A DNA stretch of 54,351 bases from a virus. Numbering within the stretch: position 1 is the stretch's first letter; each line of letters starts with the position of its first letter. The notes beneath the pieces were generated by a model that saw only the letters and a list, made by a program, of their open reading frames with translations, ran no database searches and was not told where the DNA came from. The stretch covers positions 1 through 54,351 of the IMG/VR virus record IMGVR_UViG_3300045988_082110. One strand, given 5' to 3'. The translations under genes were made by a program, and so were the position numbers. This document shows, piece by piece, positions 1 to 54,351 of the stretch.

Positions 1-77
1 ACATCAGATTTGAGTGTATCAACATCAGATTTGAGTGTATCAACATCAGATTTGAGTGTATCAACATCAGATTTGAG
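1..77. repeat. Terminal 77-bp identity with the window end; 21-bp tandem unit ACATCAGATTTGAGTGTATCA x3 plus 14 nt
   Basis: Positions 1-77 read identically to 54275-54351. The repeat is in frame inside a minus-strand ORF (LKSDVDT heptads). Confidence 0.95.
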
Positions 78-1556
78 AGAGGTTTCACTTATATAACTAC
101 AGTCAATCTTGATATTACCAGAAGTCCCATTTGTTGTAGGATATATCCATATCTGATTAAACTTGAAATCCAAATTACATTCAACAGAGTATGTCTTTTT
201 CTCTGTTCCTGACACGCTGCCTAGCTCTGCTATCTTTTTAGTGTTCTGTCCATTCAGTGCAAAATAAAGCTTTACATTTTCTTGATTAACAATTCCATCT
301 GGTGTAATCTCAAATGTTAATTTTTTACCATTGAAATTTGCAATAGGCGAAAATTGCAAGATTGTAGCTTGATTTGCTACACTTGGAACTGCTGCTTTTT
401 CAGAAGATAAAAATGATATTTTTTGCTCATTAACAACAGAACTCTTTAAGTTTGATACATCTTTTGAAACTTTAGCAATATAGCCACTCACCGCCTTCTG
501 AGACATAACAAGTTCCTCGGATTCTCCAGACTCTTGGACAACGCTGTTTTTGTCGAACTTCTTGGCAAGTTCTTTAGTATTCTTTGTTACTTTGGGGTCT
601 GTACGATATACTTCAAACTTTCCTTTTGCATTACCAATAGATTTGCACCAATATCCATTACCTGAATATTGCTCAGTTCTATCTATAATAAGTGATTCTC
701 CTGCTTTTATTTCCTTAGATTGAATTTCTGATTCAGAATCATCTGTGCCAAATGTGCCAACAGAAAACCAAGAATCTAAAGAAGACTTGTTAGTACAAAT
801 GAGTTTAATGACATCATTAGGATAGAAAAAGTTAGTTTCCTTAACTTCTACTTTCGTTGTAAAATCATCTTTTACAAAATGTTGTGTTACTCCTAACTCT
901 GATTCTTTGTCTATTGTACTTAATAAGTCGCTGAGTTTATCTTCTACAGAAAACCAGTTTGCTGGGGCTGCTGACCATGTATTTGCCTTTAAAGTATAGC
1001 GACAGATGGTATTACCTGATTTGTAGGTGATAGTTAAACCTACCTTCTGGAATGTGGTAGGAACAGAGTTGATGGCATCTTTGAGAGTAGTATGGGTTAC
1101 GGTTCCACCTTTTGAGCAGTCGTAGGTTAGGATGCCTAGCTTGCCTACTTCGGCTGAGAGGAAGTCGGTCTCTCCACCAGTTATAGCATCATTGACTAAG
1201 GTCTTGTTGCTCGCATCGGCTACACCGCTGTTTCCCTGCATACCAACTTCACCTTTGTCACCCTTATCACCTTTGTCACCCTTATCACCTTTGCTACCTT
1301 TGCTACCATTGTAGAACTTAACTTGCTCGGACGTACCATCATGACGGGTTAGAGTGATAACATTCTCGCCACCATCCTCTGCACTTTGCTCGGTTTGTTT
1401 TAAGGAATTAAAGGAATTGTCGGTGCGAGTCTTCATTTCTTTATTGATGTCTGACTGCATCTTTCTTCTGTCCTTATCGAAGATGTTGTCGGAATTAGCC
1501 AACTTACCATCTTTTCGACCTGAAACGAGTGTTTCGTTGTATCTTTGTTCTGACAT
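1..1556 (-). CDS. Tail fibre, N-terminal part (ORF runs off the window start and continues at the window end)
   Basis: My hand translation from ATG 1556 down to position 1 has no stop. The ORF is missing from the ORF track because it reaches the edge. It reads MSEQRYNETLVSGRKDGKL..., has a G-X-Y run, the fibre-typical motif ESEELVMSQKAVSGY, and ends in LKSDVDT heptads. Confidence 0.75.
   Translation of the reverse strand, partial: MSEQRYNETLVSGRKDGKLANSDNIFDKDRRKMQSDINKEMKTRTDNSFNSLKQTEQSAEDGGENVITLTRHDGTSEQVKFYNGSKGSKGDKGDKGDKGDKGEVGMQGNSGVADASNKTLVNDAITGGETDFLSAEVGKLGILTYDCSKGGTVTHTTLKDAINSVPTTFQKVGLTITYKSGNTICRYTLKANTWSAAPANWFSVEDKLSDLLSTIDKESELGVTQHFVKDDFTTKVEVKETNFFYPNDVIKLICTNKSSLDSWFSVGTFGTDDSESEIQSKEIKAGESLIIDRTEQYSGNGYWCKSIGNAKGKFEVYRTDPKVTKNTKELAKKFDKNSVVQESGESEELVMSQKAVSGYIAKVSKDVSNLKSSVVNEQKISFLSSEKAAVPSVANQATILQFSPIANFNGKKLTFEITPDGIVNQENVKLYFALNGQNTKKIAELGSVSGTEKKTYSVECNLDFKFNQIWIYPTTNGTSGNIKIDCSYISETSLKSDVDTLKSDVDTLKSDVDTLKSD
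1224..1307 (-). repeat. Collagen-like G-X-Y run (GSK GSK GDK GDK GDK GDK GEV GMQ GNS G) inside the tail fibre
   Basis: Read directly from the minus-strand translation. The plus-strand ORF 1132..1314 (SPLSPLSPL) is its antisense shadow. Confidence 0.85.
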
Positions 1557-1573
1557 ATTTATATTATTTTATG

Positions 1574-2290
1574 TTATATAATCGTTATTGTGGAATCGCC
1601 TGAAATCAATTCATCGGAATGATAATAGTATAGTTCTCCTATCTTACTCTGCTGCATTTCCAATGGCAAACCACCTTGAAGGAATGTGAGAGGAACAGAT
1701 GATACTACCCAGATGATGTCTTCATTTTCGGTTGTACTGATGGTTATTGTCTGTCCAGAGAGAACACCTGAGAATTGTTGTAAGTATTCGACATTAACCT
1801 TGTTAGGGTCTGTTGTAGATAAAGCACCATAGTAAGAGAAAATGACATCTTCTTTTGTGTTCAGTTCTATCCAGTACTTCGCATTGTACATACCTCCCAT
1901 TTCACCCTCTACGATACCGAGAGGAATATGTGACTTTCCATTGCGCTCCACGATACGGAAAAGGCGGTGCTCAATGCTACAGATGTCGTTTCCGTTGTAC
2001 TTGCCACGAATGGTAATGCCATATAGTCCTTCCTCTAGAAATGGTGGGAACTTGACACATATATCACTTGGTTCTACTTCACTATTATTTGTTCCGCTCT
2101 GAACAAAAGGCATTTTTGCTACACACTCTCCAAAGGCATCAGTAAGGTGTACTTCTAGATTACTGATGGCAGCTACGTCAATATCTTCCAACATCTGCTT
2201 ATTCTTGCTGATGTAGGCTTTCTGTAGCTTGATGAAAAGGTCGAAGCTGTTGCCTTTAACAATCTTATAAATATCCATATACGTATACAT
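1574..2290 (-). CDS. Hypothetical virion/tail-associated protein (238 aa)
   Basis: ORF track. It lies immediately upstream of the tail fibre gene and downstream of a late-type promoter. No motif recognised. Confidence 0.55.
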   Translation of the reverse strand: MYTYMDIYKIVKGNSFDLFIKLQKAYISKNKQMLEDIDVAAISNLEVHLTDAFGECVAKMPFVQSGTNNSEVEPSDICVKFPPFLEEGLYGITIRGKYNGNDICSIEHRLFRIVERNGKSHIPLGIVEGEMGGMYNAKYWIELNTKEDVIFSYYGALSTTDPNKVNVEYLQQFSGVLSGQTITISTTENEDIIWVVSSVPLTFLQGGLPLEMQQSKIGELYYYHSDELISGDSTITII

Positions 2291-2303
2291 TATTAATAAT
2301 AGA

Positions 2304-2344
2304 CAAAGATAGGCAGAATTTTCTCTACCTATCTTTTATCCATT
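2304..2344 (-). promoter_or_regulatory. Late-type promoter: AATGGATAA-N24-TATCTTTG
   Basis: Minus strand reads AATGGATAA, then 24 nt, then TATCTTTG, ending 13 nt before ATG 2290. The spacing is the same as at five other sites. Confidence 0.6.
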
Positions 2345-2363
2345 TATTTATGGAAGAAAAAAA

Positions 2364-2669
2364 TTAGATTAAGCCTTTCCATCGTAGGAATTTGCGCTTA
2401 CGGCTGCGCTTTCCTTTCTTGCTTTTGCAGTTGGTATGGTATACGCAATCCTTAAAGAGGTCTCTGACCTTCATGTCGCTGTCTACCAGTTTGGTTTTCT
2501 TGAATGCCTCGAAAAGTGAGCGGTTCATAATCATGAGGTTGCCCTTCTGCGTAGGAAGGACGTAGAAGATTTCACCATTGTTCTTCTTGGATGCGTAGTC
2601 TGCCTTAGCCGTAGCTTGGCGGTACATGATTTCGCACTTGATGCGCTTGAAAATCTTTGTTACTTTCAT
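2364..2669 (-). CDS. Small basic hypothetical protein (101 aa)
   Basis: ORF track. It lies directly downstream of TerL on the same strand. The C-terminus is Lys/Arg-rich. Confidence 0.5.
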   Translation of the reverse strand: MKVTKIFKRIKCEIMYRQATAKADYASKKNNGEIFYVLPTQKGNLMIMNRSLFEAFKKTKLVDSDMKVRDLFKDCVYHTNCKSKKGKRSRKRKFLRWKGLI

Positions 2670-2693
2670 AATCGTAATTATTAATGTTTGAAA

Positions 2694-4838
2694 CTATATG
2701 ATGGTTGCTGCCGAAACAGAAACCTTTCTTCTCATTACTCTTGCCTGAATGGAAATCATCTTTGGCATTTCCATTTCGTTGAAACAGATGTGGAGTCCGA
2801 TGGCTCTGGTCATGAGCAAATCATCGTGCTTTCCGTCTGCTGCCTCGTATATGGTTCCGTTCTTCTCGTAGGTTAGATATTCATCTAAGCATCTATCGTC
2901 TCGCTCTACATAGAGTTGTTCACGGATAACCTGAACCAATACTGAGATAACCATTGGCTTGGTTGCCACGTTGGTATGGAATCCGTACTTCACTGGAACC
3001 TTATTCTTGATGTCTGATTCGCTCTGTTTGCGTGCATAGAGATTGTCGTATACATCTTTAATTTGATTCAGGATGAACTCAGACTGGTCACCACCTTCCA
3101 AGATGTGCTCCTTGTCTTTCGTCTCCAAGGTATTGGATTCAATCACCAACAAAGCATCGTTGTAGTATTTGGCTATCTGAGCCGCCTTCCATGCCAGTAA
3201 GTCCATATCAATATGCCCATACCATTGGGCTACCACATACGGCTTGCCACCTTCCATCATCCAATAGCGGTCGAAGACACAGATAACAGACCAGTCGGCA
3301 TTCTTGCTACGTCCACCAATATCCACTACGACCAGATAGCGGTTTATCACCTTGCAATCATCAAAGGTCTCGGGCTTGCTCCATATCCACAACTGACCCT
3401 GCTTGTCTTCACAGAACCGAACATTCTGCATACACTTCTTGCCCTTGTAACCATCACCATAAACATCACCGATGAACTTAGGTGCTCGGCATCCCTTGCG
3501 GAACTTGTCAACCTTGTCTTCGGCAAACACCTTGGCTCCTGAATGCTTGAATGCTTCAATATCATCGGTAGGGTAGCCAGCAGCCATATCGGCATGGTCG
3601 GTGAACTTCCTGCGCTCGGCAATATACCAGTTAATGGCTTCGAGTGGAGCACCCAGTGTCCATAACTTCCAAAGATAGGTACATGGCTCCTCTCGGTCGG
3701 ACATCGTGTTGGTATTGTTGCGGTTCTCGTATAACCATTTAGCGAACTCTACCTTCTGTTTCTTGCTTTCAAATTCCAGATGATACATATCGTATATCTC
3801 GTACCAAGGCACAAAGAATGGTTCAAACTGAGATTCGCCCTTGACTGCTGCAAGCCACTCCTTGTGGAAGAAGTTGCCAGTACCATTGGCGGTTGATTCA
3901 TAGGCAATCATCGTGTATGGTCGATACAAGATACCATTGGTAGCATTCTGTACCACCTCCTCAGGAGATTTACCATCCGTCTTTTTCCACAAACCAACCT
4001 CGGAAAGGTGAACCAAGTTGTAGTCTTCACCATTGGCTGACAACGGTCGTTCCATGGAACCCACCTTAATCTTGCAGAATCGCTGAGGAACCTTCTTTAC
4101 ATTACCTGATGCTCCCACTCCAACAAACTTCGGTTCGTTCTCAGAGAACGCTTCTCCCATTTCGTAGAGGAACTTGGTAGGGAAGTTTTTCAGAGCTTCC
4201 TCGAACATACCTCGAATGGTCTCTGCTGTGTCCTTGACCTGAGCCACGATGAGCGAGTTGAGTCCCTTCTGCCACATGAGTTGCAGCCAGAGAAAGTACA
4301 TCTGAATGACCGTAGAACCTCCCCATTGTCGGGCTTTCAGCAGGATGAGACGGATAGGGCGATTTTTCTTTCTTCGCTCCTCCAGCCACCTGAGCAGTCT
4401 GCGCTGCGGTCTTCTGAGCACAAAACGGAAGGGGAGACCTCCACCTTTCGGTTTGATATAGATGAATGTGGCAAAGAAGAAGAAAGGGTCGTGTTTCATC
4501 CTGATGCGAGTGAACTGCTCTACCAGTTGTTCTATTTCCTCTTCTAGGTTGTATGGCTCGTCTATATCCTTGTGCAGTTCCTCGATTACTGCCTTGCAAC
4601 TACCAAACTCGATGAGCATCTTGACGAGCGGAATCTTCTTCATGGAAACTGGAAGCTGCTGTCTCTGAATTGGGAAATCAGGAAGGAAGAGCAGGAATCG
4701 CTTATCTCCACAACCTTCACCCTTGATAGGATTGAATGGTGTGTTGATTTCCTTGATTCGTTTCTCGTTCTCTTTCAGGATGCCAAGCACATGTTTATCT
4801 ACAGCATCAGTCAGTTTGGCGGTTACTTGTCTTGGCAT
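2694..4838 (-). CDS. terL: Terminase large subunit
   Basis: Walker A-like KARQWGGST. The C-terminal nuclease region has acidic motifs (VVVDIGGRS, KHDDLLMTRAIGLH). I moved the start to MPRQVTAK (ATG 4838) because the upstream 72 nt overlap the rhomboid ORF. Confidence 0.88.
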   Translation of the reverse strand: MPRQVTAKLTDAVDKHVLGILKENEKRIKEINTPFNPIKGEGCGDKRFLLFLPDFPIQRQQLPVSMKKIPLVKMLIEFGSCKAVIEELHKDIDEPYNLEEEIEQLVEQFTRIRMKHDPFFFFATFIYIKPKGGGLPFRFVLRRPQRRLLRWLEERRKKNRPIRLILLKARQWGGSTVIQMYFLWLQLMWQKGLNSLIVAQVKDTAETIRGMFEEALKNFPTKFLYEMGEAFSENEPKFVGVGASGNVKKVPQRFCKIKVGSMERPLSANGEDYNLVHLSEVGLWKKTDGKSPEEVVQNATNGILYRPYTMIAYESTANGTGNFFHKEWLAAVKGESQFEPFFVPWYEIYDMYHLEFESKKQKVEFAKWLYENRNNTNTMSDREEPCTYLWKLWTLGAPLEAINWYIAERRKFTDHADMAAGYPTDDIEAFKHSGAKVFAEDKVDKFRKGCRAPKFIGDVYGDGYKGKKCMQNVRFCEDKQGQLWIWSKPETFDDCKVINRYLVVVDIGGRSKNADWSVICVFDRYWMMEGGKPYVVAQWYGHIDMDLLAWKAAQIAKYYNDALLVIESNTLETKDKEHILEGGDQSEFILNQIKDVYDNLYARKQSESDIKNKVPVKYGFHTNVATKPMVISVLVQVIREQLYVERDDRCLDEYLTYEKNGTIYEAADGKHDDLLMTRAIGLHICFNEMEMPKMISIQARVMRRKVSVSAATII

Positions 4839-5302
4839 AGCGGTGCATTTAGATAACCCCACAACAGACCAAGTACATAGCAATAGATGTGGACTCCAAC
4901 TGCCATGCAAGGGAAGAAGATTCCAACACAGATATATAGGAGAATGGTGAGATTGTATCTTACCTTATTCTCCACGTATGGGGCGATAAAGCCCATGTAA
5001 GCATAGATAAAGCCGCTAAGACCGATGATTGGAACGGATGAGGTGAAGGGATAGCTGATGGCTATGAGATAGAATGCCACCAAGTGACCGATGCCACAAG
5101 GGATGGCTCGGTAGCATTGATGGAAAACATAAAGGTTGATGGCAGCATGAAAGATATTCTGATGAAAGAAAGGGTAACTTAGTCGGTTCTGAATAGAACA
5201 ATCGTCAAAAAGACCCATGCCATCATATCCAAGAAAAGTGATACACATTATTATAATGTACCCAGCATAAAGCGCAATCTTCTCTTTCGTCTCTCGTAGC
5301 AT
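4823..5302 (-). CDS. Rhomboid-family intramembrane serine protease (159 aa, minimal 6-TM core)
   Basis: Six hydrophobic helices. The TM2 motif is FHAAINL (H52..N56). The TM4 motif GLSGFIYAYMG (S96) resembles GlpG GLSGVVYALMG. The TM6 motif is VHIYCYVLG (H138). Confidence 0.75.
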   Translation of the reverse strand: MLRETKEKIALYAGYIIIMCITFLGYDGMGLFDDCSIQNRLSYPFFHQNIFHAAINLYVFHQCYRAIPCGIGHLVAFYLIAISYPFTSSVPIIGLSGFIYAYMGFIAPYVENKVRYNLTILLYICVGIFFPCMAVGVHIYCYVLGLLWGYLNAPLCQDK

Positions 5303-5706
5303 CTTTGCTTCTCCTCCTTTCTCACCCTGCTAAGAATTACGTGTATGCTTTGAGGAGTCAAATAGAAACTGGGTGCTTTTTCAGCACATACACGTTTGAT
5401 AATATCCATATTACTGAGATATGGCTCATTACTCTTATGAATCTGGAATCGTCTGAAAATCTCCTGATACATTTCCTTTCGGGTAGGTATCATGTTATCA
5501 AGAGGTTTTCCTTTCAGTAAGTCCAATATGACTATATAAGCACGGTCTTCTGAAACCCAAAATCTTCTGCTCGGAGATTGGGCTAGCTTTTCCTCAATCT
5601 CTGAGAGTCTGATATTGTCTCTTACATTAATAATTTCTTTGTAAGCCCTCAATAAATCAGCATCACGTTCCTCTATAAAATAGCATCGTGAATCCTTATA
5701 TTTCAT
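5251..5706 (-). CDS. Hypothetical DNA-binding/packaging-associated protein (possible small terminase)
   Basis: ORF track. It is the first gene of the operon that contains TerL and has a basic C-terminus. The function is inferred from position only. Confidence 0.45.
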   Translation of the reverse strand: MKYKDSRCYFIEERDADLLRAYKEIINVRDNIRLSEIEEKLAQSPSRRFWVSEDRAYIVILDLLKGKPLDNMIPTRKEMYQEIFRRFQIHKSNEPYLSNMDIIKRVCAEKAPSFYLTPQSIHVILSRVRKEEKQRCYERRKRRLRFMLGTL

Positions 5707-5717
5707 ATCTGACCCTG

Positions 5718-5725
5718 CAAATATA
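5718..5725 (-). promoter_or_regulatory. -7 box TATATTTG for the packaging operon
   Basis: Minus strand reads TATATTTG, 11 nt upstream of ATG 5706. Confidence 0.5.
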
Positions 5726-5766
5726 CAAAAAAGTATTGAATAAGTCGCATCCGATTAGACTAAATT

Positions 5767-5807
5767 AACGGATAAAAGATGAAAATCGGAAAAAAGCATT
5801 AATTTTG
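5767..5807 (+). promoter_or_regulatory. Late-type promoter: AACGGATAA-N24-TAATTTTG
   Basis: The 9-mer is at 5767-5775, followed by exactly 24 nt and a -7 box at 5800-5807. The ATG at 5839 follows. Confidence 0.65.
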
Positions 5808-5838
5808 GGCATTGATTTATAAATATACACATATATAT

Positions 5839-6654
5839 ATGGACGATAATACAAATATTGAGCAGAATGCTGGTGCTGCAAAACAGCAAGATACCAAGAC
5901 CAAGAGAGACTTGGCTTTGGAGCGTTTGAAGACCCGCCATCCTGATACGGAGTATGCGGATGATGAAGCTATGTATGGAGCCATCAATGATGATTATGAT
6001 GCCGACCAGAAGGCTTTGCAGGGTTATAAGGATAATGAGAAGGCGATGGGTGACTGGTTGGGCAGTGACCCTGAGGCAGCTACCTTCCTACAAGCAATGA
6101 AGGCAGGTAGGAGTCCTTACGCTGAGTTGATTCGTACACATGGCGAGGATGCCATTGACTACTACTCTGACCCTGACAATGCGGATGAGATTGCATCGGC
6201 TCAGTCGGAGTTCTTGCAGAATGCTGCCAACGGCAAGAAATTGCAGGAGGAGTATGACAAGAACATGCCTTCCAGCTATGAGGTGTTCGACAAGTTGGAG
6301 GAGAAGTATGGCGAGGAAGCTGTGAACGATGCCATCGACCAGTGTTTTCAGACAATGCGCAATGTGGTGACTGGCAAGTTTACTGAGGAAATGATTACTG
6401 CTTTCATCAAGGCAAAGAACCATGATACTGATGTGGCTGATGCTGCCCATGAGGGTGAAGTTCGTGGCAAGAACAGCAAGCACGTCAAGAACCTTGAACT
6501 GAGAAAGAAGGGCGATGGTACTGCTGACCTTGATTCAGCCAATGCAGAGACCAAGCAGACGGATAACCAGCCTGACCTTGGTGCTGTGGGCAGGGTATCA
6601 CGAAGGGGTAACGTCTGGGAGCGTGGCAACGAGAAGAGAACACACATTCGATAA
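5839..6654 (+). CDS. Scaffold-like protein (acidic, helical, about 271 aa)
   Basis: The track ORF 5812..6654 starts at TTG; the first ATG is 5839 (MDDNTNIEQ). It lies just upstream of the capsid gene. It is Asp/Glu/Ala-rich and has the C-terminal motif NVWERGNEKRT. Confidence 0.6.
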   Translation: MDDNTNIEQNAGAAKQQDTKTKRDLALERLKTRHPDTEYADDEAMYGAINDDYDADQKALQGYKDNEKAMGDWLGSDPEAATFLQAMKAGRSPYAELIRTHGEDAIDYYSDPDNADEIASAQSEFLQNAANGKKLQEEYDKNMPSSYEVFDKLEEKYGEEAVNDAIDQCFQTMRNVVTGKFTEEMITAFIKAKNHDTDVADAAHEGEVRGKNSKHVKNLELRKKGDGTADLDSANAETKQTDNQPDLGAVGRVSRRGNVWERGNEKRTHIR

Positions 6655-6707
6655 TTCGACAAGGTGAAAAGATAATATATAATGTTTAATTAATATTCAG
6701 AATAACA

Positions 6708-8249
6708 ATGAAGAAAAGTACATTTAATCGGCTGTTTTCCATCTTTATTATGGTAATGGCAGTTATTTTTGGAGTGAATGGTCAGGTTATCATGGCTGAG
6801 GCGGCAAATCTGCCTGATGGCGGTAGTACCGAGAGTGGTTCTGCTGATGAGGCTGGTGGTGCTCCTGTTGCTGGTAAGGCTGGCAATGGCGGTGCTGCTC
6901 GACAGAGTGAAGGTATCAAGAGCGAGACTCAGGGACGTGAGCATTTTAACGAGAATGGCACGGAGTATTACCTGAACGACATTGATGAGAAGATTACCAA
7001 GATTCGCCCGATGGCTACTCCAGTTGACCAGATTTCACGCTATGCGACAACCAAGTCTGCCAACTCGTTTGTAGTTGAGTATTGGAGTATCGGTACACGC
7101 CCTATCAAGACAACCGTGAAGGAAAAAACGGAGGAGAGTACTGGTACATCTATGGTATTGAAGGTAGAAGACCCTACCATGTTTACGCTGGATGATACCA
7201 TCCGAGTGGTAGGTGTGAATGCGATTACCAACTATAAGGGTGTTGAATATTCTAACATTAATGATGCTCCTACTCCTGATTTGGAACTCTGCGTTTGCGG
7301 TAAAGACACAGAAGGTTATCCGATTGTGTATGCTGTAAATGGTAAGTTGGTCAATAAGCAGGCTATCGGTATTCCAGCCTTGCAGAAGGGTCAGAAGCTC
7401 ATCCGTATGGCTAAGAGTTGTGGTGAAATGGACGTTCAGACGGGTCGTTTCAACAACCTTCCTTCTAATGAGGTTCAGTATTGTCAGAACTTCATGATTC
7501 AGGTCGAGCAGACCACTTTCGACAAGATAGCTGCTAAGCGAGTGGATTGGGATTTCTCTGACATCGAGGAGGATAGCATCTATGATATGCGTCTTGCTAT
7601 GGAAGGTACTTATCTCTTCGGTGATATGGCTTGCATCAAGCACGAAATCAAGGATGGTTCTGCCCAGTGGTTTACCAAGGGTATCTGGTGGATGGCTGGT
7701 AAGGATATTGAGGTAGGTCATGTTGCTACTGCTGATGATATTAAGAAGGGCTACAACAAGAATGAGCGAGTGATTACCGACTTGGAGTTGGTTGACATTT
7801 CCAAAGATTTGTTTGTTGGTACTGGTATCGGCAACAAGCGCAAGGTAATTATCGCTGGTTCTGACTTCGTGAGCGCATTCAGTAAGATTGATTCCGACAA
7901 GTTCCGTTTGAAGGACACCGTTGATATTTGGAAGTTGAAGTTCAAGAGTTGGGAGACTGACTTCGGTGAGGTGCTGATGATTCACTCTGAGTTGTTTGAC
8001 CTCTTCGGTATGAGTGACTGTGGCTTTGCCCTTGACCCTGAGTTCTTGGTTAAGCGAGTACACTTGTCTTGGACACGAAACGTTCTCGATTTGAAGGCGG
8101 CTGGCATCCGTAACACCGATGCAGTAGTTATTCAGGAGGTAGCTTGTCTGTACTTGAAGTACCCTAAGGCACATGCTCGTATGCGCCTTGCTGCGGTTCC
8201 TGCTACAGATGGCACTTCTGGTACAGAGGGAACCAAGGCTAATGCCTAA
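6708..8249 (+). CDS. Major capsid protein (HK97-fold type), with an unusual N-terminal hydrophobic plus Gly/Ala-rich extension
   Basis: It sits between the scaffold-like and portal genes. IDEKITKIRPMATPVDQISRY and the C-terminal AVVIQEVACLYLKYPKAHARMRL are typical of capsid proteins. It is followed by a strong terminator. An alternative start is ATG 6792 (MAEAANLP). Confidence 0.75.
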   Translation: MKKSTFNRLFSIFIMVMAVIFGVNGQVIMAEAANLPDGGSTESGSADEAGGAPVAGKAGNGGAARQSEGIKSETQGREHFNENGTEYYLNDIDEKITKIRPMATPVDQISRYATTKSANSFVVEYWSIGTRPIKTTVKEKTEESTGTSMVLKVEDPTMFTLDDTIRVVGVNAITNYKGVEYSNINDAPTPDLELCVCGKDTEGYPIVYAVNGKLVNKQAIGIPALQKGQKLIRMAKSCGEMDVQTGRFNNLPSNEVQYCQNFMIQVEQTTFDKIAAKRVDWDFSDIEEDSIYDMRLAMEGTYLFGDMACIKHEIKDGSAQWFTKGIWWMAGKDIEVGHVATADDIKKGYNKNERVITDLELVDISKDLFVGTGIGNKRKVIIAGSDFVSAFSKIDSDKFRLKDTVDIWKLKFKSWETDFGEVLMIHSELFDLFGMSDCGFALDPEFLVKRVHLSWTRNVLDLKAAGIRNTDAVVIQEVACLYLKYPKAHARMRLAAVPATDGTSGTEGTKANA

Positions 8250-8285
8250 CAGCAAGCAGAATTGCAAATTATTCATTAAATAGTG

Positions 8286-8318
8286 AGGGGTGTGGGCACT
8301 AGCCCCATCCCTTTTTTA
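8286..8318 (+). terminator. Intrinsic terminator after the capsid gene
   Basis: GC-rich hairpin GGGGTGTGGGC-acta-GCCCCATCCC followed by TTTTTT. Confidence 0.7.
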
Positions 8319-8345
8319 GTAACACATATATAATAAGGTATAATC

Positions 8346-8753
8346 ATGTTTAATAAATATCAAGCTGGTACTGATTTGGCATTCAGCGTTATGGTAGGTA
8401 GCGAGCGGATGCGCATTAACTTTGAGGGTAAGAGCACGGGCAGTAGTGTCTATATGACAAGAGACCCAAAGGTACAGAAGGCTATCGAGTCTCATTATTG
8501 GTTCAACGACAAGTTCTTCTTGGTGGAGAGTATTGACGAGAAGAAGGAAACTGCGGAAGCCAAGAAGAAGGCTGCTGCCAAGGCAAAGAAGAAGGTGGCT
8601 GACGAGAAGAAGACTCATGTCGTGACAGACGTTGAGGATGCCAAGGACTATCTGGCTGAGACCTTCGGTGTGAGCCGTTCCAAGATGAAGACCAAGGAAG
8701 ACATCTTGGCGATTGCTAAAGAAAAGGGTGTTGAACTAGAAGGTTTAGAGTAA
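8346..8753 (+). CDS. Hypothetical head-associated protein with Lys/Ala-rich linker and HeH/SAP-like C-terminus
   Basis: ORF track. Contains KKKAAAKAKKK and a C-terminal DAKDYLAETFGVSRSKMKTKEDILAIAKEKGVEL. Confidence 0.55.
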   Translation: MFNKYQAGTDLAFSVMVGSERMRINFEGKSTGSSVYMTRDPKVQKAIESHYWFNDKFFLVESIDEKKETAEAKKKAAAKAKKKVADEKKTHVVTDVEDAKDYLAETFGVSRSKMKTKEDILAIAKEKGVELEGLE

Positions 8754-9409
8754 TGGTAGAATATGCTGTATCTGATTTAGTGAAAGAGGTGAAGGTGCTC
8801 TTGGATAGAAACCAAGAGTCTGCTGGCTTGCTGGCTCCTGACGATTCTGATACACTCTCGCAAGCAGAACTTATTGAGAGTAAAATCGTAGATGCAGCAA
8901 GAATCATTCTTTCGGATGCTCCTGAGGATATGGTGGAAGGTACTGCGTGTACGAATGCTGTAACGTGGACGGATAGCAACGGCTATTACGTGGGTAAGAT
9001 GGTTTTGCCTACCGATATGCTGAGAATCCTTTCTGTGAAGGCAGAAGGCTGGAACCGTCCTGCCGAAATCATTTCAGAGAGTGATGATGCCTACAAGTAT
9101 CAGAACTGCAAATATGGAGTTAGGGGAAATCCTGAGCGACCGATTGCGGCTATCGTGCATACGGCTAACGGCAAGAGTATCGAACTATATACTAGTAAAA
9201 AGCAGGATGCTACATTGGCATTCATCTATGTTCAGGTTCCATCTATCACTACCGAACAGAAAATCAGTCTGCCTTCCGTCCTGAAAGATGCCATCTTATA
9301 CATGGCTGGCTATCTCACTTGTAACAGCCTTGGCGATACCGATACTGCAAGCGGATTCCTTGGAGTGGCTAGAAAGTTGGCACATATTGTTGAACCTACA
9401 ACATCATAA
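8753..9409 (+). CDS. Hypothetical virion protein (possible head completion/connector)
   Basis: ORF track. Its start overlaps the previous stop and it lies between the capsid and portal genes. Confidence 0.55.
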   Translation: MVEYAVSDLVKEVKVLLDRNQESAGLLAPDDSDTLSQAELIESKIVDAARIILSDAPEDMVEGTACTNAVTWTDSNGYYVGKMVLPTDMLRILSVKAEGWNRPAEIISESDDAYKYQNCKYGVRGNPERPIAAIVHTANGKSIELYTSKKQDATLAFIYVQVPSITTEQKISLPSVLKDAILYMAGYLTCNSLGDTDTASGFLGVARKLAHIVEPTTS

Positions 9410-9412
9410 ATT

Positions 9413-11449
9413 ATGGCAAAGAAGAAAGAAGAAACCAAACTGCTATCGTTGAGTAGGGTACTTGACAAGGAAGAACTGGATAGCGTGAAGGCATCCAAGA
9501 ACCGATTTGACAAGCCATACGAGCGTGCCTTCTCTATATTGCTAGAGGCTCAACGATACTACAACAACATGGATAACTTCCGAAAGCGAAGACTGAGAAA
9601 CAAGCGATACTGCTATGGAGACCAGTGGGGCGATACCATTGAGTTCAAAAGCAAGTGTGGCTTTACCAAGCGTATCAGGGAGGAAGACTATATTCGTGAG
9701 CAGGGTAGCGAACCATTGAAGAACAACCTTATCCGTAGATTGGTGAAGAATGTGCTGGGTGTGTATCGCTCTCAGAGCAAGGAACCAACATGTAACGCTA
9801 GAGATAAGGATGAAAAGCGATATGGTGAGACCATGAGCGTGGTGCTGCAATGTAACCGACAACTGAACCGAGAGACGGAACTGGATGCCCGAACCATGGA
9901 AGAGTTCCTGATAAGCGGTGCTGCTATCTATAAGAAAAAGTATGGATGGCGAAGAGGTAGGTTGGATTGCTGGACGGACTACGTAAACCCGAACAATTTC
10001 TTCATAGACAACAATATGATGGATTTCCGTGGTTGGGACGTGAGTTGCTTGGGTGAGGTGCATGACATTAGCATCGGCAACGTGCTGAGAGAGTTTGCCA
10101 AGTCTCCTGCTGAGGCTCGTAAGTTGAAGGAGATATACCGGTTGGCGGCTAACCGAGATTTCGTGATTGCAGACTGCACCCAGCGATTCGGTGAGTTCGA
10201 CCCTAAGACCATCGACTTTATGAATCCTGCCAACCCTTCGCTCTGTCGAGTGATTGAGGTTTGGCGAAAGGAGAGTAAGCCAAGATACCGATGCCACGAC
10301 TACAACAATGGCGATGATTTCAAGATTGATATTGAGGATAAGGCTGATATTGTAGATGCAGAGAACAGAGACAGAATCAGGCGAGGTATGGCTGCTGGTA
10401 TGCTGGAAGAGGATATTCCTCTGATTGATGCCGAGTGGTTTATGGATGATTACTGGCATTTCTACTACCTTTCTCCTTTCGGTGATATTCTGAGAGAAGG
10501 CGAGACCCCTTATGCTCATGGTGAGCATCCGTACTGCTTTAAGTTCTATCCGTTTATTGATGGCGAGATTCACAGCTTCGTGGAAGACGTGATTGACCAG
10601 CAGAGATACGTGAACCGACTTATTACGATGTATGACTTCATTATGAGGGCGAGTGCCAAGGGTGTGCTGCTCTGTCCTGAGGATTGTCTGCCTGATGATA
10701 TGAGTTGGGATGATTTCTGCGATGAGTGGAGTAGATTCAATGGTGTGGTGAGATACAAGCCAAACAAGAGCGGTCAGGTTCCTCAGCAAGTAGCGAATAA
10801 CTCTACGAACATCGGTATCGGTGATTTGCTCAGCTATCAGTTGAAGTTCTTCGAGGATATATCGGGAGTGAATGGTGCGCTGCAAGGAAAACCAGGACTA
10901 TCAGGTACGAGCGGTTCGCTTTATGCTCAGCAGACACAGAATGCTACCATGTCGCTGCTTGATATTTTGGAGACTTTCAGCCAGTTTATCATTGATGGTG
11001 CTTACAAGACCGTGAAGAATATGCAGCAGTACTACGATGTGGCTCGCAACTTCAATATTGTTGGTAGGGCAGGACAGATTGTACACTACGACCCTAAGAA
11101 GATTAGAGACGTGGAGTTTGACATCAACATCACGGAAAGTACAGCTACTCCTGTATACAGGCAGATGGCGAATGAGTTCCTTATGACCTTGTGGCAGAAT
11201 CAGGCTATCACGCTGGAGCAGTTGCTGCAAGTAGGAGATTTCCCATTTGGAGAGGAGTTGCTGCAATCGGTTGCATCCAACCAGCAAGCCATTCAGAATG
11301 GTGAGACTCCACAAGGATTCTCTCCTCAGCTTCAAGCCCAAGTTGCTCAGGCATCACAGAGCAATCCGAAGGCTCAGGCTATGTTGCAGCAGATGATGAG
11401 CGGTCAGGGGGTGAGTCCTGACGGGCAGAACCCACCGCTTGCTGCTTAG
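9413..11449 (+). CDS. Portal protein
   Basis: 678 aa. The N-terminal YYNNMDNFRKRRLRNKRYCYGDQWGD motif is typical of portals. The C-terminus is Gln-rich. Confidence 0.8.
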   Translation: MAKKKEETKLLSLSRVLDKEELDSVKASKNRFDKPYERAFSILLEAQRYYNNMDNFRKRRLRNKRYCYGDQWGDTIEFKSKCGFTKRIREEDYIREQGSEPLKNNLIRRLVKNVLGVYRSQSKEPTCNARDKDEKRYGETMSVVLQCNRQLNRETELDARTMEEFLISGAAIYKKKYGWRRGRLDCWTDYVNPNNFFIDNNMMDFRGWDVSCLGEVHDISIGNVLREFAKSPAEARKLKEIYRLAANRDFVIADCTQRFGEFDPKTIDFMNPANPSLCRVIEVWRKESKPRYRCHDYNNGDDFKIDIEDKADIVDAENRDRIRRGMAAGMLEEDIPLIDAEWFMDDYWHFYYLSPFGDILREGETPYAHGEHPYCFKFYPFIDGEIHSFVEDVIDQQRYVNRLITMYDFIMRASAKGVLLCPEDCLPDDMSWDDFCDEWSRFNGVVRYKPNKSGQVPQQVANNSTNIGIGDLLSYQLKFFEDISGVNGALQGKPGLSGTSGSLYAQQTQNATMSLLDILETFSQFIIDGAYKTVKNMQQYYDVARNFNIVGRAGQIVHYDPKKIRDVEFDINITESTATPVYRQMANEFLMTLWQNQAITLEQLLQVGDFPFGEELLQSVASNQQAIQNGETPQGFSPQLQAQVAQASQSNPKAQAMLQQMMSGQGVSPDGQNPPLAA

Positions 11450-11479
11450 TTTATAGTTAATAGTTAATTGTTTATAGTT

Positions 11480-11701
11480 ATGATTGCAGACAAACCAAGT
11501 GACAAGGAATGGTATGGCAATGGGAAACCTGATGCCAGCCAAGGTGGCAACCCGAATGGTGGTGTTGCTTCAGAGACCCAAGGTAGGGAGAATAAGCCCG
11601 AACTTTACGAGAATGACGTTATCGGAAAGGTGGCGAAACGCAAGAAAAACGACATCTGGACGAGGGGTGGAGAAAAGAGAACTAAATTTAAGGACGAATA
11701 A
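11480..11701 (+). CDS. Small virion-associated protein that shares motifs with the capsid N-terminus and the scaffold C-terminus
   Basis: The track ORF starts at TTG 11468; the first ATG is 11480. It has SETQGRE (11570-11590) and DIWTRGGEKRT (11651-11683). Confidence 0.5.
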   Translation: MIADKPSDKEWYGNGKPDASQGGNPNGGVASETQGRENKPELYENDVIGKVAKRKKNDIWTRGGEKRTKFKDE

Positions 11702-11796
11702 AGAAAGGAGGTGTTTTTATCGTAACTGTATTTGTCTGATATTCAGATAGCTACAGAAATATCTACGAGTTTATGGTGCTGCGTTTAAGATTTGCC

Positions 11797-11804
11797 TATC
11801 TTTG
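11797..11804 (+). promoter_or_regulatory. -7 box TATCTTTG
   Basis: Perfect TAnnTTTG, 31 nt before ATG 11835. There is no AACGGATAA 24 nt upstream. Confidence 0.5.
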
Positions 11805-11834
11805 CAGCATCATAAACTTTTAAATTATATAGGT

Positions 11835-12320
11835 ATGAATTTCGTAGAGTTTGTAGAAAAGTATCAGCAGGAAATGGCTCCTGAACAGATGTTGGCTATA
11901 GCTAAGGCAGTCGGCAAGTATCTCTCATGCAAGTTGAGCGATGTGGAGGAACATCATCTTTGTGCGATGGTGTATGGTGTGTTGAGCGAAGAGCATTTTG
12001 ATAAGCACTTTGCCGATGATGCTATCAGCAAGATGTGGTATGAGGATGCGGACGGAAACAAGCATACGGCTCCTTTCTTCTCGGATGATGAGATAAGAGA
12101 AGCCTTTGACAAGCATCAGGATGATATTTCTGACTATACCATCCATGATTTGGCTGTGACTATGAACCTGATGAGAAGTGACCATCATGTGATGCTGGAG
12201 CGATATAGCAAAGATGCTGATGAGTTGAAGGAAATGGTGGTTTTGATGGCTATCGAGTATCTGCAAGACCCTGACTGCTTGCATCCTACCAGCAAAATAT
12301 GGCACACAATAAACGGATAA
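11835..12320 (+). CDS. Hypothetical protein, paralogue-like to 52468..52896
   Basis: The ATG is MNFVEFVEKYQQ. It shares the pattern HF..(D/K)....MWY/LMY ... D.D with the 152-aa ORF at 52438. Confidence 0.55.
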   Translation: MNFVEFVEKYQQEMAPEQMLAIAKAVGKYLSCKLSDVEEHHLCAMVYGVLSEEHFDKHFADDAISKMWYEDADGNKHTAPFFSDDEIREAFDKHQDDISDYTIHDLAVTMNLMRSDHHVMLERYSKDADELKEMVVLMAIEYLQDPDCLHPTSKIWHTING

Positions 12321-12352
12321 AGTAACTAATTGGGAATCATTTCTTATCTTTG
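12312..12352 (+). promoter_or_regulatory. Late-type promoter: AACGGATAA-N24-TATCTTTG (lysis cassette)
   Basis: The 9-mer at 12312-12320 overlaps the stop codon of the previous gene. Exactly 24 nt follow, then the box at 12345-12352. Confidence 0.65.
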
Positions 12353-12388
12353 CATATTATTAATGTTAATAGTATAAAAAGATAAGTT

Positions 12389-12652
12389 ATGACTCCAAAC
12401 GTGCGTGAAGGATTGCAATATGGTACAGCCATTGGAATGGTAGTGAGCGGCATCGTCCTCGCCTTCCTATCATTCTTTCTGAACAACTATATTATTTCGG
12501 ATGGTGTGCTCTGGTACATCAGCCAAGCGTTGGTTTACTCTGGAGCAATATTCGGGGTGAACATTTATTTCAAGACAAAACTAGGCAACTTTGAGAGCAA
12601 GGTGAAGGATGAACTCGCAAGTATGCTGAAACAAGTGAAGGAGGGCAAGTAA
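12389..12652 (+). CDS. Holin (87 aa, two TM helices)
   Basis: Two hydrophobic helices and a charged C-terminus, immediately upstream of the endolysin. Confidence 0.65.
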   Translation: MTPNVREGLQYGTAIGMVVSGIVLAFLSFFLNNYIISDGVLWYISQALVYSGAIFGVNIYFKTKLGNFESKVKDELASMLKQVKEGK

Positions 12653-12653
12653 T

Positions 12654-13202
12654 ATGAAGGTAACAAGAGAACAGATTTTGGAGATTATGCCGAATGCCAA
12701 GGATAAGGTGGATGCGTTCCTACCTTATATCAATGGCTATGCAGAGGTGTTCCATATTGATACCCCTAAGCGTATGGCTCACTTCTTGGCTCAGATTGCA
12801 CATGAGAGTGGTGAACTGAGATATACCAAGGAACTCGGCAACAAGTACTACTTCCACAGGTATGATGTGGGCAAGTTGAAAAATATGCTCGGCAACCTGA
12901 AAGATGGCGATGGCTACAAGTATCGTGGCAGGGGCTTGATTCAGATTACTGGCAGAGCCAACTATCAGGCTTATCAGAACAGCAAATATTGTACTGGTGA
13001 CATCATGGAGAGCCCTCAGTTGCTGGAGCTTCCGCTAGGAGCAACGAAGAGTGCTATGTGGTGGTGGTGGAAACATGACCTGAACAAACTTGCTGATAGT
13101 GATAGTTTCCTTGCTATTACCAAAACAATCAATGGTGGAACCAACGGTTTGGAATCAAGACGGAAGTTCCTTACAAGAGCAAAGAAGGTCTTTAATGTTT
13201 AG
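12654..13202 (+). CDS. Endolysin, glycoside hydrolase family 19 (chitinase-like)
   Basis: AHFLAQIAHESGELRYTKE, YRGRGLIQITGRANYQAY and INGGTNGLESRRKF are GH19 lysozyme signatures. Confidence 0.85.
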   Translation: MKVTREQILEIMPNAKDKVDAFLPYINGYAEVFHIDTPKRMAHFLAQIAHESGELRYTKELGNKYYFHRYDVGKLKNMLGNLKDGDGYKYRGRGLIQITGRANYQAYQNSKYCTGDIMESPQLLELPLGATKSAMWWWWKHDLNKLADSDSFLAITKTINGGTNGLESRRKFLTRAKKVFNV

Positions 13203-13205
13203 CCT

Positions 13206-13739
13206 ATGAAAGTAAAATGGTACGATACTGATTTTTGGCAAGTGGCACTCTACGTGATTGGCATCTTGCTGGTGGCATTTTTTCTGTCGGGATGCAAGTC
13301 TTCGTTCCACACTATGAAACCAGAAGTTTCACACTATGAAACTGATAGTTTCACGTCTGAAACAAAACAGAACGTCCTGAGGTGGGATTCTATCGTTAAG
13401 CGTGACAGCATCTATGTAATGGATAGTGTGGCAACAAGGAAAGAGGGAGATACCATCTTCGTAGAGCGATGGCATTGGGAATATATCTATGATTTCTTCA
13501 AACTGGAGAAGATGAACTTGGAGAATAAGCAGGATATGGATTTCCGATTTATCGCAAGGTCAGATACCATCAGGGTTCCCTATCCAGTTGAAAAACAACT
13601 CTCCAAGTGGGAGCAGTTTCAGTTGAAGTATGCAGTATGGTCTTTTGGAGCACTCTGCATGCTGTTAATCGTATTAGGTTATAAACTCTATAAAAAGATA
13701 AAGAATGGCAAATTTCACATTAACAATCACGAAAAGTGA
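13206..13739 (+). CDS. Unimolecular spanin candidate (N-terminal lipoprotein signal plus C-terminal TM)
   Basis: Lipobox FLSGC (Cys30) and a C-terminal TM, YAVWSFGALCMLLIVLGYKLY. It lies directly after the endolysin. Confidence 0.6.
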   Translation: MKVKWYDTDFWQVALYVIGILLVAFFLSGCKSSFHTMKPEVSHYETDSFTSETKQNVLRWDSIVKRDSIYVMDSVATRKEGDTIFVERWHWEYIYDFFKLEKMNLENKQDMDFRFIARSDTIRVPYPVEKQLSKWEQFQLKYAVWSFGALCMLLIVLGYKLYKKIKNGKFHINNHEK

Positions 13740-14154
13740 CATCTATGAGGAGGTGGCAAAGACTACTGCCTACTTAGGAGGAAAGAACTTGGATAAAAAC
13801 GGGAAAAGTCTGTATGACCAAGTGTTTGTGACGGAAGCTGATAGAGAAATGCTGGAAGGCTTTTGGGAAGATTCCATTGATGATGTTTCCGTAGCCTTGG
13901 AGAGTATTCTTGGATGGCAGAAGTGTGAATCAGGCAGCAACGAGGTCTTTGGTCTGAGAGTAAGCAGCCTTTTTAATGAGAGTTTATTTAAGACCTTAGA
14001 ATCAACGGTTTTTAGTTATGTAGTCAACAAAATAGTAGCAGAATGGTGCTCAGTAGTCTATAAGGATAAGGTAGAAGACTATCTCTCCAAGGCAAACGTT
14101 TTGCTGCTAAAAATTGACGCAATCATTTATACACGTAAAAGACCAACGAGATAG
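13705..14154 (+). CDS. Hypothetical virion protein (149 aa)
   Basis: ORF track. It overlaps the spanin end by 35 nt. No motif recognised. Confidence 0.5.
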   Translation: MANFTLTITKSDIYEEVAKTTAYLGGKNLDKNGKSLYDQVFVTEADREMLEGFWEDSIDDVSVALESILGWQKCESGSNEVFGLRVSSLFNESLFKTLESTVFSYVVNKIVAEWCSVVYKDKVEDYLSKANVLLLKIDAIIYTRKRPTR

Positions 14155-14165
14155 GAGGATAGGAT

Positions 14166-14714
14166 ATGAGGTATTGTAATAAAGGATATAAAGTGATGAT
14201 AGAGTTGGAAAAGAATGAGTTGGTATATGACATCAAGAATACTGCTTTTTCTTTTGCTGACTCTTATTCCAAGCAGAAAGGTATAGATGCCAAACAATTA
14301 AAGAATGTGTTTGATGTGTCAGAGGAAGGAAACAGAGATAAGTTAGCAAGGATTCTAGACTCAGCAGTAGAGGATTGCAGAGAAATGCTTTTCCGCTTCA
14401 CCAAGGTGGAAATGCTTGGTGGCGGCTTTGATTCCAACGAATGGGAAGAGTGCATAGGCTCGCCTACCAACGAGGAGGATGCCTATTACTTGGCGATGAG
14501 GATGCCGCAAGGTTTCTCGAAAACAAGTGTACATACCATGACCGTCTACTTGCATGACTACATCGTGAACCAATGCCTTTACGAATGGTTAATGATTGTG
14601 TTTCCTGATGGTGCTGATAGATTCTGGGCACTCGCTGAGGATAAAAAACAGAAGATTAAGGATGCAAGCAACCGCTCGGCTGTTAGAGCAAGAATCAGGT
14701 TGCATCCATTTTAG
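14166..14714 (+). CDS. Hypothetical virion protein (182 aa)
   Basis: ORF track. There is a GGAGG 9 nt upstream of the ATG. It is the last gene before a convergent terminator. Confidence 0.5.
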   Translation: MRYCNKGYKVMIELEKNELVYDIKNTAFSFADSYSKQKGIDAKQLKNVFDVSEEGNRDKLARILDSAVEDCREMLFRFTKVEMLGGGFDSNEWEECIGSPTNEEDAYYLAMRMPQGFSKTSVHTMTVYLHDYIVNQCLYEWLMIVFPDGADRFWALAEDKKQKIKDASNRSAVRARIRLHPF

Positions 14715-14740
14715 GTTAGTCGTTTAAGACTAGATAAAGC

Positions 14741-14778
14741 AAGGGTAGCTATCCATCACGGACTGCTACCCTTTATTG
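14741..14778. terminator. Bidirectional hairpin between convergent operons
   Basis: AAGGGTAGC-15 nt-GCTACCCTT followed by TATTG. Confidence 0.55.
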
Positions 14779-14810
14779 TATTGAATGACAAACTTAATAT
14801 TTATCTAAGT

Positions 14811-15653
14811 TTATGTTCCACTAGACGTGGACTCCTGCTTGGTAGTTACCGAACCAGTAACAGCAGCATTAATATTGATACTCTCAGGCAAGGTCTTGAC
14901 ATTAACATCTGTAGATGCCAGCTTCAATCCGTTCTTCTGCCGGTCGGCATACTGATTCTTATCCTGAGCGATAAAGTTGTTGATAGCTGTAGCTATGTTG
15001 TAGAGCAGTTTATCGGTATCGCTACTAAGTGAATCAGAATCAACTGATGCGTACTTGTTGTTCTCAACGGTTGCCGATGTTGTCTCCTTCTCACGATACA
15101 GAACTGCCTGATTGATGAACTCCTGAGCAAACAAGAATGACTTGCTTACAAGTTGCTTAATCTTGGTGTTGTCTATATTGAGCGGATTTTCATACTTCTG
15201 TAGCATAGACTGCAAGCAACTTGCGGCTACTTCTTCTCTAGGCTGTAGGGTAGCGATGGAGAAGATTTCCTCTTCTTTTCCGCTTTCCTCTGTTCCACCT
15301 GTCTCTGATGCGGTAGCTATTCCGTATCTAGGGAATGGGCGAGCATTTGATGTTCCATCAGATGAGGTTTCTCTGACGAGTTTCGTTCCAGTTGTCTTTG
15401 TGATGTTGGAGTCTACAATATAGGCAACACCTACTTTAGTTTTATTCAGATTATAGAGATTTCCGTCTGAGTCGAAATAGAACAACCGGTATAAGTTGTT
15501 GTTGAATATCACATATCCCATGTACATATTTGTACCTAAAGGATAAATGTTGATACATGTGGATAGAACTATCTTGTCATCTATTTTCGTTCCCAAGGAT
15601 GCACCTTGCTCAACCTTGTATTTATCGAAGTCGGTTAATGTATATTCTGCCAT
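14811..15653 (-). CDS. Hypothetical virion protein (280 aa)
   Basis: ORF track. Its start abuts the stop of the 997-aa ORF. Confidence 0.55.
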   Translation of the reverse strand: MAEYTLTDFDKYKVEQGASLGTKIDDKIVLSTCINIYPLGTNMYMGYVIFNNNLYRLFYFDSDGNLYNLNKTKVGVAYIVDSNITKTTGTKLVRETSSDGTSNARPFPRYGIATASETGGTEESGKEEEIFSIATLQPREEVAASCLQSMLQKYENPLNIDNTKIKQLVSKSFLFAQEFINQAVLYREKETTSATVENNKYASVDSDSLSSDTDKLLYNIATAINNFIAQDKNQYADRQKNGLKLASTDVNVKTLPESININAAVTGSVTTKQESTSSGT

Positions 15654-15655
15654 AA

Positions 15656-18577
15656 TTATCTGAGTTTATTTTGTAATCTTGTTTGGAATTCTGTAGATAG
15701 TGCGCTGATAGATTCTTTTGGGGCAAGGCTGCCCATAAGCGCAAGCCTGAAATATTTGTATGGAGAACCAACAAGGTTTCTGAGATACATATTAACAGAA
15801 GAACCAGCGTAATACCAATTAACCAAATCATTACTTCCGAACAGAACCATTCCACACTTTCCTGCCTGAACGCTGCCTAAATATCCTCTTGTGATGCAAT
15901 CAAACATGGTCTTATAGGCATCCTGACCAAGCGTTAAAGGACGGCTGCAAAGGAAGAATGGAACATTTTCTGTTGGTTCCTTCACGTACACATCAAGTAT
16001 GTTTCCTGCTTTGTCTGTAGCGAATGGCTCAGGATATATGTTTACTCGCTTGTTGAAGACATTGTGCATGGTTCCCCACATATTGCTTTTCAAAGAGTAA
16101 ACGTAAGCATAAGTATAATTCGGATTGAACACGATGATACGGCTATCGTAATAGTCGTAAATCATGCCAGCTTCTTCGAGATACTTACGGAAACGGACAT
16201 ATTTCACATCTGACTCAGGAATATTACCTAGCGCAAGGAGTTTATTCGGATAGGTCTTATCCTTTGTTGAATGTGAATAAATGGATAGAAAATCGAAAGG
16301 ATAATCATCCAGCACATCGGTAATGCTCTCAGATTCTCGCCCTCGCTGCATCATGATGCCTCGCTCGGTAGGGTACAGAACGGCATCATCAATCTGCAAA
16401 ATGCCCTTCGGGTTGGAGCAAATATCTCTATTGGCTGGCTGTCGGGCAATATAGGTTCCTTCATCGCCCAGCATCAGCACCCACACACCTTCATCTGTAA
16501 AGGCATAGAGAGGAGCATCACCAAACTGACCTTCGCTGATTGGTCGTGTATTGGCTGCCATTGCACTAACGATGGAGGAGCCAACCTGAACACTATTCTT
16601 TGCAGGGAAGACAAGTGGGTTCTCAGCTTCACTTACTTTTATTACGTTTGGGTGCTGTGTGACATATTTCTGGCTCACGACATTACTTAAAACTGCATCG
16701 TATTCTTCCTTGGTTATCTCTATGAAGTCACCAGTATCTATCGGTGTATTGTCCCAATAATATGAAGATGAAATTACCGTTCCACTTTGATTTCCAAAAC
16801 TACCACCTTCAAAACCTTCTGCTCTTGTTGTTCCACTAGATGAATCCTTTTTTAGGAGTTTGTGGCGGTATATTTGCATGAAAGCAGGAAGACCAGCATC
16901 ATCGTGATAGAGGTACATGTAATCAGACAACTCTGATTTTTCCTCCTCTGTAGGTGCATCAACCCTTCCTCCAAATCCTTCATTTTCCAAAGAATTGGAA
17001 GATTGTCTATCAGCTGCGGTAGGAGTAGTACGATTCTTACTAATGTTGATATAGTAAGACATTCCAAATGTTTCGGAAGGTTTCAGATTTACTCTCTTTG
17101 AGTAATATTTGTTATACTTCGGTAAGTGGAAATAGATAGTCATTGCCGTGGCAAGCGTACTAGGATATGCCAAGATAGGGCAGATAGGATATTGTAGTTT
17201 GCCCTTATGGTATATATCTCGCTTGATGCTATTTTCGCTGATGCTTACCTTGAAGACTGCATCACAAATATAATCAGTGGTAGCGGTACTGCTTTCTGTA
17301 ACATCTACATACTCATTTAAGCATAGTTGTGTATTTGAAACTTTTCTCTTGGAGAAAATATCTGTATCGAAAGCATTATATATGGTCTTCTTTACGTTTC
17401 CTATATGCAATCGGTTGTTGTATGTTATAGCACACTTTCCTCCAAAAGAGTCTCGCTTGAAGTCTGCCAAAGAAATACTTTCTTCTGTCTGTAAAACTCG
17501 TTTGAGTTGTATATCTGTACCTAGCTTTTCCTTGTTGATACTGGTACTAAGATAGAAGGATTTGTTTTCAAACGACTGGTAAACATCTTCCTCTGACAGA
17601 TATTGGAAGGCATCACAATTAACTCCTGATGCCATCTTGCTGTTCCAAAGAAAACATTTGTATCGTGAAATACCTCTTGTTCTTTTCTCTGTATCAATAA
17701 AAGATTCAGGCTGGGACAGGTAAACATCTACACCAAGAATGAGGTCTTCCAAACCTTTGGGTATATCCATGCTAACGTTGATGGTGTGGGTGTGAAGGCT
17801 TGTGCTTGTTCCTACAGATTTCTTTTCCTGATACCAGATGAACTTATTGAATGATGTTTCAGGTGCAAGAATGAATGGATTAGATATATTGATGTGTGAG
17901 GTTCCATCATATAACTTGATAGCCAATACTCCAAAAACCGTATATTTGAAGTATTCCTTGCCTTTTTCGTTTAGTCGTTTGTTGATAAGTGCATCGAATG
18001 CGTTGAATATGATAGATGCGCCTTTGAGAGAAGTATCTACGTTATTATTAAAGTGTCTGTTCGTCTCAAAAGCATTATCCCAATCATCGCCAAGGTTGGT
18101 TGATACATCACATTTCTCAGACTTAACATTGGTGATTGTTGCACTATAGCTAAGTGAAGAAAGGTCGAAACTTGTGTAGTTGCTACCTTTCCAATATGCG
18201 TACATTGTTTTCTCGTCACCTATGAAACATAAGATATTGCCAACTGCTGTAACGGCATTGACGTGGAATCCGTTTAAGTCGATGGTGTTCTTGGTTCCGT
18301 CTCCACCTTTCTCCATCCAGTACCAAGTATCATCTGATTTACGGATGATGTAGTGAGAGTGAATCGCTTCATCGTGTGTTACCTTATGCACCAGTTCGAT
18401 GGTATCTCCTGCATCCAGCGTGATGTTCTGTTCTGCTACTACTGGCTGCTGGATAGGGTGGAGTGCTCCATCCTCGTTGATGAGGTTGAGGCAGGTTGCC
18501 AACTCACCATCCTGACAATCGTAGTCGGATGGAGAGTGAGTAAGCCCTTTGAGTATTACTTCTTGTCTTGTTGCCAT
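15656..18577 (-). CDS. Large virion structural protein (about 973 aa; tail/adaptor class suspected)
   Basis: I moved the start to MATRQEVILKGL (ATG 18577) to limit overlap with the upstream ORF. The call rests on size and position in a late-promoter operon. No catalytic motif recognised. Confidence 0.6.
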   Translation of the reverse strand: MATRQEVILKGLTHSPSDYDCQDGELATCLNLINEDGALHPIQQPVVAEQNITLDAGDTIELVHKVTHDEAIHSHYIIRKSDDTWYWMEKGGDGTKNTIDLNGFHVNAVTAVGNILCFIGDEKTMYAYWKGSNYTSFDLSSLSYSATITNVKSEKCDVSTNLGDDWDNAFETNRHFNNNVDTSLKGASIIFNAFDALINKRLNEKGKEYFKYTVFGVLAIKLYDGTSHINISNPFILAPETSFNKFIWYQEKKSVGTSTSLHTHTINVSMDIPKGLEDLILGVDVYLSQPESFIDTEKRTRGISRYKCFLWNSKMASGVNCDAFQYLSEEDVYQSFENKSFYLSTSINKEKLGTDIQLKRVLQTEESISLADFKRDSFGGKCAITYNNRLHIGNVKKTIYNAFDTDIFSKRKVSNTQLCLNEYVDVTESSTATTDYICDAVFKVSISENSIKRDIYHKGKLQYPICPILAYPSTLATAMTIYFHLPKYNKYYSKRVNLKPSETFGMSYYINISKNRTTPTAADRQSSNSLENEGFGGRVDAPTEEEKSELSDYMYLYHDDAGLPAFMQIYRHKLLKKDSSSGTTRAEGFEGGSFGNQSGTVISSSYYWDNTPIDTGDFIEITKEEYDAVLSNVVSQKYVTQHPNVIKVSEAENPLVFPAKNSVQVGSSIVSAMAANTRPISEGQFGDAPLYAFTDEGVWVLMLGDEGTYIARQPANRDICSNPKGILQIDDAVLYPTERGIMMQRGRESESITDVLDDYPFDFLSIYSHSTKDKTYPNKLLALGNIPESDVKYVRFRKYLEEAGMIYDYYDSRIIVFNPNYTYAYVYSLKSNMWGTMHNVFNKRVNIYPEPFATDKAGNILDVYVKEPTENVPFFLCSRPLTLGQDAYKTMFDCITRGYLGSVQAGKCGMVLFGSNDLVNWYYAGSSVNMYLRNLVGSPYKYFRLALMGSLAPKESISALSTEFQTRLQNKLR

Positions 18578-18999
18578 GTGCTCGAATTTAAGTTTGGTCG
18601 CATGATTTCGTAATAAGGTTCGCCTTTGGCTGACTTGCGTGGGATGCAAGTAAGGCGAACCATTCTGTTGAGAGGAAGGTTGTACTCATCAAGGATGGCG
18701 GTGATGGAAGGGTAGTCACTTCTGAAACCTACCTTCTTATACTTCTGGTTGAATTGAAGCTGAGCGAAGGCGGTGTTGGCTTTGCGAAGTTCTTCCCAGT
18801 CTTCACGCATGCAGAATCCGTATGTACCTCTGTCAGATAATCTGAACACGAAGATGGAATTGTCTGTTCTCTCCTTCTGCATGATGTGGTCATAGATGCC
18901 CTTGGAGAGCGTGACCGAGTTGGCTCTTCCGTCCAGTACCACAAAATCGTTGCGGTGCCTGAAACCATTGATTTTATCTATTAAATACTTGAATTTCAT
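18556..18999 (-). CDS. Hypothetical protein (147 aa), first gene of the late virion operon
   Basis: ORF track. The ATG lies only 4 nt after the -7 box, so the mRNA may be leaderless. Confidence 0.5.
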   Translation of the reverse strand: MKFKYLIDKINGFRHRNDFVVLDGRANSVTLSKGIYDHIMQKERTDNSIFVFRLSDRGTYGFCMREDWEELRKANTAFAQLQFNQKYKKVGFRSDYPSITAILDEYNLPLNRMVRLTCIPRKSAKGEPYYEIMRPNLNSSTWQQDKK

Positions 19000-19003
19000 G
19001 TTG

Positions 19004-19044
19004 CAAATATAATATGAAAAGTGATAAAATGGATATTATCCGTT
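19004..19044 (-). promoter_or_regulatory. Late-type promoter: AACGGATAA-N24-TATATTTG
   Basis: On the plus strand, TTATCCGTT is at 19036-19044, followed by 24 nt and CAAATATA at 19004-19011. Confidence 0.65.
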
Positions 19045-19299
19045 AACTTTGTCTTTCCGCTTGGGTCTACCCTTGCGGTTGCCATACTTGGTGATGATGG
19101 CGGTTGCACGCTCAGAGCGGTAACAGCCACATGATTTGGTTCGTCCGTCACGAAGAGCAGAACCTAGAACCGTACAACCCCTGCCACAATCACACTTGCA
19201 TATCCAGAACGCACCATGCTGGTGGTTCTCTTTATCAGATTTTCGGCAGACGAGTAATCTGCCGAAACGCTGTCCAGTAAGGTCTATCAACTTTCCCAT
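19036..19299 (-). CDS. Cys-rich zinc-ribbon-like protein
   Basis: MGKLIDLTGQRFGRLLV...WICKCDCG...SCGC pattern. I placed the start at ATG 19299, right after the upstream stop. Confidence 0.5.
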   Translation of the reverse strand: MGKLIDLTGQRFGRLLVCRKSDKENHQHGAFWICKCDCGRGCTVLGSALRDGRTKSCGCYRSERATAIITKYGNRKGRPKRKDKVNG

Positions 19300-19300
19300 A

Positions 19301-19597
19301 CTACTTCTCTGCCAGTTTCTTTGCCTCTTCAACTGATACTGGCTTTCCGCTAAGAGGAATGCGGAAGTCGAACTTTGAACGGAAACCATAATAGCCTACG
19401 AAATCGAAGCTCTGTTTCATACGCTCATCTGTGGTGATGTACTTCTTGTAAGCCTTCACCTCCTTCTCTGAGCGGTAGATGGTAGAGTTAACGAAGTAGG
19501 AACTGGTTCCCTTGTTAGCGATTACTGCGATAAAGAACTGCTTACCAAGGAATTTTTCCTTGATACGCTGAATGATTGAGATTTTCTTTGTATTCAT
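19301..19597 (-). CDS. Hypothetical protein (98 aa)
   Basis: ORF track, same-strand early array. Confidence 0.45.
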   Translation of the reverse strand: MNTKKISIIQRIKEKFLGKQFFIAVIANKGTSSYFVNSTIYRSEKEVKAYKKYITTDERMKQSFDFVGYYGFRSKFDFRIPLSGKPVSVEEAKKLAEK

Positions 19598-19648
19598 ATA
19601 TTAAATTTGATTAATTATTAAGAAGAATGCAGATAGGCTGCATTCTTT

Positions 19649-19843
19649 TTAATATTCTATTCCACAAGATACGATACCATCTTCTTTGTTGATACCTCGG
19701 AAGTGTTTGCATCGCTGGCAAGCAAGGCTACCGACCATCAGGATTTCGTGGGTATACTTGCCTGATATGCCGAATGGGCAGGGAGTGATGTACTCGAAGT
19801 GACCATTGACAAATTCGTTGAGGGTATATTTTGGATATTTCAT
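19649..19843 (-). CDS. Small Cys-containing hypothetical protein (64 aa)
   Basis: ORF track. Its start overlaps the stop of the ThyX-like gene by 1 nt. Confidence 0.45.
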   Translation of the reverse strand: MKYPKYTLNEFVNGHFEYITPCPFGISGKYTHEILMVGSLACQRCKHFRGINKEDGIVSCGIEY

Positions 19844-20412
19844 TATTTGTCAGTATATAATTTAAGATTTTTGTAGAATCTTCTCATGAAACAAAATGTA
19901 CTTCTCTTAGTTCTGCCACATGATTTTGACTCAGGGCAGAATCCTCTGTATACGCATTGAGGAACACAAGCAGATGCAAGCAAAGGTTCGATACAAGCCA
20001 ACTTATCAAGTACCTTATACCACACCTCTCTTGTCTCCTCGGATGCCTTGTTGCAGAGTCTCAGCTTGGAGATATTGATAATCTCCTGAGCGTTGAGGGA
20101 TAGCTGCAAGTTGACCAAATCATCCTGCCGCATATCGTGACGAGATACCTTGGAGCCAGTAATATCTGGTCTAGATGTGGAGACGAATGGCTGTGCATGA
20201 ACATGGCGAACAAAATGGTTGCTCACCCAGTATGGTATGCCATACATTTTAATATCGAACTCCAATTCTCTGAGCGGTGAATGCTCGCTGAGAATCATCT
20301 GTTTCTTGAACTCATCGCTAGGCTCATGCCCCAGCGGTTCCTTGCCTTGTGTGAACCGAGCAGCATCCACTACACGCTGCCAGTCCGTTACTCTTTTGAT
20401 TTCTATTTTCAT
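19843..20412 (-). CDS. ThyX-like (flavin-dependent thymidylate synthase fold) protein with a degenerate RHR motif
   Basis: SEHSPLRELEFDIKMYGIPYWVSNHFVRHVHAQPFVSTSRPD parallels the ThyX pattern H.S.lE...F.i.g.s....q..RHR..s...S.R. It is only 189 aa. Confidence 0.5.
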   Translation of the reverse strand: MKIEIKRVTDWQRVVDAARFTQGKEPLGHEPSDEFKKQMILSEHSPLRELEFDIKMYGIPYWVSNHFVRHVHAQPFVSTSRPDITGSKVSRHDMRQDDLVNLQLSLNAQEIINISKLRLCNKASEETREVWYKVLDKLACIEPLLASACVPQCVYRGFCPESKSCGRTKRSTFCFMRRFYKNLKLYTDK

Positions 20413-20498
20413 ACGCTATAAATTCTTTAACTTGCCAATTATTCTAGCAAAGCGTGGTATATTTTTTGAGTATTCACTTAAACGATACTCTTTCGTCA

Positions 20499-20621
20499 TT
20501 AAGTTGTATATCCATTGCAGAACATCTTAATAAGTGCTGTCGTAACTACAAGAATACCTCCTATAGCAGCCATTATAAACAGTAAACTTCCCACTATCTT
20601 ATCTTTCTTTTCTTCTTCCAT
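20499..20621 (-). CDS. Possible 40-aa single-TM peptide
   Basis: Hand translation gives MEEEKKDKIVGSLLFIMAAIGGILVVTTALIKMFCNGYTT. It is below the ORF-track cutoff. Confidence 0.3.
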   Translation of the reverse strand: MEEEKKDKIVGSLLFIMAAIGGILVVTTALIKMFCNGYTT

Positions 20622-20667
20622 ATTCTCTTCTTTTTACCCTCTCCCTTTTACAGGAGAGGGTGGTTAG

Positions 20668-20940
20668 TTACTTAGATGGCTCAGTATATGATACTGGTTC
20701 CCATACATCGTAAGCTGTCAGCAAAACTGGAGCGATAACAGATGGGGCGAAGATGATAGATGCTACAACATCTGGAGCATTCAACTCGTAGTTAACACCT
20801 TCTACTTTGTTTTCCTTACTAGCCCAGCCATAAGGCTTTGCTGTAATCGTAGAGCCATCTTTCTTTTTAAAAGTCTTCTCGCTAGAGCAAGAAGCGAACA
20901 AACTTGCAACGACTAAGGCTGCTAAAATAATCTTTTTCAT
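20668..20940 (-). CDS. Lipoprotein (90 aa), possible superinfection-exclusion type
   Basis: Signal peptide with a lipobox, LFASC. Confidence 0.55.
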   Translation of the reverse strand: MKKIILAALVVASLFASCSSEKTFKKKDGSTITAKPYGWASKENKVEGVNYELNAPDVVASIIFAPSVIAPVLLTAYDVWEPVSYTEPSK

Positions 20941-20977
20941 ATTACTTCTATTTATATCCTTTGCGGATGGTTAGTTA

Positions 20978-21193
20978 CTAAATCTCATCAAACTCTTTCT
21001 GAAATCTCTGTTTTGTTTCATTCAGAAGCTGCTTGAATTTTGTTTTAAACTCTTCATCACACTCTGAAAGCCCACAAATAGCATCAGCAAGACTACTACG
21101 CATTGATTTTGGAGACAAATTTAAGAGTTCATTTACTTTAGGAATTAAACTCTTGGCTAAGATATTTGCTCTTTCTAATTTTTCTGTATTCAT
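20978..21193 (-). CDS. Hypothetical protein (71 aa)
   Basis: ORF track, early small-gene array. Confidence 0.45.
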   Translation of the reverse strand: MNTEKLERANILAKSLIPKVNELLNLSPKSMRSSLADAICGLSECDEEFKTKFKQLLNETKQRFQKEFDEI

Positions 21194-21228
21194 GTTACTT
21201 TTTATTTATATCCATTACAGGATGGTTA

Positions 21229-21558
21229 TTACTCTACTACTTTCTCAAGGGAAAAATAATCAATTCCCCAAGCTTGGCATTCGTATAGATAAGGTTCTCC
21301 GTTTTTCTTTATTTTTCGGATAAAAAAATGAACCTTGACTTCATTCTTGCCAAGAGACATGGCACTTTTTAGTTGTCCTATGATAAAGATATTGCCATCT
21401 TTATCTTTTACCTTGTCACCTTTCTGAAAAGGTAACAAACTAAGGAAGTCGTTCATTATACCATTCCGCTTTTTGCGAAGCTCTGATATTTGTGAATCCA
21501 TCATCTTTAAACGACCTTCTACATTTTGTAATTTGTTGTATAATTCTATTTCTGTCAT
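21229..21558 (-). CDS. Hypothetical protein (109 aa)
   Basis: ORF track, early small-gene array. Confidence 0.45.
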   Translation of the reverse strand: MTEIELYNKLQNVEGRLKMMDSQISELRKKRNGIMNDFLSLLPFQKGDKVKDKDGNIFIIGQLKSAMSLGKNEVKVHFFIRKIKKNGEPYLYECQAWGIDYFSLEKVVE

Positions 21559-21584
21559 ATTTTTAAATTTGTGCCTGAAGGCGG

Positions 21585-21698
21585 TTAAACTTCTTCTCTT
21601 TTAAGACAAGCTTCGGGAGTATATTCCGACCAGATACAAGTCCCACCTCTTGCCTTGCACCATCCATTATTTGTTTGGTGCTTACATTTCTTTTTCAT
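21585..21698 (-). CDS. Small Cys-rich peptide (37 aa)
   Basis: The internal ATG (MKKKCKHQTNNGWCKARGGTC) avoids overlap with 21727..21960. Confidence 0.35.
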   Translation of the reverse strand: MKKKCKHQTNNGWCKARGGTCIWSEYTPEACLKREEV

Positions 21699-21726
21699 AC
21701 GATTTGTTTCTTGTGCCCGAAGGCTG

Positions 21727-21960
21727 TTAATCACCATATTTATATAATTCTTCACCACTTGAATCATACCCACAACAAGGACATACCCACCCCCGAATTA
21801 CAACGGACTTTTTACACTTAGGGCATAAGCCTCTGACTCTATTAAACGTTTCTAAAGCATATTGGCAAGCTTTCAAATACTCTAATTCGTCTTTGTCAGC
21901 TTGATTATCAATAAGTGCCTTATATTCATCCTTATTTAAAACTACTACTTCTAATGACAT
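21727..21960 (-). CDS. Zinc-ribbon protein (77 aa)
   Basis: CPKC...CPCC pairs. Confidence 0.5.
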   Translation of the reverse strand: MSLEVVVLNKDEYKALIDNQADKDELEYLKACQYALETFNRVRGLCPKCKKSVVIRGWVCPCCGYDSSGEELYKYGD

Positions 21961-21962
21961 AT

Positions 21963-22364
21963 TTACACCTCCATTTCTGAGTTAAGTCTTAGACCGAAGA
22001 GAATGTGCTGTAACTGATGAACAAAGTTAATACTAGCAAGATTGTGTCTGTCTAGACCTACGCACACCAAGAACTCACCCAAAGTTATTATATCTTTTGT
22101 TATATACAGATAAGCTCTTTTTGTTGGCAATTTATACCAGTCATAGCCATCGTTCTTCCATCCGTTCTTCTCTAGAATCTCTGGAGTGAGAGGGATAGGA
22201 ACAATATTATCCTTATCAGCATATTGAATTTCTCCATTTGGGAACTTGATTTGGTATGAGAGTACTTCATTTTCGTTTTCCGTACCAATTACCTCAACGA
22301 TATATTTCTTTATACCTACATATACAGAGATAAAATCTCCTGGAATGTATTCTAGCTTATCCAT
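21963..22364 (-). CDS. Hypothetical protein, paralogue A (133 aa)
   Basis: It shares EILEKNGW, WYK and the C-terminal QLQHILFGLRLNS with 22535..22957. Confidence 0.55.
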   Translation of the reverse strand: MDKLEYIPGDFISVYVGIKKYIVEVIGTENENEVLSYQIKFPNGEIQYADKDNIVPIPLTPEILEKNGWKNDGYDWYKLPTKRAYLYITKDIITLGEFLVCVGLDRHNLASINFVHQLQHILFGLRLNSEMEV

Positions 22365-22377
22365 ACGCTTTACTTCA

Positions 22378-22530
22378 TTAACCTAAGTTCTTTCTAGCCC
22401 AAGCTTCTGCCTTTGGCTTAGTCTTGAACTGTTTGTTTTTTACTTCATGCCAAACTCCATAAGGAGCTGTCTTATACTCGATGAGAAGCAAACCTTTCTC
22501 TATCTTGACTATTCTATATTCAAAATACAT
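22378..22530 (-). CDS. Possible 50-aa protein
   Basis: Hand translation gives MYFEYRIVKIEKGLLLIEYKTAPYGVWHEVKNKQFKTKPKAEAWARKNLG. It fills the gap between the paralogues. Confidence 0.35.
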   Translation of the reverse strand: MYFEYRIVKIEKGLLLIEYKTAPYGVWHEVKNKQFKTKPKAEAWARKNLG

Positions 22531-22534
22531 ACGC

Positions 22535-22957
22535 TTATATTTTTAAATTGCTATCTAATTGCAAGCCAAAAAGAATATGTTGGAGTTCATCTACACATTT
22601 TATCATAACAGTATCGTCTTTTCCGTCATTGAAAGATACTCCGATAATTCCCAAGAAATTATTATATCGCAAAGTGAAAGGGTATTCTTGGTGTTTATAC
22701 CACCTACGCCCAAAACATTCTCCTTCAGAGCGATAACATGTCCATCCATTCTTTTTAAGAAACTCTTCCCAAATATGAACGTGCATAATATCATTTTGAC
22801 AAATTTTGCCCAAGCTTTGCCCATCAATAACTTTCAAGTCGTAAGAATAATCTATATTGAACGGATAGATGCTACAGACAATACAAATAAATCCGTGACT
22901 ATAAACTATATCACCCACCATATAACGAGGTGGTTTCCTAAATTCTTTCTGTGCCAT
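22535..22957 (-). CDS. Hypothetical protein, paralogue B (140 aa)
   Basis: FLKKNGW, WYKH and ELQHILFGLQLDS. The upstream junction GTAAAGCGTATGG is the same as for paralogue A. Confidence 0.55.
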   Translation of the reverse strand: MAQKEFRKPPRYMVGDIVYSHGFICIVCSIYPFNIDYSYDLKVIDGQSLGKICQNDIMHVHIWEEFLKKNGWTCYRSEGECFGRRWYKHQEYPFTLRYNNFLGIIGVSFNDGKDDTVMIKCVDELQHILFGLQLDSNLKI

Positions 22958-22962
22958 ACGCT

Positions 22963-23247
22963 TTACTTTTCAAGTTTCTCAATCAATGCCTTAATCTCAT
23001 TATATGCAAGAATATCTGTACTTCTACAGATGTTACCAATATTCTTCAAATCCATGATTATCTCATGATTTGTAGGCACACCATGCTTCTTTCTTATCCA
23101 TTCGATGAACTCGGGAATTACAATATTAGTGCTTTCCAATGTCTTACCTACTCTGCCATTGTATGACAGAAGGTAGTAGTTCTTTCTTGTTAAGAACCAC
23201 CACAAAGCAACTATCCTATATTTGATACTTAATAATTTCTGTTTCAT
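22963..23247 (-). CDS. Hypothetical protein (94 aa)
   Basis: ORF track. It has an ATGA overlap with the upstream gene. Confidence 0.45.
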   Translation of the reverse strand: MKQKLLSIKYRIVALWWFLTRKNYYLLSYNGRVGKTLESTNIVIPEFIEWIRKKHGVPTNHEIIMDLKNIGNICRSTDILAYNEIKALIEKLEK

Positions 23248-23567
23248 TCTTTGCCTTTTACAATATTGTACACTTGTTTTAACTCATCTGTTGATAAGCG
23301 TTTGAAATCAAAAGACATGATAGCGTAGATGAGTTTCTTGCGAAAATTCTCTTCTTTAATATCTGATATATCCTTTTCTGTTGGAACAGATATTTTTCTA
23401 TTATTCCATATATCGCTACCACATTTCCAGCCAGAATCTCTTCTAAATCTAGCGTTATCAACAACAATTTTAGTCTTTGTCACTTTATCAACCTTGGCGA
23501 TACGTTTGTAAGACATACCTGTAACTAGTACTTCATCACCAACAACCAAATCTTTAAGTTCTTTCAT
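23244..23567 (-). CDS. Hypothetical protein (about 107 aa)
   Basis: The start MKELKDL is preceded by AAAGGAGGAAGCA. Confidence 0.45.
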   Translation of the reverse strand: MKELKDLVVGDEVLVTGMSYKRIAKVDKVTKTKIVVDNARFRRDSGWKCGSDIWNNRKISVPTEKDISDIKEENFRKKLIYAIMSFDFKRLSTDELKQVYNIVKGKE

Positions 23568-23790
23568 TGCTTCCTCCTTTCTTTTTAGGAACGTACTCAT
23601 CTAACTCATCGTCAAACTCATAGCAGTCTGGGCAGTAGTGCTTATCACCTATTTCTGCCCATTCGCTTTCCATTGCTTGCTCTTTTGCAGTTCCTTCGTC
23701 CAACCAAGCCACAATGCCATTAAATTCATCAATAAATGGTTTCCCGCATCTATCACAAACGACAGAGTACATAGTAACTGACTTAATCAT
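23554..23790 (-). CDS. Zinc-ribbon protein (78 aa)
   Basis: Start MIKSVTMYSVVCDRCGKPF ... HYCPDCYEF, with a GGAAGGAGG upstream. Confidence 0.5.
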   Translation of the reverse strand: MIKSVTMYSVVCDRCGKPFIDEFNGIVAWLDEGTAKEQAMESEWAEIGDKHYCPDCYEFDDELDEYVPKKKGGSNERT

Positions 23791-24160
23791 GGTTGCCTCC
23801 TTCCTTTGGGAATAAATCGAGGACATAAGCCCAGCATTTCCAGCCCATACCATCTTTACCATAATTGGAAAGCATTTCATAAACAAAAGATATTTTAAAT
23901 ATATCAATTTTGCCACTATTGTATACTACTAAGCATTTTCCATTTCGTAGTATAGGCTTTTCACTAGCAGGATGCCACAAGTCATTAAGCAATTCACAGA
24001 TTGCCCACTTGGCACCAGCTTTAAAAGCACATTCACTTATTGCTGATTCTGCATAGCGTTCTGCAAATGTCCGCTTTGGAATGTGCTTCTTCTCCAATTC
24101 ATTTTCAACTTTCTCGTTGTACTCTTCGGCAGCAGCATCTATTTTCTTATCGTCCACCAT
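23783..24160 (-). CDS. Hypothetical protein (about 125 aa)
   Basis: The start MVDDKKIDAAAEE lies right after the upstream stop. Confidence 0.45.
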   Translation of the reverse strand: MVDDKKIDAAAEEYNEKVENELEKKHIPKRTFAERYAESAISECAFKAGAKWAICELLNDLWHPASEKPILRNGKCLVVYNSGKIDIFKISFVYEMLSNYGKDGMGWKCWAYVLDLFPKEGGNHD

Positions 24161-24162
24161 AA

Positions 24163-24372
24163 TTACTTCACTCTTTTGAATTGAACACTCTTTCCGTCTT
24201 TTCTGTCGATTCCGACACACTTGAAATTTCCGCAAACTTTTTCATAAATGTCGGTACATATCTCATCGAAAAAACAACCATTGCATTGTTCTTTCTCGGT
24301 CTCTACCACCTTCAAGATGATTTCTGACCCAATAGGTAAATCTTCCATAACTAATTCCTCATTATGTGACAC
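24163..24372 (-). CDS. Hypothetical protein (69 aa; alternative start 24348)
   Basis: ORF track. Confidence 0.4.
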   Translation of the reverse strand: MSHNEELVMEDLPIGSEIILKVVETEKEQCNGCFFDEICTDIYEKVCGNFKCVGIDRKDGKSVQFKRVK

Positions 24373-24551
24373 TTTACAACCTTGTTTACTGCAAGAGGTT
24401 GCGAATTATTGAAATTCTCTATAAACTGACGTTCCATCTGTTCAGGGAAGATGGGCTTGGTAGGCTTTGGAATGGTGATGGTAGCTTGGATTTTGCTACC
24501 ATCACTCAACGTCAATAAACATCTTCTTTGAATCTGTTCTATTCCAAACAT
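24351..24551 (-). CDS. Hypothetical protein (66 aa)
   Basis: ORF track. Confidence 0.4.
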   Translation of the reverse strand: MFGIEQIQRRCLLTLSDGSKIQATITIPKPTKPIFPEQMERQFIENFNNSQPLAVNKVVKCHIMRN

Positions 24552-24563
24552 AATTTTGTCCTC

Positions 24564-25166
24564 CTAATATTTGCATCCGTGTAGGTACGGACGAGATTCG
24601 TTATACTGCATTTTCAACTTGATATGCTCCATCAGGTCGATATTGTTGTTCTGTGCTAGGGCGAAAACCTGCATGAGTGTCTTCTGGATAATCTTTGAGA
24701 TATACCAATATGGCGAGTTGTTGTCAGTAAACGAGCATAGGAAACTGATGATATGGTAGAAATCTTTAGCTATGCCACACTTGTATTTAATCTTTGCGAT
24801 TCCATACTCTTCTTTGAGATAAGAGTCGCTTTGAAATTCTGTTGGTCTTTTGGTGTCCATCCATCCCAAGAGTGATAAGATTCGGATGCCAACGTCAGCG
24901 AACTCGGATTCTACCGTTCCTTCAAGAGTGTTCTTGTAGGCAGTAAGAATATCTCTGCCCATCTGAATCTCGCTCTCATAGTCTTCGATACTTCCGTGTC
25001 GGTTGTGTCTGTCTGCCTGAACAGCTTCTGCCATTTCTGTGATAATGAGCATCAGAGCGGTTGTTATATCTGTGTTGTCAGGATAGAAACCATGTCTTTG
25101 TGCATTCAGGTAAGCATCGTTTGCCAAGACAACCAGCTTCTTCTGTGTAATAATTTCTTTTTTCAT
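24564..25166 (-). CDS. MazG-like all-alpha nucleoside triphosphate pyrophosphohydrolase
   Basis: ALMLIITEMAEAVQADRHNRH (an E..E..E/D helix) is typical of MazG/HisE-type NTP-PPases. Confidence 0.5.
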   Translation of the reverse strand: MKKEIITQKKLVVLANDAYLNAQRHGFYPDNTDITTALMLIITEMAEAVQADRHNRHGSIEDYESEIQMGRDILTAYKNTLEGTVESEFADVGIRILSLLGWMDTKRPTEFQSDSYLKEEYGIAKIKYKCGIAKDFYHIISFLCSFTDNNSPYWYISKIIQKTLMQVFALAQNNNIDLMEHIKLKMQYNESRPYLHGCKY

Positions 25167-25178
25167 ATTGTTCTTGAT

Positions 25179-25394
25179 TTATAATTTTCTGATAGTTAAT
25201 GCCATATCGTTGAGGGTTCGGCACCATTTTATTTTGCCTTCTTCACACAACTCATTGATGGCTTGATATGGCTGGTGGCATCCTCGGTTGATGATTTCGG
25301 CTGTTAGGACGTGGGGCGGCACGATGTGGGCAGCTTCACGCTCTTCCTGAATCTCAGCGATGATGGCTAGGATTTTTTCTTTCTCTGTCTTCAT
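25179..25394 (-). CDS. Hypothetical protein (71 aa)
   Basis: ORF track. Confidence 0.4.
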   Translation of the reverse strand: MKTEKEKILAIIAEIQEEREAAHIVPPHVLTAEIINRGCHQPYQAINELCEEGKIKWCRTLNDMALTIRKL

Positions 25395-25608
25395 TTGGCG
25401 AAGGTAAGAATGAGACGTGTGTGACTTCGGACTGGAACATTAATTGTTCCAACATTCCGTTTAGGTCTTTCTGATACCACAAGCCATCGTGCATCGTGCC
25501 GATGATTGGTTTTCCTTTGTACCATAGCACCATTTCCTTATCGGTAAACATGGTTTTGTGCGCTTTACTGATGCGCTTTCCTATCTTGATATATCCAAAA
25601 ATATCCAT
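25354..25608 (-). CDS. Hypothetical protein (84 aa)
   Basis: ORF track. Confidence 0.4.
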   Translation of the reverse strand: MDIFGYIKIGKRISKAHKTMFTDKEMVLWYKGKPIIGTMHDGLWYQKDLNGMLEQLMFQSEVTHVSFLPSPNEDRERKNPSHHR

Positions 25609-25611
25609 AAG

Positions 25612-26064
25612 CTAGAAGAGTGATAGCTGACCAGTCTTGTCGTGGTAGTGATTTCCTGAGGGGAATATCAGTTCCTCGAACATGGCGGTCAGGCAGTTGG
25701 TTACTATTGAGTTTCCTGCAAGGGCATATAGTTTGCTTTTGCTGATGATGAGTTGACCAGACTTCTCCTTGCTCAGGAGTTTGTCTATGTCAGCTTCGTG
25801 TACTCCCATCAGTCGGAAACAATCTCTTGGAGTGTACTTTCTGATTTGGATGGAGTATTTCTTTCCGTTTGGAGCGGTGTGAATGATTTCTTTGTTCATG
25901 ATTGTTACGAATGTCATGTTTGCTGTATCTATGGTTGTCTTGATGGTAGGGGAGATACTTTGCATTACAGCTTGGTTGTAGATGTCGAGAACTTGACCGC
26001 CTAAATCAGGCTTCACCTTCCCTGATAGGAGCAGGGATTTCATTCTCTTTCCTCCTGTTATCAT
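25612..26064 (-). CDS. C5-cytosine DNA methyltransferase fragment 5: TRD-like unit plus motifs IX and X
   Basis: SISPTIKTT, then YTPRDCFRLMGV (motif IX) and LAGNSIVTNCL (motif X). An internal ATG at 26043 has GGAGG upstream. Confidence 0.8.
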   Translation of the reverse strand: MITGGKRMKSLLLSGKVKPDLGGQVLDIYNQAVMQSISPTIKTTIDTANMTFVTIMNKEIIHTAPNGKKYSIQIRKYTPRDCFRLMGVHEADIDKLLSKEKSGQLIISKSKLYALAGNSIVTNCLTAMFEELIFPSGNHYHDKTGQLSLF

Positions 26065-26222
26065 ATCTCTTTGACGATTAAGAATAGTGGAATGCAGTTA
26101 CCTCCGTGACCCATAGCTGAATTGAGAGTAGGAGAGATTCCCTTGGTGGAGTAGACTCTGGTCTGCTGCTCTATTCTGCCTTTGATTTGGAGGTTTGCTA
26201 GCTTTATAATTTTGTCGCACAT
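26061..26222 (-). CDS. C5-methyltransferase fragment 4 (TRD-like, 53 aa)
   Basis: Hand translation gives MCDKIIKLANLQIKGRIEQQTRVYSTKGISPTLNSAMGHGGNCIPLFLIVKEI. It has a TAATG overlap upstream and an ATGA overlap downstream. Confidence 0.6.
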   Translation of the reverse strand: MCDKIIKLANLQIKGRIEQQTRVYSTKGISPTLNSAMGHGGNCIPLFLIVKEI

Positions 26223-26413
26223 TATAATTTCTTTATGATTAAAACTGCATTGGCTGCTCTGCCATCGTTATGTATATAGTTAGCAAAACCAGCCTTATAA
26301 TAACTTGTACGGATTGTTCTACTTAAACCATCTACGTCTGAGTTGATGAGCAGTTTTCTGCTTGTAACTTTTTGATTATCAATACCCCCCCTTAGGGAAA
26401 TGGTCAACACCAA
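26222..26413 (-). CDS. C5-methyltransferase fragment 3 (TRD-like, 63 aa, TTG start in the track)
   Basis: Contains DVDGLSRTIRTSYYKAGFANYIH. Confidence 0.5.
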   Translation of the reverse strand: MVLTISLRGGIDNQKVTSRKLLINSDVDGLSRTIRTSYYKAGFANYIHNDGRAANAVLIIKKL

Positions 26414-26525
26414 GAAGATTGGCTATGCTGATTCCTGCACCAAATGATGATGTGATGGTCGGGGAGCATCCATCAGCAGTTTTCGGTATTGCTATCTTCG
26501 GGGTAGAGTTTTTCGATTGATTCAT
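26379..26525 (-). CDS. C5-methyltransferase fragment 2 (TRD-like, 48 aa)
   Basis: Hand translation gives MNQSKNSTPKIAIPKTADGCSPTITSSFGAGISIANLLGVDHFPKGGY. It ends just after a G7 run (C7 at 26385-26391 on the plus strand). Confidence 0.45.
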   Translation of the reverse strand: MNQSKNSTPKIAIPKTADGCSPTITSSFGAGISIANLLGVDHFPKGGY

Positions 26526-27231
26526 TGATGTCTGCTTTGGTGAGATACTTTTCTAGGAGGGGCTGAGATAGAAAATATTCAGGAGATACACCATCTTCCA
26601 ATATGTCCTCAACCGTTGACTCTAACTTGATAGGAGAAGGGAAGTGGTACTCTGGGCTCGGCTCGTCTTCTGTGCGTAGGATGGAGATAACAAAGATACG
26701 CTCACGATTCTGAGGGATTCCGTAATCTTTTGCATTCAGTACCTTGTAGAAGGAGGTGTAACCGAAGGAGTCAAGGTCTTTGACGTACTGGAAGAAGTAC
26801 TTTCTCATTGACTTTGAGAGAAGACCTTTTACGTTTTCGAGCATAACGTACTTTGGTTTCTTGACTGCCAGCATTCTCTTCTCCTGAAAGATAAGGGATG
26901 AGCGTGTTCCGCTGCCTTCCTCTGCTCCTTGGCGAAGTCCTGCATTGGAGAAATCTTGGCATGGTGAAGACCATGATATGAAGTCGAAGTCGGGAACCTC
27001 ATTCCAGTCTATCCTTGTCACGTCTCCATAGTTAGGTATATCTCTTCCGTGCAGGAGTCCGTAGGCTTGGATGGCTGATGGTTCTATCTCTGAGTAGCCC
27101 ACTACCTTGAAGTCGAACTCAGGATGCTTATCTTTGAGGTACTTGAAGGCTAGGCTCTGACTGCCATATCCTGCGAATGCCTCAAAGACTCTGAGAGGAT
27201 GCTGCTTGTTGTACTTACTGATTGCTATCAT
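26473..27231 (-). CDS. C5-cytosine DNA methyltransferase fragment 1: motifs I to VIII
   Basis: FEAFAGYGS (motif I), SSPCQDFSNAG (IV), MLENVKGL (VI), QNRERIFVI (VIII). Confidence 0.88.
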   Translation of the reverse strand: MIAISKYNKQHPLRVFEAFAGYGSQSLAFKYLKDKHPEFDFKVVGYSEIEPSAIQAYGLLHGRDIPNYGDVTRIDWNEVPDFDFISWSSPCQDFSNAGLRQGAEEGSGTRSSLIFQEKRMLAVKKPKYVMLENVKGLLSKSMRKYFFQYVKDLDSFGYTSFYKVLNAKDYGIPQNRERIFVISILRTEDEPSPEYHFPSPIKLESTVEDILEDGVSPEYFLSQPLLEKYLTKADINESIEKLYPEDSNTENC

Positions 27232-27252
27232 TTTGGTAAACAGATTTGTGGT

Positions 27253-27786
27253 TTATGGATTCCATTGGATGCCCAAGCGTTCCAAAGTTCCGTTATCACG
27301 ATATATCTCCAACTGCTTTCGGCATAGGCTATGAGGATTCTTTTGCAGAAGCTCTATCATTCCTATGATGCGTGTTTTGAAAACGTTGTCCTTATCCGCA
27401 TTTGTTACGTTCTGTTCAGCCTTCGTCTTTGCGATGAGTTGACTGATTTCGGAAGGATTCTCGTTAACGGATGCTGGCGGTGGAGTTGCTCCGATGATTT
27501 CATCTTCCCATCCTCGTTGGTTAAGGAAGGTTTGGAAGTTCTTTCTGTACTGCTTGTCGGGCTGTGAGATTACATAGAGAGGAATATACTCTATAGCTGC
27601 CTTGCGGTCTTTCAGGCTCATGGAGTTCCATTTCTTTTCGAGTTTGGCTTTGCAGCCTACCTTCTTGTCGTACAAGTTCCATGCTCGTTCAAAGGTATAT
27701 TCGTCTTTGATTTCCTTGGGAGGAGCGGTAACCTTGTAGCCATTCTCTTCTAGAAGCTGGATGGCTTGTTTGATTTCATCTGTCAT
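27253..27786 (-). CDS. Conserved phage hypothetical protein (177 aa)
   Basis: FERAWNLYDKKVGCKAKLEKKW ... FLNQRGWEDE pattern. Function unknown. Confidence 0.5.
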   Translation of the reverse strand: MTDEIKQAIQLLEENGYKVTAPPKEIKDEYTFERAWNLYDKKVGCKAKLEKKWNSMSLKDRKAAIEYIPLYVISQPDKQYRKNFQTFLNQRGWEDEIIGATPPPASVNENPSEISQLIAKTKAEQNVTNADKDNVFKTRIIGMIELLQKNPHSLCRKQLEIYRDNGTLERLGIQWNP

Positions 27787-28208
27787 AGTTCACCATTTAA
27801 ATAATTGTCGATTGCTTGGATAAATTCATCTATAGAGCGGACGATGATGTACTTGCCACCATGTCGTTCTACTTCATACTGGAATACCTTCTGCTCGGGT
27901 TCCTGCCTACCTTTCGGTGTTTTATTTTCGATGCAGAGGAAACCATACTGAGAGGTGCGCTTCAGGAGGAGCATATCTGAAACTCCTGTCTTCATACCTT
28001 CTTCTTTGAGCCATTCGGCTTGTCGGGAAGTTCGCTTGCCACCATTAGGAACGGCAAAGAAGACTCCTTCAAGGTCAGGATATACCCCACGGATATACCT
28101 GACCTCTGCGGCTTGCAAGTTGTGCTCATCATAGGATGAACGCTTGCGTATCTTCTTGCCTTCCTGCTGTAGCTTTGCCTTGATTTCAGCGTAGCTTGCC
28201 ATTACCAA
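27783..28208 (-). CDS. VRR-NUC domain nuclease
   Basis: FAVPNGGKRT..., GVSDMLLL, FLCIENKTPKGRQEPEQKVF. Confidence 0.75.
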   Translation of the reverse strand: MVMASYAEIKAKLQQEGKKIRKRSSYDEHNLQAAEVRYIRGVYPDLEGVFFAVPNGGKRTSRQAEWLKEEGMKTGVSDMLLLKRTSQYGFLCIENKTPKGRQEPEQKVFQYEVERHGGKYIIVRSIDEFIQAIDNYLNGEL

Positions 28209-28957
28209 TCGGTTGAGAAAAGGTCGTTGAGAGAATCTTTACCCATCAAGCGGATGGCTTCATTTGTAAGTTTTGCGCTCTTGAAGTAAACGCTTCCGTT
28301 GTTTGTTAAACCATTGTAATTTGGATAATAGCTATTATTAAGTTTAATGATGTTCCAATTTTGATAATGACTACAAAAATTCGGTTTCCAGCCTTCGTTG
28401 AGATACTTGGCGATGTTCTGCAACTTGTTGAAGGCAATCAAACGTTTTACCTGAGCCTCGCTTGTGCAGTTGTCAACATCTTTGTAATTTGATGGTGATG
28501 CCATGTCTGAGTCAATACCATCTTTATAAGCCCAGTATATCTTATTCTTCCAGAAGAGACTCTTGCAAATATCATCATAAGTGATAGGCTTTTCCTCTTC
28601 TTTGATACGAACATTTTCATGTCCCGTCTTCTGACGAACCATCAACTTACCATCCTCAGCGAAGAAGAACTGGAGATTATCAGGGATAGGGTACTCTACT
28701 GCCGAGCCATCAGCAGGAATACGCAACTTAGATAAGGTTGCCTTTCCGTTATTGATGTTGGTAACATCTTGATTGCTGATGCCTTCTGCGTGAATATCAG
28801 GAGTTTCCTCGTTATTCTCTGCCATCTTCTTGGCAATCATGTCTACACCTTTGCCAACGATTGCTCCGAAAAGCATCTGTGCAAATGGTGGTAACTCTGG
28901 GGTGTTGTTGCGCTGACGATTACGTCTGTTGTTGCGCTTGTCGTTTCTACGTGTCAT
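28202..28957 (-). CDS. Hypothetical protein with Arg/Asn-rich N-terminus (about 251 aa)
   Basis: The start MTRRNDKRNNRRNRQRN lies directly after the upstream stop. Confidence 0.5.
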   Translation of the reverse strand: MTRRNDKRNNRRNRQRNNTPELPPFAQMLFGAIVGKGVDMIAKKMAENNEETPDIHAEGISNQDVTNINNGKATLSKLRIPADGSAVEYPIPDNLQFFFAEDGKLMVRQKTGHENVRIKEEEKPITYDDICKSLFWKNKIYWAYKDGIDSDMASPSNYKDVDNCTSEAQVKRLIAFNKLQNIAKYLNEGWKPNFCSHYQNWNIIKLNNSYYPNYNGLTNNGSVYFKSAKLTNEAIRLMGKDSLNDLFSTDW

Positions 28958-28958
28958 A

Positions 28959-29396
28959 TCAACTATAATTTTGTAAAATGTTATTAAACTCGTCTTCTGT
29001 AACACCATCTGCATAGAGTATCGTGAGGATGGTGTCTAAGACTCTACTATATACTTCATTGAAGGCTGGCTCATCCATCTTGGCGAAGGAGATAGACTTG
29101 GCTCTCTCCAAGAACTTCTGTCCGTTGAGGTCGTAAAGCGGTTCGCTGAATCCTGATGTTATCAGAAGCTGCTCACGGAATGTGTCTATAGAACGTAGGT
29201 TTGTGCGCTGCTGCTCTGTGAGACAATCCCATGCTGTTCTGATAAGGGAGAAGAACTTGCGGTGAAACTTAATGTTCCTTGGTCGAACTATGTTCGCCTT
29301 GACGATGGAACCAACCTTTATCTTTTTCATTTCCTCGTAATCATCATCCGTGTAGGGGCGAAGACCAGTGGAGGTTCTTACTAGATGAATTTCCAT
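28959..29396 (-). CDS. Hypothetical recombination-module protein (145 aa; DUF1367-like impression)
   Basis: It sits between the SSB and nuclease genes. The family assignment is from memory only. Confidence 0.45.
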   Translation of the reverse strand: MEIHLVRTSTGLRPYTDDDYEEMKKIKVGSIVKANIVRPRNIKFHRKFFSLIRTAWDCLTEQQRTNLRSIDTFREQLLITSGFSEPLYDLNGQKFLERAKSISFAKMDEPAFNEVYSRVLDTILTILYADGVTEDEFNNILQNYS

Positions 29397-29406
29397 ACCT
29401 TATTTA

Positions 29407-29898
29407 TTATTGATTTGGGGCAGGGAAGGGAAGACCCTGCAGCTGACCACCTGCATATTGAGCGTTCTGCTGAATAGGTTGACCGCTTGCGTTAACCTGA
29501 GGGGGAAAAGTCTGCATCTGCTGCTGGATAGGTGCTGGCTGCGGTGGATAGTTGGCTGCTTGCTGCTGAGGAACCTGACCAACCTGACTCTGGACAACCT
29601 GTCCTTGCTGCTGGGCATTTGGTCGTTTCACCTTCCAACAATCCAACTGATTGAACCATCGTCCGTCTCTAGACTGATGCGCCTTCAATCCGATGTTGGC
29701 TGTGATGATTTCACCTACCTGGATGCCGAACTGCTGAATCTTGTCTGAACCGTAAACTTGGATAACGGCTCTTGAAGGGTACTGCTGATTCAACTCTTCG
29801 ATAACAAACTCTTGGGAACTCCATTGGGTTCCGTTTTGTGAAGTTCCCATTTGAACTTGCCCTGCTGCAATAATTTTACCAGTAAATTTAACGTTCAT
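29407..29898 (-). CDS. Single-stranded DNA-binding protein (OB fold, Gln/Pro-rich tail)
   Basis: An N-terminal OB-like domain of about 95 aa, a Q/P-rich linker, and a C-terminal GLPFPAPNQ resembling the SSB acidic-tip position. Confidence 0.6.
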   Translation of the reverse strand: MNVKFTGKIIAAGQVQMGTSQNGTQWSSQEFVIEELNQQYPSRAVIQVYGSDKIQQFGIQVGEIITANIGLKAHQSRDGRWFNQLDCWKVKRPNAQQQGQVVQSQVGQVPQQQAANYPPQPAPIQQQMQTFPPQVNASGQPIQQNAQYAGGQLQGLPFPAPNQ

Positions 29899-29906
29899 AT
29901 CTATAC

Positions 29907-30830
29907 TTAATTAAGTTTGATTCTTATTGACGGCTTGGTGGTCGTTTCCTTTAGATAGTGCTCGTAGTGGTCAGGCTCCGTGTCCTTGAACAGCTTCGTG
30001 TCGAAGGTCTTCTTGGTGGTAGCTGCCACATAAGAGTAGGAGGCGAACTGAGTCTTGACGGATTTCTGCTTATTGTCTTCCATCATCTTCATTATCTTTT
30101 CCTTCAACTCATCCTGCTTAATCTTTAGGGCATCCACACGAGCGGTTATCAATCTGAACTCCTGCTCTAGGGCAGAGAACTGCTCAGGAACCTCCACCTT
30201 ATATTGGTACTCTGCATCATCAGCGAGATAAGCGTTGATTAAATCGTCAATCTGCCAATCTGCTACCCTAGGTAGCGGCTGGAACTTGCTCTGTCCGTTC
30301 TTGAACCACATGCAGACAATCTCCTTCACCTTCAAGTCGGGGTTCTGCTCCTCGAACCATTTTGCATAGATAGATAATTGGAGAGATACATTGTCGTAGT
30401 GAAGGGTGGCGGTGGTCTTGTAATCTACAAGATAGATGTTGCCTTCGTTGTCGGCAAAGATTCCATCAATGGCAGATGCAAAGTTTTCACCATCTGTAAC
30501 AAGATACTCGGATGCTACATAGTGTAAATCGTATGCGACTAACATACTATGGAAGGCTTGAAGCTCTTCCGTAGGATTCGGGTACTGCTTGATGTCGGCA
30601 TCGAAGATGGAGCAGAATGTTTCAAACGTGTTGTGGATAAGACCTCCTCGCTCTGCTGCCTTCTTCAATACAGACTCGGGAATATTCTTGTAGGTGTCGG
30701 GGAATGCTTTCTTGATGAGCGTTCCCGTTACTCCTTTCAGTTCCTTCTTGCCGATGAAGTACTGGTGAGACTCCTCAATGAATGTGACTCTTGGTACATT
30801 CAAAGTGATTTTCTTTGTTTCTGTTGTCAT
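29907..30830 (-). CDS. PD-(D/E)XK exonuclease (RecB/Cas4-like recombination exonuclease)
   Basis: AIDGIFADNEGNIYLVDYKT and QLSIY motifs. It lies adjacent to the annealing protein gene. Confidence 0.7.
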   Translation of the reverse strand: MTTETKKITLNVPRVTFIEESHQYFIGKKELKGVTGTLIKKAFPDTYKNIPESVLKKAAERGGLIHNTFETFCSIFDADIKQYPNPTEELQAFHSMLVAYDLHYVASEYLVTDGENFASAIDGIFADNEGNIYLVDYKTTATLHYDNVSLQLSIYAKWFEEQNPDLKVKEIVCMWFKNGQSKFQPLPRVADWQIDDLINAYLADDAEYQYKVEVPEQFSALEQEFRLITARVDALKIKQDELKEKIMKMMEDNKQKSVKTQFASYSYVAATTKKTFDTKLFKDTEPDHYEHYLKETTTKPSIRIKLN

Positions 30831-30831
30831 A

Positions 30832-31425
30832 TTATTGTATACCTAATTGTTTCTTCTTGGCTGATACTGCTTGCATGAACTGAGTGTTAGAGCAGAGTGG
30901 CTGGTAATGCTGAATTACCCACAACAGATTGTCCTTACTAACACATCTGCTCAGATAGCCCAATCCTTCGTTCAGGTCGCTCGGGTGGTACTCAGGGGCG
31001 GCTGGCTGCTGAGTCTGTGTCTGCTGCTGCGCTGCCTGATGCTGCCCATCGTTGGTGATATCAGAATCAGCATTATCATCAATAGCAAAGAGACCGTTGA
31101 GGGCATACTTTCGGGCGTAAGAGGAAGATGCTCCAGTAATCTGACTGCCATCCATACCTTTCTTGGTTTCCTCTTCTCTAGCCCAACCATTGGTTGTTTC
31201 ACACTCGCACTTCTCGTTCTTGATGGTAGCAGTTGCTTTCACGTAGATGCGGTTGCCTACCATCACAATATCATCTGTGATGGTTAGCGTGCATTTCTGC
31301 TTGTTGAGCAAAGGCTTGACAGCTTCAAGAATGTCCTCAGCCTTGCGATACTTGTAGCCACCGAAGTTATTGAACTGACTCTTCGGGGCTTTCAGTTCTG
31401 ACTGAATTGTGATAAGTTCCTTCAT
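30832..31425 (-). CDS. erf: ERF-family single-strand annealing protein
   Basis: FGGYKYRKAEDILEAVKPLL and SSSYARKYALNGLFAID. Confidence 0.7.
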   Translation of the reverse strand: MKELITIQSELKAPKSQFNNFGGYKYRKAEDILEAVKPLLNKQKCTLTITDDIVMVGNRIYVKATATIKNEKCECETTNGWAREEETKKGMDGSQITGASSSYARKYALNGLFAIDDNADSDITNDGQHQAAQQQTQTQQPAAPEYHPSDLNEGLGYLSRCVSKDNLLWVIQHYQPLCSNTQFMQAVSAKKKQLGIQ

Positions 31426-31451
31426 ATCTTATATGTATTAAGTTGTTATTG

Positions 31452-31562
31452 ATATTTCCATTCATAGCGGCTGCATTTGTAGCCACCATCAGGGTTCTTA
31501 TTCGGGTTGTCACACATGGTCAAGAAGAGACAATCGTGACAACTATTTGCTTTATATCTCAT
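31452..31562 (-). CDS. Possible 36-aa Cys-rich peptide
   Basis: Hand translation gives MRYKANSCHDCLFLTMCDNPNKNPDGGYKCSRYEWKYQ. Confidence 0.3.
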
Positions 31563-31592
31563 ATTGTATGGTTTGAAATGTTCAAATTAAAA

Positions 31593-31638
31593 GCCCCACG
31601 ATTCTCACGAATGGTGGGGCGAGAGTTTTTTATTTTTG
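31593..31638. terminator. Bidirectional hairpin with T-runs on both sides
   Basis: GCCCCAC-14 nt-GTGGGGC, followed by TTTTTTATTTTT on the plus strand and CTTTTAATTT on the minus strand. Confidence 0.6.
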
Positions 31639-32192
31639 TTTAACCTGAGCGGTCGCTACCGCATCGAAAATGTAATCTGTATGAAAGACACTAATATGTC
31701 AATATTTGCAATTTCCTTTAGAAAAGGAGGGGCAGTAAAATGAATATGATAAAACCGCCACCTCCGTGGAGCGACATCTATACAATCTTGGCGGATGGTG
31801 AATCGCTCCTTGGTTCCCTTCTGCATTCATGGAGGCTTAGGACTCCCAGCACTAGTAATCGCACATATTGTGATATATCTGATTTCTATAAAATAACCAA
31901 TTATAACTATTGAACCGAATAGAAAGAAAGCGTGCTGGCTGCATTAGAACCGATTTGTAGTTGTGCGCTCCTACCTTTAGATGCTACCTTATTATATAAG
32001 GGTCACGGCATCAGGTCTGCTTCTTCACAAGTGAACTCCAAGTTTTTCCAAATTCCACCTATCAGGTGTATGTACTCGCTTGCCACTTCCACGTCTAAGC
32101 ACCATCTGTGGTTAATGATGCTCCTTTTGGGTACGTGTACCTCTCTAGGAAGGTTTATCCTATCCGATATAAAGCCTTGGAATCGGGCTATA

Positions 32193-32271
32193 TGGGGCGC
32201 AAGGTGGGACTCGAACCCACGACCTCGAAGGCTCATAAACCTTCATACTCTACCAACTGAGTTACTTGCGC
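32193..32271 (-). tRNA. tRNA with a non-canonical anticodon arm (20 nt instead of 17); identity undetermined
   Basis: Acceptor stem GCGCAAG/CTTGCGC, U8, D arm ACTC-AGTTGGTA-GAGT, variable loop AGGTC, T arm GTGGG-TTCGAGT-CCCAC, discriminator C, encoded CCA. The anticodon arm is TGAAGG-TTTATGAG-CCTTCG. Confidence 0.8.
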
Positions 32272-32546
32272 TGGGTAAAAACTTAAAACATGTAAAATTA
32301 TAACGACAAAGTTCTAGTGGAGACTGGGAGTAGCAAACTCCAAAAAACCTCTGCTGTTTTCAATGACTGAAATATCATAAGACTTAACACACTAATAACT
32401 TAATACTTAACTATTCTTGTGAGGTTCAATCTCCATATTTCTTACTTGCCTACCTCCTTGAAGTAGGAGTGGATTTCCTTAACGGCAACAGCGAAAGCGA
32501 TTACGCTAGCTACCAACATTACATCTGCTATCATAAGTTTATCTGT

Positions 32547-32828
32547 TTAATGGGTAAAACAATAGGCTGCTGCCTCTGATTTCAACTCTGCCATGCTCTT
32601 CCTTCGATTCTGAGTCATCCACTCTTCCAACTCGCTCTTCTTGAAGTAGAGTCGGTTCACATTTGGTTTATAGCAAGGAATGATGCGGTTCCTGACGTTC
32701 TCTCTCACTCCTCTAACCGTCATACCAAGAATGATTGCAGCTTCATTAATGTTGAGCACATTCTTTGCAGCTATGAGCGAATACTGCTCTATGCGGTCTA
32801 GCTGCTCTTTAATCTCTGGGTCTATCAT
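32547..32828 (-). CDS. Excisionase/MerR-like helix-turn-helix DNA-binding protein
   Basis: LNINEAAIILGMTVRGVRENV...LYFKKSELEEWM. The start MIDPEIKE lies after the upstream stop. Confidence 0.6.
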   Translation of the reverse strand: MIDPEIKEQLDRIEQYSLIAAKNVLNINEAAIILGMTVRGVRENVRNRIIPCYKPNVNRLYFKKSELEEWMTQNRRKSMAELKSEAAAYCFTH

Positions 32829-32829
32829 A

Positions 32830-33690
32830 TCAGTTGAATTTGAGGGTTTGTTGACTGGCACTAGCTGCCTTGGCTGGCTCTGTTCTACCAGTGCCCTTAT
32901 TGCTGGGAGTGTTCTCCTGCTCTATCAAGGGGAGAATGCCCTTCGCTTTGAGTGATTCATATAGGAAGATTCTTCCTTTCGTTGCCCACTCGGTGTTGTA
33001 CTTCACATCATGCCGACCATCACTCCTTACGATGTCTACTGCTCTGCTGTGAACATATCCACCTTCTAAGAACTGGGCAAACAATATCCATTGACCTCTT
33101 ACCTTGTGCTGGATTCTCATAGACTCCAACTCCTTGTTTAACCTCATGGCACTCATTCCGTAGTCCTGAGCAATCTGAGTAACGGTCATAGTGGCATTAC
33201 TCTGCAAGATTTTGTCGTAGTAGCTGACCTTCGGCAGCATTTCGGTAATCTTGTTGCCGAGTTCCATGTTCGTCTTGCTGATAGTGAGGATTTGTTCCTG
33301 CTGCTTCTTATTTTCCAAAGCTAGCTGCTGTTTCTCCTCCTCAGCCTTGACCAGAGATTTGAGAGCTTCGAGATAGTTCTGAGGAACGGATGGCTTTTGA
33401 TGTTGCTCTTCCAGTTCCTTCCATCGTTTAATCAACTTGGCTCTCGCTTCATCGTTGAACTTGGTGGCGATGTAGAGACATTCTTCCTTGTTGAGGGAGT
33501 AGCAAGGTCTCGTCTCGCCTTTTTCATCTTTGTAATCAACCAGCTCAAACTTGCGCCCGTTGATATTTTCCCAAGCTGGCTCCATGTTTCTGATTGCTCT
33601 CATAACATTTTTGTGGAGCCTTGCAGTAATCTCTGCAATCTGTAGTGATGTCATTCTGTCACCATCTACAATAGTTGAAAGTTCATTCAT
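32830..33690 (-). CDS. Rha-family regulator fused to a KilAC/antirepressor C-terminal domain
   Basis: N-terminal MTSLQIAEITARLHKNVMRAIRNM, a coiled-coil middle region, and a C-terminal TVTQIAQDYGMSAMRLNKELE. Confidence 0.7.
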   Translation of the reverse strand: MNELSTIVDGDRMTSLQIAEITARLHKNVMRAIRNMEPAWENINGRKFELVDYKDEKGETRPCYSLNKEECLYIATKFNDEARAKLIKRWKELEEQHQKPSVPQNYLEALKSLVKAEEEKQQLALENKKQQEQILTISKTNMELGNKITEMLPKVSYYDKILQSNATMTVTQIAQDYGMSAMRLNKELESMRIQHKVRGQWILFAQFLEGGYVHSRAVDIVRSDGRHDVKYNTEWATKGRIFLYESLKAKGILPLIEQENTPSNKGTGRTEPAKAASASQQTLKFN

Positions 33691-33711
33691 AGGATTCCTC
33701 CTTCTTTATTA

Positions 33712-33909
33712 TTAGTAGAACATGACCTTATCGGTCTTAACTCCTCCGAACTCATTCAGGGCATCATGCCTGATGCTTTCGGATTGCTTGCTCTGACTTC
33801 TAAATGCAAGAGCGTTGAAGATTGTTTCTCTACAGCAACCATATCGCTCAGCAAGTTTTTTTCGTCCTTCAAGCGAAACTTTGATAATTTTTATCTTTTT
33901 TACTTGCAT
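33712..33909 (-). CDS. Small Cro-like HTH protein (65 aa)
   Basis: RKKLAERYGCCRETIFNAL. It is divergent from the CI-like gene. Confidence 0.5.
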   Translation of the reverse strand: MQVKKIKIIKVSLEGRKKLAERYGCCRETIFNALAFRSQSKQSESIRHDALNEFGGVKTDKVMFY

Positions 33910-33969
33910 ATCTTAATTTTTTATTGTACTTTTGCTTCTAATAATTAAGCAACTTGTTGTTTACGAGTG

Positions 33970-33977
33970 CAAAGATA
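33970..33977 (-). promoter_or_regulatory. -7 box TATCTTTG for the early leftward operon
   Basis: Plus strand reads CAAAGATA, 60 nt upstream of ATG 33909. Confidence 0.55.
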
Positions 33978-33985
33978 GTCATTTA

Positions 33986-34022
33986 TTGCTAAATCTCCAA
34001 ATATTTAGCAAGAAATTGCTAA
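33986..34022. promoter_or_regulatory. Operator-like repeats: TTGCTAAAT / ATTTAGCAA inverted pair plus a third TTGCTAA
   Basis: 33986-33994 and 34003-34011 are exact reverse complements of each other. TTGCTAA recurs at 34016-34022. All three lie between the divergent HTH genes. Confidence 0.5.
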
Positions 34023-34064
34023 CTGATTATGATTAATTAATTATGGTTTACAAATGTAAAATGT

Positions 34065-34466
34065 ATGGAAGTAACTATTTATCAGCGAATTATGCTAATT
34101 TTAGAAGATAAGCAAGTATCGGTTAATGCTCTATCAAAGTTAGTCGATATGTCTCAAACTACCCTTAATACTCAGTTGAAGGGTGAGCGTGCTTTGTCTG
34201 CAAACGTTGTTGCCAAGGTTCTTGTAGCTTATCCTGACGTGTCTGCTGAGTGGTTGATGCGTGTGGTAGGTACTATGTATAGCAACCAAGATGCAGATGA
34301 TTCATCTTATATGGTAGCTGAGACTCCTCATCGTGAAGAACCTAAGATAGAAGAGTCTCATCAGGATGATTCTGTATGGAAGGCGAAGTATGAGGAACTG
34401 GAGAAACGCTACGACCAGCTATTGTCTATCTTGGGCGGTGGCGTGAGAAAAGCAAATGTAGGATAA
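34065..34466 (+). CDS. CI-like XRE-family repressor
   Basis: N-terminal HTH (VNALSKLVDMSQTTLNTQLKGER) and AEWLMRVVG, typical of Bacteroidota phage repressors. Confidence 0.65.
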   Translation: MEVTIYQRIMLILEDKQVSVNALSKLVDMSQTTLNTQLKGERALSANVVAKVLVAYPDVSAEWLMRVVGTMYSNQDADDSSYMVAETPHREEPKIEESHQDDSVWKAKYEELEKRYDQLLSILGGGVRKANVG

Positions 34467-34838
34467 TTAAAATGTGGTAGGTATGAAAAGATTATTTTTA
34501 GCTAGTTTTATGTTACTCTGTACATTTGTTGTATATCTTTATTATTCCAATACGATTTATTTTGTTAGTTAAACACCTGATTTATAAATAGTTATATATT
34601 TCTTCGTTTTTGATTAGTAACAAAATAGCAACAATGAAGTGTTAATCTTTGCAAAGTAACTAACTTGCCCACAACAAAGATAAGAATTAAATCTTATTCA
34701 CAATTAATTTTCAAAAAGACTTTAACTTAGATTAACATTGTATCATTTCGTATATCTAATGTATATCTATTTCCCTAAAAAATCAATTTCGTTTACATTC
34801 AACACTTTTTAGCATTTGGTGGTTTCAGAAAAAGTTTC

Positions 34839-34846
34839 TATCTTTG
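34839..34846 (+). promoter_or_regulatory. -7 box TATCTTTG with no ORF behind it
   Basis: Perfect TAnnTTTG. The next convincing CDS starts about 455 nt downstream. Confidence 0.5.
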
Positions 34847-34851
34847 CATCG

Positions 34852-34975
34852 TCAATGTTACGGTTGACAGACTAAAGTAGTCCTCCTTTCAAGGCGTAAG
34901 CCTACGAGATATGAACCTCTGAGTCGTTGTCCGTAACCAACACTCGGGGGTTCTTTTTTATTCCCCTGAGTTTGA
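34852..34975 (+). ncRNA. Candidate small structured RNA (about 120 nt)
   Basis: A long helix pairs 34857-34873 with 34922-34937 and encloses a GNRA hairpin, AGGC-GTAA-GCCT (34892-34903). A second hairpin pairs 34942-34950 with 34963-34971. Confidence 0.35.
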
Positions 34976-35301
34976 GACAAGACAAGATGGAAGACTATGG
35001 GCTAGATACATTCCGATTCATCGAGTCTATAAATTGCAAGGAAGAGTCATGGCAAAGCACAGGATTGATTGCAGAAGGTGCGACAAGGACTGAAAACTAT
35101 ATTTCAGAAAGCTGCAAAACCGATTCACGTATAGATTTGTGATAGGTCGATGGAAGGGGCGAATATACGGTCTCCACCCAAGTGAGTCCTCCACCACAAT
35201 GAAAGATTTGTGGGTAAGGGGGATTTTACTTCCCTCAGCTAACGTGCAACCAGTTCCTGTTTAAAGCCTACGGAATATAAATTTAATTAAATATTTTCGT
35301 T

Positions 35302-36048
35302 ATGAAAAATAATAAGAAACAACCTGACGTGTACGTGCCTACGCGCGAAGAGTTCGATGAGTTTTGTGCTTATGGAATGAAGTTGGATGATAAGGAATGG
35401 ATTAATGCCATTTGGAATCTTGTATCAAAAGCAGGATGGAAAAAGAAAAATGGCGAAGCTCCTAATCATTGGCACTCACTTGTGTCTGCGTATAATGGCG
35501 TGTTGATTGCAAAGAGAGGAAGAAAACCTCGTTTACGAGTAGAAAAGAAAGTTCCTCAGCATGAAAAGACAATCATTAATGAGATTGAAGATGAGTTTCC
35601 TGATAATGGTCTTCATTATGTAGCCTATACTGACGGCTCTTGTGATAACTTATCACAAACAAAGGCTGGTGGTGCTGCATACGTCATTCTCAAAGATGGG
35701 GAAATTTTGAAGGTGAAGAATCATGGTCAACTTAATACCTCAAACAACAGAATGGAGTTGTTGGCGATTATTAGTGCTGTGAACGCTTGCCCTGATGGTG
35801 CATACGTGGATATTTATACAGATAGCCAGTATTGTATCTTGGTGCTCTCCAAGTCATATAAGCCAAAGAAGAATCCTGACCTCTATGAGTTGTATAAGAA
35901 ATGCTCTGCTCATTTGGCAGGAGTTCGTTTTCACTGGGTGAAAGGTCACAATGGTGACAAGTACAATGAAATGGTCGATAACTTGGCTTATGGCGCATAT
36001 TGCGAAATCTGTGACCAATATAACATCGAAAAATCGAAAAGACATTAA
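35302..36048 (+). CDS. rnhA: RNase H (type 1) with a roughly 105-aa N-terminal extension
   Basis: YTDGSC, NNRMELLAI, IYTDSQY, KGHNGDKYNEMVDNLA (the D-E-D-D residues of RNase HI). Confidence 0.85.
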   Translation: MKNNKKQPDVYVPTREEFDEFCAYGMKLDDKEWINAIWNLVSKAGWKKKNGEAPNHWHSLVSAYNGVLIAKRGRKPRLRVEKKVPQHEKTIINEIEDEFPDNGLHYVAYTDGSCDNLSQTKAGGAAYVILKDGEILKVKNHGQLNTSNNRMELLAIISAVNACPDGAYVDIYTDSQYCILVLSKSYKPKKNPDLYELYKKCSAHLAGVRFHWVKGHNGDKYNEMVDNLAYGAYCEICDQYNIEKSKRH

Positions 36049-36059
36049 AATTTTGGCTT

Positions 36060-36440
36060 ATGGAACTTGATATGTTGATTAGAAGTGCCCTGAGTGATGC
36101 TAATTGGTTAATTGCTAAGGGTGGCACGGATAGGGCAGAAGTCCTGAATCGTGTGCTGGGTAAGATTGATAATGTCCTGAAAGAACTGGATGGGGCAGAA
36201 CTCATTGACCTCAACAAGGTGTGGCATCAGGCGAAAGATGTTATGCCGCCAAGCATTTATGGTGGCAATCATGCAGACTTGCTGTGTGTGCATCAGTTCA
36301 AGCCAACCTCTCATCCTCATCTTACTCACGAAGAGAACTGCCCTGAGTTTGAGGAGTATCTTAAAGCGAGTTCGAATGACTGGTGGTGTAGAACTGGGGA
36401 TTTGTTGAAGAAGGAACATCGTGAACTTTATTGGAGATAA
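36060..36440 (+). CDS. Hypothetical protein (126 aa)
   Basis: ORF track. Confidence 0.45.
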   Translation: MELDMLIRSALSDANWLIAKGGTDRAEVLNRVLGKIDNVLKELDGAELIDLNKVWHQAKDVMPPSIYGGNHADLLCVHQFKPTSHPHLTHEENCPEFEEYLKASSNDWWCRTGDLLKKEHRELYWR

Positions 36441-36464
36441 ATATATTAATTAAAATTTAAGATT

Positions 36465-36581
36465 ATGAGTGAATTATATTGGTTAGGTGTTTTAGGCAAC
36501 CTGAATGATTTAGGTGGGGCTATTGCTGTTTTATCATTTTTGGTATTTATAGCTTTAGGCTTCTGTTTTTTTTTTGTGTAG
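36465..36581 (+). CDS. Possible 38-aa TM peptide ending in a T10 run
   Basis: Hand translation gives MSELYWLGVLGNLNDLGGAIAVLSFLVFIALGFCFFFV. Confidence 0.35.
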   Translation: MSELYWLGVLGNLNDLGGAIAVLSFLVFIALGFCFFFV

Positions 36582-36609
36582 TGAAGATGATTTAGAACCA
36601 TCGACTTTT

Positions 36610-36837
36610 ATGAAAAAAATGTTTAAGGGTTCTATGTTTGCTATTGTGTTAGGGGTAGTTATGGCGATATTTATTCCTTCCCAAAAGAATCTGCTTATCA
36701 TCTATGGGGTAGGTGGCACTATTGATTATCTCAAAGAAAACAAGGATGCAAATAAGATTCCTGATAAGTGCATTAAGGCTCTTGACAAGTATCTTGATGA
36801 TGCGTTGAATGAAGATAAAGACAAAGATAAGGAGTAA
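36610..36837 (+). CDS. Small TM protein (75 aa from ATG; the track ORF starts at TTG 36574)
   Basis: MKKMFKGSMFAIVLGVVMAIFIP, followed by an acidic tail. Confidence 0.45.
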   Translation: MKKMFKGSMFAIVLGVVMAIFIPSQKNLLIIYGVGGTIDYLKENKDANKIPDKCIKALDKYLDDALNEDKDKDKE

Positions 36838-36839
36838 CT

Positions 36840-37118
36840 ATGGTATCTGAATCAACTAGATATTATCAGACTCACCCAGCAGCTAGGGCACGGAAGGCTG
36901 CCTACGATACAAAGTTCGAGTCTTCTCCTGCTCAGAAGGCTAAGCGTATGGTACTCGCCCGACACAACGCTGCCCATGATAAAAAGTATGGGGCAGCTTC
37001 TCGCAAGGGCATGGATGCTAGCCATACACGTTCAGGAATTAGGTATAAGCCATCATCGGTGAATCGTGGTTCCAAGACGGATATGGCTGGGGATAGAAGA
37101 GCGAGAGGCGGTCGCTGA
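36840..37118 (+). CDS. Basic hypothetical protein (92 aa)
   Basis: ORF track. Confidence 0.45.
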   Translation: MVSESTRYYQTHPAARARKAAYDTKFESSPAQKAKRMVLARHNAAHDKKYGAASRKGMDASHTRSGIRYKPSSVNRGSKTDMAGDRRARGGR

Positions 37119-37134
37119 TAGTGAATAAAAAAAG

Positions 37135-37162
37135 AATAGGGAGTGCTCACGCATTCCCTATT
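37135..37162. terminator. 12-bp hairpin between convergent genes (T7 run on the minus side)
   Basis: AATAGGGAGTGC-tcac-GCATTCCCTATT. On the minus strand it is followed by TCTTTTTTT. Confidence 0.65.
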
Positions 37163-37240
37163 TCGTTATCCTAACAATCTTAAAACCTATAAACCAAAAA
37201 ACCTATGAAAAAAACAAACGTTCTTTTTATGAATTACATT

Positions 37241-37549
37241 TTATCCTTCCTCTTCCGACATCTGTCTCAACTTCTCGGTGAGGGCATTGTGAACCTCACG
37301 CTTATCGTCAAGAGTGACGGTCTGTAGCTTAGGGCAGTTGAACTCTAGTATCTTGATGAATGATGCTACCTTATCCTTCGGCTCGCACTTATACCAAGCT
37401 GCCATGAAATCATCCCATGCCTCTCTAGAAAAGTCGGCACACAACTCACGAAACTCCTTGTTGATAGGAGATTCGTAACCTTTCTTCTTACCTCCAGTCT
37501 TTGCCCGACCTTTCTCGAACTGACCTTTTGTATTTCTATCTACTGCCAT
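37241..37549 (-). CDS. DUF5681-like protein (family often found next to terminases; possible small terminase)
   Basis: MAVDRNTKGQFEKGRAKTGGKKKG resembles the G.F.KG.SGNP.GRPKG N-terminus. The start is set at ATG 37549, behind a late promoter. Confidence 0.5.
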   Translation of the reverse strand: MAVDRNTKGQFEKGRAKTGGKKKGYESPINKEFRELCADFSREAWDDFMAAWYKCEPKDKVASFIKILEFNCPKLQTVTLDDKREVHNALTEKLRQMSEEEG

Positions 37550-37568
37550 TGACTTAACTATTTTGGTG

Positions 37569-37609
37569 CAAAGATAGTAATTATTCGGCAAACGGAAACT
37601 TTATCCGTT
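37569..37609 (-). promoter_or_regulatory. Late-type promoter: AACGGATAA-N24-TATCTTTG
   Basis: On the plus strand, TTATCCGTT is at 37601-37609, followed by 24 nt and CAAAGATA at 37569-37576. Confidence 0.65.
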
Positions 37610-37627
37610 AACTCACCTACCTAAATA

Positions 37628-37668
37628 AACGGATAAAATACGAATCTCGGATGGTATCAGTATCTTTG
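37628..37668 (+). promoter_or_regulatory. Late-type promoter: AACGGATAA-N24-TATCTTTG (giant-ORF operon)
   Basis: The 9-mer is at 37628-37636, followed by 24 nt and the box at 37661-37668. The ATG is at 37701. Confidence 0.65.
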
Positions 37669-37700
37669 TACCATTATTAATAATTTTAATTTTCATATAT

Positions 37701-38366
37701 ATGATAGGTGCATTAATAGGTGCTGGGCTTGGTCTTGCAAGCAGTATTGCTGGCGGTATAGCTAACCGCAAGGTGAGAAAAAAGCAGGAGCAGATGATTG
37801 CTCAGCAGCAGAGAGAAAATCAGGCATGGTATGATAGAAAGTATAATGAAGACCCTACCAAGCGTGCTGATACGGTTCGATTGCTCACACAGATGCAGGA
37901 GCAGATTAAGAACAGAAACAAGGCAGCTAAGGGTAGACAAGCGGTGATGGGTGGTACGGAAGATTCCACTACTGCGGTAAAGGAGGCGAACAACAAGACT
38001 CTTGCTGATACTACCTCACAGATTGTGGCTGCTAATGATGCCCGAAAGGATAACATTGAGCAGCAGTATATGAACAGAAAGAACCAGTTGCAGAACCAGC
38101 AGATGAGTATTGACGCTGAGAAGGCTGCTGATACTGCCAATGCGGTTGCTGGTGTGGCTGGTACTGCTGCCAATATCGCTGCATCGCTTGATAGTGGTGC
38201 TGGTGGTGCGAAGAAGGCACCGAATATGAATGTGACTCAGGAGCAGTTGAATGGTATCGCTAAGGACTCAAATGATGTTCTTGGCTTGAAGGCTAAGGCT
38301 ACGGCTCTTCCTTCTGAGGGTGACTTGAATAGCCTTGGGGCTAAACTTCAAAAGATTAAAGCATAA
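37701..38366 (+). CDS. Internal virion/DNA-pilot-like protein (Gly-rich hydrophobic N-terminus, Gln-rich coiled coil)
   Basis: MIGALIGAGLGLASSIAGGIANRK followed by Q/N/A-rich helices. This composition resembles ejection or pilot proteins. Confidence 0.5.
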   Translation: MIGALIGAGLGLASSIAGGIANRKVRKKQEQMIAQQQRENQAWYDRKYNEDPTKRADTVRLLTQMQEQIKNRNKAAKGRQAVMGGTEDSTTAVKEANNKTLADTTSQIVAANDARKDNIEQQYMNRKNQLQNQQMSIDAEKAADTANAVAGVAGTAANIAASLDSGAGGAKKAPNMNVTQEQLNGIAKDSNDVLGLKAKATALPSEGDLNSLGAKLQKIKA

Positions 38367-38370
38367 GCCT

Positions 38371-39459
38371 ATGAAAGCATCAGATATGTTACGAAACAAC
38401 AATGGCTTGAAGACAACACAGAGTGTTCTCAATAAGCAGCAGAGTGGGGTGGATGCCGCTCAGAAGGTGGCACAGACTCAGGCTCCAGTCTTCACCCAGC
38501 AGCAACTTGATGCGGCTGGCAAGAAGGTTGACCAGATGAATGCTGCCACTCCTCAGAATGAAACACCTACGATGAAGGCGGCTAGAGAGAAGACTATCGC
38601 TACTCAGCAAGCTATCGCCAATGGTGTAGATGTGAATCAGGGTGCGCCAAGTGATGAGGAGGATAAACCATCTGTCCCTATCGTGAAGAAGGAGGAGCCT
38701 AAACCTCAGCCTAAGCAGTTGTCTTATGCTGATATGTATAAGATGCTGAATCCTGAACTGAATGAGACTGCTGAGCAGAGGGCGAACAGAGAGAAGAAGG
38801 AACGTGCCAAGGCTCGTATCGCTGCTACTGGTGATGGTCTTCGTGCGCTCGCCAATATTTTCTTTGCTACGAATGGTGCCAAGGTGGTACACAATCCTGA
38901 GTCGGATATGACTAAGGCGGTGAATAAACGCAAGGCTTATATGGATGCTCAGAGAGAGAAGAATCGGGCATCATGGCTGGCAGGGTATCAGAGGGCACTC
39001 GCTCTTGATGAGGAAGCTAGGAAGAATAACCTGACTCTCGCTGAGCAGATGAGGTATCACGATAATATGGATAGAGTCAATAGAGCAAAAGCCATGTTAG
39101 ACCAAATGAGGATAGCAAAGCAAGATGAATACAATAAGGGTAAATTAAGTAATCAGGAGTCTGCGAACAAAGAATCTGTTCGACATCATAAAGAGCAGGA
39201 AAGTATTAGTAGGAAGAATGCCAACGCTAATGTGACTAGAGCACAAAAGGCAGGGAAAAATAAAGGTGGTTCTTCTAAAGAAAACTATAATAAAACTCTC
39301 GCTGGTTTAACTACTAATGACCCTAATGGAGTAAGAGCGGTTACTAGGAGTTTGAAACGTGATGGTGTTCCTCAAAATGCACAGACAATAGTAGAGGCTT
39401 ACAGAACACGGAAGGGTTCTTCTTCATCTAATGGTAGAACACTTCATGGAATAAAATAA
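38371..39459 (+). CDS. Lys/Gln-rich hypothetical internal protein (362 aa)
   Basis: The first ATG after the TTG-started track ORF, 4 nt after the upstream stop. Confidence 0.5.
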   Translation: MKASDMLRNNNGLKTTQSVLNKQQSGVDAAQKVAQTQAPVFTQQQLDAAGKKVDQMNAATPQNETPTMKAAREKTIATQQAIANGVDVNQGAPSDEEDKPSVPIVKKEEPKPQPKQLSYADMYKMLNPELNETAEQRANREKKERAKARIAATGDGLRALANIFFATNGAKVVHNPESDMTKAVNKRKAYMDAQREKNRASWLAGYQRALALDEEARKNNLTLAEQMRYHDNMDRVNRAKAMLDQMRIAKQDEYNKGKLSNQESANKESVRHHKEQESISRKNANANVTRAQKAGKNKGGSSKENYNKTLAGLTTNDPNGVRAVTRSLKRDGVPQNAQTIVEAYRTRKGSSSSNGRTLHGIK

Positions 39460-39466
39460 TTATAAT

Positions 39467-42400
39467 ATGGCTACAAGAAAAGAGATTGCACAGAATCAAA
39501 AGATTCTATATGATGATGCAGTTGCAAACAATATGTTTCAGGCTGCTGTACCTAGCTTTAAGGAGTTTCAGAAGCGACTCGAAGGTCAGGGGTATCAGAA
39601 AATGGTGTATGATAACTACAAAAAGCACAATGTGAGAGGAAAGGGATTTAATAATCTCAATGAGTTCCGTGGTGCTTTTGGTGGTTCTTTCTATGCTGAT
39701 GAAAATAAAATTGGTGTATCGGCTGGGGCAGCAGCTATCTCGGCTAGTGCTCAGCAGACAAAGAACAATGCTGGCAGATACAATAGACTGAAACAACGCA
39801 AGCAGAAACAGCAGAAGGATTTCGGTCGTGTGAACTTGGGTACACATCAGACTCCTTATGGTGGTGATGCAAACAATGTGGTGAAGGATGATTTTGCTTA
39901 CAATCCTGAGACTGGCAAGACTGGCGCATACGTTACCTCGGACAATGAGAATGCTTATTCTCTTCCTGAAGCTGAGCAGATGCAAGCTATTCTTGACAAG
40001 CAGAACGATGCCTATCAGGTAGCGGTAGATACTGGCGAGATTCCATCTGCATTTGATGTTCGTGACAAGAATGGTAACTATGACTTGCAGGAGAACATCG
40101 GCAAGAATGGAACCTACCTTACTGAGGAGGGTGCTCAAAAGCAGTTTGACAAGAAACTGGCTGATGCCTATGCTCGAAAGAAGGAGATTGAGGCTCTTAT
40201 CGCTGAGGATAATCGGCAACACGGAAATCCTTTGCTCTCTTATGGTGCTAGTATCGGTGCAAGTAACGGAAGAACTGCTGAGCAGAGTGACTATAGAAAT
40301 AAGTTGGCAACCTCTCTTTCTCTGGTTAAGCAGCAGATTGGTGCGCTGGAAGCGGTGAAACAATATCCTACAAGTAGCTGGGGTGAGGATGCCTTGAAGG
40401 CTCTTGACAATACTGCATTTACTGCAAAAACATGGGATTTCGGTCTTACTGACTTCGCTACTATGGGGCAGATGGAACGTATCAAGACAAAGATGGATAA
40501 CAATATTCCTCTCTCAGGTTCTGATAAGATGCTCTTGAAGAGTAAACTGGGTGCGGATGCTGCTGCGGCTCTTGAAGACGAGAAGATGGGTAACGTCTAT
40601 CGTTGGACGAAGATTGCAGGGCAGAGTCTCCCATTTATGGCTGACTTTTTCTTGACTGGCGGTTATGGTGGTATTACTAAGGGCATCAGTCGTGGAGCCT
40701 TGAAGATTGCTGCTAAGCGTGGCATGGGCAAGGTGAGTGCTGCGGTCTTGAAGAATACTGGTATTGTGATTGGTGATATTATCGGCTCGTATGCGATGGC
40801 TGGAACTGAGCAAGCGTTGAAGACTGGTGCTGACATCATGCAGCGACATCTTGGTAATCTGTATCAGGATGAGAAGGGTGATTATAAGTTTGGTACTTTC
40901 GATGAGAATGGAAATCTTCTGCATGAGGGTGGTGAGTCTATTGGTACTGCTCTCTATAAGGGTATGACCTCTGCTATGGTAGAGAACTATACTGAAAAAC
41001 TCTTCGGTCACAACTATGGTATCAAGAAGGGTGCTGTCAACTTTATGGAGAAACATGGTATGAATGCTTCTGCTGAGTTCTTCAAGAATATCGGCAAGAG
41101 TGGATGGTATACCAATTCCAAGAAGTGGATGGAGAAGTTCGGTATCAATGGTTTCGCTGAGGAAGTTATGGAGGAGGAAATTGGTATTCCTCTTCATGCC
41201 TTGCTGGATGGTGAAGGTAAGGTTAGCGACCTTCTTGATGCTAAGCAGCAACTCGACATCATCGGTGGTATGGCTATCTCGGTCGGTTCTATGTATGCGA
41301 TGGGTGCTGGCTCCCGACCAGTAAAAGGTATCTACAATCGTGCTCAGTATTACCGATTCCGCAACAAGGTGAACGTGGCTGATAGTGATGCTCAGAACCT
41401 TATGGGCGATAACTGGGCAGACATCAAGGATAAGATAGACAACGCAACCAACGAGCAGATGGGTGGCGTGCTGGCTGATATTCTCAGACAGAGAGATACC
41501 ATGACCAAGGAGCAGATTAATGCTGCTGTTAACTATGGTGTCAACCTGATGAAGATGCGTGGCTACAATATTGCCAAGACTGCTGAAATGAATGCCAAGG
41601 AGATAACCAATGAGCCTACAACACCTGAGGAGCAGCATCAGGCAGATATTGACAACGCTTATTCTGAGGGGCATGATGCTGATGATGCAGACAAGCATGA
41701 TATTCAGATTCAGCAGGAAGACCAGATGAAGACTCTTGCAGCAGCATTGGGTATCTCTGAGCAGCAGCTATCTGCCATGAGTGACGAGGAACTGGAATCC
41801 ATGACTGGGCAGGATGATAAACTTGACCAAGCTATCTATGACTACCAGTTGTCTTCTGCCCGATACCAAGGTGTGGTTGATGATGCACAAGACAAGGTTG
41901 ACCTTGCTGCTCATCAGGCAGAGCAGAGAGTGGATATGTACACAGACCAGAGTCGTAGTTCTGTCCGTAACGCTACTATCAAAGCATTAGGTGGCTTGGA
42001 AGACTATGGTGTTTATATTATCAGTGGTAATATTGCTACTCATGATGATGGCTCCATTGATGTAAGCAATAGCGATGGTATGATTCTATACTATGACCCG
42101 ACAACGAATAGTGTAGAACATGCTGATGCGTTGATGTTCGCTGAACTGGGTGAAGAACTCCCTGCTGATGATGTGAAGGCTCAGGCAGTAGCTGATGCAA
42201 AAGAGAATGCTATCAAGGAAGTGGCTGGCATCATTGATGGAACCGTTGAAATTGGCTCCCAGTTCAATGTGACTGATACTGATGGTACTGAACATACCTA
42301 TGAGGTGTTGGCTGACTATGGTGATGGTACTGCTGCTATCTCTATAGATGGTAACGTGGTGGAGAATCCTTATTCGCTTGCAGACTTGCAGCAGATGAAA

Positions 42401-45400
42401 GACTTGGAAGACCAGAAGAGACTGGAAGCTGCCAAGGCTGAGCGTGAGCAGATGGAAAAAGAACGTGCTGCCCAGCAGAATCAGGAGACAGAAGAGACTC
42501 AACCTTCGTTTGACTTCAATCAGATTCTCAATGATAATGGTAACGTGGTGCTCGTTGATGTGCTCGACAAGGATGGTAATACCAAATATCCTGACTCTAG
42601 ATTGTTCCTCATTCGTGATGCTGGTGCCAAGGCTAAGGTAGTTGAGTTGAAGAGTGATGGTACTATTGTTCCTCATGCTGTGAACAAAGAAGATGTGGCA
42701 ACTATCTCTTCTATGTCGCTCGATGAATACAAACAAGCTATGCCTGAATCCTCAACAATAGAGGATAATAGTGGAGAAGAATCTGATGAGGATTCTCAGT
42801 TGGCAAATCTCGGTTTGCCTAAAGGTAGCGAGATATGGATGAGTGGCGATGGATTCGGAAGACCAAAGGAAAACACTCTATCAAAAGTTGTTGGTATTGA
42901 TGAGCAGGGCAGTATAATCCTTGAAGATAAGGATGGTAAAAAGTGGTCTGCATCATTTGATTATATCAACAACCATCGTGAGCTTCCACCTTTGGATGAG
43001 AATACCAATATCGTTAATGAGGAGAATAATCAATCTGAATCAAATGCTGAGGAGAACACTCCTGCTCCTGAGCAGACTCCTGCTATTACTCTTGAAGATG
43101 GAACCATTGTTCCTATGCTGGAGGATGGCAATCCTGACTTCTCGAAGCTGACTGCCGCACAGACTGCTGAGTTGTATGATACTCAGTTCGGTGAGGATGC
43201 AGATAGTATCGTATCTGGATATGTGTCTGACGCAAAGAAGGCACTCGACAAGGCTAGCAACATGACCGTGAAAGGTAAGACTTTCGTGGAACAGAAGGCT
43301 GCCAAGGATGCCAAGGAGAAGGCTATTGCTGATGCTCAGGCGGTTTATGATTCTGCTATCGCTATTCGTGATGCTTACAACGAGCGACAACTGGCTAAGG
43401 TGGAAGATACTGCTGAGGGTAGAAAGGAACTCATTGAGAAGGCAAGAAGAAAGTTCGCTCGCTTGAAGAGTGCTGTTAAGGATGATGCTGAGGCTGTATC
43501 ACAACTCTACCGAGAAACTATCGGTTCTCTCCTTCATCGTCTGTATGATAGTACTGGTATTGACGTGACTGATACAACTCCGCTTACTGCTGAGGAGTAT
43601 GTGGCTAGCAACCTCGGTGCTCACTCTCTCAACTTAGAGGGAACAGAGACAAGCAAGGGTGTTAAGCAGGAGACTGGATTGAGCAGAGAAGACTTTGCCA
43701 AGACTCAGTTGCTCGCTGCTGATGGCAAGGGAACTACTATTGATGCGCTCGTTCACAGCTTGTGGGAGAATCGTCCATCCAACCTTGAATCACTCGACAC
43801 TCAGGATATTCGTAACGCACTTATCGGTGTACTCAATAGCGGTTTTAAGGCATCGGAAGCAAGGAATTTTGTTGAAAATATTCGCATTGCTCAGGCAGAG
43901 AACATACTTGAAGAGCAGAAACGTGCTCAGGAGAATGCAGCCTATGCTGAGCAGCACAAGGCTGAGCCAGAGGCCGAGTTGAAGGCGAAGTCGGATGAAA
44001 AGGCTGAGTTGAAGGCGAAGTCTGAGGCGAAGTTGGATAATGAATCGTCTAATGAATCTAATGATTTGTCTAATGAAACGGATAATGAGAAGATAAATGA
44101 CAATATAAATGATAACATAAATGTTCCTGAGGATGCTACTGATGAGAATCCTTTAGGCGCACAGCGTGATGAATCTGACCTTCCTTTCTCTGCTAAGGAG
44201 AATGGTATGCAGCAGACAACTGCCGTGCGTGCTGCTGACGTGGAGAAGAATAAGGTGAATGATATGAAGGTTGTTGACAATATCGTAGGGCAGAAGACTC
44301 GCAAGGCTTTCGAGAGACTGGCTAAGATGATGGGTGCTAACATTCAATGGCAGTACTCTGACAAGTTGGGCAACGGCTGGATTCAGGAGACCAAGGATGC
44401 CGATGGCAACGTTCATCGTACCATCTTCATCACTCTTGACTCTTCTATCACGGAAGGTGCTCAATTTATCTTCGGTCACGAAATGACCCACCAAATCAAG
44501 AACCTGAACCCTGCTGCATACAATGAGTTGACTCAGCTTGTGCTTGATACCTATGGCTCTGATGCCTTCGACAAGGCGGTGGATGAGACCATGCAGAGAT
44601 ATTCTGATGCTGGATTCTCTGGACGTGCTAGAGATTACTATGCTGAGGAGGTTGTTGCTGATTCGGTAGGTGAAATGATTCGTGACTTGAACCTTGCTCA
44701 CACTCTAGCCATGAAGATGTCTCATCCTCTGCTCGCTGCTATCCATGAGATATTGCAGAAGATTAAGTTGGCATTCTTTGGTACTGAGTATAGCGATGTG
44801 ACCAAGAACATCATCCGCTCTATCGAACAAGCCTACGTGAAGACTGCCAATGGTCAGGTAACGAATTCTGAAACTGGCGAAGATGTTGCCTTCTCTCTCC
44901 GTCAGAAACCTGAACCTAAGAAGAAGGGTGTCGGCTACAAGGTGTTCGTGCTAAAGGATGGCAAACTCTATCCACCAATGGTAGCGAACCCTGATGGCGC
45001 TGCTACTCCAGTTGGTGTATGGCTCGATGCTGATGCGGCTCCTATTGCAGGAGAAAGCAAGACTGGCAGACCTCAGGTTAAGCAGGGCGGCAAGGGAACA
45101 CAAGGCGGTAGCGGTAAGCTAGCCTATAGACCAGGCTGGCATCTTGGTGTAGTGCCTTATGCTATTCAGTTCAATCGCAAGGATGCTGAGGGAAACAAGA
45201 CTCTCTTCCCTAAGAACTTCGTCTTCGCTGAGGTGGAGTATGCTGCTGATGTTGATTATCAGGAGGAAGCTCGCCAAGAGGGTATCAATCCATCGGGCAA
45301 GTATCAGCATTCATTGGCTGGTTTGAAACATCTGCCTACTGATGGATATTATATGTATCGTACCAACCCGAACCCTGAGACTGACCCTTGGGTGATTACT

Positions 45401-48400
45401 GGTGCGATGAAGGTGAACCGTATCTTGACCAGAGCAGAGCAAGCGGAACTTGTGAAGAATGCCGGACGTGAACCTCAGCAGATTCAGGAGGGCGATATTG
45501 TTACTGATGATGTTGTGAACAGCATCAATCAGGAGATAGCTGCTGCTCCTAAGTTCTCGTTGAAGGTGTATCATGGTAGCGGTGCTGACTTCACAGAGTT
45601 TGACTTCGACCACATGGGCGAGGGTGCTGGCTCCCAAGCATTCGGTTGGGGTGGCTATGTTACCTCTTCAAAGAAGATAGGAAAGGACTATGCTCGGTTA
45701 GGTAAGGAGACTGGCGGTGACTATCAGTATATGGGTGACACGAAACTTACCTCAGAACAAGCAAGGGTTCTTGCTGTTTTTGTAGGTTTACCTGCATACA
45801 AGGAATATTCATCTATGAAGGAAGGAGTTGGTGCTTATATTAAGTCTTTGCGTACCTTGGAACAGAAGGGTGGTTTTATGGCAAAACATGCTGGAGAACG
45901 TATCAAGGTACTGGAGAGTGTTCTCCCTAAACTTGACAAAGTGAGCAGATATGATTTTGCGCACAAGTCTCGTAATCTCTATGAGGTTGATATACCTGAG
46001 GATAATGGCAGCAACTATATTGAGTTCTACGAAGATGCTACCCCTGAGTTTAAAGAACAGATTAAGAGTGTGTTGGCAAATGGTCTCCCTTCTGAGTTGA
46101 AGAAAATGCCTGAGTACAAAGAGGCTGAACGGAAATTCTATGAGGAGAACGGAACAGATGAATCGTTTGAGAAGTCTCTTATTGATGATGCTCTATTTGA
46201 GTTGGAACGTAGAAAAAGTAATGGCGATGCTTATAATGCGTTGTCTGTTGCTGTTGGTGATAAACTGGCAAGCAAAATTCTTTCTTCGCTCGGATATACA
46301 GGTATCAAGTACCCTGCTGGCACCATAATGGGTGGCGCTGAGGAAAATGATACCAACTATGTTATCTTTAAGCCTGAGGATATGAAAATCACAGAGCATA
46401 CCAAGTTCTCTCTCCGTTTGAAGTCTGCTATTGAGGAGACTGAAACCAATCCATCTGACGCACAGAAAGAGAGTGGCAACTACAAGAAGGGACACATCAA
46501 GTTCGGTGGCTACGATTACACTATAGAAAATCCGAAGGGTTCTACTCGCTCAGGCAAGGATGCCGATGGGAAAGAATGGAAAGTTATCATGCACGATACC
46601 TATGGTTATATCCGTGGTAAGTTTGGCAAGGATGGTGACCATTTGGATATGTTCATCAATGACAAAGCAGACCTTGATAATTGGAATGGTGATGTGTTTG
46701 TCGTTGACCAAGTGAATCCTGATGGCTCGTTTGATGAGCATAAGGTAATGTATGGCTATGACTCCATGGATGATGCCAAAAAGGCTTATCTCGCCAACTA
46801 TAGCGATGGTTGGCAAGGTCTTGGAAATATTACTGGAGTAAGCAAGGATGAGTTCGACAAGTGGCTTGATACGAGCAATCGTAAGCTAAAGCCATTTGCA
46901 GACTATGCTAAAGTAAAGTTCTCGTTGAAGGATATAAAGCCAGTAGGTGTTGGTGCTTTCGGAAATATATACAACCAGTTCCGTGGCAATGCCAAGGCTG
47001 CAATCGAGTTCTTGAAGAAGGTTCGTGGTGGAGAAGCTGTCGGTGCTCTTCATCACAAGGATATTGGTGATATTGATTTGGTTTGGGGCAAAGAAGGAAC
47101 TGGACATAGTGATGGCTATGGTCTTTCTAAACTTGTGAAGTATCATCCTGAGGTTCTTGATAATTTGCAGGAGATTCTGAATGATATGCGTGTAGTTTCA
47201 AGCAGTAAGAATCGTGTAAACTTGGAAAGTGAAACCCATAAGGCTGGTGTTCGTCTTACTTGGGATGGAGAAAGAAAATCTTGGTTGTTGACTGCATTTA
47301 AAAAGGAAACTTCGGCAAGCGACAAGAGGACAGACACTGCCGCTACTTCGTTGGAAGGTGACACCGCTCTCTCCCAAACCGAAGGTTCTGCTGCAAAGAT
47401 AGACAATTCTTCTGAAACTGCCAAGGAAAATGGCGAAAAAGTTGATGTTGAGGCTCCAAAAACTTTCGATGAGTTCCTGAATCATCCTTCTTTGAAGTTC
47501 TCTATCAAGAATGAGCAGCAGAGAAAAGCGGCTGAGGATGCTTATATCGTGGGGAATACCCGATTCTCCTTGCGCTATGACCAGTTTGAGCATGACCTGA
47601 ACCAGTGGAAGAAGGATAATAATCTGCCTAAGGATGCACAGAGGCCAACCATCCCACATCGCAATGCTGGAGAGAGTGCCGTTGACTTCCTGAGGAGAGT
47701 AGACGAGTACCGCAAACAGATGGCTCTGTGGAAGACTGCTCCAACCTACGAGCAGCATCTTTTGAGCGATGATACTGCCCTTGGAGAGTTCAACCGAGAG
47801 TTGCAGCGTGGTTCTGTGCTGAAACGTATCGCCTTCCAAGATAGTATGCTGGCTATCCGCAAGGCTCAGGAAGCTATCATGAAGGAAGTGGGTGTTGACC
47901 GCCTGAACATGGCTGAGGATGCCTATACTGCCGAGAACCGCAGTCATGGCAAGGGAAAGAACGAGTTTGAGGAGTACAACAATGAGTTCTTGCAGCCATT
48001 GAGAAAGGCTTATCATCAGATGAAGAAGATACTGGGTGACAGCTATGATAATGTCCGTATCTACATGATGGCTAAGCATGGTTTGGAACGTGATGCTCAG
48101 ATGGCATTCAAGAAGTCTTTGGAAGCTGATTATGAGGACGTGGCTCAGAGAAGTGCGGCATACAAGGCTTACAAGGGCGATATGAACCGTATTATCAATG
48201 ATAGCGATTTGGAGTTTGGAAGAGTGGATTTCACTACTTGGAGACAGAGAGATAACGCTCTCAGAACGAAATACTCTCCTTCCTATATGGACTATCGTTA
48301 TGATGAGAATGGTATTGCCTACGATTATTCAGGTTTGTCTGCTCTCTATGACGGCTCAGACTTTGAGGAAGCTGCCTACAAACTGGTAAAGGATATTGAG

Positions 48401-51157
48401 GATAAGTATGTAACCGAGACTCACAACCTCTGGGATGCAACGAATGCGGCAACCAAGAAGATTCTCCGTGATGGCTACAAGGCTGGAATGATGAGCAAAG
48501 ATACCTATCAGTATGTGCGTGATATGTATAGCCATTATATTCCTCTCCGTGGCTGGGATGGCACTACTGCCGACCAAGTATGGGACTATATTGGTGGCGG
48601 CAAGGGTGCTTTCAATCAAACCTTGAAGAAGGCACACGGACGTACCTCTATCGCTGATGACCCTATCGCATACATCGAGAATATGGCAGAGAGTGGAATC
48701 CTGCTGAACAACAAGAACTGGGTGAAGCAACACCTGATGCTCTTGGCTCAGAATCATCCAACCTCTCTTCTTACCCTGAGCAAGGCTTGGTACGTGAAGA
48801 GTGTGGATGATAATGGCAACGAAGAGTGGATTCCTGCTACACCTCAGATTACTTCTCAGATGGATAGCAATCAGGTGAAGGCTGCCATTGATGCTTTCGA
48901 GAAGAAGATGGAGAAGATGGCTCAGACTGGCGATGCTACCCAAAAGAGAGACGGACTGAATATAGCCTATCCTCAGACTCATAGCGAGGAGAGAGAGCAT
49001 GAGGTAAGAGTGATGAAGGATGGCGAGGAGTACGTTATCTACGTGAATGGTGACCCTCAGTTGGCTCAGGCGATGAACAATACTAGAGCACACCGAGTAA
49101 GAGAGATTCAGAGCGGCAAACTTGATAGGGCTGCTGCTTGGTTGGGCAGAAAGATGGCTGCTGCCTATACCAGTCTTTCACCTCTCTTCATCCCTTCCAA
49201 CTACTTCCGAGACCTGACCATGACGCTGGCATCTACCGCTATTCGTGAGGATGGCAGATACAACTATCTGCTCAGAAAGAATCTGGCTACCTCTTGGAAT
49301 CTCGGTTTCATGCTGAGAGACTATCAGAACGGCAAGTTGAGAGATAAGGTAAACAACGGAAACGCTACACCAAAGGAACAGATGTTCTATGACTTCATGA
49401 TGAATGGTGGCGAAACTGGCTTTGTCTCTTCGCTTGATGTGGAAGACTTGAAGAAGAAATTCAAGAATGACTTGAAGGATTTGGATAGATGGAAGGCGAA
49501 CCCAGTAAAGGTAGGGCATACCATCATGGATAGTATCGAGTTCCTGAACAGAATGATTGAGGATAGTAACCGATTTGCGGTTTACATGACCTCTATTCAG
49601 TATGGACGTTCCATTGATGAGGCGGTGAATGATGCCAAGGACGTGACCCTGAATTTCAACCGAAAGGGTACAGGCGAATATGGCTGGCAGATGATTAGAA
49701 ATCTCTATCTCTTCATCAACCCAGCGGTACAGAGTTTGCAGACATTGGGTGCGCTTGCCAAACATCATCCTTTCAAGTTTACGGCTGTTACTGCATCGTG
49801 GTTGGCGAGTGGCGTGCTGGTTCCTATCGTTAACGCTGCTCTGATGAGTATGTTGGGTGGTGATGATGATAATAAGGATAAGTACTGGCAGTTCACAAAG
49901 TGGGATAGACGAAACAACCTGATTATGTGGGTTCCTTTCACTCATGAGTATGTGAAGATTCCGCTTGCTCAGGAGTTCCGTGCCTTTTATGGAATAGGTG
50001 ATATGATTGCATCCAAGATGATGGGTGGCGAGTTGGCTGAGGAGAGTTGGAGTCAGTATGCAGAAGACTTGCTCGGTCAGGTAGTGGATATGCTTCCGCT
50101 TGACCCTACTGGCTATGATGGCAATATTGCTGTCAGTCTGATGCCGAATGCTATTCGTCCAGTCTTTGAGTTGGCTTTCAATATTGACTTCACTGGTAAG
50201 CCATTATTCAAGGACACAGAGTATAACAAGTATGACCCTAACTTCACCAAGGCATACGTGGGAACTCCTGATTGGTTGGTGCGTGCTTCCAAAATGGTTA
50301 ACTCAATCGGAAACGACTATCCTGATGTGCAGCAGAATAGCATAGATGCTTTCGGTGACCCAAGATACAATCTGAATAACCCTGCCGTGGTTGACCATGT
50401 ATTGTCTTCTTATCTCGGTGGTGCTTACACCATGGGCAGTCAGGTGCTCGGTTTGCTTACCAAGTCACTCAATGACCCGAAGGAAATCAAGGTGGCTGAT
50501 ATTCCATTATTCAGCAAGTTCGTCAGCAATCCTGATGATAGACCGGTTACTAAGAAACAAGGTGATGAGTTCTGGGATATGAAGGAGAATCACGACCGAG
50601 CAGCCAATACCCTGAGCAAGTTGAAGAAACAAGCTAAGGTGGATGGCGATTACTCTATGCTGGAGCGGTTCTACGGCTCTGAGGAGTATAAGCAGTACAA
50701 GCAGGATGATGCGAAGGTGAAGAAGTATGAGGAAGACAAGAAGAAGGAACGTGCTGAGGAGAGTGGGGAGGAGTATAGACCTCACAAGTTGAATGCCGAG
50801 GATATTTACAAGGCTCATGCTACTCCGAAGGATGATTTCGAGGACTTGAAGCTGAAACAACTCTACACCAAATTGAACGGATTCAAGACTTCCTATGACC
50901 TCTTGGTTGATACGGCTCCTAGTCAGAGCGATGGCTACTACAACACCAACAAGGCTGCTATTGATGCCATTGACGAGATTTCTCTTGATAAGCAGGAAAT
51001 ATCCGAGTTAAAGAAAGGTTTCTTGGATGATGGCAAGGATGCCTACAACGCTGAGGACATGAAACAGATTCGTGAACTTAGAAAGAAGATTCTTTCCGTG
51101 CTGGAAAAGGCTAACAAGGTAGTTGTGGCTAACCAGAAGGCGAAGGCTGAGAAGTAA
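39467..51157 (+). CDS. Giant polyvalent virion protein (3,896 aa)
   Basis: A single uninterrupted ORF of 11,691 nt containing several enzyme-like modules (see the sub-features below) and a C-terminal hydrophobic helix (about 49780-49860). Confidence 0.85.
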   Translation: MATRKEIAQNQKILYDDAVANNMFQAAVPSFKEFQKRLEGQGYQKMVYDNYKKHNVRGKGFNNLNEFRGAFGGSFYADENKIGVSAGAAAISASAQQTKNNAGRYNRLKQRKQKQQKDFGRVNLGTHQTPYGGDANNVVKDDFAYNPETGKTGAYVTSDNENAYSLPEAEQMQAILDKQNDAYQVAVDTGEIPSAFDVRDKNGNYDLQENIGKNGTYLTEEGAQKQFDKKLADAYARKKEIEALIAEDNRQHGNPLLSYGASIGASNGRTAEQSDYRNKLATSLSLVKQQIGALEAVKQYPTSSWGEDALKALDNTAFTAKTWDFGLTDFATMGQMERIKTKMDNNIPLSGSDKMLLKSKLGADAAAALEDEKMGNVYRWTKIAGQSLPFMADFFLTGGYGGITKGISRGALKIAAKRGMGKVSAAVLKNTGIVIGDIIGSYAMAGTEQALKTGADIMQRHLGNLYQDEKGDYKFGTFDENGNLLHEGGESIGTALYKGMTSAMVENYTEKLFGHNYGIKKGAVNFMEKHGMNASAEFFKNIGKSGWYTNSKKWMEKFGINGFAEEVMEEEIGIPLHALLDGEGKVSDLLDAKQQLDIIGGMAISVGSMYAMGAGSRPVKGIYNRAQYYRFRNKVNVADSDAQNLMGDNWADIKDKIDNATNEQMGGVLADILRQRDTMTKEQINAAVNYGVNLMKMRGYNIAKTAEMNAKEITNEPTTPEEQHQADIDNAYSEGHDADDADKHDIQIQQEDQMKTLAAALGISEQQLSAMSDEELESMTGQDDKLDQAIYDYQLSSARYQGVVDDAQDKVDLAAHQAEQRVDMYTDQSRSSVRNATIKALGGLEDYGVYIISGNIATHDDGSIDVSNSDGMILYYDPTTNSVEHADALMFAELGEELPADDVKAQAVADAKENAIKEVAGIIDGTVEIGSQFNVTDTDGTEHTYEVLADYGDGTAAISIDGNVVENPYSLADLQQMKDLEDQKRLEAAKAEREQMEKERAAQQNQETEETQPSFDFNQILNDNGNVVLVDVLDKDGNTKYPDSRLFLIRDAGAKAKVVELKSDGTIVPHAVNKEDVATISSMSLDEYKQAMPESSTIEDNSGEESDEDSQLANLGLPKGSEIWMSGDGFGRPKENTLSKVVGIDEQGSIILEDKDGKKWSASFDYINNHRELPPLDENTNIVNEENNQSESNAEENTPAPEQTPAITLEDGTIVPMLEDGNPDFSKLTAAQTAELYDTQFGEDADSIVSGYVSDAKKALDKASNMTVKGKTFVEQKAAKDAKEKAIADAQAVYDSAIAIRDAYNERQLAKVEDTAEGRKELIEKARRKFARLKSAVKDDAEAVSQLYRETIGSLLHRLYDSTGIDVTDTTPLTAEEYVASNLGAHSLNLEGTETSKGVKQETGLSREDFAKTQLLAADGKGTTIDALVHSLWENRPSNLESLDTQDIRNALIGVLNSGFKASEARNFVENIRIAQAENILEEQKRAQENAAYAEQHKAEPEAELKAKSDEKAELKAKSEAKLDNESSNESNDLSNETDNEKINDNINDNINVPEDATDENPLGAQRDESDLPFSAKENGMQQTTAVRAADVEKNKVNDMKVVDNIVGQKTRKAFERLAKMMGANIQWQYSDKLGNGWIQETKDADGNVHRTIFITLDSSITEGAQFIFGHEMTHQIKNLNPAAYNELTQLVLDTYGSDAFDKAVDETMQRYSDAGFSGRARDYYAEEVVADSVGEMIRDLNLAHTLAMKMSHPLLAAIHEILQKIKLAFFGTEYSDVTKNIIRSIEQAYVKTANGQVTNSETGEDVAFSLRQKPEPKKKGVGYKVFVLKDGKLYPPMVANPDGAATPVGVWLDADAAPIAGESKTGRPQVKQGGKGTQGGSGKLAYRPGWHLGVVPYAIQFNRKDAEGNKTLFPKNFVFAEVEYAADVDYQEEARQEGINPSGKYQHSLAGLKHLPTDGYYMYRTNPNPETDPWVITGAMKVNRILTRAEQAELVKNAGREPQQIQEGDIVTDDVVNSINQEIAAAPKFSLKVYHGSGADFTEFDFDHMGEGAGSQAFGWGGYVTSSKKIGKDYARLGKETGGDYQYMGDTKLTSEQARVLAVFVGLPAYKEYSSMKEGVGAYIKSLRTLEQKGGFMAKHAGERIKVLESVLPKLDKVSRYDFAHKSRNLYEVDIPEDNGSNYIEFYEDATPEFKEQIKSVLANGLPSELKKMPEYKEAERKFYEENGTDESFEKSLIDDALFELERRKSNGDAYNALSVAVGDKLASKILSSLGYTGIKYPAGTIMGGAEENDTNYVIFKPEDMKITEHTKFSLRLKSAIEETETNPSDAQKESGNYKKGHIKFGGYDYTIENPKGSTRSGKDADGKEWKVIMHDTYGYIRGKFGKDGDHLDMFINDKADLDNWNGDVFVVDQVNPDGSFDEHKVMYGYDSMDDAKKAYLANYSDGWQGLGNITGVSKDEFDKWLDTSNRKLKPFADYAKVKFSLKDIKPVGVGAFGNIYNQFRGNAKAAIEFLKKVRGGEAVGALHHKDIGDIDLVWGKEGTGHSDGYGLSKLVKYHPEVLDNLQEILNDMRVVSSSKNRVNLESETHKAGVRLTWDGERKSWLLTAFKKETSASDKRTDTAATSLEGDTALSQTEGSAAKIDNSSETAKENGEKVDVEAPKTFDEFLNHPSLKFSIKNEQQRKAAEDAYIVGNTRFSLRYDQFEHDLNQWKKDNNLPKDAQRPTIPHRNAGESAVDFLRRVDEYRKQMALWKTAPTYEQHLLSDDTALGEFNRELQRGSVLKRIAFQDSMLAIRKAQEAIMKEVGVDRLNMAEDAYTAENRSHGKGKNEFEEYNNEFLQPLRKAYHQMKKILGDSYDNVRIYMMAKHGLERDAQMAFKKSLEADYEDVAQRSAAYKAYKGDMNRIINDSDLEFGRVDFTTWRQRDNALRTKYSPSYMDYRYDENGIAYDYSGLSALYDGSDFEEAAYKLVKDIEDKYVTETHNLWDATNAATKKILRDGYKAGMMSKDTYQYVRDMYSHYIPLRGWDGTTADQVWDYIGGGKGAFNQTLKKAHGRTSIADDPIAYIENMAESGILLNNKNWVKQHLMLLAQNHPTSLLTLSKAWYVKSVDDNGNEEWIPATPQITSQMDSNQVKAAIDAFEKKMEKMAQTGDATQKRDGLNIAYPQTHSEEREHEVRVMKDGEEYVIYVNGDPQLAQAMNNTRAHRVREIQSGKLDRAAAWLGRKMAAAYTSLSPLFIPSNYFRDLTMTLASTAIREDGRYNYLLRKNLATSWNLGFMLRDYQNGKLRDKVNNGNATPKEQMFYDFMMNGGETGFVSSLDVEDLKKKFKNDLKDLDRWKANPVKVGHTIMDSIEFLNRMIEDSNRFAVYMTSIQYGRSIDEAVNDAKDVTLNFNRKGTGEYGWQMIRNLYLFINPAVQSLQTLGALAKHHPFKFTAVTASWLASGVLVPIVNAALMSMLGGDDDNKDKYWQFTKWDRRNNLIMWVPFTHEYVKIPLAQEFRAFYGIGDMIASKMMGGELAEESWSQYAEDLLGQVVDMLPLDPTGYDGNIAVSLMPNAIRPVFELAFNIDFTGKPLFKDTEYNKYDPNFTKAYVGTPDWLVRASKMVNSIGNDYPDVQQNSIDAFGDPRYNLNNPAVVDHVLSSYLGGAYTMGSQVLGLLTKSLNDPKEIKVADIPLFSKFVSNPDDRPVTKKQGDEFWDMKENHDRAANTLSKLKKQAKVDGDYSMLERFYGSEEYKQYKQDDAKVKKYEEDKKKERAEESGEEYRPHKLNAEDIYKAHATPKDDFEDLKLKQLYTKLNGFKTSYDLLVDTAPSQSDGYYNTNKAAIDAIDEISLDKQEISELKKGFLDDGKDAYNAEDMKQIRELRKKILSVLEKANKVVVANQKAKAEK
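44264..44836 (+). other. Zincin-like metallopeptidase module in the giant ORF
   Basis: FIFGHEMTHQIKNL (HEMTH at 44477-44491), with downstream AEEVVADSVGE. Confidence 0.6.
45554..46396 (+). other. ADP-ribosyltransferase-like (H-Y-E class) module in the giant ORF
   Basis: KVYHGSGADFTEFDFDHMGEGAGSQAFGWGGYVTSS, then NLYEVDIPED. This resembles the HGS ... G.G.Y ... E pattern of PARP/DT-type ARTs. Confidence 0.4.
46406..46906 (+). other. Family I inorganic-pyrophosphatase-like module in the giant ORF
   Basis: YTIENPKGS...TYGYIRGKFGKDGDHLDMFI...DEHKVMYGY parallels E. coli PPase [20 protein letters not shown]. Confidence 0.55.
46919..47326 (+). other. Possible barnase/EndoU-type nuclease module in the giant ORF
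   Basis: DIDLVWGKEGTGHSDGYGLSKLVKYHPEV ... WLLTAFKKE. The assignment is from memory of polyvalent-protein nuclease domains and is low certainty. Confidence 0.3.
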
Positions 51158-51169
51158 TACATATATGAC

Positions 51170-51202
51170 TATCCCCTGAAAGTGCTAGGCTTTCGGGGGA
51201 TA
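51170..51202 (+). terminator. 13-bp hairpin after the giant ORF
   Basis: TATCCCCTGAAAG-7 nt-CTTTCGGGGGATA. Confidence 0.6.
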
Positions 51203-51322
51203 ATTGCTTTCAATCTGAAACTTTTTACCTCTATTTCTTGTGTAAATCTGTCAATCTGTAAGTATTTATAAAGTTTAACTATTGAAAATATCCTAAATTG
51301 TTATGTTCTTATTATTTCTTTT

Positions 51323-51330
51323 TATATTTG
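51323..51330 (+). promoter_or_regulatory. -7 box TATATTTG
   Basis: Perfect TAnnTTTG, 83 nt before ATG 51414. Confidence 0.5.
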
Positions 51331-51413
51331 CAGCATCTAAGAACATCTGAATCTCAGGTGATTACATCAGCAAAAGATTATCCAATCATTATAAACTTAA
51401 AAAATGAAGGCTT

Positions 51414-51650
51414 ATGAAAAAAGATGAAGACGAAGACCTACGAGTCAAGAAGTTAATTGGAGAGATAACTAAGTTACTCCCTGAACGAAGCAAGATTAAG
51501 ACTGACTTGTTTTATTTCAAGTATGCGCCTATATTGGTCATGCTTTTCAGATGGTATGGTATATCTCAGTTCTATGACAACAAAATGGAGATAACACTAT
51601 GGTACGAAGAGAATGAGGAACCTATCTGGTTCTTCTACTTCATCACTTAA
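51414..51650 (+). CDS. Hypothetical protein (78 aa)
   Basis: ORF track. Confidence 0.45.
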   Translation: MKKDEDEDLRVKKLIGEITKLLPERSKIKTDLFYFKYAPILVMLFRWYGISQFYDNKMEITLWYEENEEPIWFFYFIT

Positions 51651-51658
51651 TCGGTCAG

Positions 51659-52081
51659 GTGGTTTCAGTAAGCAATCCTCAGACGAAATACCCTACCTTT
51701 AACAACGGCTTTACTCCTCAGCCTATGGAGACCGTAGTGGACGTGAAGGTGAAGCTGGGTGATGAGGAAGTGGATTTCAAGCAACTGCCAGCAAACGGAC
51801 AGATTGCCAACGACAAGAATCTTGTGGTTAGCGACAACAAGGATGCTATGAGTGCAGAGGTGGATGCGATGCTGAGACAATCCAAGGCGATACTGGAGAG
51901 CGTAGATTACAACAAGAGGGTAGTAGAATCTTGTGAGGGAATGCTACAGCAACTCAACCCCCAGATAGCCAAGGAGAAGGAACAGACCGAGAAAATCAAT
52001 AAACTGGAAGGTAAGGTTTCAGGTATTGAGGGCAAGATTGACAAGATGATGGGATGGCTCCAGCAGACCATGAGCAAGTAA
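51659..52081 (+). CDS. Coiled-coil hypothetical protein (GTG start in the track; first ATG at 51725)
   Basis: ORF track. The C-terminal part has heptad-like KEKEQTEKINKLEGKVSGIEGKIDKMM. Confidence 0.45.
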   Translation: MVSVSNPQTKYPTFNNGFTPQPMETVVDVKVKLGDEEVDFKQLPANGQIANDKNLVVSDNKDAMSAEVDAMLRQSKAILESVDYNKRVVESCEGMLQQLNPQIAKEKEQTEKINKLEGKVSGIEGKIDKMMGWLQQTMSK

Positions 52082-52112
52082 TCTCCTATCTATCTATTCA
52101 TTTTAATATCTT

Positions 52113-52400
52113 ATGATTATGGTAATGATTGAGATTACAGAAGATAAGTTCGATGATTTGTATGACAACATTGAGTCTATGCTTGGTTTTGGCAGCAAGG
52201 CTATGTCTTGTCTGAAAAAGATGAAGCAGGAGCGTATGGGTGAGCGTATGCCTGATTATCGTGACGATTGGAGAAGAGAGCGTGAGGAACGTGAAGAGCG
52301 TGAGAACAAACGTAGATTCAACAACGTGAACGATGATTGGAACTACCCGAACCGCTATGGTGAAAGAGGTGGTGGCGGCTACAATGGTGGCGGTCGCTAG
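52113..52400 (+). CDS. Small Arg/Glu- and Gly-rich protein (95 aa)
   Basis: ORF track. Contains RREREEREERENKRR and GERGGGGYNGGGR. Confidence 0.45.
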   Translation: MIMVMIEITEDKFDDLYDNIESMLGFGSKAMSCLKKMKQERMGERMPDYRDDWRREREEREERENKRRFNNVNDDWNYPNRYGERGGGGYNGGGR

Positions 52401-52467
52401 TGTTTAACTTGGGAGTTTTGGCACCGACATTTATGCCGTGACCAGACTCCCTTTAATATTCAGCAAT

Positions 52468-52896
52468 ATGGGAAAATGCAGAATGCCATTGGATATGTAT
52501 GACCTCAAACCTGAGGGAATGGTTTCTTATCTAAGATACAATGGCTATCATTTCAGCAAGAAGATGTGCGAGTGGGCGGTGAGCCTGATGTACAAGTATG
52601 ACCCTTCCTCCAAGCGTGATGTAAGTGTCTCGTTTTGGGATAAGGAGAAGGTGGATGCCCTTCTGCTTGGTCAGGGAGTAGAGGTAAAGAATAAGGCTGG
52701 CTACGACCATGTATATGTGGCGAATATGGCAAGGGCAGACTTCTACAAGTCTTCCATCAAGGATGAGGAGCAGCTAGCCCAGTTCATCAAGGATATGGTG
52801 GATGATTCCGACCAGAAGGATGGTTTCATCTTTAATAGATTTTATGCCGACTGCTGCCACAACGGTGTGCCTATCCCTTGGGAAGATGTGTTATGA
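52468..52896 (+). CDS. Hypothetical protein, paralogue-like to 11835..12320
   Basis: This is the first ATG in the track ORF 52438..52896. Contains YLRYNGYHFSKKMCEWAVSLMY. Confidence 0.5.
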   Translation: MGKCRMPLDMYDLKPEGMVSYLRYNGYHFSKKMCEWAVSLMYKYDPSSKRDVSVSFWDKEKVDALLLGQGVEVKNKAGYDHVYVANMARADFYKSSIKDEEQLAQFIKDMVDDSDQKDGFIFNRFYADCCHNGVPIPWEDVL

Positions 52897-53273
52897 TGAG
52901 AAGAGTGATACAGCTTCCGAAGTACGATTGGAGCATAGTATGTTTCATAGGTTATCAGCCTTCTGATGCCGATGAGATATGCCATGCTCTTTCTGATATT
53001 AGATGTAGCGGAAATCCATTATCGGAAGCATACGAACATCTAACCAAGTAGAGTGGAGATAGAGGGTTGACTTATTCTAACCTAGCAGAAAGAAGGAGCG
53101 TGCTTGCCATTGGGGAGTGTGAATCTGATGGTAGCATCATCAATACAATAGGTCATGAGCTTCTTCATGTGGTAGCGCATATCTGTGAGCAGGATGGTAT
53201 TGATATGCTGAGCGAAGAGCCATGCTATATGATGGGGAGTTTATGCGAGAAGTTCTTCAAGATGTATTGTTAA
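52893..53273 (+). pseudogene. Small HExxH protein interrupted by one in-frame TAG (53049-53051): pseudogene or read-through gene
   Basis: MMRRVIQLPKYDW...AYEHLTK-TAG-SGDRGLTYSNLAERRSVLAIGE...IGHELLHVVAHI. Both halves are in the same frame (53067-52893 = 174). Confidence 0.6.
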
Positions 53274-53410
53274 TATGTATAGGGAGGAGGCATGATATTT
53301 GCTTGGTGGATTGGTGCAGGCTTGCTGCTTACGCTTATTTTAAATTTATAATTTGCAAAATTACGAAATTCCACCCCCCCGTACAAAATGTATTAACGTT
53401 TATTAAAACT

Positions 53411-53449
53411 AATTATACGTATGCAACAATCAGTTGCATACGTATAATT
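53411..53449. terminator. Perfect 17-bp inverted repeat with a 5-nt loop between convergent units
   Basis: AATTATACGTATGCAAC-aatca-GTTGCATACGTATAATT. The right arm abuts the tail fibre stop codon. Confidence 0.65.
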
Positions 53450-54351
53450 TATGAATTTCTAATGTCATTGTTCCATGATTGCATTCTAAATCTACCAGTT
53501 CCTGCATCGTTTTCACCATTAATATATGGTGCTTTTGTCATAGAACAATTATTTACAACAAATGTGCTATACTTCAAACTATCACCTAACTGAGATACAA
53601 TTATAGTTCCGTCTTTAAAATAAGCATCCTTTATCATTACAGAATTACAGAAGTTGCTTCCAAAATTTGACTGAGGATTATGATAGCTAATAACTTGGTC
53701 TAAGTTACTCTTATTGATGTCAATGTTCTTGGACTCATAATAACCACCGATGATTTGAATATCGCCATGTTCACCAAGTCCACCTCCAATACACTGACAC
53801 GTTTTAAAGTATGTCTTATTTGTGTTGTCAAGAACCATCCTGCAATTATCGTACAGATGTTTATAGCATCCCTTACCATTACATTCATCATGGACAACAT
53901 ATCTTGTGTTAGTACATTCAAACTCTCCACCATGTATTTCAAAGTCACTTCCTCCAATATCAGTTGTTTCAATAGCATTCAAAGGAGAAAATCTTTCTAA
54001 GCTTGCATTAAGCGTACCTGTGTAATTTGCTATTATTTTTGCACCTTGTGAGAAAAAGATTCGTACACCTCTTCCGATTTTAGGACCATAATATCCTGCG
54101 GCACTGTCTGAATCAATCTTTGCAATGGTCAACTCCGCAACAATATCATAAGTACCGGCATCTACATATAAGTCAACATTTCTTTTTGCTACAGCAGCAG
54201 CTAAGCCATCAGTAAACTTGGTGAACTCTCGATTTGCTCCAACGTACATTTTTGCTCTGCTTTCTATTATGTCAACATCAGATTTGAGTGTATCAACATC
54301 AGATTTGAGTGTATCAACATCAGATTTGAGTGTATCAACATCAGATTTGAG
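53449..54351 (-). CDS. Tail fibre, C-terminal part (possible beta-helix receptor-binding or depolymerase domain)
   Basis: The track ORF 53449..54249 stays open upstream to 54351 (LKSDVDT x3, LKSDVDIIESRAK-MYVGANREF). It is in frame with the 1..1556 ORF once the 77-bp overlap is collapsed (1556+826 nt = 794 codons). The beta-helix idea is a weak by-eye impression (VDLYVDAGTYD, repeated G/N-rich strands). Confidence 0.7.
   Translation of the reverse strand, partial: LKSDVDTLKSDVDTLKSDVDTLKSDVDIIESRAKMYVGANREFTKFTDGLAAAVAKRNVDLYVDAGTYDIVAELTIAKIDSDSAAGYYGPKIGRGVRIFFSQGAKIIANYTGTLNASLERFSPLNAIETTDIGGSDFEIHGGEFECTNTRYVVHDECNGKGCYKHLYDNCRMVLDNTNKTYFKTCQCIGGGLGEHGDIQIIGGYYESKNIDINKSNLDQVISYHNPQSNFGSNFCNSVMIKDAYFKDGTIIVSQLGDSLKYSTFVVNNCSMTKAPYINGENDAGTGRFRMQSWNNDIRNS
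54275..54351. repeat. Second copy of the 77-bp terminal identity (assembly overlap of a circular or terminally redundant genome)
   Basis: Identical to 1-77. It is preceded by unique sequence (tatgtca), and the copy at the window start is followed by unique sequence (agaggttt). Confidence 0.95.

Follow-up and report, generated by a model that had tools for sequence, protein, structure and literature searches.

The window analysed here, a viral contig of 54,351 nucleotides (IMGVR_UViG_3300045988_082110:1-54351), carries on its minus strand, at positions 4823..5302, a 159-aa ORF that very probably encodes a stripped-down rhomboid-family intramembrane serine protease, predicted from its sequence and from structural models to be catalytically competent. 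The gene almost certainly has a fixed place in the late head/packaging block in a large family of temperate P22/SU10-like Bacteroidales phages. We tentatively propose that the protease processes the precursor of the major capsid protein. Combined into one account, rhomboid identity, fixed location in the head block and processing of the capsid precursor make up our best explanation, held with confidence that stops a little short of even. Phage homologues already bear rhomboid labels in public databases (automatic labels only) and the identification is not new; what is new is the N-terminal add-on of the capsid protein and its pairing with the rhomboid.

Sequence, fold and conservation of the phage rhomboid

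The ORF begins with ATG and contains the three rhomboid motifs that the earlier note had quoted, FHAAINL (H52/N56), GLSGFIYAYMG (S96, codon at 5015-5017) and VHIYCYVLG (H138, codon at 4889-4891); the ORF listing of the window places it on the minus strand. Its full set of signature residues comprises R40, H47, H52, N56, G94-L-S96-G97, Y100 and M133-A-x-G136-x-H138, and helix 6 reads H138-x-x-C141-x-x-x-G145, with a small residue replacing the first Gly of GxxxG. Used as a single sequence, the window protein matched rhomboids only weakly (E 0.14 and 12.8 bits against Pfam Rhomboid PF01694, for which the gathering cut-off is 22.6 bits; E 0.047 against the PDB). With a family profile the match was clear, as all 17 PDB matches were GlpG chains (best E 1.1e-7), aligning S96 and H138 opposite S201 and H254 of E. 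coli GlpG and likewise opposite the HiGlpG equivalents. PF01694 was also matched by 27 of 37 close relatives at E<=0.01, and a precomputed PF01694 match exists for most of the more distant relatives. The sub-threshold Pfam score of the window protein therefore reflects a sensitivity limit and is not evidence against homology. A scan of PHROGs returned no family for the window rhomboid or for six of its relatives.

Structural modelling agreed with the profiles. A shallow alignment gave an AlphaFold pLDDT of 49.6, and a deeper one gave 90.4 (pTM 0.86), with helices at residues 2-24, 50-66, 71-82, 96-109, 113-129 and 135-152 plus a short helix in L1. As the earlier note had expected of the two catalytic residues, S96 opens helix 4 and H138 sits near the start of helix 6, both at N-terminal helix ends as in GlpG. 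The top 22 Foldseek matches in the PDB were all GlpG or iRhom (probability 1.00, TM 0.59-0.69), with probabilities of 0.14 or less thereafter. The window protein thus has the six-helix core of the rhomboid family, MEROPS S54, and the GlpG fold; apart from the six membrane helices, whose L1 loop is very short, the model contains no further domain. The distribution of Lys and Arg suggests that both termini are cytoplasmic and that the Ser96-His138 active site opens to the periplasm.

The closest known system is GlpG (H. influenzae and E. coli; PDB 2nr9 and 2ic8, among others), which was the only PDB family matched by the sequence profile and also the best fold match. Both proteins have the six-helix core, a Ser-His dyad in the GLSGxxYAxMG motif of helix 4 and the MAxGxH motif of helix 6, and the helix-2 HxxxxHxxxN; of the L1 'WR' motif, the Arg is present. 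They differ in sequence (~20% identity) and size (a core of ~180 aa in GlpG versus 159 aa), and the phage protein has a far shorter L1 loop, lacks the cytoplasmic N-terminal domain and a conserved WR Trp, and carries C141xxxG145 in place of GxxxG. Unlike GlpG, it is encoded by phages, at a fixed place in a head/packaging operon.

Conservation was strong at every distance. The 159-aa ORF was retained in 80 of 80 close IMG/VR relatives, among which the non-overlapping part of the gene had a dN/dS of 0.12. The family profile matched 996 clusters (50% identity), nearly all with lengths of 150-180 aa, and the protein cluster closest to the window rhomboid holds 3702 member sequences. Given the retained length, the dN/dS, the matching clusters and the AlphaFold helices, the ORF is clearly not a chance one. 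G94-L-S96-G97 and H138 were invariant in all family alignments and in 91/91 loci, and H47, H52 and N56 were invariant in the family alignments, where they align to the helix-2 H145, H150 and N154 of GlpG. R40 was invariant or nearly so, with a variable residue at the preceding Trp position. An alignment of nine highly divergent members kept just M1, R, H, H, N, G, S and H unchanged. The earlier note had named three observations that would speak against its reading (misplaced S96 and H138, no profile match to rhomboids, and an ORF missing from related genomes); all three were examined and none was found.

Gene order and distribution in related phages

The rhomboid gene is followed by the gene for the large terminase subunit (TerL; 2694..4838, minus strand; phrog_2 'terminase large subunit', 1.1e-17, with tblastn matches to annotated terminases). 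With the ATG at 4838 as the TerL start, the two genes overlap by 16 nt; a TTG at 4910 is an alternative start. On the other side, the rhomboid gene overlaps by 52 nt an upstream 151-aa ORF in the usual small-terminase position (5251..5706, minus strand; phrog_27246, function unknown, 1e-35). The earlier description of the gene as lying between a possible small terminase and TerL, overlapping both, thus holds for position and overlaps; the small-terminase part is a guess from position, phrog_27246 being the only match. For the upstream ORF, searches of Pfam, NCBIfam and the PDB gave no TerS match, not even when a profile of 6 sequences was used, and position before TerL is the sole argument for such a role. 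This ORF precedes and overlaps the rhomboid gene in all lineages (~40-50 nt where measured), and the overlaps suggest that the rhomboid is co-translated with the packaging genes. Beyond it, an intergenic region (5707..5811) separates two divergent late operons and contains two Bacteroidetes-type -7 motifs, TAnnTTTG, at 5718-5725 (minus) and 5800-5807 (plus), which as consensus matches may be promoter elements.

The constant overlap of the two genes, together with one database protein (P0191, 292 aa) that is an in-frame fusion of upstream ORF and rhomboid, could indicate that the rhomboid acts mainly as a membrane anchor or pseudoprotease that holds the 151-aa protein, and by way of it the terminase or procapsid, at the inner membrane, with catalysis secondary. 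We consider this highly improbable, since every catalytic and oxyanion residue is invariant at ~25% identity, unlike in iRhom or derlin-type pseudoproteases, and the fusion is a single case that could be a frameshift error. A programmed -1 frameshift joining the two ORFs was also considered and rejected, as the overlap contains no slippery heptamer and the frame relation of the two ORFs varies, differing in one locus (L095).

The trio of small ORF, rhomboid and TerL was found in the window clade, in BS-TP4/BKO1-TP3, in BF1-TP2 and in six further lineages, and was conserved in every related lineage examined. Rhomboid and capsid genes were both present in all of one set of 90 untruncated loci. 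The rhomboid block is divergent from the scaffold/capsid operon in all lineages examined but one, that of P0271, where the trio is kept and the capsid gene is not adjacent. Carriers of the trio belong to the temperate P22/SU10-like phages, with Prevotella/Segatella, Bacteroides and other Bacteroidales as hosts. A Megablast search with the region gave no match among isolated phages. The cultured relatives are BS-TP4, BKO1-TP3 and BF1-TP2, the first of which was reported in 31% of 930 viromes.

Existing annotation of these homologues is uneven. BS-TP4 gp8 and BF1-TP2 gp59, in the same gene order, are annotated as rhomboid, and GenBank/UniProt phage records entitled 'MAG TPA: Rhomboid family / GlpG-like protein [Caudoviricetes]' are family homologues, as are, by structural match to the rhomboid, BFVD models of 'Podoviridae sp.' proteins (TM 0.70-0.75). 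BKO1-TP3 gp50, in turn, is mislabelled 'glycoside hydrolase' and the adjacent TerL 'tail spike'. The paper describing the cultured relatives makes no mention of the rhomboid gene, and no relevant publication came up in literature searches on phage rhomboids or on intramembrane proteases with a part in capsid maturation.

Stenotrophomonas phages DLP3 and DLP5 carry a rhomboid (175 aa) listed among moron-type accessory genes, whereas the rhomboid of the window family sits in the packaging operon. Such carriage outside morphogenesis modules, seen in other phages and in giant viruses (DLP3/DLP5; viral rhomboids in BFVD), would fit a protease directed late in infection at host inner-membrane proteins, for which adjacency to TerL means only late co-expression. 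Such a protease might act on membrane-anchored defence effectors, on receptor or exclusion proteins, or on envelope or quality-control factors; the active site, if it faces the periplasm as Lys/Arg counts suggest, would meet there the N-out segments that many host single-pass proteins expose. However, host-directed accessory genes are usually mobile or patchy, whereas this one is fixed in position and presence down to ~25% identity, overlaps both neighbours and is missing exactly where the capsid add-on described below is missing. We regard a host target as unlikely.

The capsid add-on and its pairing with the rhomboid

On the plus strand, the divergent head operon opens with a probable scaffolding protein (5812..6654; acidic, 271-280 aa, phrog_22323), a role suggested by its position before the capsid gene in all relatives. 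The major capsid protein follows (6708..8249; 513 aa, SU10/HK97-type; PF17236 SU10_MCP, 5.8e-26; phrog_26635), then a possible head-tail adaptor (8753..9409; weak match to the SU10 adaptor PF24175, 1.2e-4, below the cut-off) and a P22-like portal protein (9413..11449; PF16510, 4.9e-35; phrog_156). No PHROG or Pfam match to a prohead protease was found for the rhomboid ORF or for ~35 other window ORFs scanned, which is consistent with the earlier statement that the genome has no conventional one.

The Pfam capsid domain begins only at residue 83. Ahead of it lies an N-terminal add-on (6708..6824, plus strand), which we propose as the rhomboid substrate on the basis of hydropathy, conserved architecture, dN/dS and co-occurrence. 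It consists of MKK, a hydrophobic stretch of ~15-20 residues with an invariant A18, the sequence [ML][MVFLI]-A30, the motif LPD[AG]G (residues 35-39) and a Gly-rich linker. Hydropathy over residues 12-30 is 2.21, and the architecture is conserved in about 10 lineages. The scan of ORFs from the head and packaging operons predicted a membrane segment in the capsid protein alone. The add-on looks like a signal peptide, with an n-h-c layout and a small residue at -1, and its c-region, [IMLAC]-x-A, is compatible with host signal peptidase I as well. A lipoprotein signal was discarded, as Cys placement is not consistent. Because its hydrophobic stretch has basic residues ahead of it and acidic ones behind, the add-on is expected to insert N-in/C-out, like a Sec signal peptide.

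A capsid start at the conserved Met29, which would leave the hydrophobic stretch untranslated, was considered and rejected, as several lineages have V, F or L at this residue. The AT-rich leader lies ahead of M1 and not of M29, and codons 1-30 have a dN/dS of 0.26; both indicate that the add-on is translated and evolves under purifying selection.

The add-on and the rhomboid occurred together. Across 73 prophage loci found via the capsid protein, 63 had both and four loci with adequate flanks had neither; no locus was discordant. The remaining six were uninformative (five with too little upstream DNA and one with the capsid ORF cut by the contig end). The four loci without both comprise three of a single lineage and one prophage remnant. 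In the rhomboid-less lineage, the capsid protein begins just before the conserved GIATETxGR, about where the processed protein would be expected to begin; the packaging genes of that lineage differ as well. The co-occurrence rests on one or two evolutionary events and may reflect linkage by descent.

Three cases need comment. L148, at first taken as an independent phage without rhomboid and add-on, is actually a prophage remnant beside glycine-cleavage genes and for that reason counts for little. L150, which had appeared discordant, has its capsid N-terminus interrupted by a run of 100 Ns, with the add-on present before the gap. MW202692, with the next-closest TerL among isolates, was too distant to serve as a control.

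Proposed capsid processing and other candidate substrates

The capsid precursor with its hydrophobic N-terminus, the first substrate suggested in the earlier note, is the best-supported lead. In the pathway that we propose, the precursor would carry a signal-peptide-like membrane segment, ending in an invariant Ala and followed by LPD[AG]G and the Gly-rich linker, that takes it to the inner membrane. There the rhomboid would cut the add-on off, either after A30 or at the invariant mid-helix A18, and so release mature capsid protein for scaffold-driven assembly. It would thereby stand in for a prohead protease, none having been detected among the ORFs scanned.

Topology weighs against this pathway. 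In the substrates that rhomboids are known to cut, the N-terminus and the active site lie on the same side of the membrane (N-out), as with GlpG, AarA-TatA and PARL-PINK1. The add-on is predicted to be N-in, its chain direction reversed relative to these substrates, which argues against a canonical rhomboid cut. Cleavage at the periplasmic face would moreover put the capsid domain in the wrong compartment, unless that domain is never translocated. It is possible, if doubtful, that the capsid is made as a membrane-targeted precursor and freed by the phage rhomboid acting on an N-in or translocon-stalled substrate.

A canonical topology is predicted for other phage proteins, foremost a 221-aa protein (37701..38366, plus strand) encoded upstream of a giant 3896-aa protein. 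It has an N-terminal Gly/Ala-rich membrane helix (MIGALIGAGLGLASSIAGGIA), rich in small, helix-destabilising residues, then a basic cluster (RKVRKK). The predicted arrangement is N-out/C-in, like that of TatA, the type that rhomboids are known to cut (AarA-TatA, Spitz). The same architecture recurs in BKO1-TP3 gp57 and BF1-TP2 gp70, each upstream of a giant protein, and the rhomboid could by trimming bring to maturity a protein of the virion interior or of ejection whose gene lies beside that of the giant polyvalent protein. Nevertheless, glycine-zipper N-termini are common among phage proteins, the gene is by our account ~20 kb away from the rhomboid, and such a substrate would leave the tracking of rhomboid and capsid add-on unexplained; an active protease with this or another canonical phage substrate is, in our view, quite unlikely.

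Control of lysis is very unlikely. A lysis cassette and further membrane-protein candidates lie at 12389..13739 (plus strand), including a two-helix holin-like ORF (87 aa), an endolysin (12654-13202) and a 177-aa unimolecular-spanin-like protein that combines a lipobox with a membrane helix at its C-terminus (13206-13739). Either the holin-like protein or the spanin-like lipoprotein, whose C-terminal helix would be N-out/C-in and give it a type-I-like topology, might be cut. These genes are nevertheless unlinked to the rhomboid, being several kilobases off in another operon, and the lysis genes near the rhomboid vary between lineages while the rhomboid is constant.

Several known systems resemble parts of the capsid-processing proposal. 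The best functional analogue for processing of an N-terminal anchor is AarA of Providencia stuartii, which trims TatA, a small N-out membrane protein, near its N-terminal membrane helix. TatA is N-out/C-in and loses a few residues, whereas the capsid add-on is predicted to be N-in and the whole anchor would be removed. The rhombosortase/GlyGly-CTERM system (TIGR03902) likewise pairs a minimal rhomboid of similar size with one class of tagged substrates. Membership in that family was ruled out on score, as two relatives reached only 24.9 bits (P0073, E 1.6e-5) and 17.3 bits (BF1-TP2 gp59) against a cut-off of 84, and TIGR03902 gave no match to the window protein. No C-terminal GlyGly-CTERM tag was seen on the window membrane proteins inspected; the capsid tag, if it is one, would be N-terminal and in mirror-image order to GlyGly-CTERM (basic cluster, helix, small-residue motif).

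Prohead proteases (HK97 gp4, T4 gp21 and ClpP/S49-like enzymes) are alike in the role proposed, as head-block enzymes that remove an N-terminal capsid extension. They are, however, soluble enzymes of herpesvirus-assemblin-like or ClpP fold that are packaged into the procapsid, whereas the rhomboid is an integral membrane serine protease of unrelated fold. The n-h-c layout and small -1 residue of the add-on are also those of Sec signal peptides cut by signal peptidase I, as in the procoat of filamentous phages. Procoat is assembled at or through the membrane, whereas an HK97-fold capsid must assemble with cytoplasmic scaffold, portal and terminase.

Rhomboids are universal, and very few bacterial ones have a known substrate. 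We know of no tailed-phage morphogenesis pathway that uses an intramembrane protease. In the present phage family, which abounds in the human gut, a minimal rhomboid belongs to the fixed core genes, and its pairing with a capsid protein that bears a putative membrane-targeting peptide is very unusual. The cultured relatives BS-TP4, BKO1-TP3 and BF1-TP2 make the capsid-processing hypothesis directly testable, and even with another substrate the 159-aa phage rhomboid would be an attractive minimal model enzyme. If the hypothesis is true, the capsid precursor would be a natural, abundant rhomboid substrate that may stretch the accepted rule of substrate orientation, and its cleavage would be the first step of tailed-phage capsid maturation to depend on an intramembrane protease and to take place at the membrane.

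The rhomboid gene and its product

The ORF described in the earlier note lies at 4823..5302 on the minus strand, where it runs from an ATG for 159 aa, and the quoted motifs FHAAINL, GLSGFIYAYMG and VHIYCYVLG were all found in its translation (Ser96 codon, 5015-5017; His138 codon, 4889-4891). The reported overlaps with neighboring genes were also recovered (52 nt with the upstream 151-aa ORF at 5251..5706, and 16 nt with TerL if the latter starts at the ATG at 4838), and a purine-rich stretch, GAAAGGAGGAG, lies 5' of the rhomboid ATG. This is not a chance ORF. The 159-aa frame is kept in 80 of 80 close relatives from IMG/VR, with a dN/dS of 0.12 outside overlaps, and the representative protein of a cluster of 3702 sequences is 97% identical to the window protein. 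An exhaustive profile search returned 996 clusters at 50% identity (129 of them below 1e-30), almost all 150-180 aa in length.

Taken as a single sequence, the protein is only weakly rhomboid-like, scoring below the cut-off for Pfam PF01694 (E = 0.14; 12.8 bits versus 22.6) and matching only H. influenzae GlpG in a search of the PDB (E = 0.047), but with family information its identity is clear. The profile search that had been proposed bore this out, as a 37-sequence profile retrieved 17 PDB sequences, all GlpG rhomboids (best E = 1.1e-7), and aligned H52/N56, G-L-S96-G and H138 to the GlpG catalytic and oxyanion residues; a broader 69-sequence profile gave an identical outcome, and 27 of the 37 family members individually matched Pfam Rhomboid. 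AlphaFold reached a pLDDT of 49.6 with a shallow alignment and 90.4 (pTM 0.86) with a deeper one, and the model contains six long helices; S96 opens helix 4 and H138 lies close to where helix 6 begins, in line with the proposed placement of the catalytic residues. The top Foldseek matches in the PDB were 20 GlpG and two iRhom1 entries (probability 1.00; TM 0.59-0.69), with all others at a probability of 0.14 or less.

Across nine divergent members (22-30% identity to the reference member), no columns were invariant beyond the initiator Met and, after it, R, H, H, N, G, S and H, the latter seven being exactly the rhomboid signature. Seven Lys and Arg residues lie in the two termini and the 2-3 and 4-5 loops, compared with one in the remaining loops, a distribution that predicts cytoplasmic termini and an active site facing the periplasm, as is likewise the case for GlpG. 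The window protein is a genuine minimal rhomboid protease that is very probably active, and the original finding is correct and well founded.

At the protein level, this is a compact new subfamily within a known family. Homologues already carry public names such as 'rhomboid domain-containing protein', 'rhomboid family intramembrane serine protease', 'MAG TPA: Rhomboid family' and 'GlpG-like protein [Caudoviricetes/Podoviridae sp.]', so as an annotation the identification has precedent. Literature searches found no publications discussing the gene, the paper describing the cultured Bacteroides temperate phage BS-TP4 does not mention it, and PHROGs v4 holds no family for it. Other labels in cultured relatives are erratic: the BKO1-TP3 homologue is mislabelled 'glycoside hydrolase', TerL is mislabelled 'tail spike protein' in PQ571277, PQ571269 and PQ571263 (L001, L002 and L007), and a 73-aa ORF is named either 'YajC' or 'PHD finger protein 19', depending on the record.

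Genome context and conservation of the arrangement

The window ends (1-77 and 54275-54351) are identical, consisting of 77 nt of 21-nt tandem repeats, ACATCAGATTTGAGTGTATCA, which indicates a complete, circularly closed phage genome of ~54.27 kb (about 54,274 bp). The repeats apparently fall within a long minus-strand ORF running off the window start. On the minus strand, the rhomboid operon begins with the 151-aa ORF (phrog_27246, function unknown), and the rhomboid is followed directly by TerL (phrog_2) and then a 101-aa basic protein. An intergenic region of ~100 nt with Bacteroidetes-type -7 motifs on both strands separates it from a divergent plus-strand operon encoding a scaffold-like protein, then the major capsid protein, which is SU10-type (PF17236), and after it a 135-aa protein, an adaptor and a P22-like portal. 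Across the window, the -7 motif TAnnTTTG occurs 64 times versus 40.6 expected (0 of 100 shuffles reached 64), with many copies immediately 5' of ORF starts. Further downstream, the plus-strand operon includes a lysis cassette (12389-13739) made up of a holin-like ORF with two helices, an endolysin (phrog_181) and a 177-aa protein that resembles a unimolecular spanin, combining a lipobox (FFLSGC) with a membrane helix at its C-terminus. Consistent with the earlier note, no head-maturation protease was found among the ~35 ORFs scanned; P22-like, scaffold-dependent assembly normally proceeds without one.

The phage probably infects Prevotella/Segatella, since its nearest prophages occur in Segatella copri and uncultured Prevotella (capsid protein 86% identical). 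A minus-strand tRNA gene at 32196-32271 (Rfam, 53.8 bits) was given a four-base anticodon, 'tatg', by ARAGORN, with the amino acid not assignable; its anticodon loop may be 8 nt long, or the tRNA may be of a suppressor type.

The survey of related genomes that had been proposed showed conservation in the cultured phages BS-TP4, BKO1-TP3 and BF1-TP2, all of which have the order small ORF, rhomboid, TerL together with the divergent scaffold and capsid operon. The rhomboids of these phages share 30-35% identity with the window protein or lie beyond the reach of tblastn. The same arrangement was found in every metagenomic lineage inspected, some of them very distant (P0073, P0100, P0094, P0230, P0283, P0275, P0288 and P0284); the P0271 lineage retains the trio, with the capsid operon not adjacent. 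Within the late head/packaging block of this large, abundant family of Bacteroidales phages, the rhomboid is a core gene. For several loci (L125, L126, L129, L146, L159 and others) the source MAG carries the label Bacillota, Clostridia, Staphylococcus or Oscillospiraceae, which probably reflects binning contamination, the phage family being otherwise Bacteroidales.

One database protein, P0191 (292 aa), joins the upstream ORF in frame to the rhomboid, with 45% identity to the 151-aa ORF over residues 1-141 and 45% to the rhomboid. Either a natural fusion or a frameshift error could account for it, and it gives a hint of cooperation between the 151-aa protein and the rhomboid at the cytoplasmic face. 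Such a fusion would also suit a purely structural, pseudoprotease role, which is nevertheless unlikely given the invariant catalytic residues.

A signal-peptide-like segment on the capsid protein

Among the head and packaging ORFs covered by a genome-wide hydropathy scan, the major capsid protein (6708..8249, plus strand) alone carries a membrane-like segment. This add-on occupies the first ~30 residues, which open with MKK and a hydrophobic stretch and close with G-x-x-[VIL]-[MVFLI]-Ala. After it come LPD[AG]G, nearly invariant, and a linker of about 45 residues rich in Gly, Thr and Asp, the whole spanning residues 1-85 (6708-6962); the Pfam capsid domain starts at residue 83, leaving the add-on outside the domain model. 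The segment is translated and constrained: an AT-rich initiation region lies 5' of M1 and not of the internal Met, dN/dS is 0.26 with conservative substitutions, alanines A18 (mid-helix) and A30 (end) are invariant, and some ten lineages with capsid cores 40-60% identical share the layout.

Using the capsid protein as bait, we scored 73 prophage loci from one-genome-per-species data for both features. Add-on and rhomboid were both present in 63 loci and both absent, with adequate flanks, in four; five had the add-on and upstream DNA too short to score the rhomboid, one was unscorable (capsid ORF interrupted by a contig end), and none of the 73 was discordant. Three of the four loci with neither feature (L158, L159 and L169) form one lineage with the order portal, scaffold, capsid and with different packaging genes, whose capsid proteins (55-57% identity in the core) begin just before the conserved GIATETxGR and lack the signal-peptide-like segment. 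The fourth, L148, is a decayed prophage: at 1267-6982 of this locus, a capsid-gene remnant of the phage family directly adjoins host glycine-cleavage genes, namely gcvT, gcvP and a pyridine-nucleotide-disulphide oxidoreductase resembling lpdA. These two very rare features, a rhomboid of the head/packaging block and an HK97-fold capsid protein bearing a signal-like peptide, appear and vanish together; behind the pattern stand just one or two evolutionary events, and these swapped packaging genes too.

Candidate substrates

This joint presence and joint loss points to our preferred mechanism, in which the rhomboid would cut away the membrane anchor of the capsid protein. We hold it tentatively, at somewhat less than an even chance, because of topology, compartment, the fit to another protease and the few evolutionary events. 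Charges on the add-on are positive before the hydrophobic stretch and negative after it, predicting N-in/C-out insertion like a Sec signal peptide, whereas known rhomboids take substrates with the N-terminus on the active-site side, here the predicted periplasmic one, which counts against a capsid substrate. After a cut at the periplasmic face, the capsid domain would be stranded on the non-cytoplasmic side of the membrane, unless its translocation never took place, and the c-region of the add-on fits signal peptidase I as well.

A topologically canonical alternative exists in a 221-aa protein (37701-38366, plus strand), in which a Gly/Ala-rich, glycine-zipper N-terminal helix followed by a basic cluster is predicted to insert N-out/C-in, like TatA; in both BKO1-TP3 and BF1-TP2 the protein is conserved, again beside the giant polyvalent protein. 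This protein, possibly an ejection or internal virion protein, continues into a Gln-rich coiled region, has homologues at L092 2438-2917 and L093 2429-2977, and in each case precedes a 360-440-aa ORF and the giant protein. The latter is a 3896-aa ORF here (39467-51157, plus strand), and its counterparts in related phages are 'polyvalent proteins' of 4500-6000 aa with ddrB-ParB, InPase, helicase, MuF_C, LPD38 and ART-PolyVal domains. Host membrane proteins and lysis proteins are also possible substrates.

At the system level, a terminase-locked rhomboid that co-varies with a membrane-tagged capsid protein is undescribed, and the existence of cultured relatives makes the rhomboid-capsid system directly testable.

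What the first reader, a model, noticed from the sequence alone, without database searches (positions are those of the whole stretch)
25612..27231. C5-cytosine methyltransferase broken into five overlapping ORFs, with four TRD-like units (multispecific type)
Fragment 1 (26473-27231) has motifs I-VIII. Fragment 5 (25612-26064) has motifs IX-X. Each later piece carries a variant of the target-recognition core: DGCSPTITSSFGAG (fragment 2, 26379-26525), DGLSRTIRTSYYKAG (fragment 3, 26222-26413), KGISPTLNSAMGHGG (fragment 4, 26061-26222) and QSISPTIKTTIDT (fragment 5). Four tandem TRDs recall the multispecific Bacillus phage enzymes (SPR, phi3T, rho11s). The frame changes are +1 near an A5 run, +1 at a G7 run (26385-26391), then a TAATG overlap and an ATGA overlap. 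Removing one G would fuse fragments 2 and 3. The possible explanations are homopolymer sequencing errors, phase-variable specificity, decay into a pseudogene, or a true multi-subunit enzyme. For the last, M.AquI is a known precedent for a C5-methyltransferase split in the variable region.
Basis: partly seen in the sequence, partly recalled or inferred. Interest (0 to 1): 0.68.

Follow-up and report, generated by a model that had tools for sequence, protein, structure and literature searches.

The report
Phage methyltransferase split into mini-genes
A gut-bacterium (Segatella copri) phage encodes a DNA cytosine methyltransferase as one catalytic gene, several tiny genes that each carry one DNA-recognition module, and a tail gene; this layout is conserved and under selection, and a mutable G-run reshuffles two of the modules, so it is not a sequencing error or a dead gene.

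Summary
Five overlapping minus-strand ORFs (27231-25612) together carry motifs I-VIII, four TRD-like modules and motifs IX-X.

It is not an assembly error or a decaying pseudogene. The 252-aa catalytic ORF and the 150-aa C-terminal ORF stand alone in 80 related viral contigs and in thousands of database members. Hosts include a complete Segatella copri chromosome.

Between them lies an ordered array of TRD mini-ORFs. There are eight module types and 24 architectures in 81 loci. Stops and restarts (ATGA or TAATG) sit exactly at the inter-TRD linkers. Every module shows dN/dS of 0.05-0.3 in its own frame and about 1 or more in the other frames.

Relatives about 50% identical carry homologous modules in tandem in one 400-780-aa chain, so this locus is a fragmented multi-TRD ("multispecific-type") enzyme.

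The G7 run (26385-26391) is hypervariable. Near-identical genomes differ only there (G6, G7, G8). This gives three products: A1 truncated (this window), A1 complete, or A1-B1 fused.

How the mini-ORF peptides work is inferred, not shown. The most likely answer is that they act in trans with the N and C subunits, extending the M.AquI and M.EcoHK31I precedents. I rate it a new variant of a known kind.

The parts
26473..27231 (-). N: stand-alone catalytic subunit ORF (252 aa). It carries motifs I (FAGYGS), IV (SPCQ), VI (ENV) and VIII (QNRER), plus the proximal part of the variable region and an acidic tail.
   Evidence: Pfam PF00145 positions 2-227, E=1.7e-52. It aligns to M.HhaI. It is a stand-alone ORF of about 250 aa in relatives from 98% down to about 55% identity. 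dN/dS is 0.09.
26473..26525 (-). 52-nt dual-coding overlap between the end of N (frame 0) and the start of mini-ORF A1 (frame +1, ATG at 26525-26523). It contains the A5 run at 26509-26513.
   Evidence: dN/dS in the overlap is 0.25 in the A frame and 0.69 in the N frame. Relative P0391 reads the same region in one frame as '..LIEKAKNRISLPKTADGCSPTITT..'.
26379..26525 (-). A1: first TRD mini-ORF (48 aa here, core DGCSPTITSSFGAG). In this window the G7 state truncates it to '..FPKGGY*', so it lacks the terminal VLIIKK strand.
   Evidence: dN/dS is 0.12-0.15 in its own frame.
26385..26391 (-). Poly-G tract (C7 on the + strand): a hypervariable, contingency-type switch at the A1/B1 junction.
   Evidence: Run lengths of about 5-10 occur across loci. 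Contigs carrying the identical N protein have G6, G7, G8 or an interrupted G6TG4, and this is the only internal indel in 5.76 kb. The three frame outcomes number 18, 13 and 12 in 45 loci.
26222..26413 (-). B1: second TRD module (core DGLSRTIRTSYYKAG, ends VLIIKKL*). It has no ATG of its own here; in G6/G9 variants it is fused to A1.
   Evidence: dN/dS is 0.13. BLASTP to a module of single-chain P0265 gives E=2e-6 against a 9-sequence database.
26061..26222 (-). D: third TRD mini-ORF (53 aa, core RVYSTKGISPTLNSAMGHGG). Its ATG overlaps the B1 stop (TAATG, 26224-26220). Its TGA overlaps the next ATG (ATGA, 26064-26061).
   Evidence: It is intact, with an ATG start and the ATGA junction, in 73 of 81 loci. 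dN/dS is 0.13, or 0.05 in the loci without F1. It aligns to the M.HhaI recognition loops 'GQGERIYSTRGIAITLSAYGGG'.
25888..26064 (-). F1: fourth TRD module (core QSISPTIKTTIDT). It is the N-terminal 59 aa of the last ORF and is covalently joined to motifs IX-X. The second poly-G tract seen in relatives ('PDMGGQ') is interrupted here (GATTTAGGCGGT, 26007-25996), which locks it in frame.
   Evidence: dN/dS is 0.18.
25612..25887 (-). Fc: the C-terminal part of the last ORF. It carries the beta-strand TFVTIMNKE, motif IX (RKYTPRDCFRLMG) and motif X (GNSIV), and ends ..QLSLF.
   Evidence: Pfam positions 253-322. BLASTP to the C-termini of single-chain relatives gives about 1e-15. It is a stand-alone ORF in all 341 homologues found. 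dN/dS is 0.07.

Best explanation
This is a naturally fragmented, multi-TRD (multispecific-type) C5-cytosine DNA methyltransferase. It belongs to a temperate phage of Segatella (Prevotella) copri and sits in the early recombination/replication module.

Shown:
- The ancestral form is a single chain: catalytic core, several tandem TRDs, then motifs IX-X.
- In this lineage the chain is cut by stop/restart junctions placed exactly at the inter-TRD linkers.
- The pieces are N (motifs I-VIII); mini-ORFs A1, B1 and D (one TRD each); and F (TRD F1 plus motifs IX-X).
- All pieces are under purifying selection in their own frames.
- Module content varies between phages, but module order does not.
- The G-run at the A1/B1 junction mutates far faster than the rest of the locus. 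It cycles between three products: A1 truncated (G7, this window), A1 complete (G8), and an A1-B1 fusion (G6 or G9).

Inferred:
- The ORFs are translated as separate polypeptides by termination-reinitiation at ATGA/TAATG.
- The TRD peptides dock in trans into the small domain, so one catalytic core serves several specificities.
- The enzyme methylates phage DNA at several motifs to escape host restriction. Module D probably targets a GCGC-like site.
- Separate translation units stop a frameshift in one module from removing motifs IX-X. Individual specificities can then be switched or lost independently, which would be a bet-hedging arrangement.
For: Real and conserved:
- The 120 best N homologues listed (of 7825 with E<=1e-10) are nearly all 245-342 aa, and none is full length.
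- 80 IMG/VR loci with N at 91% identity or more show N in frame 0 and A in frame +1. In two of them N and A are fused.
- All 341 homologues of F are short, stand-alone ORFs.
- The same design occurs in the S. copri HDE04 complete chromosome and in Prevotella/Segatella MAGs.
- It also occurs in relatives with only 52-70% N identity, including one with 12 or more mini-ORFs.
- Logan contig L094, from run SRR5091579, is 100% identical to the window over 5759 bp, including G7.

Selection (pooled pairwise dN/dS):
- N 0.09, Fc 0.07, D 0.13, E 0.15, F1 0.18, A2 0.20, C 0.22, A1 0.12-0.15, B1 0.13.
- The other two frames give about 0.4-5, mostly 1 or more.
- D keeps its ATG, its stop and the ATGA junction in 73 of 81 loci.

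TRD identity:
- A chimera of N, D and Fc is colinear with M.HhaI residues 13-287.
- D plus Fc is colinear with unsplit MTases of cultured phages.
- Single-chain relatives of 418-777 aa carry tandem modules homologous to B, C, D and E, and end in ..QLSLF.
- P0391 carries N, A and B in one ORF.

Action in trans:
- 19 loci have no TRD covalently joined to N or to Fc. They still show dN/dS of 0.08 (N), 0.05 (D) and 0.06 (Fc), with pS of 0.14-0.17.
- In-frame fusions exist but are rare, at 1-35 database members, against hundreds for the unfused forms.
- Published precedents are the two-polypeptide enzymes M.AquI and M.EcoHK31I, and fragment complementation of M.BspRI, M.BsuRI, M.HhaI and M.SssI (PMC3404938).

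Switch:
- L081/L082 differ from L083 by 0 substitutions in 6.1 kb and by just two 1-nt indels, both in poly-G tracts.
- Contigs with the identical N protein carry G6, G7, G8 or an interrupted tract.
- The three outcomes number 18, 13 and 12 in 45 loci.

Anti-restriction context: the window almost lacks GATC, GGCC, CGCG, CCGG and CCWGG, but keeps GCGC, GCNGC and AGCT.
Against: - There is no direct evidence that the 48-63-aa peptides are made, are stable, or bind N and F.
- No C5-MTase is known to take a whole TRD in trans.
- AlphaFold gave no usable model of the small domain. pLDDT was below 45 for the N tail and F1.
- Recombination between phages could inflate the apparent within-subset divergence used.
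- In this window, A1 lacks its terminal strand and B1 lacks an ATG, so two of the four TRDs may be inactive here.
- The poly-G polymorphism comes from consensus assemblies, not read pile-ups. A contribution from homopolymer error cannot be fully excluded.
- The specificity assignments are by resemblance only.
Confidence: 0.6

Rival explanations
1. Two-subunit enzyme plus silent modules. Only N and F form an active, M.AquI-like heterodimer that uses the F1 TRD. The internal modules (A1, B1, D) are not functional as separate peptides. They persist as a reservoir and become active only when indels or recombination fuse them in frame to N or to Fc.
For: N and F match the M.AquI alpha/beta layout (PMC3404938). 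Natural fusions exist: N-D, N-A1-B1, D-F and A2-D-Fc. G6/G9 states fuse A1 to B1.
Against: D is kept as an intact 53-aa ORF, at 98-100% aa identity in most loci, with dN/dS of 0.05-0.13. Selection acting only on rare fused variants could hardly achieve that. Nineteen loci lack F1 altogether yet keep N and Fc under strong constraint. Fused forms stay rare. No module type other than F1 is seen in frame with Fc apart from rare single variants.
Confidence: 0.2
2. Recoding. The ORFs are joined during expression into one or a few longer polypeptides. The route would be ribosomal frameshifting at the junctions, or transcriptional slippage on the G-run or A-run, so that the enzyme is effectively single-chain.
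For: Every junction in this lineage is a -1 overlap, and in the L084 lineage every junction is a regular +1 overlap, 'TATGAAAC.TAA'. The frame downstream of each stop is open for some codons upstream of the ATG. A G7-G10 run could support polymerase slippage.
Against: No canonical slippery heptamer is present at the ATGA or TAATG junctions (inspection). The ATG of each module is conserved, which frameshifting would not require. Different lineages use junctions of opposite direction, which fits reinitiation better than a single frameshift mechanism. Joining 12 junctions, as in L084, would need near-100% efficiency at each.
Confidence: 0.12
3. Pseudogene. The methyltransferase is decaying after frameshift and nonsense mutations, and the fragments have no function.
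For: Some individual loci carry extra lesions. Examples are the F1 nonsense codon in S. copri HDE04 and frameshifted F1 or D in a few contigs. The window's G7 state truncates A1.
Against: dN/dS is far below 1 in every piece, and only in its own frame. The breaks sit at the same linker positions across relatives with 52-99% N identity. N is intact in nearly all of the 81 loci.
Confidence: 0.05
4. Sequencing or assembly artefact. The true gene is one continuous ORF, and the breaks are homopolymer errors.
For: Two of the four breaks lie in or next to homopolymers (A5 and G7).
Against: The TAATG and ATGA junctions and the stop codon of N are not homopolymer sites. All recur in 80 or more contigs from many studies and in an isolate chromosome. 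No full-length ORF appears among the listed close relatives of N, of F, or of the concatenated modules; the longest is 342 aa.
Confidence: 0.02

Closest known systems
Multispecific C5-methyltransferases of Bacillus subtilis phages (M.SPRI, M.Phi3TI, M.Rho11sI, M.SPBetaI, M.H2I; Trautner laboratory; cited from my own knowledge)
   Same: A phage-borne C5-MTase with one catalytic core and several tandem TRD modules between motifs VIII and IX, held in a fixed order. Modules are gained and lost between related phages. The presumed role is self-protection against several host restriction systems.
   Different: Those enzymes are single polypeptides. Here each TRD is its own ORF, or is attached only to the C-terminal piece. 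The host is a Bacteroidota species. Direct sequence relatedness to the SPR group was not tested; N is 44-47% identical to other Bacillus phage MTases.
M.AquI (CYCGRG), a two-subunit C5-MTase (PMC3404938)
   Same: It is split inside the variable region. [quoted passage not shown] The smaller ORF carries the distal variable region plus motifs IX-X. N and F have the same layout.
   Different: M.AquI has two pieces and one specificity. This locus has three additional TRD-only mini-ORFs between the two pieces, and relatives have up to 12 or more. In 19 relatives the last ORF has no TRD at all.
M.EcoHK31I (YGGCCR), alpha plus a small beta polypeptide (PMC3404938)
   Same: A small polypeptide supplies one element of the small domain (motif IX) in trans. 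This shows that short peptides can complete a C5-MTase.
   Different: In M.EcoHK31I the small peptide supplies motif IX, not the TRD. There is only one such peptide, and no array or switch.
Phase-variable methyltransferases and contingency loci (Type III mod phasevarions; H. pylori MTases with homopolymers; phage contingency loci in T2/T4, PMC12633550)
   Same: A homopolymer inside the coding sequence changes length between otherwise identical genomes and changes the reading frame.
   Different: The tract does not simply turn the enzyme ON or OFF. It selects among three arrangements of two TRD modules and leaves the catalytic and C-terminal ORFs untouched. The gene is in a phage. Switching within a population was not observed directly.
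Type I R-M HsdM/HsdS organisation (analogy only)
   Same: Catalysis and sequence recognition are on separate, translationally coupled polypeptides, and the specificity modules are exchangeable.
   Different: The fold and chemistry are unrelated (N6-adenine MTase, HsdS with two TRDs). No homology is implied.

Membership tests
C5-cytosine DNA methyltransferase (Pfam PF00145, motifs I-X) | Motifs I (FxGxG), IV (PCQ, catalytic Cys), VI (ENV) and VIII (QxRxR), in that order | tested here: met
   ORF 27231-26473 matches PF00145 positions 2-227, E=1.7e-52. It aligns to M.HhaI. FAGYGS, SPCQ, ENV and QNRER are visible in the translation.
C5-cytosine DNA methyltransferase (Pfam PF00145, motifs I-X) | Motifs IX and X downstream of a variable (TRD) region | tested here: met
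   ORF 26064-25612 matches PF00145 positions 253-322, but weakly (E=1.2e-3, 18.8 bits against a 22-bit cut-off). Support comes from about 1e-15 BLASTP matches to the C-termini of single-chain relatives and from colinearity with phage MTases.
C5-cytosine DNA methyltransferase (Pfam PF00145, motifs I-X) | Transfers a methyl group to cytosine C5 in DNA | not testable with these tools
   This needs expression plus bisulfite, EM-seq or nanopore methylome analysis.
Multispecific phage C5-MTase (SPR/phi3T type) | Two or more tandem TRD modules between motifs VIII and IX | tested here: met
   Four modules share one layout with each other and with the M.HhaI TRD. Modules B, C, D and E are homologous to tandem modules of single-chain relatives.
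Multispecific phage C5-MTase (SPR/phi3T type) | All TRDs and the catalytic core lie in one polypeptide | tested here: not met
   There are five ORFs here. The same fragmentation is seen in 80 or more relatives.
Multispecific phage C5-MTase (SPR/phi3T type) | Each TRD independently confers one target specificity | not testable with these tools
   This requires a methylome of constructs with individual modules removed.
M.AquI-type two-subunit C5-MTase | Adjacent ORFs: alpha carries motifs I-VIII plus the proximal variable region; beta carries the distal variable region plus motifs IX-X | tested here: met
   N and F have this content. The definition is taken from PMC3404938.
M.AquI-type two-subunit C5-MTase | Exactly two polypeptides, both necessary and together sufficient | tested here: not met
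   Three further selected mini-ORFs lie between N and F. Sufficiency cannot be tested here.
Phase-variable (contingency-locus) methyltransferase | A simple-sequence repeat inside the coding region whose length change alters the product | tested here: met
   G7 at 26385-26391. G6/G9, G7/G10 and G8 give three different products.
Phase-variable (contingency-locus) methyltransferase | Repeat length differs between otherwise near-identical genomes | tested here: met
   There are 0 substitutions but 2 poly-G indels in 6.1 kb. Contigs with the identical N protein carry G6, G7 or G8, and this is the only internal indel in 5.76 kb.
Phase-variable (contingency-locus) methyltransferase | Reversible switching within a clonal population, with a change in methylation | not testable with these tools
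   This needs read pile-ups or single-plaque lineages, plus methylomes.

The most novel reading that the evidence does not exclude
TRD mini-proteins of 45-65 aa are free, exchangeable specificity subunits for a C5-cytosine methyltransferase core (N plus Fc). This would be an M+S-type organisation not known for this enzyme class. Arrays of up to a dozen such subunits would be translationally coupled, and individual specificities would be toggled by poly-G contingency tracts. A gut phage could then vary its methylation repertoire within a population.
Probability: 0.35. Interest if true: 0.85.

Novelty: new variant of a known kind. Interest (0 to 1): 0.7.

Why it matters
If the mini-ORFs work in trans, C5-methyltransferases can be built from a constant catalytic core plus small, swappable recognition peptides. 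That would change how 'frameshifted' methyltransferase genes in phage and metagenome annotation are read; they are normally dismissed as pseudogenes.

It would also give a natural toolkit of about 50-aa DNA-recognition modules for engineering targeted cytosine methylation. Finally, it would add a clear example of a hypermutable switch in a temperate gut phage. The host, Segatella copri, is a major human gut species.

Even on the conservative reading, the locus shows that a multispecific-type methyltransferase family is widespread in Bacteroidales phages and evolves by gain and loss of modules.

Tried and rejected
- Nucleotide search of the cultured-phage collection found no match.
- Stop-codon reassignment (TGA or TAG read through) does not restore one ORF, because frame changes are still required.
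- I inspected the junction sequences for -1/+1 slippery motifs and found none that is canonical.
- An intragenomic shufflon or gene-conversion model is rejected. There are no direct or inverted DNA repeats longer than 17 nt between modules in the window. Module order is invariant, and only F1 occupies the position next to Fc.
- AlphaFold2 of N+F as a single sequence gave pLDDT 35. With a 128-sequence alignment it gave pLDDT 60: good for the catalytic core, but below 45 for the N tail and F1. Foldseek then only returned the expected M.HhaI, M.MpeI and M.HaeIII matches. This says nothing about how the pieces assemble.
- Pfam and PHROGs do not recognise the mini-ORFs.
- Literature searches for this architecture found only the general precedents.
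- The large protein database holds no entries for the mini-ORFs on their own. All 112 hits are 127 aa or longer, so the modules are seen only as fusions or as F-type ORFs.
Full report
**1. The observation**

On the minus strand the window has five overlapping ORFs at exactly the coordinates given:

| Piece | Coordinates | Length |
|---|---|---|
| N | 27231-26473 | 252 aa |
| Fragment 2 | 26525-26379 | 48 aa |
| Fragment 3 | 26413-26222 | 63 aa |
| Fragment 4 | 26222-26061 | 53 aa |
| F | 26064-25612 | 150 aa |

- The frames run 0, +1, +2, +1, 0.
- Pfam DNA_methylase covers profile positions 2-227 in N (E=1.7e-52). It covers positions 253-322 in F, weakly (E=1.2e-3, below the curated cut-off).

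**2. Not an artefact**

- N has 7825 database relatives at E<=1e-10. The 120 best, from 98% down to about 50% identity, are nearly all 245-342 aa. Many end at the same place (..KLYPED..*), and some clusters hold hundreds to thousands of members.
- F has 341 relatives, all short stand-alone ORFs of 95-237 aa.
- 80 IMG/VR contigs with N at 91% identity or more were fetched.
- The exact N protein of the window is on 20 contigs from different samples. One of them is 100% identical to the window over 5.76 kb, including G7.
- The same layout is present in the complete chromosome of Segatella copri HDE04 and in Prevotella/Segatella MAGs. That identifies the host and shows the phage is temperate.

**3. 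Anatomy across relatives**

- The stretch between N and the motif IX-X part (Fc) is an ordered array of modules. I named them A1/A2, B1/B2, C, D, E and F1.
- In some loci an HNH endonuclease gene is inserted between modules.
- 24 architectures occur in 81 loci. The window's N-A1-B1-D-F1-Fc is one of the two commonest, with 11 loci.
- Order never changes; only presence or absence does.
- Each module has a strand-like start (K-hydrophobic), a core xGxSxT[IL]xxS, and a terminal strand VLI[IV]K[KE][LI]. The stop follows directly, overlapped by the next ATG as ATGA or TAATG.
- D keeps its ATG, stop and ATGA junction in 73 of 81 loci.

**4. The modules are TRDs, and the ancestor was one chain**

- A chimera of N, D and Fc aligns colinearly to M.HhaI residues 13-287 (E=2e-29). 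D lies on the two recognition loops: IEQQTRVYSTKGISPTLNSAMGHGG against GQGERIYSTRGIAITLSAYGGG.
- D plus Fc is colinear with unsplit C5-MTases of cultured Streptococcus and Bacillus phages at about 34% identity.
- At 45-55% N identity most cluster representatives are single chains of 330-865 aa.
- Nine of these were read. Most (for example P0249, P0252, P0253, P0255, P0265, P0268, P0280) contain several tandem modules. Individual modules match our B, C, D and E, and the chains end in ..QLSLF like F.
- Their inter-module linkers (NLVVEP, FIVEKP, GVMEVIP) correspond to our VLIIKKL*.
- P0391 carries N, an A-like and a B-like module in a single ORF. It reads '..LIEKAKNRISLPKTADGCSPT..' where the window needs a +1 shift in the A-run and has acquired an ATG in the A frame.

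**5. Selection**

| Piece | dN/dS in own frame |
|---|---|
| N | 0.09 |
| Fc | 0.07 |
| D | 0.13 |
| E | 0.15 |
| F1 | 0.18 |
| A2 | 0.20 |
| C | 0.22 |
| A1 | 0.12-0.15 |
| B1 | 0.13 |
| B2 | 0.31 |

- These are pooled pairwise values. The two alternative frames give about 0.4-5, mostly 1 or more.
- In the N/A overlap, the A frame (0.25) is more constrained than the N frame (0.69).
- 19 loci lack F1, so no TRD is covalently attached to N or to Fc. Even so, N, D and Fc have dN/dS of 0.08, 0.05 and 0.06, with synonymous divergence of 0.14-0.17.
- This excludes pseudogene decay. It also argues that unfused modules are used.

**6. The G-run**

- Run lengths of about 5-10 occur at this site across relatives.
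- Contigs with the identical N protein carry G6 (four), G7, G8, or an interrupted G6TG4. This is the only internal indel in 5.76 kb, against 0-9 substitutions in the three closest contigs (54 in the fourth).
- In a more distant lineage, three samples are identical over 6.1 kb apart from two 1-nt indels. Both are in poly-G tracts: this site, and a second one in F1.
- The three outcomes are about equally common in 45 loci:
  - A1 ending in VLIIKK..: 18 loci.
  - A1 truncated to 'GGY*', as in the window: 13 loci.
  - A1-B1 fused: 12 loci.
- The window's F1 tract is interrupted and in frame.
- This is the signature of a contingency tract, but switching inside one population was not seen directly.

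**7. Wider distribution**

- Relatives with 52-70% N identity have the same design with other junction motifs.
- One phage contig (L084) has N, 12 or more ATG-initiated TRD mini-ORFs, and a final 183-aa ORF with motifs IX-X.
- Most of its junctions (8 of 11) read 'TATGAAAC.TAA' or a close variant (..YET* overlapping MK..). They overlap by 11-14 nt, with a regular +1 frame step.
- Junctions of opposite direction in different lineages fit termination-reinitiation better than a dedicated frameshift signal.

**8. Mechanism**

- Shown: the points in sections 1-7.
- Inferred:
  - The pieces are translated separately.
  - N and F assemble as in M.AquI.
  - The TRD peptides complete the small domain in trans.
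- The inference rests on the selection data, on the rarity of fused variants, and on published precedents. Those precedents are M.AquI, M.EcoHK31I, and fragment complementation of M.BspRI, M.BsuRI, M.HhaI and M.SssI (PMC3404938).
- A plausible rationale is robustness. With independent translation units, a frameshift in one module does not remove motifs IX-X.
- The gene sits among Erf, RecE-like exonuclease, VRR-NUC and replication genes.
- The genome nearly lacks GATC, GGCC, CGCG, CCGG and CCWGG but keeps GCGC, GCNGC and AGCT. This is consistent with site avoidance plus protective methylation. The GCGC guess for D rests on resemblance only.

**9. Rivals and limits**

- The rivals are an enzyme made of N and F only with silent modules, recoding into fused proteins, pseudogene decay, and artefact. 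They are weighed in their own section of this report.
- Structure prediction did not resolve the small domain.
- No paper describing this architecture was found in the held library. A preprint on phage contingency loci covers T2/T4 and does not mention such methyltransferase arrays (PMC12633550).

**10. Verdict**

- It is a new variant of known kinds: multispecific, split and phase-variable C5-MTases combined.
- The open and most interesting point is whether whole TRDs act in trans.

Noticed in passing
window 1-54351 (whole window): Extreme avoidance of some short palindromes: GATC 0 (about 266 expected), GGCC 2 (103), CGCG 2 (38), CCGG 6 (62), CCWGG 4, GGNCC 1, CCNGG 4. GCGC (45 against 63), GCNGC (199) and AGCT (137) are not avoided. 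This suggests site avoidance combined with protective methylation.
   Followed up: partly
window 39467-51157 (+): A single giant ORF of 3896 aa. It was not examined.
   Followed up: no
L002, L015, L025, L037, L042, L049, L052, L088 (about 870-1250 nt after the N start): An HNH endonuclease-like ORF of 120-124 aa is inserted between module A2 and B2/D. It ends in the same '..VLIIKRVS*' junction and TAATG overlap as a TRD module. It may be a homing element that promotes module exchange. It is absent from the window.
   Followed up: partly
L084 4274-6972: A relative with 58% N identity, on a 100-kb phage contig, has 12 or more TRD mini-ORFs. Most junctions (8 of 11) have an 11-14-nt overlap, 'TATGAAAC.TAA' or a close variant (YET*/MK..), with a regular +1 frame progression. 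Its N subunit has a strongly acidic tail (ENDFDEEDEEDFENFF).
   Followed up: partly
L086 4241-4270: In a relative with 70% N identity, a poly-G run sits directly after the ATG of the first TRD mini-ORF. In that assembly it puts the TRD out of frame. This is the classic ON/OFF position for a contingency tract.
   Followed up: no
L089 (S. copri HDE04 chromosome NZ_CP152346.1, 1448493-1455245), locus 4080-4100: In this isolate's prophage, F1 carries a nonsense codon just after 'PDMGG' and the tract is interrupted (GGGTGGATAA). The last ORF therefore restarts at MVLKGISPTIKTT.. (119 aa).
   Followed up: partly
window 53374-53380 and 36566-36575: The only other G/C homopolymer of 6 or more in the window is a C7 between the convergent ORFs 53067-53273 (+) and 53449-54249 (-). 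A T10 run lies at 36566. Neither was examined for length variation.
   Followed up: no
window 26098-26220 (-) and relatives: An alternative-frame ORF across module D (VRQNYKASKPPNQRQ.., 40 aa) is read through into F in some contigs, giving 161-202-aa products (for example P0123). dN/dS shows that this frame is not the selected one, at 1.65-3.2.
   Followed up: yes

Follow-up and report, generated by a model that had tools for sequence, protein, structure and literature searches.

A rigidly spaced upstream element paired with a host-type -7 box marks putative late promoters in a family of Bacteroidales temperate phages

The window, by which we mean the whole 54,351-nucleotide stretch of viral DNA analysed here, contains six copies of a two-part arrangement in which a short upstream word is followed at a fixed distance by the box TAnnTTTG. 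The pattern AAYGGATAA-N24-TAnnTTTG matches at 2304-2344(-), 5767-5807(+), 12312-12352(+), 19004-19044(-), 37569-37609(-) and 37628-37668(+), and not once in any of 100 dinucleotide-preserving shuffles. The original prediction had named these six sites and their exact 24-nt spacing, and all of its coordinates and strands were reproduced. Five of the six perfect copies of AACGGATAA in the window lie at promoters, the sixth falling at 44077(+), within a 3896-aa ORF and outside the set of six pattern matches. Alignment of the six sites reveals that the conserved element is longer than the 9-mer, a 13-mer (G/A)TWAACGGATAAA, or, spelled out, (G/A)-T-(T/A)-AACGGATAA-(A/T). At the six sites, exactly 23 nt separate the 3' end of this 13-mer from the T of TAnnTTTG; the -7 element itself is matched exactly at all of them, and the spacers are mutually unrelated while element and box stay fixed. 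The element is asymmetric, and its orientation relative to the box is always the same. At the 2304 site the 9-mer is AATGGATAA, a variant that had also been noted in advance; in most close relatives the same site carries AACGGATAA. The six putative late promoters are as follows.

2304..2347, minus strand: tail-fibre unit; 13-mer ATAAATGGATAAA at 2335-2347, 23-nt spacer, -7 box TATCTTTG at 2304-2311
5764..5807, plus strand: scaffold/capsid/portal operon; 13-mer ATTAACGGATAAA at 5764-5776, spacer, -7 box TAATTTTG at 5800-5807
12309..12352, plus strand: lysis cassette; 13-mer ATAAACGGATAAA at 12309-12321, spacer, -7 box TATCTTTG at 12345-12352
19004..19047, minus strand: 147/973/280-aa virion unit; 13-mer GTTAACGGATAAT at 19035-19047, spacer, -7 box TATATTTG at 19004-19011
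37569..37612, minus strand: left member of a back-to-back pair; 13-mer GTTAACGGATAAA at 37600-37612, spacer, -7 box TATCTTTG at 37569-37576
37625..37668, plus strand: right member of the back-to-back pair; 13-mer ATAAACGGATAAA at 37625-37637, spacer, -7 box TATCTTTG at 37661-37668

The late timing of these promoters is read from the genes behind them, and here the gene content agrees with the earlier proposal that all six head virion or lysis units (capsid/portal, endolysin, T7_gp14-like, fibre and structural genes). The 5767 site leads into the scaffold operon, whose ATG is at 5839, and on to the capsid and the portal (9413-11449(+); phrog_156, and P22_portal in relatives); the 513-aa major capsid protein is of the SU10_MCP type, as assigned by Pfam through a relative. 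Downstream of the 12312 site lies the endolysin (12654-13202, phrog_181). The 37628 site opens a unit running from 37701 to 51157, with a T7_gp14-like gene (37701-38366), a 362-aa gene and then a gene for a 3896-aa polyvalent protein with ART-PolyVal, PBECR1, DNA methylase and LPD38 domains, while its divergent partner at 37569(-) precedes a single 102-aa DUF5681-like gene (37241-37549), the homologue of which in phage BF1-TP2 is annotated DUF5681. The 2304(-) site is followed by a 238-aa gene starting at 2290, and the fibre gene of this unit, with collagen-like GDK repeats, spans the ends of the window; the spacer and box of this promoter also form a 14-pair inverted repeat. The 19004 site serves the 147/973/280-aa set, in which the homologue of the large protein in phage BS-TP4 is annotated 'putative structural protein', and because the ATG at 18999 stands only 4 nt past the -7 box, the leader of the 147-aa gene would be very short or absent. 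The large terminase operon (5706->2364(-), with TerL at 2694-4910(-)) starts from a -7 box at 5718-5725(-) that has no properly spaced element, and thus not all morphogenesis genes are under the element.

We place the window as a temperate-type phage of the S. copri complex because relatives with an identical gp14-like protein are integrated beside yjbQ and an MFS transporter gene, and the exact sequences of the two encoded proteins carry the names Segatella copri or Prevotellaceae in public sources. Judged in this way, it is a temperate podovirus-like phage of Segatella (Prevotella) copri. By Megablast, the window region matched none of the GenBank phages.

What the six sites lack is as consistent as what they share. 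No TTG is found 17-23 nt upstream of the -7 box at any of them, whereas a TTG at 18-22 nt is present for six other boxes (33977-, 34839+, 33927+, 34682-, 53363- and 51323+), of which four lie in the early-control region (33977-, 34839+, 33927+ and 34682-). Two of these provide a direct contrast.

33970..33977, minus strand: -7 box of the early region; a canonical TTG stands 20 nt upstream, and the upstream element is absent
34839..34846, plus strand: early/middle -7 box heading the RNase H unit; a TTG stands 20 nt upstream, and the upstream element is absent

The suggestion that the element replaces or overlaps the host -33 region is correct in this respect, since the six sites have no TTG at 17-23 nt and the early boxes have one. 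The -7 boxes that had been set aside as free of the 9-mer, at 33970-33977(-), 34839-34846(+), 11797-11804(+), 51323-51330(+) and 5718-5725(-), are all real. Terminator-like hairpins were absent just 3' of the late boxes. Antitermination was considered and discarded: no such hairpins lie just past the late boxes, and terminator-like sites are no commoner than in shuffles.

The arrangement is conserved well beyond the window. A capsid-protein search of IMG/VR returned 497 relatives, and the best 80 of these (87-98% identical) were analysed with 10-kb flanks. In this set, 228 of 256 perfect 9-mers have a -7 box exactly 24 nt away, and none of the 256 has a box at any other spacing. The back-to-back pair (37569-/37625+) is kept in relatives L001-L006. 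When promoters of close relatives were located through the downstream gene rather than the motif, and unique sequences were compared, the core AACGGATAAA was invariant, and the mean minor-allele fraction was 0.04-0.05 in the element as against 0.07-0.22 in the spacer and 0.10-0.25 in the upstream flank. The 9-mer before the 147-aa operon bears on the level at which selection acts, as it overlaps the 3' end of the upstream gene, Zn87.

19036..19299, minus strand: Zn87, an 87-aa zinc-ribbon protein (RFGRL...CxCxCG...SCGC); a down-weighted candidate for the putative factor

In the window the end of this gene reads AAC GGA TAA (N-G-stop), in relative L290 it reads TTA ACG GAT AAA, and in relative L294 AAA CGG ATA. 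Across relatives the upstream gene thus reads through the 9-mer in each of the three possible frames, which argues that selection is on the DNA. The exact word AACGGATAA is the window clade's form of a consensus, AAnRGATAA, that holds for the whole family. Hundreds of relatives in this clade keep CGG at five of the six sites, but the close relative L205 mixes CGG, CAG and TAG within one genome, as several distant prophages also mix variants of the central triplet. The recognised word would therefore be better written AAnRGATAA. This tolerance of the triplet within L205 weakens the case for a site that co-evolves with a phage protein, and the CGG peculiar to the clade is not, taken alone, proof that such a protein has changed to match it. 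Co-variation between triplet and phage protein was accordingly set aside as a test: the triplet is tolerant in single genomes, and the test is confounded because the candidate genes are physically linked to the promoters.

For a more distant view, 80 prophages were fetched from species-representative genomes by capsid alignment alone, with no use of the motif. Their hosts include Prevotella, Bacteroides, Phocaeicola, Rikenellaceae, Muribaculaceae, Porphyromonadaceae, Butyricimonas and others, their capsids are ~50-64% identical to that of the window, and their spacers are completely different, yet the architecture is the same. Exact AACGGATAA is rare among them. At the same 24-nt distance their scaffold operons carry AAAAGATAA (the commonest), AATAAATAA, AACAAATAA, AAGAAATAA, AAAAGATAT, AACGGATAA and AATGGATAA, always with G-T-(T/A) just before the 9-mer, giving a family consensus of GTWAAAAGATAAA-N23-TAnnTTTG. 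Of the 48 unique scaffold-operon promoters, 44 have the 13-mer exactly 23 nt away from the box and none has it clearly elsewhere; among the 336 plus-strand boxes of the distant loci, the element is found at 23 nt in 88 and at every other distance in 4 at most. An information profile of 44 representatives with under 75% pairwise identity reads G T W A A A A G A T A A A, with 1.2-1.7 bits at most positions and 0.4 bits each at W and at the first variable position, and its 22-nt spacer is near zero bits. The profile of these 44 representatives contains no -33 signal, and a C stands just after the box in 73% of them.

Cultured relatives could be found by protein search only as three annotated Bacteroides temperate phages, BKO1-TP3, BS-TP4 and BF1-TP2. 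The first two have five sites each, of the form GTAAA(A/T)AG(A/T)TAAA-N23-TAnnTT(T/C)G, and these precede the same five late units (scaffold/capsid, portal, lysis, p147-homologue and gp14-like), so that the promoter arrangement of the window's 19004 site is repeated before the p147-homologue in both phages. The two-part architecture is absent from BF1-TP2, whose capsid is 42% identical, and for this reason that phage is usable only as a single negative for phyletic profiling; a recurrent CATAACGATAAA word occurs there instead, at other positions. The paper describing BKO1-TP3 and related phages contains no promoter analysis, and the word 'promoter' does not appear in it (PMC12694917). BKO1-TP3 belongs with B. 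koreensis HM3 and BS-TP4 with B. salyersiae BG8 as cultured systems (PMC12694917).

The element is also specific to these phages. An exact scan for GTWAAAAGATAAA-N23-TAnnTTTG across 2.9 million IMG/VR viral contigs gave at least 120 matches, and structural genes of the family lie near 107 of the 120 matches listed. The other 13 listed matches are mostly on contigs with 18-39% G+C and no family genes nearby, and in most of them the word appears, as judged by eye, within coding sequence. An earlier scan, for the AACGGATAA form, agreed with this. Among the viral contig matches listed, then, the element is largely restricted to one phage family, and this restriction favours a phage-encoded protein as its reader. 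On the host side, a survey of start sites in B. thetaiotaomicron reports -7 and -33 motifs and an unrelated -10/-30 motif, PM2, and no element like the 13-mer (PMC7366714), and a start-site study of S. copri likewise reports -7 and -33 motifs and no such element (10.1101/2024.04.05.588293). We found no literature tying TAnnTTTG to phage late promoters or to UP elements.

Overall, we lean towards a model in which these are activator-dependent late promoters, with the -7 box recognised by host sigma-A and the -33 contact replaced by a factor of this phage family bound near -41, and we hold this model with somewhat more belief than doubt. The positions follow from taking the T of TAnnTTTG near -11, which is our own count from the published '-7' label and not a mapped start, and on that count the 13-mer would lie at about -47 to -35, with its centre near -41. 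Each late promoter would keep a -7 element read by the host primary sigma factor, and the -33 would be replaced by the 13-bp asymmetric element, (G/A)TWAACGGATAAA in the window and GTWAAAAGATAAA family-wide. A phage-family-specific protein, made from an early or middle transcript, would bind this element sequence-specifically as an oriented unit and contact polymerase at sigma region 4, at the alpha subunit or at both, supplying a contact of the -33 type. The virion and lysis genes would stay silent until this putative factor accumulates. We infer the transcription starts, the late timing and the existence and identity of the factor, as well as its encoding by the phage, from sequence. The asymmetry of the element, its fixed orientation and its lack of distance tolerance favour a sequence-specific protein whose contact with the holoenzyme is direct and fixed, and the combination of a -7 box, no -33 and a rigid, family-specific element conserved at the DNA level fits an activator-type stand-in for the -33.

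As to what the factor might be, the original prediction had proposed a phage-encoded activator or a sigma-like factor. An activator-type element suits the first of these, but there is no sigma-family match in Pfam and the -7 box is the host's own, which makes a 'sigma-like factor' unlikely. Pfam matches to the sigma family (Sigma70 r2/r4 and related) are absent among the genes of the window and its relatives, and no sigma, MotA/AsiA, Ogr, RinA/ArpU, Mor/C or Q-like protein was found by Pfam and PHROG scans of the ~50 window proteins or in precomputed Pfam assignments for relatives. The HTH proteins at 32547-33909, which had been put forward for binding experiments, have no detectable homologue in BKO1-TP3, a phage with the same architecture. 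Few non-structural proteins are common to the window and BKO1-TP3, namely NinB, VRR-NUC, a methylase, a MazG-like protein, p98/gp31, p151/gp49, p101/gp52 and p102/gp58. Two of these are of particular relevance.

19301..19597, minus strand: p98, small and basic, encoded by the final conserved gene of the early operon; candidate factor
5251..5706, minus strand: p151, the first gene of the terminase operon, conserved family-wide; considered as factor

The protein p98 is, we believe, the best candidate, though as a weak lead and not an assignment. It has homologues in BKO1-TP3 (gp31) and BS-TP4, which together with the window make up the three genomes that carry the element, and none was detected in BF1-TP2; the element is found within 400 nt after p98 in 26 of 30 loci. 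Its family is narrow, with 16 clusters among 1.84 billion representatives. An AlphaFold2 model of p98 (pLDDT 81) gave nothing below E = 0.1 in a Foldseek comparison with the PDB. The model of p151 (AlphaFold2, pLDDT 90) is an all-helical two-repeat fold, again with nothing below E = 0.1 against the PDB and BFVD, and neither model contains a recognisable DNA-binding fold. The p151 gene sits behind the -7 box at 5718-5725(-), without a properly spaced element, and p151 is also present in BF1-TP2, which has no element.

Zn87 is the only clear DNA-binding-type candidate, and the only zinc protein, that adjoins a late promoter. Its gene was previously uncalled, and gene callers missed homologues in some relatives. 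The protein matches a PHROG zinc-ribbon module labelled 'HNH endonuclease', its homologues give weak CapR matches, and it has neither a Pfam family match nor a sequence relative in the PDB. As the factor it was rejected: it is absent from BKO1-TP3 and BS-TP4, which keep the element, and from BF1-TP2, and L205, a relative that retains AACGGATAA promoters, lacks it in the interval from p98 to the promoter. Zn87 is probably an accessory insertion. After examination of p98, p151, p101 and Zn87, none could be assigned as the activator. Small family-specific proteins of unknown fold (p98, p92 and p126) lie at early/late junctions. A more specific form of our model, in which a protein family of unseen fold, confined to these Bacteroidales temperate phages and possibly represented by p98, reads the 13-bp box near -41 and replaces the -33 contact, is a tentative proposal that we find credible without expecting it to be correct.

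An explanation that dispenses with any phage protein deserves serious attention, though we think it unlikely. The element would be UP-like and read by the C-terminal domain of the host alpha subunit, or it would be the site of a conserved host DNA-binding protein; in either case it would offset the lack of a -33, and the late timing would have another cause, such as template copy number or the loss of a repressor. The proximal UP subsite of E. coli, AAAAAARNR, lies at -46 to -38, and the predicted position of the phage element, about -47 to -35, overlaps it; the family consensus (GTWAAAAGATAAA, or AAAAGATAA(A)) is A-rich; and both elements would compensate for a poor upstream hexamer. A conserved host reader is also what one would expect from an architecture kept across hosts of several Bacteroidales families, and no phage activator could be assigned from the Pfam and PHROG scans or the structure models. 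At the same time, the conserved G, T and GAT at 1.2-1.7 bits, the strict base conservation that includes G/C positions, and an invariant spacing with zero tolerance are unlike the degenerate UP elements, A/T-rich tracts that lie at -40 to -60 in strong host promoters, and a reader of A-tracts would not select the CGG that the window clade has at five of its six sites. A general element should be found in other Bacteroidota phages too, yet 107 of the 120 listed matches are in one family, and the host start-site surveys report no such motif (PMC7366714; 10.1101/2024.04.05.588293).

A remodelled holoenzyme, with a small phage protein on sigma region 4 and a box-reading partner in the manner of T4 AsiA and MotA, or with a phage protein in place of region 4, is a special case of the activator model, and one we consider rather improbable. 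Several features suit this version: a short, asymmetric, oriented site at a fixed spacing to the host -7 box is what a holoenzyme-read element typically shows, there is no -33 motif, and p98, p92 and p126 are small family-specific proteins placed at early/late junctions. It is opposed by the lack of MotA, AsiA or sigma-domain matches in the window scans and in Pfam assignments for relatives, and by the position of the box, which is ~10 bp further upstream than the MotA box. Finally, the six copies might be repeated DNA without a regulatory role, spread by recombination or as remnants of mobile elements and near -7 boxes by chance. The word does contain TAA, which doubles as a stop codon twice, at 12318-12320 (the end of the DUF7841 gene 11835-12320) and at 19036-19038. 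But the spacers are unrelated while element and box are fixed, relatives with capsids ~50-64% identical have a syntenic architecture around wholly different spacers, the word is found in all three reading frames, and shuffles give 0 matches, so that we regard a repeat of this kind as extremely improbable.

The activator-dependent model has several counterparts among known systems, none of which is a complete match. In class II activator promoters (CRP class II, or lambda cI at PRM), the site abuts or overlaps the -35 position with its centre near -41/-42, the -35-type element is weak or absent, and the distance to the downstream element is fixed, just as proposed here; the phage site differs in being asymmetric, as against the dyad for a dimer that is typical, if not obligatory, of that class, and in belonging to a Bacteroidota host with -7/-33 geometry, with coordinates that are inferred rather than mapped. 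T4 middle promoters keep the host -10-type element and replace the -35-type element with an asymmetric phage box of the 9-bp class at rigid spacing, and they drive a temporal class of phage genes. The MotA box, however, is centred about -30, as compared with a predicted position near -41 for the element here; no MotA or AsiA homologues occur in this phage, and the phage lineage and host phylum are unrelated. In P2 Ogr, P4 Delta, 186 B and Mu Mor/C we see another likeness, in that a small phage protein switches on several late operons whose promoters have no good -35. The activator sites of the P2 type are dyads near -55, and the Mu sites span about -30 to -55; by contrast, the site here is asymmetric and nearer the box, and Zn87 has no Pfam link to the zinc-finger activator Ogr. 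The E. coli UP subsite differs further in that it does not share the restriction to one phage family. In the canonical Bacteroidota sigma-A promoter (TTTG at -33, TAnnTTTG at -7), the TTTG/TTG stands about 18-20 nt before the -7 box and transcription begins a few nt past that box. This promoter has an identical -7 box and the same preference for C after it, and differs in that the six sites have no -33 TTG and carry the 13-mer just upstream of the -33 position. Promoters of phage alternative sigma factors (SPO1 gp28, T4 gp55) are unlike these sites, where no phage sigma match is found and the downstream element is the host -7 box.

The promoter grammar of Bacteroidota (-7/-33) differs from the E. 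coli model, and to our knowledge very little is known about gene timing in the phages of this phylum; we found no published description of a late-promoter class for them. The theme is a familiar one, as phage late promoters elsewhere retain the downstream element of the host and put an activator site in place of the upstream one, and this phylum would be a new setting for it, undescribed as far as we could find. The element appears to mark the late regulon of a very common gut prophage family, one with 497 capsid relatives in IMG/VR and hosts that span Segatella, Prevotella, Bacteroides, Phocaeicola, Rikenellaceae and Muribaculaceae, and the cultured members BKO1-TP3 and BS-TP4 make the model directly testable. 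The element offers a simple sequence rule for annotating late operons and a route to the switch protein, and it could supply promoter parts that are tightly off or on for engineering gut Bacteroidales. If a protein family of new fold does read the 13-bp box, it would give the phages of Bacteroidota their first described late-gene switch, and the activator and its promoter would form a host-orthogonal pair, with the natural specificity variants AAAAG, AACGG and AATAA, for engineering in Bacteroides and Segatella.

At the 147-aa gene, the start codon lies only 4-5 nt past the host-type -7 box of the late promoter (window 18997-19011, minus strand: TATATTTGCAACATG), and this short box-to-start arrangement is conserved at the counterpart gene start in the cultured Bacteroides phage BKO1-TP3 (~16232-16246: TACTTTCGTACTATG). 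Given so short a distance, the late mRNA of the 147-aa gene should be leaderless or nearly leaderless. Three of the six late promoters carry the word ATTATTAAT(AAT) directly 3' of the -7 box, a word also kept in relatives, and the tail-fibre promoter has an inverted repeat in its spacer:

2286-2303, minus strand, ATTATTAAT(AAT)
12353-12366, plus strand, ATTATTAAT(AAT)
37669-37685, plus strand, ATTATTAAT(AAT)
2305-2336, minus strand, 14-pair inverted repeat

ATTATTAAT(AAT) may mark the transcription start or act as a signal in the leader. The inverted repeat, likewise conserved in relatives, is formed between AAAGATAGG and the -7 box itself, CCTATCTTT.

The late-element, 23-nt spacer and -7 box architecture is absent from a more distant relative, Bacteroides phage BF1-TP2 (L420/L421). 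There, the word CATAACGATAAA(AA), whose reverse complement is TTTATCGTTATG, recurs adjoining late gene starts (~39150-39230, ~60990-61100 and ~42150-42170), with some copies immediately 3' of a -7 box; CATAACGATAAA resembles the TAACGGATAAA of the window, minus one G.

Four genes of the window bear on the comparisons that follow:

4823-5302, minus strand, membrane protein of the rhomboid family with a GxSG motif, encoded next to p151 on one side and the large terminase on the other
19036-19299, minus strand, Zn87, an 87-aa zinc-ribbon protein (RFGRL...CxCxCG...SCGC)
36466-36837, plus strand, frameshifted counterpart of the 123-aa gene of relatives
39467-51157, plus strand, polyvalent virion protein, compared by length with relatives

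Zn87 is conserved in diverged relatives, at 55% identity, and its homologues are small proteins widespread among phages, one of which, in Bacillus phage MG-B1, bears the name 'transcription factor'. In some relatives the gene occupies a 300-nt gap that gene callers had left 'intergenic'.

The trio of p151 (first gene of the terminase operon), rhomboid and large terminase is kept family-wide, BKO1-TP3, BS-TP4 and BF1-TP2 included; a rhomboid-family membrane protein is an unexpected partner in a packaging operon. In the wider family (scaffold promoters of L210-L289; BKO1-TP3 36825-36970), the divergent promoter that serves the terminase operon has its -7 box, reading CAAAGTTA on the late-promoter strand, at a fixed position on the upstream side of the late element, 11-12 nt away. 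A protein bound to the element would therefore lie over the spacer of this divergent promoter, an arrangement that might work as a two-way switch. The window clade has ~27 additional bp at this place.

The window is a circular permutation in which the tail-fibre gene, with collagen-like GDK repeats near 1290, spans both ends (1-60 and 54290-54351), the junction falling within a 21-nt tandem repeat coding for (LKSDVDT)n. The frameshift at 36466-36837 leaves the membrane-like N-terminal part and the remainder of the split gene in different frames. The polyvalent virion protein has 3896 aa in the window. Its length is 4870-5105 aa in relatives that are nearly identical in other respects and reaches 5553 aa in BKO1-TP3; the domain content of this gene is therefore highly variable.

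Finally, 2.5 kb present in relatives (L003 4303-6835; L001 6835), comprising a tyrosine integrase and three small genes, are missing from the window at 34534-34536, and the right edge of the gap is exactly the prophage/host junction of integrated copies. From these sequence comparisons, the window phage looks like an integrase-less derivative that arose by recombination at the attachment site.

What the first reader, a model, noticed from the sequence alone, without database searches (positions are those of the whole stretch)
39467..51157. Single 11.7-kb ORF (3,896 aa, about 21.5% of the genome) built like a polyvalent, virion-delivered effector protein
This ORF is uninterrupted. It is the third gene of a late-promoter operon, after a Gly-rich pilot-like protein and a Lys/Gln-rich protein. 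The first roughly 1,550 aa are helical or coiled and carry no catalytic motif I can name. An acidic/Asn low-complexity linker follows. Next come at least five consecutive enzyme-like modules: an HExxH zincin; an unknown GYKVF...YRPGWH module; an HGS...GWGGY...YEV module resembling ADP-ribosyltransferases; a pyrophosphatase-like module; and a possible barnase/EndoU-like nuclease. The last roughly 1,200 aa form a C-terminal region with one hydrophobic helix. This layout matches the polyvalent-protein concept described for phages and conjugative elements, in which several counter-defence activities are injected with the DNA. The particular module combination, and its placement in a 54-kb phage that lacks an obvious tail tube or tape measure, deserve study.
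Basis: partly seen in the sequence, partly recalled or inferred. Interest (0 to 1): 0.8.

Follow-up and report, generated by a model that had tools for sequence, protein, structure and literature searches.

The report
Giant injected multi-enzyme phage protein
A gut Bacteroides-type phage spends a fifth of its genome on one 3,896-residue protein that strings several host-attacking enzymes between two carrier regions; this is a known kind of phage weapon, but here a short motif marks every joint, which suggests that a built-in protease cuts the chain apart.

Summary
The ORF is real: 39467-51157, 3,896 aa, 21.5% of a circular ~54.3-kb podovirus-like genome related to Bacteroides phages BKO1-TP3, BS-TP4 and BF1-TP2.

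- InPase, E 1e-50.
- PBECR1 nuclease, above Pfam's threshold.
- ART-PolyVal, above threshold when searched as a tile, with H-Y-E present.
- LPD38 in the C-terminal block.
- A conserved HExxH...EE..D zincin that no Pfam model covers.
- The 'GYKVF' module, a widespread domain with a confident predicted fold and no known structural relative.

The gene follows a T7 gp14-family gene. Its C-terminal block is homologous to giant proteins of Stx, Burkholderia and Ralstonia podophages. Members of that class with LPD38 are found in virions by mass spectrometry.

So this is a new member of the known 'polyvalent protein' class.

Two things are new. First, a motif [K/R]-F-S-[L/I]-[K/R] sits at all six module joints (0.11 expected) and begins right after the zincin. 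It recurs in related giants. Second, ~95%-identical phages swap the central cargo, mostly at these joints. Self-cleavage at the motif is my inference and is untested.

The parts
37661..37668 (+). TATCTTTG, matching the Bacteroides-type -7 promoter element TAnnTTTG, 33 nt before the first gene of the cassette
   Evidence: Sequence read; motif scan. The consensus itself is from my own knowledge. Function is inferred.
37701..38366 (+). 221-aa Ala/Gly-rich protein of the T7 gp14 (internal virion / ejection protein) family
   Evidence: Pfam PF24072 at 27.1 bits against a threshold of 27, covering profile positions 1-178 of 187. Homologous to BF1-TP2 gp70 and BS-TP4 gp1, which also lie upstream of giant genes.
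38371..39459 (+). 362-aa Lys/Asn/Gln-rich protein in the position that gp15 holds in T7; no known family
   Evidence: No Pfam or PHROG match. 25% identical to BS-TP4 gp2, which sits in the same position. Start coordinate taken from the gene call on L004.
39467..51157 (+). Giant ORF, 3,896 aa (polyvalent protein)
39467..43966 (+). N-terminal carrier region, aa 1-1500; no catalytic family; weak LPD14 signal at aa 537-619
   Evidence: Pfam gives only LPD14, E 2e-4, below threshold. The homolog search was run on aa 1-1050 and found only 21 homologs, all of this phage group. aa 237-1041 are 25% identical to BKO1-TP3 gp55 and BS-TP4 gp3. No junction motif lies here.
43967..44278 (+). Acidic/Asn/Ser low-complexity linker, aa ~1501-1604
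   Evidence: Windows with more than 55% D/E/N/S start at aa 1501-1521; NDNINDNIN at aa 1544.
44279..44890 (+). HExxH zincin-like domain, aa ~1605-1808 (H1671, E1672, H1675, E1727/E1728, D1732)
   Evidence: Residues conserved in 61 homologs. 213 clusters in the exhaustive search, nearly all inside 2,000-6,200-aa proteins. Distant members hit SprT-like, DUF6782 and M78. Weak M13/IrrE matches around the HExxH in the PDB profile search. No Pfam match for the segment itself.
44891..44902 (+). Junction motif 1, (A)FSLR, aa 1809-1812, directly after the zincin
44903..45553 (+). 'GYKVF...YRPGWH' module, aa 1813-2029: conserved mobile domain of unknown function
   Evidence: 436 proteins matched the 450-aa zincin+GYKVF query; most of the 120 listed cover this module at 55-98% identity. 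PHROG 30118. AlphaFold model pLDDT 92.7. No significant PDB fold match. Only uncharacterised viral proteins in BFVD. Stand-alone copies lie next to giant genes elsewhere.
45554..45565 (+). Junction motif 2, (K)FSLK, aa 2030-2033
   Evidence: Homology with L007 ends at aa 2034.
45566..46405 (+). ADP-ribosyltransferase module (ART-PolyVal), aa 2034-2313; H2036, Y2064, E2173
   Evidence: Pfam 36.7 bits against 31.2 as a tile; 25.5 bits in the whole-protein scan. H and Y conserved in 23-24 of 26 relatives, E in 12 of 26.
46406..46417 (+). Junction motif 3, (K)FSLR, aa 2314-2317
   Evidence: A homology breakpoint with L008 at aa 2316.
46418..46918 (+). Type I inorganic-pyrophosphatase-like module (InPase), aa 2318-2484
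   Evidence: Pfam PF18823, E 1.1e-50, full profile. Acidic residues D2365, D2389, D2391, D2394, D2414, D2419 and D2423 conserved.
46919..46930 (+). Junction motif 4, (K)FSLK, aa 2485-2488
46931..47497 (+). Barnase/EndoU/colicin-E5/RelE-like nuclease module (PBECR1), aa 2489-2677
   Evidence: Pfam PF18809, 38.8-42.2 bits against 27.6. Conserved H2529, D2535, H2560, K2620, T2624.
47498..47509 (+). Junction motif 5, (K)FSIK, aa 2678-2681
47564..47575 (+). Junction motif 6, (R)FSLR, aa 2700-2703, at the start of the conserved C-terminal block
   Evidence: Homology with L007 and L008 resumes at aa 2691 and 2697.
47576..51154 (+). C-terminal carrier block, aa 2704-3896, mostly helical; shared with giant proteins of many podophages
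   Evidence: PHROG 14770, E 1e-148. 31% identical to all three Bacteroides phage giants. tblastn hits in 337 phage records: Vibrio, Stx, Ralstonia, Burkholderia. Model of aa 2790-3896: pLDDT 77.6. No PDB fold or sequence relative.
49784..49861 (+). The only strongly hydrophobic helix, aa 3440-3465
   Evidence: Kyte-Doolittle 19-residue mean of 1.79. Falls in a predicted helix of the model.
49877..50509 (+). LPD38 domain, aa 3471-3681
   Evidence: Pfam PF18857, E 8e-23, profile positions 2-188 of 189.
51170..51202 (+). 14-bp hairpin with a T-rich tail just after the stop codon (terminator-like)
   Evidence: A consensus match only.

Best explanation
The ORF encodes a phage polyvalent protein. 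I propose that it is packed inside the capsid and expelled into the cell with the DNA, and that it carries a string of host-directed enzymes.

Shown:
- The ORF exists and sits in a phage genome.
- It follows a T7 gp14-family gene and a second small gene that holds the same position in related phages.
- It has three parts. The first is a long N-terminal region found only in this phage group. The second is a central cargo: zincin, an unknown 'GYKVF' domain, ART, InPase and a PBECR1 nuclease. The third is a ~1,200-aa helical C-terminal block with LPD38, shared with giant proteins of the Stx, Burkholderia, Ralstonia and Vibrio podophage groups. Members of that class are found in virions.
- Phages ~95% identical at the DNA level keep both ends and exchange the cargo.

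Inferred:
- The two ends serve packaging, exit through the portal and tail, and envelope crossing, together with the gp14-like protein.
- The cargo acts in the first minutes of infection. The ART would modify host proteins or nucleic acids using NAD+. The nuclease would cut host RNA. The pyrophosphatase would remove PPi or a nucleotide signal.
- The zincin cuts the chain at the [K/R]-F-S-[L/I]-[K/R] joints, starting at its own C-terminal edge, so that each enzyme is released as a separate ~20-30-kDa protein.
For: Domains:
- InPase, LPD38 and PBECR1 score above Pfam thresholds; ART-PolyVal does so as a tile.
- Catalytic or metal-binding residues are conserved in the InPase and the zincin. In the ART, H and Y are conserved and E is variable but present here.

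Phage context:
- Terminase, capsid, portal and endolysin are present.
- The capsid protein is 60% identical to that of Bacteroides phage BKO1-TP3.
- Each of the three cultured relatives has a 3,633-5,553-aa gene in the same cassette.
- The upstream gene belongs to the T7 gp14 family.

Packaging by homology:
- The C-terminal block matches 933W-type 'LPD5 domain' proteins at E ~1e-22, Ralstonia phage proteins at E ~1e-25 to 2e-30, and 10 Burkholderia phage records.
- phi24B gp47 (LPD38) is abundant in virions but absent from the capsid and tail density.
- JC1 gp69 (4,515 aa, LPD38, 22.1% of its genome) is in CsCl-purified virions, with 51 unique peptides.
- A 2,198-aa putative polyvalent protein of phage PTXU04 is required for infection.

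Cargo exchange:
- L007 and L008 share aa 1-2033 (or 1563-2317) and aa ~2613/2697-3896 with this protein at 92-96%.
- Between these they carry PBECR5, LPD13, a C5 DNA methylase or extra ARTs.

Processing:
- Six motifs observed against 0.11 expected, all at module joints.
- It is the top over-represented pentamer in an unbiased search, p 1.4e-7.
- 186 of 190 motifs in 97 giants lie at or after the zincin's C-terminal edge. The first lies within about 9 residues of that edge in 21 of 27 proteins. Giants with a close zincin carry 6-7 motifs each; those with a distant one carry fewer than 1.
- Variant forms (RYSLR, RLSLR, QFSVR) follow the zincin where the strict motif is missing.
- Iyer et al. predicted that a metallopeptidase processes polyvalent proteins, but gave no cleavage site.
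Against: - No experiment exists for this protein or this phage. Packaging, ejection, cleavage and every enzyme activity are inferred.
- The gp14-family score is only 0.1 bit above threshold.
- The N- and C-terminal regions have no sequence or fold relative among solved structures, including T7 gp15/gp16. Their role as carrier or conduit therefore rests on position and on the virion data for homologs.
- No peptidoglycan-cutting domain was found, unlike T7 gp16 or JC1 gp69.
- The zincin matches no curated peptidase model.
- The link between motif and zincin is confounded by shared ancestry. The three cultured Bacteroides phage giants lack both the motif and this zincin, so processing, if real, is specific to this lineage.
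- N4 virion RNAP carries a metallopeptidase domain and is packaged uncut (PMC5512222).
Confidence: 0.72

Rival explanations
1. The protein is chiefly a structural ejection or channel protein: a very long counterpart of T7 gp16 or P22 ejection proteins that extends the short tail across the Bacteroides envelope. The enzyme modules would be accessory or decayed passengers.
For: - It holds the third position after a gp14-family gene.
- The phi24B authors propose exactly this role for gp47.
- About 2,700 of its 3,896 residues lie in the two non-catalytic end regions.
- It has one hydrophobic helix.
Against: - Catalytic or metal-binding residues are conserved in the zincin and InPase. The ART has an intact H-Y-E and PBECR1 has conserved polar residues.
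- Cargo is replaced by other intact enzyme domains in ~95%-identical phages, which points to selection on the cargo.
- No fold similarity to any solved ejection protein.
- The two roles are not mutually exclusive.
Confidence: 0.12
2. The protein is not packaged. It is made in the infected cell as a cytoplasmic polyprotein for host takeover or for defence against competing phages.
For: - Nothing in the sequence proves encapsidation.
- Stand-alone versions of single modules exist as ordinary small genes and even in a bacterial chromosome (L002).
Against: - The gene lies on the structural-gene strand after a gp14-family gene.
- Giants of the same LPD38 class are in virions by mass spectrometry.
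- In the polyvalent survey, InPase and LPD38 occur only in phage-type proteins that are predicted to be packaged.
- Anti-defence enzymes made late in infection would arrive too late to protect incoming DNA (inference).
Confidence: 0.08
3. The [K/R]FS[L/I][K/R] joints are not cleavage sites. They could be docking peptides: RFSLK is an APIM variant that binds the bacterial beta-clamp. They could be short strands needed for folding. Or they could be micro-homologies that let module cassettes recombine.
For: - RFSLK peptides bind the E. coli beta-clamp (KD below 50 uM) and block growth (PMC7261172).
- Breakpoints of homology with L007 and L008 fall 1-17 residues from motifs.
- Two pairs of sites share 12-16 identical nucleotides.
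- In the model, the SLR stretch packs onto the GYKVF domain with high confidence.
Against: - The first motif sits almost invariably at the C-terminal edge of the zincin, and motif number follows the zincin subfamily. A clamp-binding or folding role does not predict this.
- The codons at the six sites differ, so the conservation is at the protein level.
- The motif precedes unrelated folds.
Confidence: 0.25
4. The giant protein hides a virion RNA polymerase like those of N4 or crAss-like phages in its unannotated N-terminal region.
For: - Phages with giant packaged RNA polymerases infect Bacteroidota (own knowledge).
- 1,500 residues have no assigned function.
Against: - No RNA polymerase family in Pfam or PHROGs.
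- No DxDGD or DxDxD motif anywhere.
- The N-terminal region has only 21 close homologs and no polymerase annotation.
Confidence: 0.02

Closest known systems
Polyvalent proteins of phages and conjugative elements (Iyer, Burroughs, Anand, de Souza, Aravind 2017, PMC5512222)
   Same: - One giant polypeptide combines a zincin, ART, BECR-fold nuclease, InPase and LPD domains.
- It is phage-encoded and lies next to virion genes.
- The Pfam families that match (ART-PolyVal, PBECR1, InPase, LPD38) were defined on this class.
   Different: - The zincin is not the Pfam MPTase-PolyVal model.
- One module (GYKVF) is not covered by any Pfam model.
- A recurrent joint motif is present that the paper does not describe.
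Bcep22 gp75 / JC1 gp69 'DarB-like' giant virion proteins of Lessievirus and related Ralstonia phages
   Same: - A giant gene taking ~22% of a 55-65-kb podovirus genome.
- LPD38 near the C-terminus.
- Our C-terminal block hits 10 Burkholderia and 31 Ralstonia phage records.
- JC1 gp69 is virion-associated by mass spectrometry.
   Different: - Those proteins carry an N-terminal lytic transglycosylase plus methylase- and helicase-like regions. None of these is found here.
- The cargo set is different.
phi24B gp47 / 933W 'LPD5 domain-containing protein' of Stx-converting podophages
   Same: - The C-terminal LPD38 region is homologous to 933W-type proteins: E ~1e-22 over aa ~2995-3584.
- phi24B gp47 is abundant in virions and is proposed to be a capsid-packed ejection protein.
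   Different: gp47 has LPD5, LPD1 and a MuF-C metallopeptidase. It has no ART, InPase or PBECR cargo.
Giant proteins of Bacteroides phages BKO1-TP3 (gp55, 5,553 aa), BS-TP4 (gp3, 5,391 aa), BF1-TP2 (gp68, 3,633 aa)
   Same: - Same phage group: capsid protein 42-60% identical.
- Same cassette with two small upstream genes.
- Shared InPase and C-terminal block in all three; a shared N-terminal block in BKO1-TP3 and BS-TP4.
   Different: - Only 25-31% identity in the shared blocks.
- They lack this zincin subfamily and the joint motif.
- The source paper does not discuss these proteins in the passages I searched (PMC12694917).
Phage P1 DarB
   Same: A large capsid-packed protein that protects incoming DNA. 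The PHROG label 'DarB-like antirestriction' comes from it.
   Different: P1 DarB is a methyltransferase-helicase fusion (own knowledge). No such domains are found here. The PHROG match covers only the ART-InPase region.
T7 gp14-gp15-gp16 ejection proteins
   Same: A gp14-family gene followed by two further genes of increasing size. Podovirus-like genome with no tape measure.
   Different: - No sequence or fold similarity of the second and third genes to gp15 or gp16.
- No transglycosylase domain.
- Three times the size of gp16.
Self-cleaving polyproteins of RNA viruses (an analogy for the proposed processing)
   Same: A protease domain followed directly by its first candidate site, with the same short motif between each downstream unit.
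   Different: No homology, and cleavage is not demonstrated here. Iyer et al. note that the two systems share no domains.

Membership tests
Polyvalent protein (Iyer et al. 2017) | Two or more unrelated effector-type domains from the polyvalent network in one large polypeptide | tested here: met
   ART-PolyVal, InPase, PBECR1 and LPD38 all score above Pfam thresholds.
Polyvalent protein (Iyer et al. 2017) | Encoded by a phage or conjugative element, next to packaging or virion genes | tested here: met
   Terminase, capsid and portal are in the window. A gp14-family gene lies upstream.
Polyvalent protein (Iyer et al. 2017) | Contains a zincin metallopeptidase (the main hub domain, MPTase) | tested here: inconclusive
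   HExxH plus downstream E/D are conserved, and remote relatives hit SprT-like, DUF6782 and M78. No Pfam peptidase model, MPTase-PolyVal included, matches the segment.
Polyvalent protein (Iyer et al. 2017) | Delivered into the recipient cell together with the DNA | not testable with these tools
   Only indirect support: homologs are found in virions.
LPD38-type giant virion proteins of podophages (Bcep22 gp75, JC1 gp69, phi24B gp47) | LPD38 domain in a conserved C-terminal block | tested here: met
   PF18857, E 8e-23. tblastn matches to Stx, Ralstonia and Burkholderia phages.
LPD38-type giant virion proteins of podophages (Bcep22 gp75, JC1 gp69, phi24B gp47) | Presence in purified virions | not testable with these tools
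   Needs mass spectrometry of this phage.
LPD38-type giant virion proteins of podophages (Bcep22 gp75, JC1 gp69, phi24B gp47) | Peptidoglycan-degrading domain (LT-like in JC1 gp69). Not universal in this group. | tested here: not met
   No lysozyme or transglycosylase family in the Pfam or PHROG scans.
P1 DarB | Methyltransferase plus helicase domains | tested here: not met
   No such Pfam hits. The 'DarB-like' label is a PHROG name for a 4,647-position profile, matched only at aa 1995-2480.
N4-like / crAss-like virion RNA polymerase | RNA polymerase catalytic motifs or profile match | tested here: not met
   No profile hit. No DxDGD or DxDxD motif.
T7 gp16-type ejection protein | Sequence or fold similarity to gp16; N-terminal transglycosylase | tested here: not met
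   Foldseek of aa 2790-3896 against the PDB: best E 0.56. The PDB profile search found nothing relevant. The N-terminal 1,500 aa were not modelled.
ADP-ribosyltransferase, H-Y-E type (ART-PolyVal PF18760) | Profile match above threshold and an H, Y, E triad | tested here: met
   36.7 bits against 31.2 as a tile. H2036, Y2064 and E2173 are present; E is variable in relatives. Activity not testable.
Type I inorganic pyrophosphatase, polyvalent clade (InPase PF18823) | Full-length profile match with conserved acidic metal ligands | tested here: met
   171 bits, profile positions 1-134 of 135. Seven conserved Asp.
BECR-fold nuclease PBECR1 (PF18809) | Profile match above threshold | tested here: met
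   38.8-42.2 bits against 27.6. The catalytic residues were not assigned.
T7 gp14 family (upstream gene) | Profile match above threshold over most of the profile | tested here: met
   27.1 bits against 27, profile positions 1-178 of 187. Borderline.

The most novel reading that the evidence does not exclude
This lineage of giant phage proteins works as a true self-processing polyprotein. A dedicated zincin, not represented in Pfam, would cut first at its own C-terminal edge and then at every [K/R]-F-S-[L/I]-[K/R] joint. That would release four or more separate effectors, including a widespread domain of unknown fold (GYKVF), plus two carrier fragments after ejection. The same joints would act as standard connectors, letting phages ~95% identical at the DNA level swap effector cassettes.
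Probability: 0.4. Interest if true: 0.75.

Novelty: new member of a known kind. Interest (0 to 1): 0.55.

Why it matters
Polyvalent proteins were predicted in 2017 to be cut into working units by their own metallopeptidase. In what I searched, no cleavage site has been defined. Here the candidate site is explicit, recurs about 190 times in related proteins, and sits exactly where a cis-acting protease would cut first. A simple cleavage assay or virion proteomics could therefore test the idea directly.

The protein also catalogues what a common type of human-gut Bacteroides phage probably injects: an NAD+-using transferase, a nuclease, a pyrophosphatase, and a very conserved domain with a new fold. 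Near-identical phages exchange this cargo, which marks the cargo region as a hotspot of the phage-host arms race. It is also a source of candidate anti-defence enzymes.

Tried and rejected
- Whole-protein homolog search timed out. I searched three segments instead. That database seems to hold no proteins above about 2,000 aa, so full-length relatives came only from the exhaustive search.
- Megablast of the gene against phage records: no match.
- Zincin and GYKVF regions against PDB sequences, singly and as profiles: nothing significant.
- Foldseek of the GYKVF model against the PDB: best E 0.35. The weak hits were enriched for ART-fold toxins (RES, exotoxin-A-like, diphtheria toxin, tankyrase, Arr), so I tested an ART relationship by hhalign against the ART-PolyVal module. 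Probability 0.4%, rejected.
- Foldseek of the C-terminal model: only spurious helical membrane proteins with TM-score at or below 0.10.
- RNA polymerase idea: no motif or profile.
- The sigma-70 promoter scan is uninformative for a Bacteroidota host. I used the TAnnTTTG element instead.
- Literature search for the motif returned only the unrelated APIM/beta-clamp work, which I kept as a low-probability rival.
- Search for another joint motif in the three cultured Bacteroides phage giants: none stands out.


Full report
**1. Observation**

The window holds one ATG-started open frame at 39467-51157 on the + strand, 3,896 codons with a single terminal stop. That is 21.5% of the 54,351 bases. The first 77 bases of the window recur near its end, as expected for a circular assembly of a complete genome of about 54.27 kb. 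The identical protein is encoded on an independent public contig (L004). An open frame of this length cannot arise by chance.

**2. What the window is**

- It is a phage. A large terminase (2694-4910, -), major capsid protein (6708-8249), portal (9413-11449) and endolysin (12654-13202) are recognisable.
- An Erf/exonuclease recombination pair, a DNA methyltransferase, a replication initiator and an anti-repressor are also present.
- Only five ORFs reach 400 aa. No candidate tape measure or sheath remains, which fits a short-tailed phage.
- The capsid protein is 42-60% identical to those of three cultured temperate Bacteroides phages: BKO1-TP3, BS-TP4 and BF1-TP2 (source paper PMC12694917).
- The Bacteroides-type promoter element TAnnTTTG occurs as TATCTTTG 33 nt before the first gene of the cassette. 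The consensus is from my own knowledge.
- A 14-bp hairpin with a T-rich tail follows the stop codon.

**3. The cassette**

The giant ORF is the third of three close-packed genes.

- The first (221 aa) just reaches the Pfam threshold of the T7 gp14 internal-virion-protein family, 27.1 against 27 bits (also flagged on L004 and L007).
- The second (362 aa, Lys/Asn/Gln-rich) has no family but matches the gene in the same position in BS-TP4.
- All three cultured relatives have the same arrangement, with giant genes of 5,553, 5,391 and 3,633 aa.

**4. Anatomy of the protein**

| Region (aa) | Assignment | Evidence |
|---|---|---|
| 1-1500 | No catalytic family; sub-threshold LPD14 signal. The homolog search on aa 1-1050 found 21 homologs, all in this phage group | |
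| ~1501-1604 | Acidic/Asn/Ser low-complexity stretch | |
| ~1605-1808 | Zincin-like domain: the only HExxH (H1671, E1672, H1675) plus conserved E1727/E1728 and D1732 | |
| 1813-2029 | 'GYKVF...YRPGWH' module, unknown function | see below |
| 2034-2313 | ART-PolyVal; H2036, Y2064, E2173 present | |
| 2318-2484 | InPase, E 1e-50, conserved acidic ligands | |
| 2489-2677 | PBECR1 nuclease, above threshold | |
| 2704-3896 | Conserved block with LPD38 (aa 3471-3681) and the only strongly hydrophobic helix (aa 3440-3465) | |

Further detail on three regions:

- *Zincin.* No Pfam model matches it. An exhaustive search finds 213 clusters, nearly all inside proteins of 2,000-6,200 aa. A few short distant members hit SprT-like, DUF6782 and M78 peptidase models.
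- *GYKVF module.* A search with the 450-aa zincin+GYKVF segment found 436 proteins. Most of the 120 listed cover this module at 55-98% identity, fused to many different partners: DUF4406, XkdF-like, MuF_C, LPD13, ART and glutamine deamidase. The AlphaFold model is confident, pLDDT 92.7. It has no significant match in the PDB and matches only uncharacterised viral proteins in BFVD. A suspected ART-fold relationship was tested and rejected.
- *C-terminal block.* The model of aa 2790-3896 is mostly helical, pLDDT 77.6. It has no solved relative by fold or sequence.

**5. Relatives and what is known about them**

- The C-terminal block is 31% identical to the ends of all three Bacteroides phage giants.
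- It also matches 337 phage records, including Vibrio phages, Stx-converting phages such as 933W (E ~1e-22), Ralstonia phages and Burkholderia phages.
- In phi24B, the LPD38-bearing gp47 is abundant in virions but invisible in the capsid and tail density. Its authors propose it is a capsid-packed ejection protein (10.64898/2026.04.10.717836).
- In Burkholderia phage JC1, gp69 (4,515 aa, LPD38, 22.1% of the genome) is in purified virions (PMC9144972).
- A 2,198-aa putative polyvalent protein of coliphage PTXU04 is needed for infection (PMC11879866).
- The matching Pfam families were all defined in the 2017 survey of polyvalent proteins. That survey lists InPase and LPD38 as restricted to phage-type members (PMC5512222).

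The protein is a new member of a described class, and the PHROG label 'DarB-like' is only a name: no methylase or helicase is present.

**6. Cargo turnover**

Two metagenomic phages are about 93-96% identical to the window at the DNA level (L007, L008). They keep the N-terminal part through the GYKVF module and the C-terminal block, at 92-96% protein identity. Between these they carry other modules: PBECR5, LPD13 and a C5 DNA methylase in L007; a second and third ART and PBECR5 in L008. Elsewhere, stand-alone GYKVF genes sit immediately upstream of giant polyvalent genes. The ends behave as a constant carrier and the middle as exchangeable cargo.

**7. The joint motif (new here)**

- The protein has six copies of F-S-[L/I]-[K/R], five of them preceded by K or R, at aa 1809, 2030, 2314, 2485, 2678 and 2700. 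Chance expectation is 0.11, and the maximum in 2,000 shuffles was 3.
- Each copy lies at a boundary between modules. None lies in the first 1,808 or the last 1,193 residues.
- In an unbiased reduced-alphabet search it is the most over-represented pentamer, p 1.4e-7.
- Among 97 giants compared, 186 of 190 motifs lie at or after the C-terminal edge of the zincin. In 21 of 27 multi-motif proteins the first lies within about 9 residues of that edge.
- Proteins with a close zincin (n = 19) have 6-7 motifs each, and those with a distant one (n = 78) have fewer than 1. Median spacing is 237 aa.
- Where the strict motif is missing after the zincin, variants such as RYSLR, RLSLR or QFSVR stand in its place.
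- A relaxed pattern gives 308 observed against 71 expected in 94 giants.
- The three cultured Bacteroides phage giants lack both this zincin and the enrichment.
- Five of the six central homology breakpoints with L007 and L008 fall 1-17 residues from motifs; the sixth is 50 residues away.

I infer that the motif is the cleavage site of the in-cis zincin. The 2017 paper predicted such processing without defining a site. The link is confounded by shared ancestry and is untested. Alternatives are a docking peptide (RFSLK is an APIM variant that binds the beta-clamp, PMC7261172), a structural strand, or a recombination joint.

**8. Mechanism proposed**

The protein is made with the virion proteins and packed in the capsid with the gp14-like and 362-aa proteins. 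It is expelled through the portal and tail at infection. The two end regions and the hydrophobic helix would help cross the envelope. The zincin would then free the GYKVF domain, ART, InPase and nuclease to act on host targets. Only the sequence anatomy, the homologies and the comparative patterns are shown. Packaging, ejection, cleavage and all enzyme activities are inferred.

**9. Verdict**

This is a new member of a known kind, with moderate interest. The joint motif tied to a dedicated zincin, the unknown but very widespread GYKVF domain, and the visible cargo exchange raise that interest.

Noticed in passing
window 32193-32271 (-): A tRNA (Rfam 53.8 bits) whose anticodon loop is abnormal. 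ARAGORN reports a four-base anticodon 'tatg' and cannot name the amino acid. The fold gives either an 8-nt loop or a 6-bp stem with a 6-nt loop. It could be a quadruplet-reading or frameshift-suppressor tRNA, or a degenerate gene.
   Followed up: partly
window 1-77 and the last 5 kb of the window: The first 77 bases recur near the end of the window, as expected for an assembler overlap of a circular contig. The window would then be a complete genome of about 54,274 bp.
   Followed up: yes
L002 7664-9271 (ENA ERZ27253442, 52-kb contig): A 535-aa stand-alone protein with the end of the zincin, the GYKVF module (78% identical) and LPD13. It sits in what looks like a bacterial chromosome (LuxS, TonB, ribosomal S15, BipA), next to a Gp49/HTH toxin-antitoxin-like pair. 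It may be a domesticated or remnant fragment of a polyvalent protein.
   Followed up: partly
window 45554-45565 and 46919-46930; also 44891-44902 and 46406-46417: Pairs of junction motifs are encoded by identical nucleotide strings: AAGTTCTCGTTGAAGG twice and TTCTCTCTCCGT twice. These micro-homologies could promote deletion, duplication or exchange of modules.
   Followed up: partly
window 11802-12320 and 52438-52896 (+): Two paralogous small proteins with Pfam DUF7841 (E 1e-10 and 3e-24), one after the portal and one after the giant gene. Function unknown.
   Followed up: no
window 24564-25166 (-) and 26473-27231 (-): The phage also encodes a separate pyrophosphatase (phrog_9236) and a DNA methyltransferase as ordinary early-region genes. 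Some functions found as cargo in this or related giants therefore also exist as stand-alone genes.
   Followed up: no
window 32830-33690 (-): An anti-repressor (Ant/Rha-like) gene, as in temperate phages. The relative BF1-TP2 has an integrase and a repressor. No integrase was seen among the ORFs I scanned, but not all small ORFs were scanned.
   Followed up: partly
L001 26219-30655 and L005 26961-33539: BKO1-TP3 and BS-TP4 each carry a second very large gene (gp44 and gp14, about 2,640 aa). In BS-TP4 this gene is reported as the target of a diversity-generating retroelement (PMC12694917). The window has no counterpart of that size.
   Followed up: no
L009 8920-16912 and L011 9562-16602: Other metagenomic phages encode DUF4406, DUF3990 (ART-like) and GYKVF proteins as separate small genes directly upstream of giant polyvalent genes of 3,657 and 2,346 aa. 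Fusion and fission of the same modules appears to be common.
   Followed up: partly
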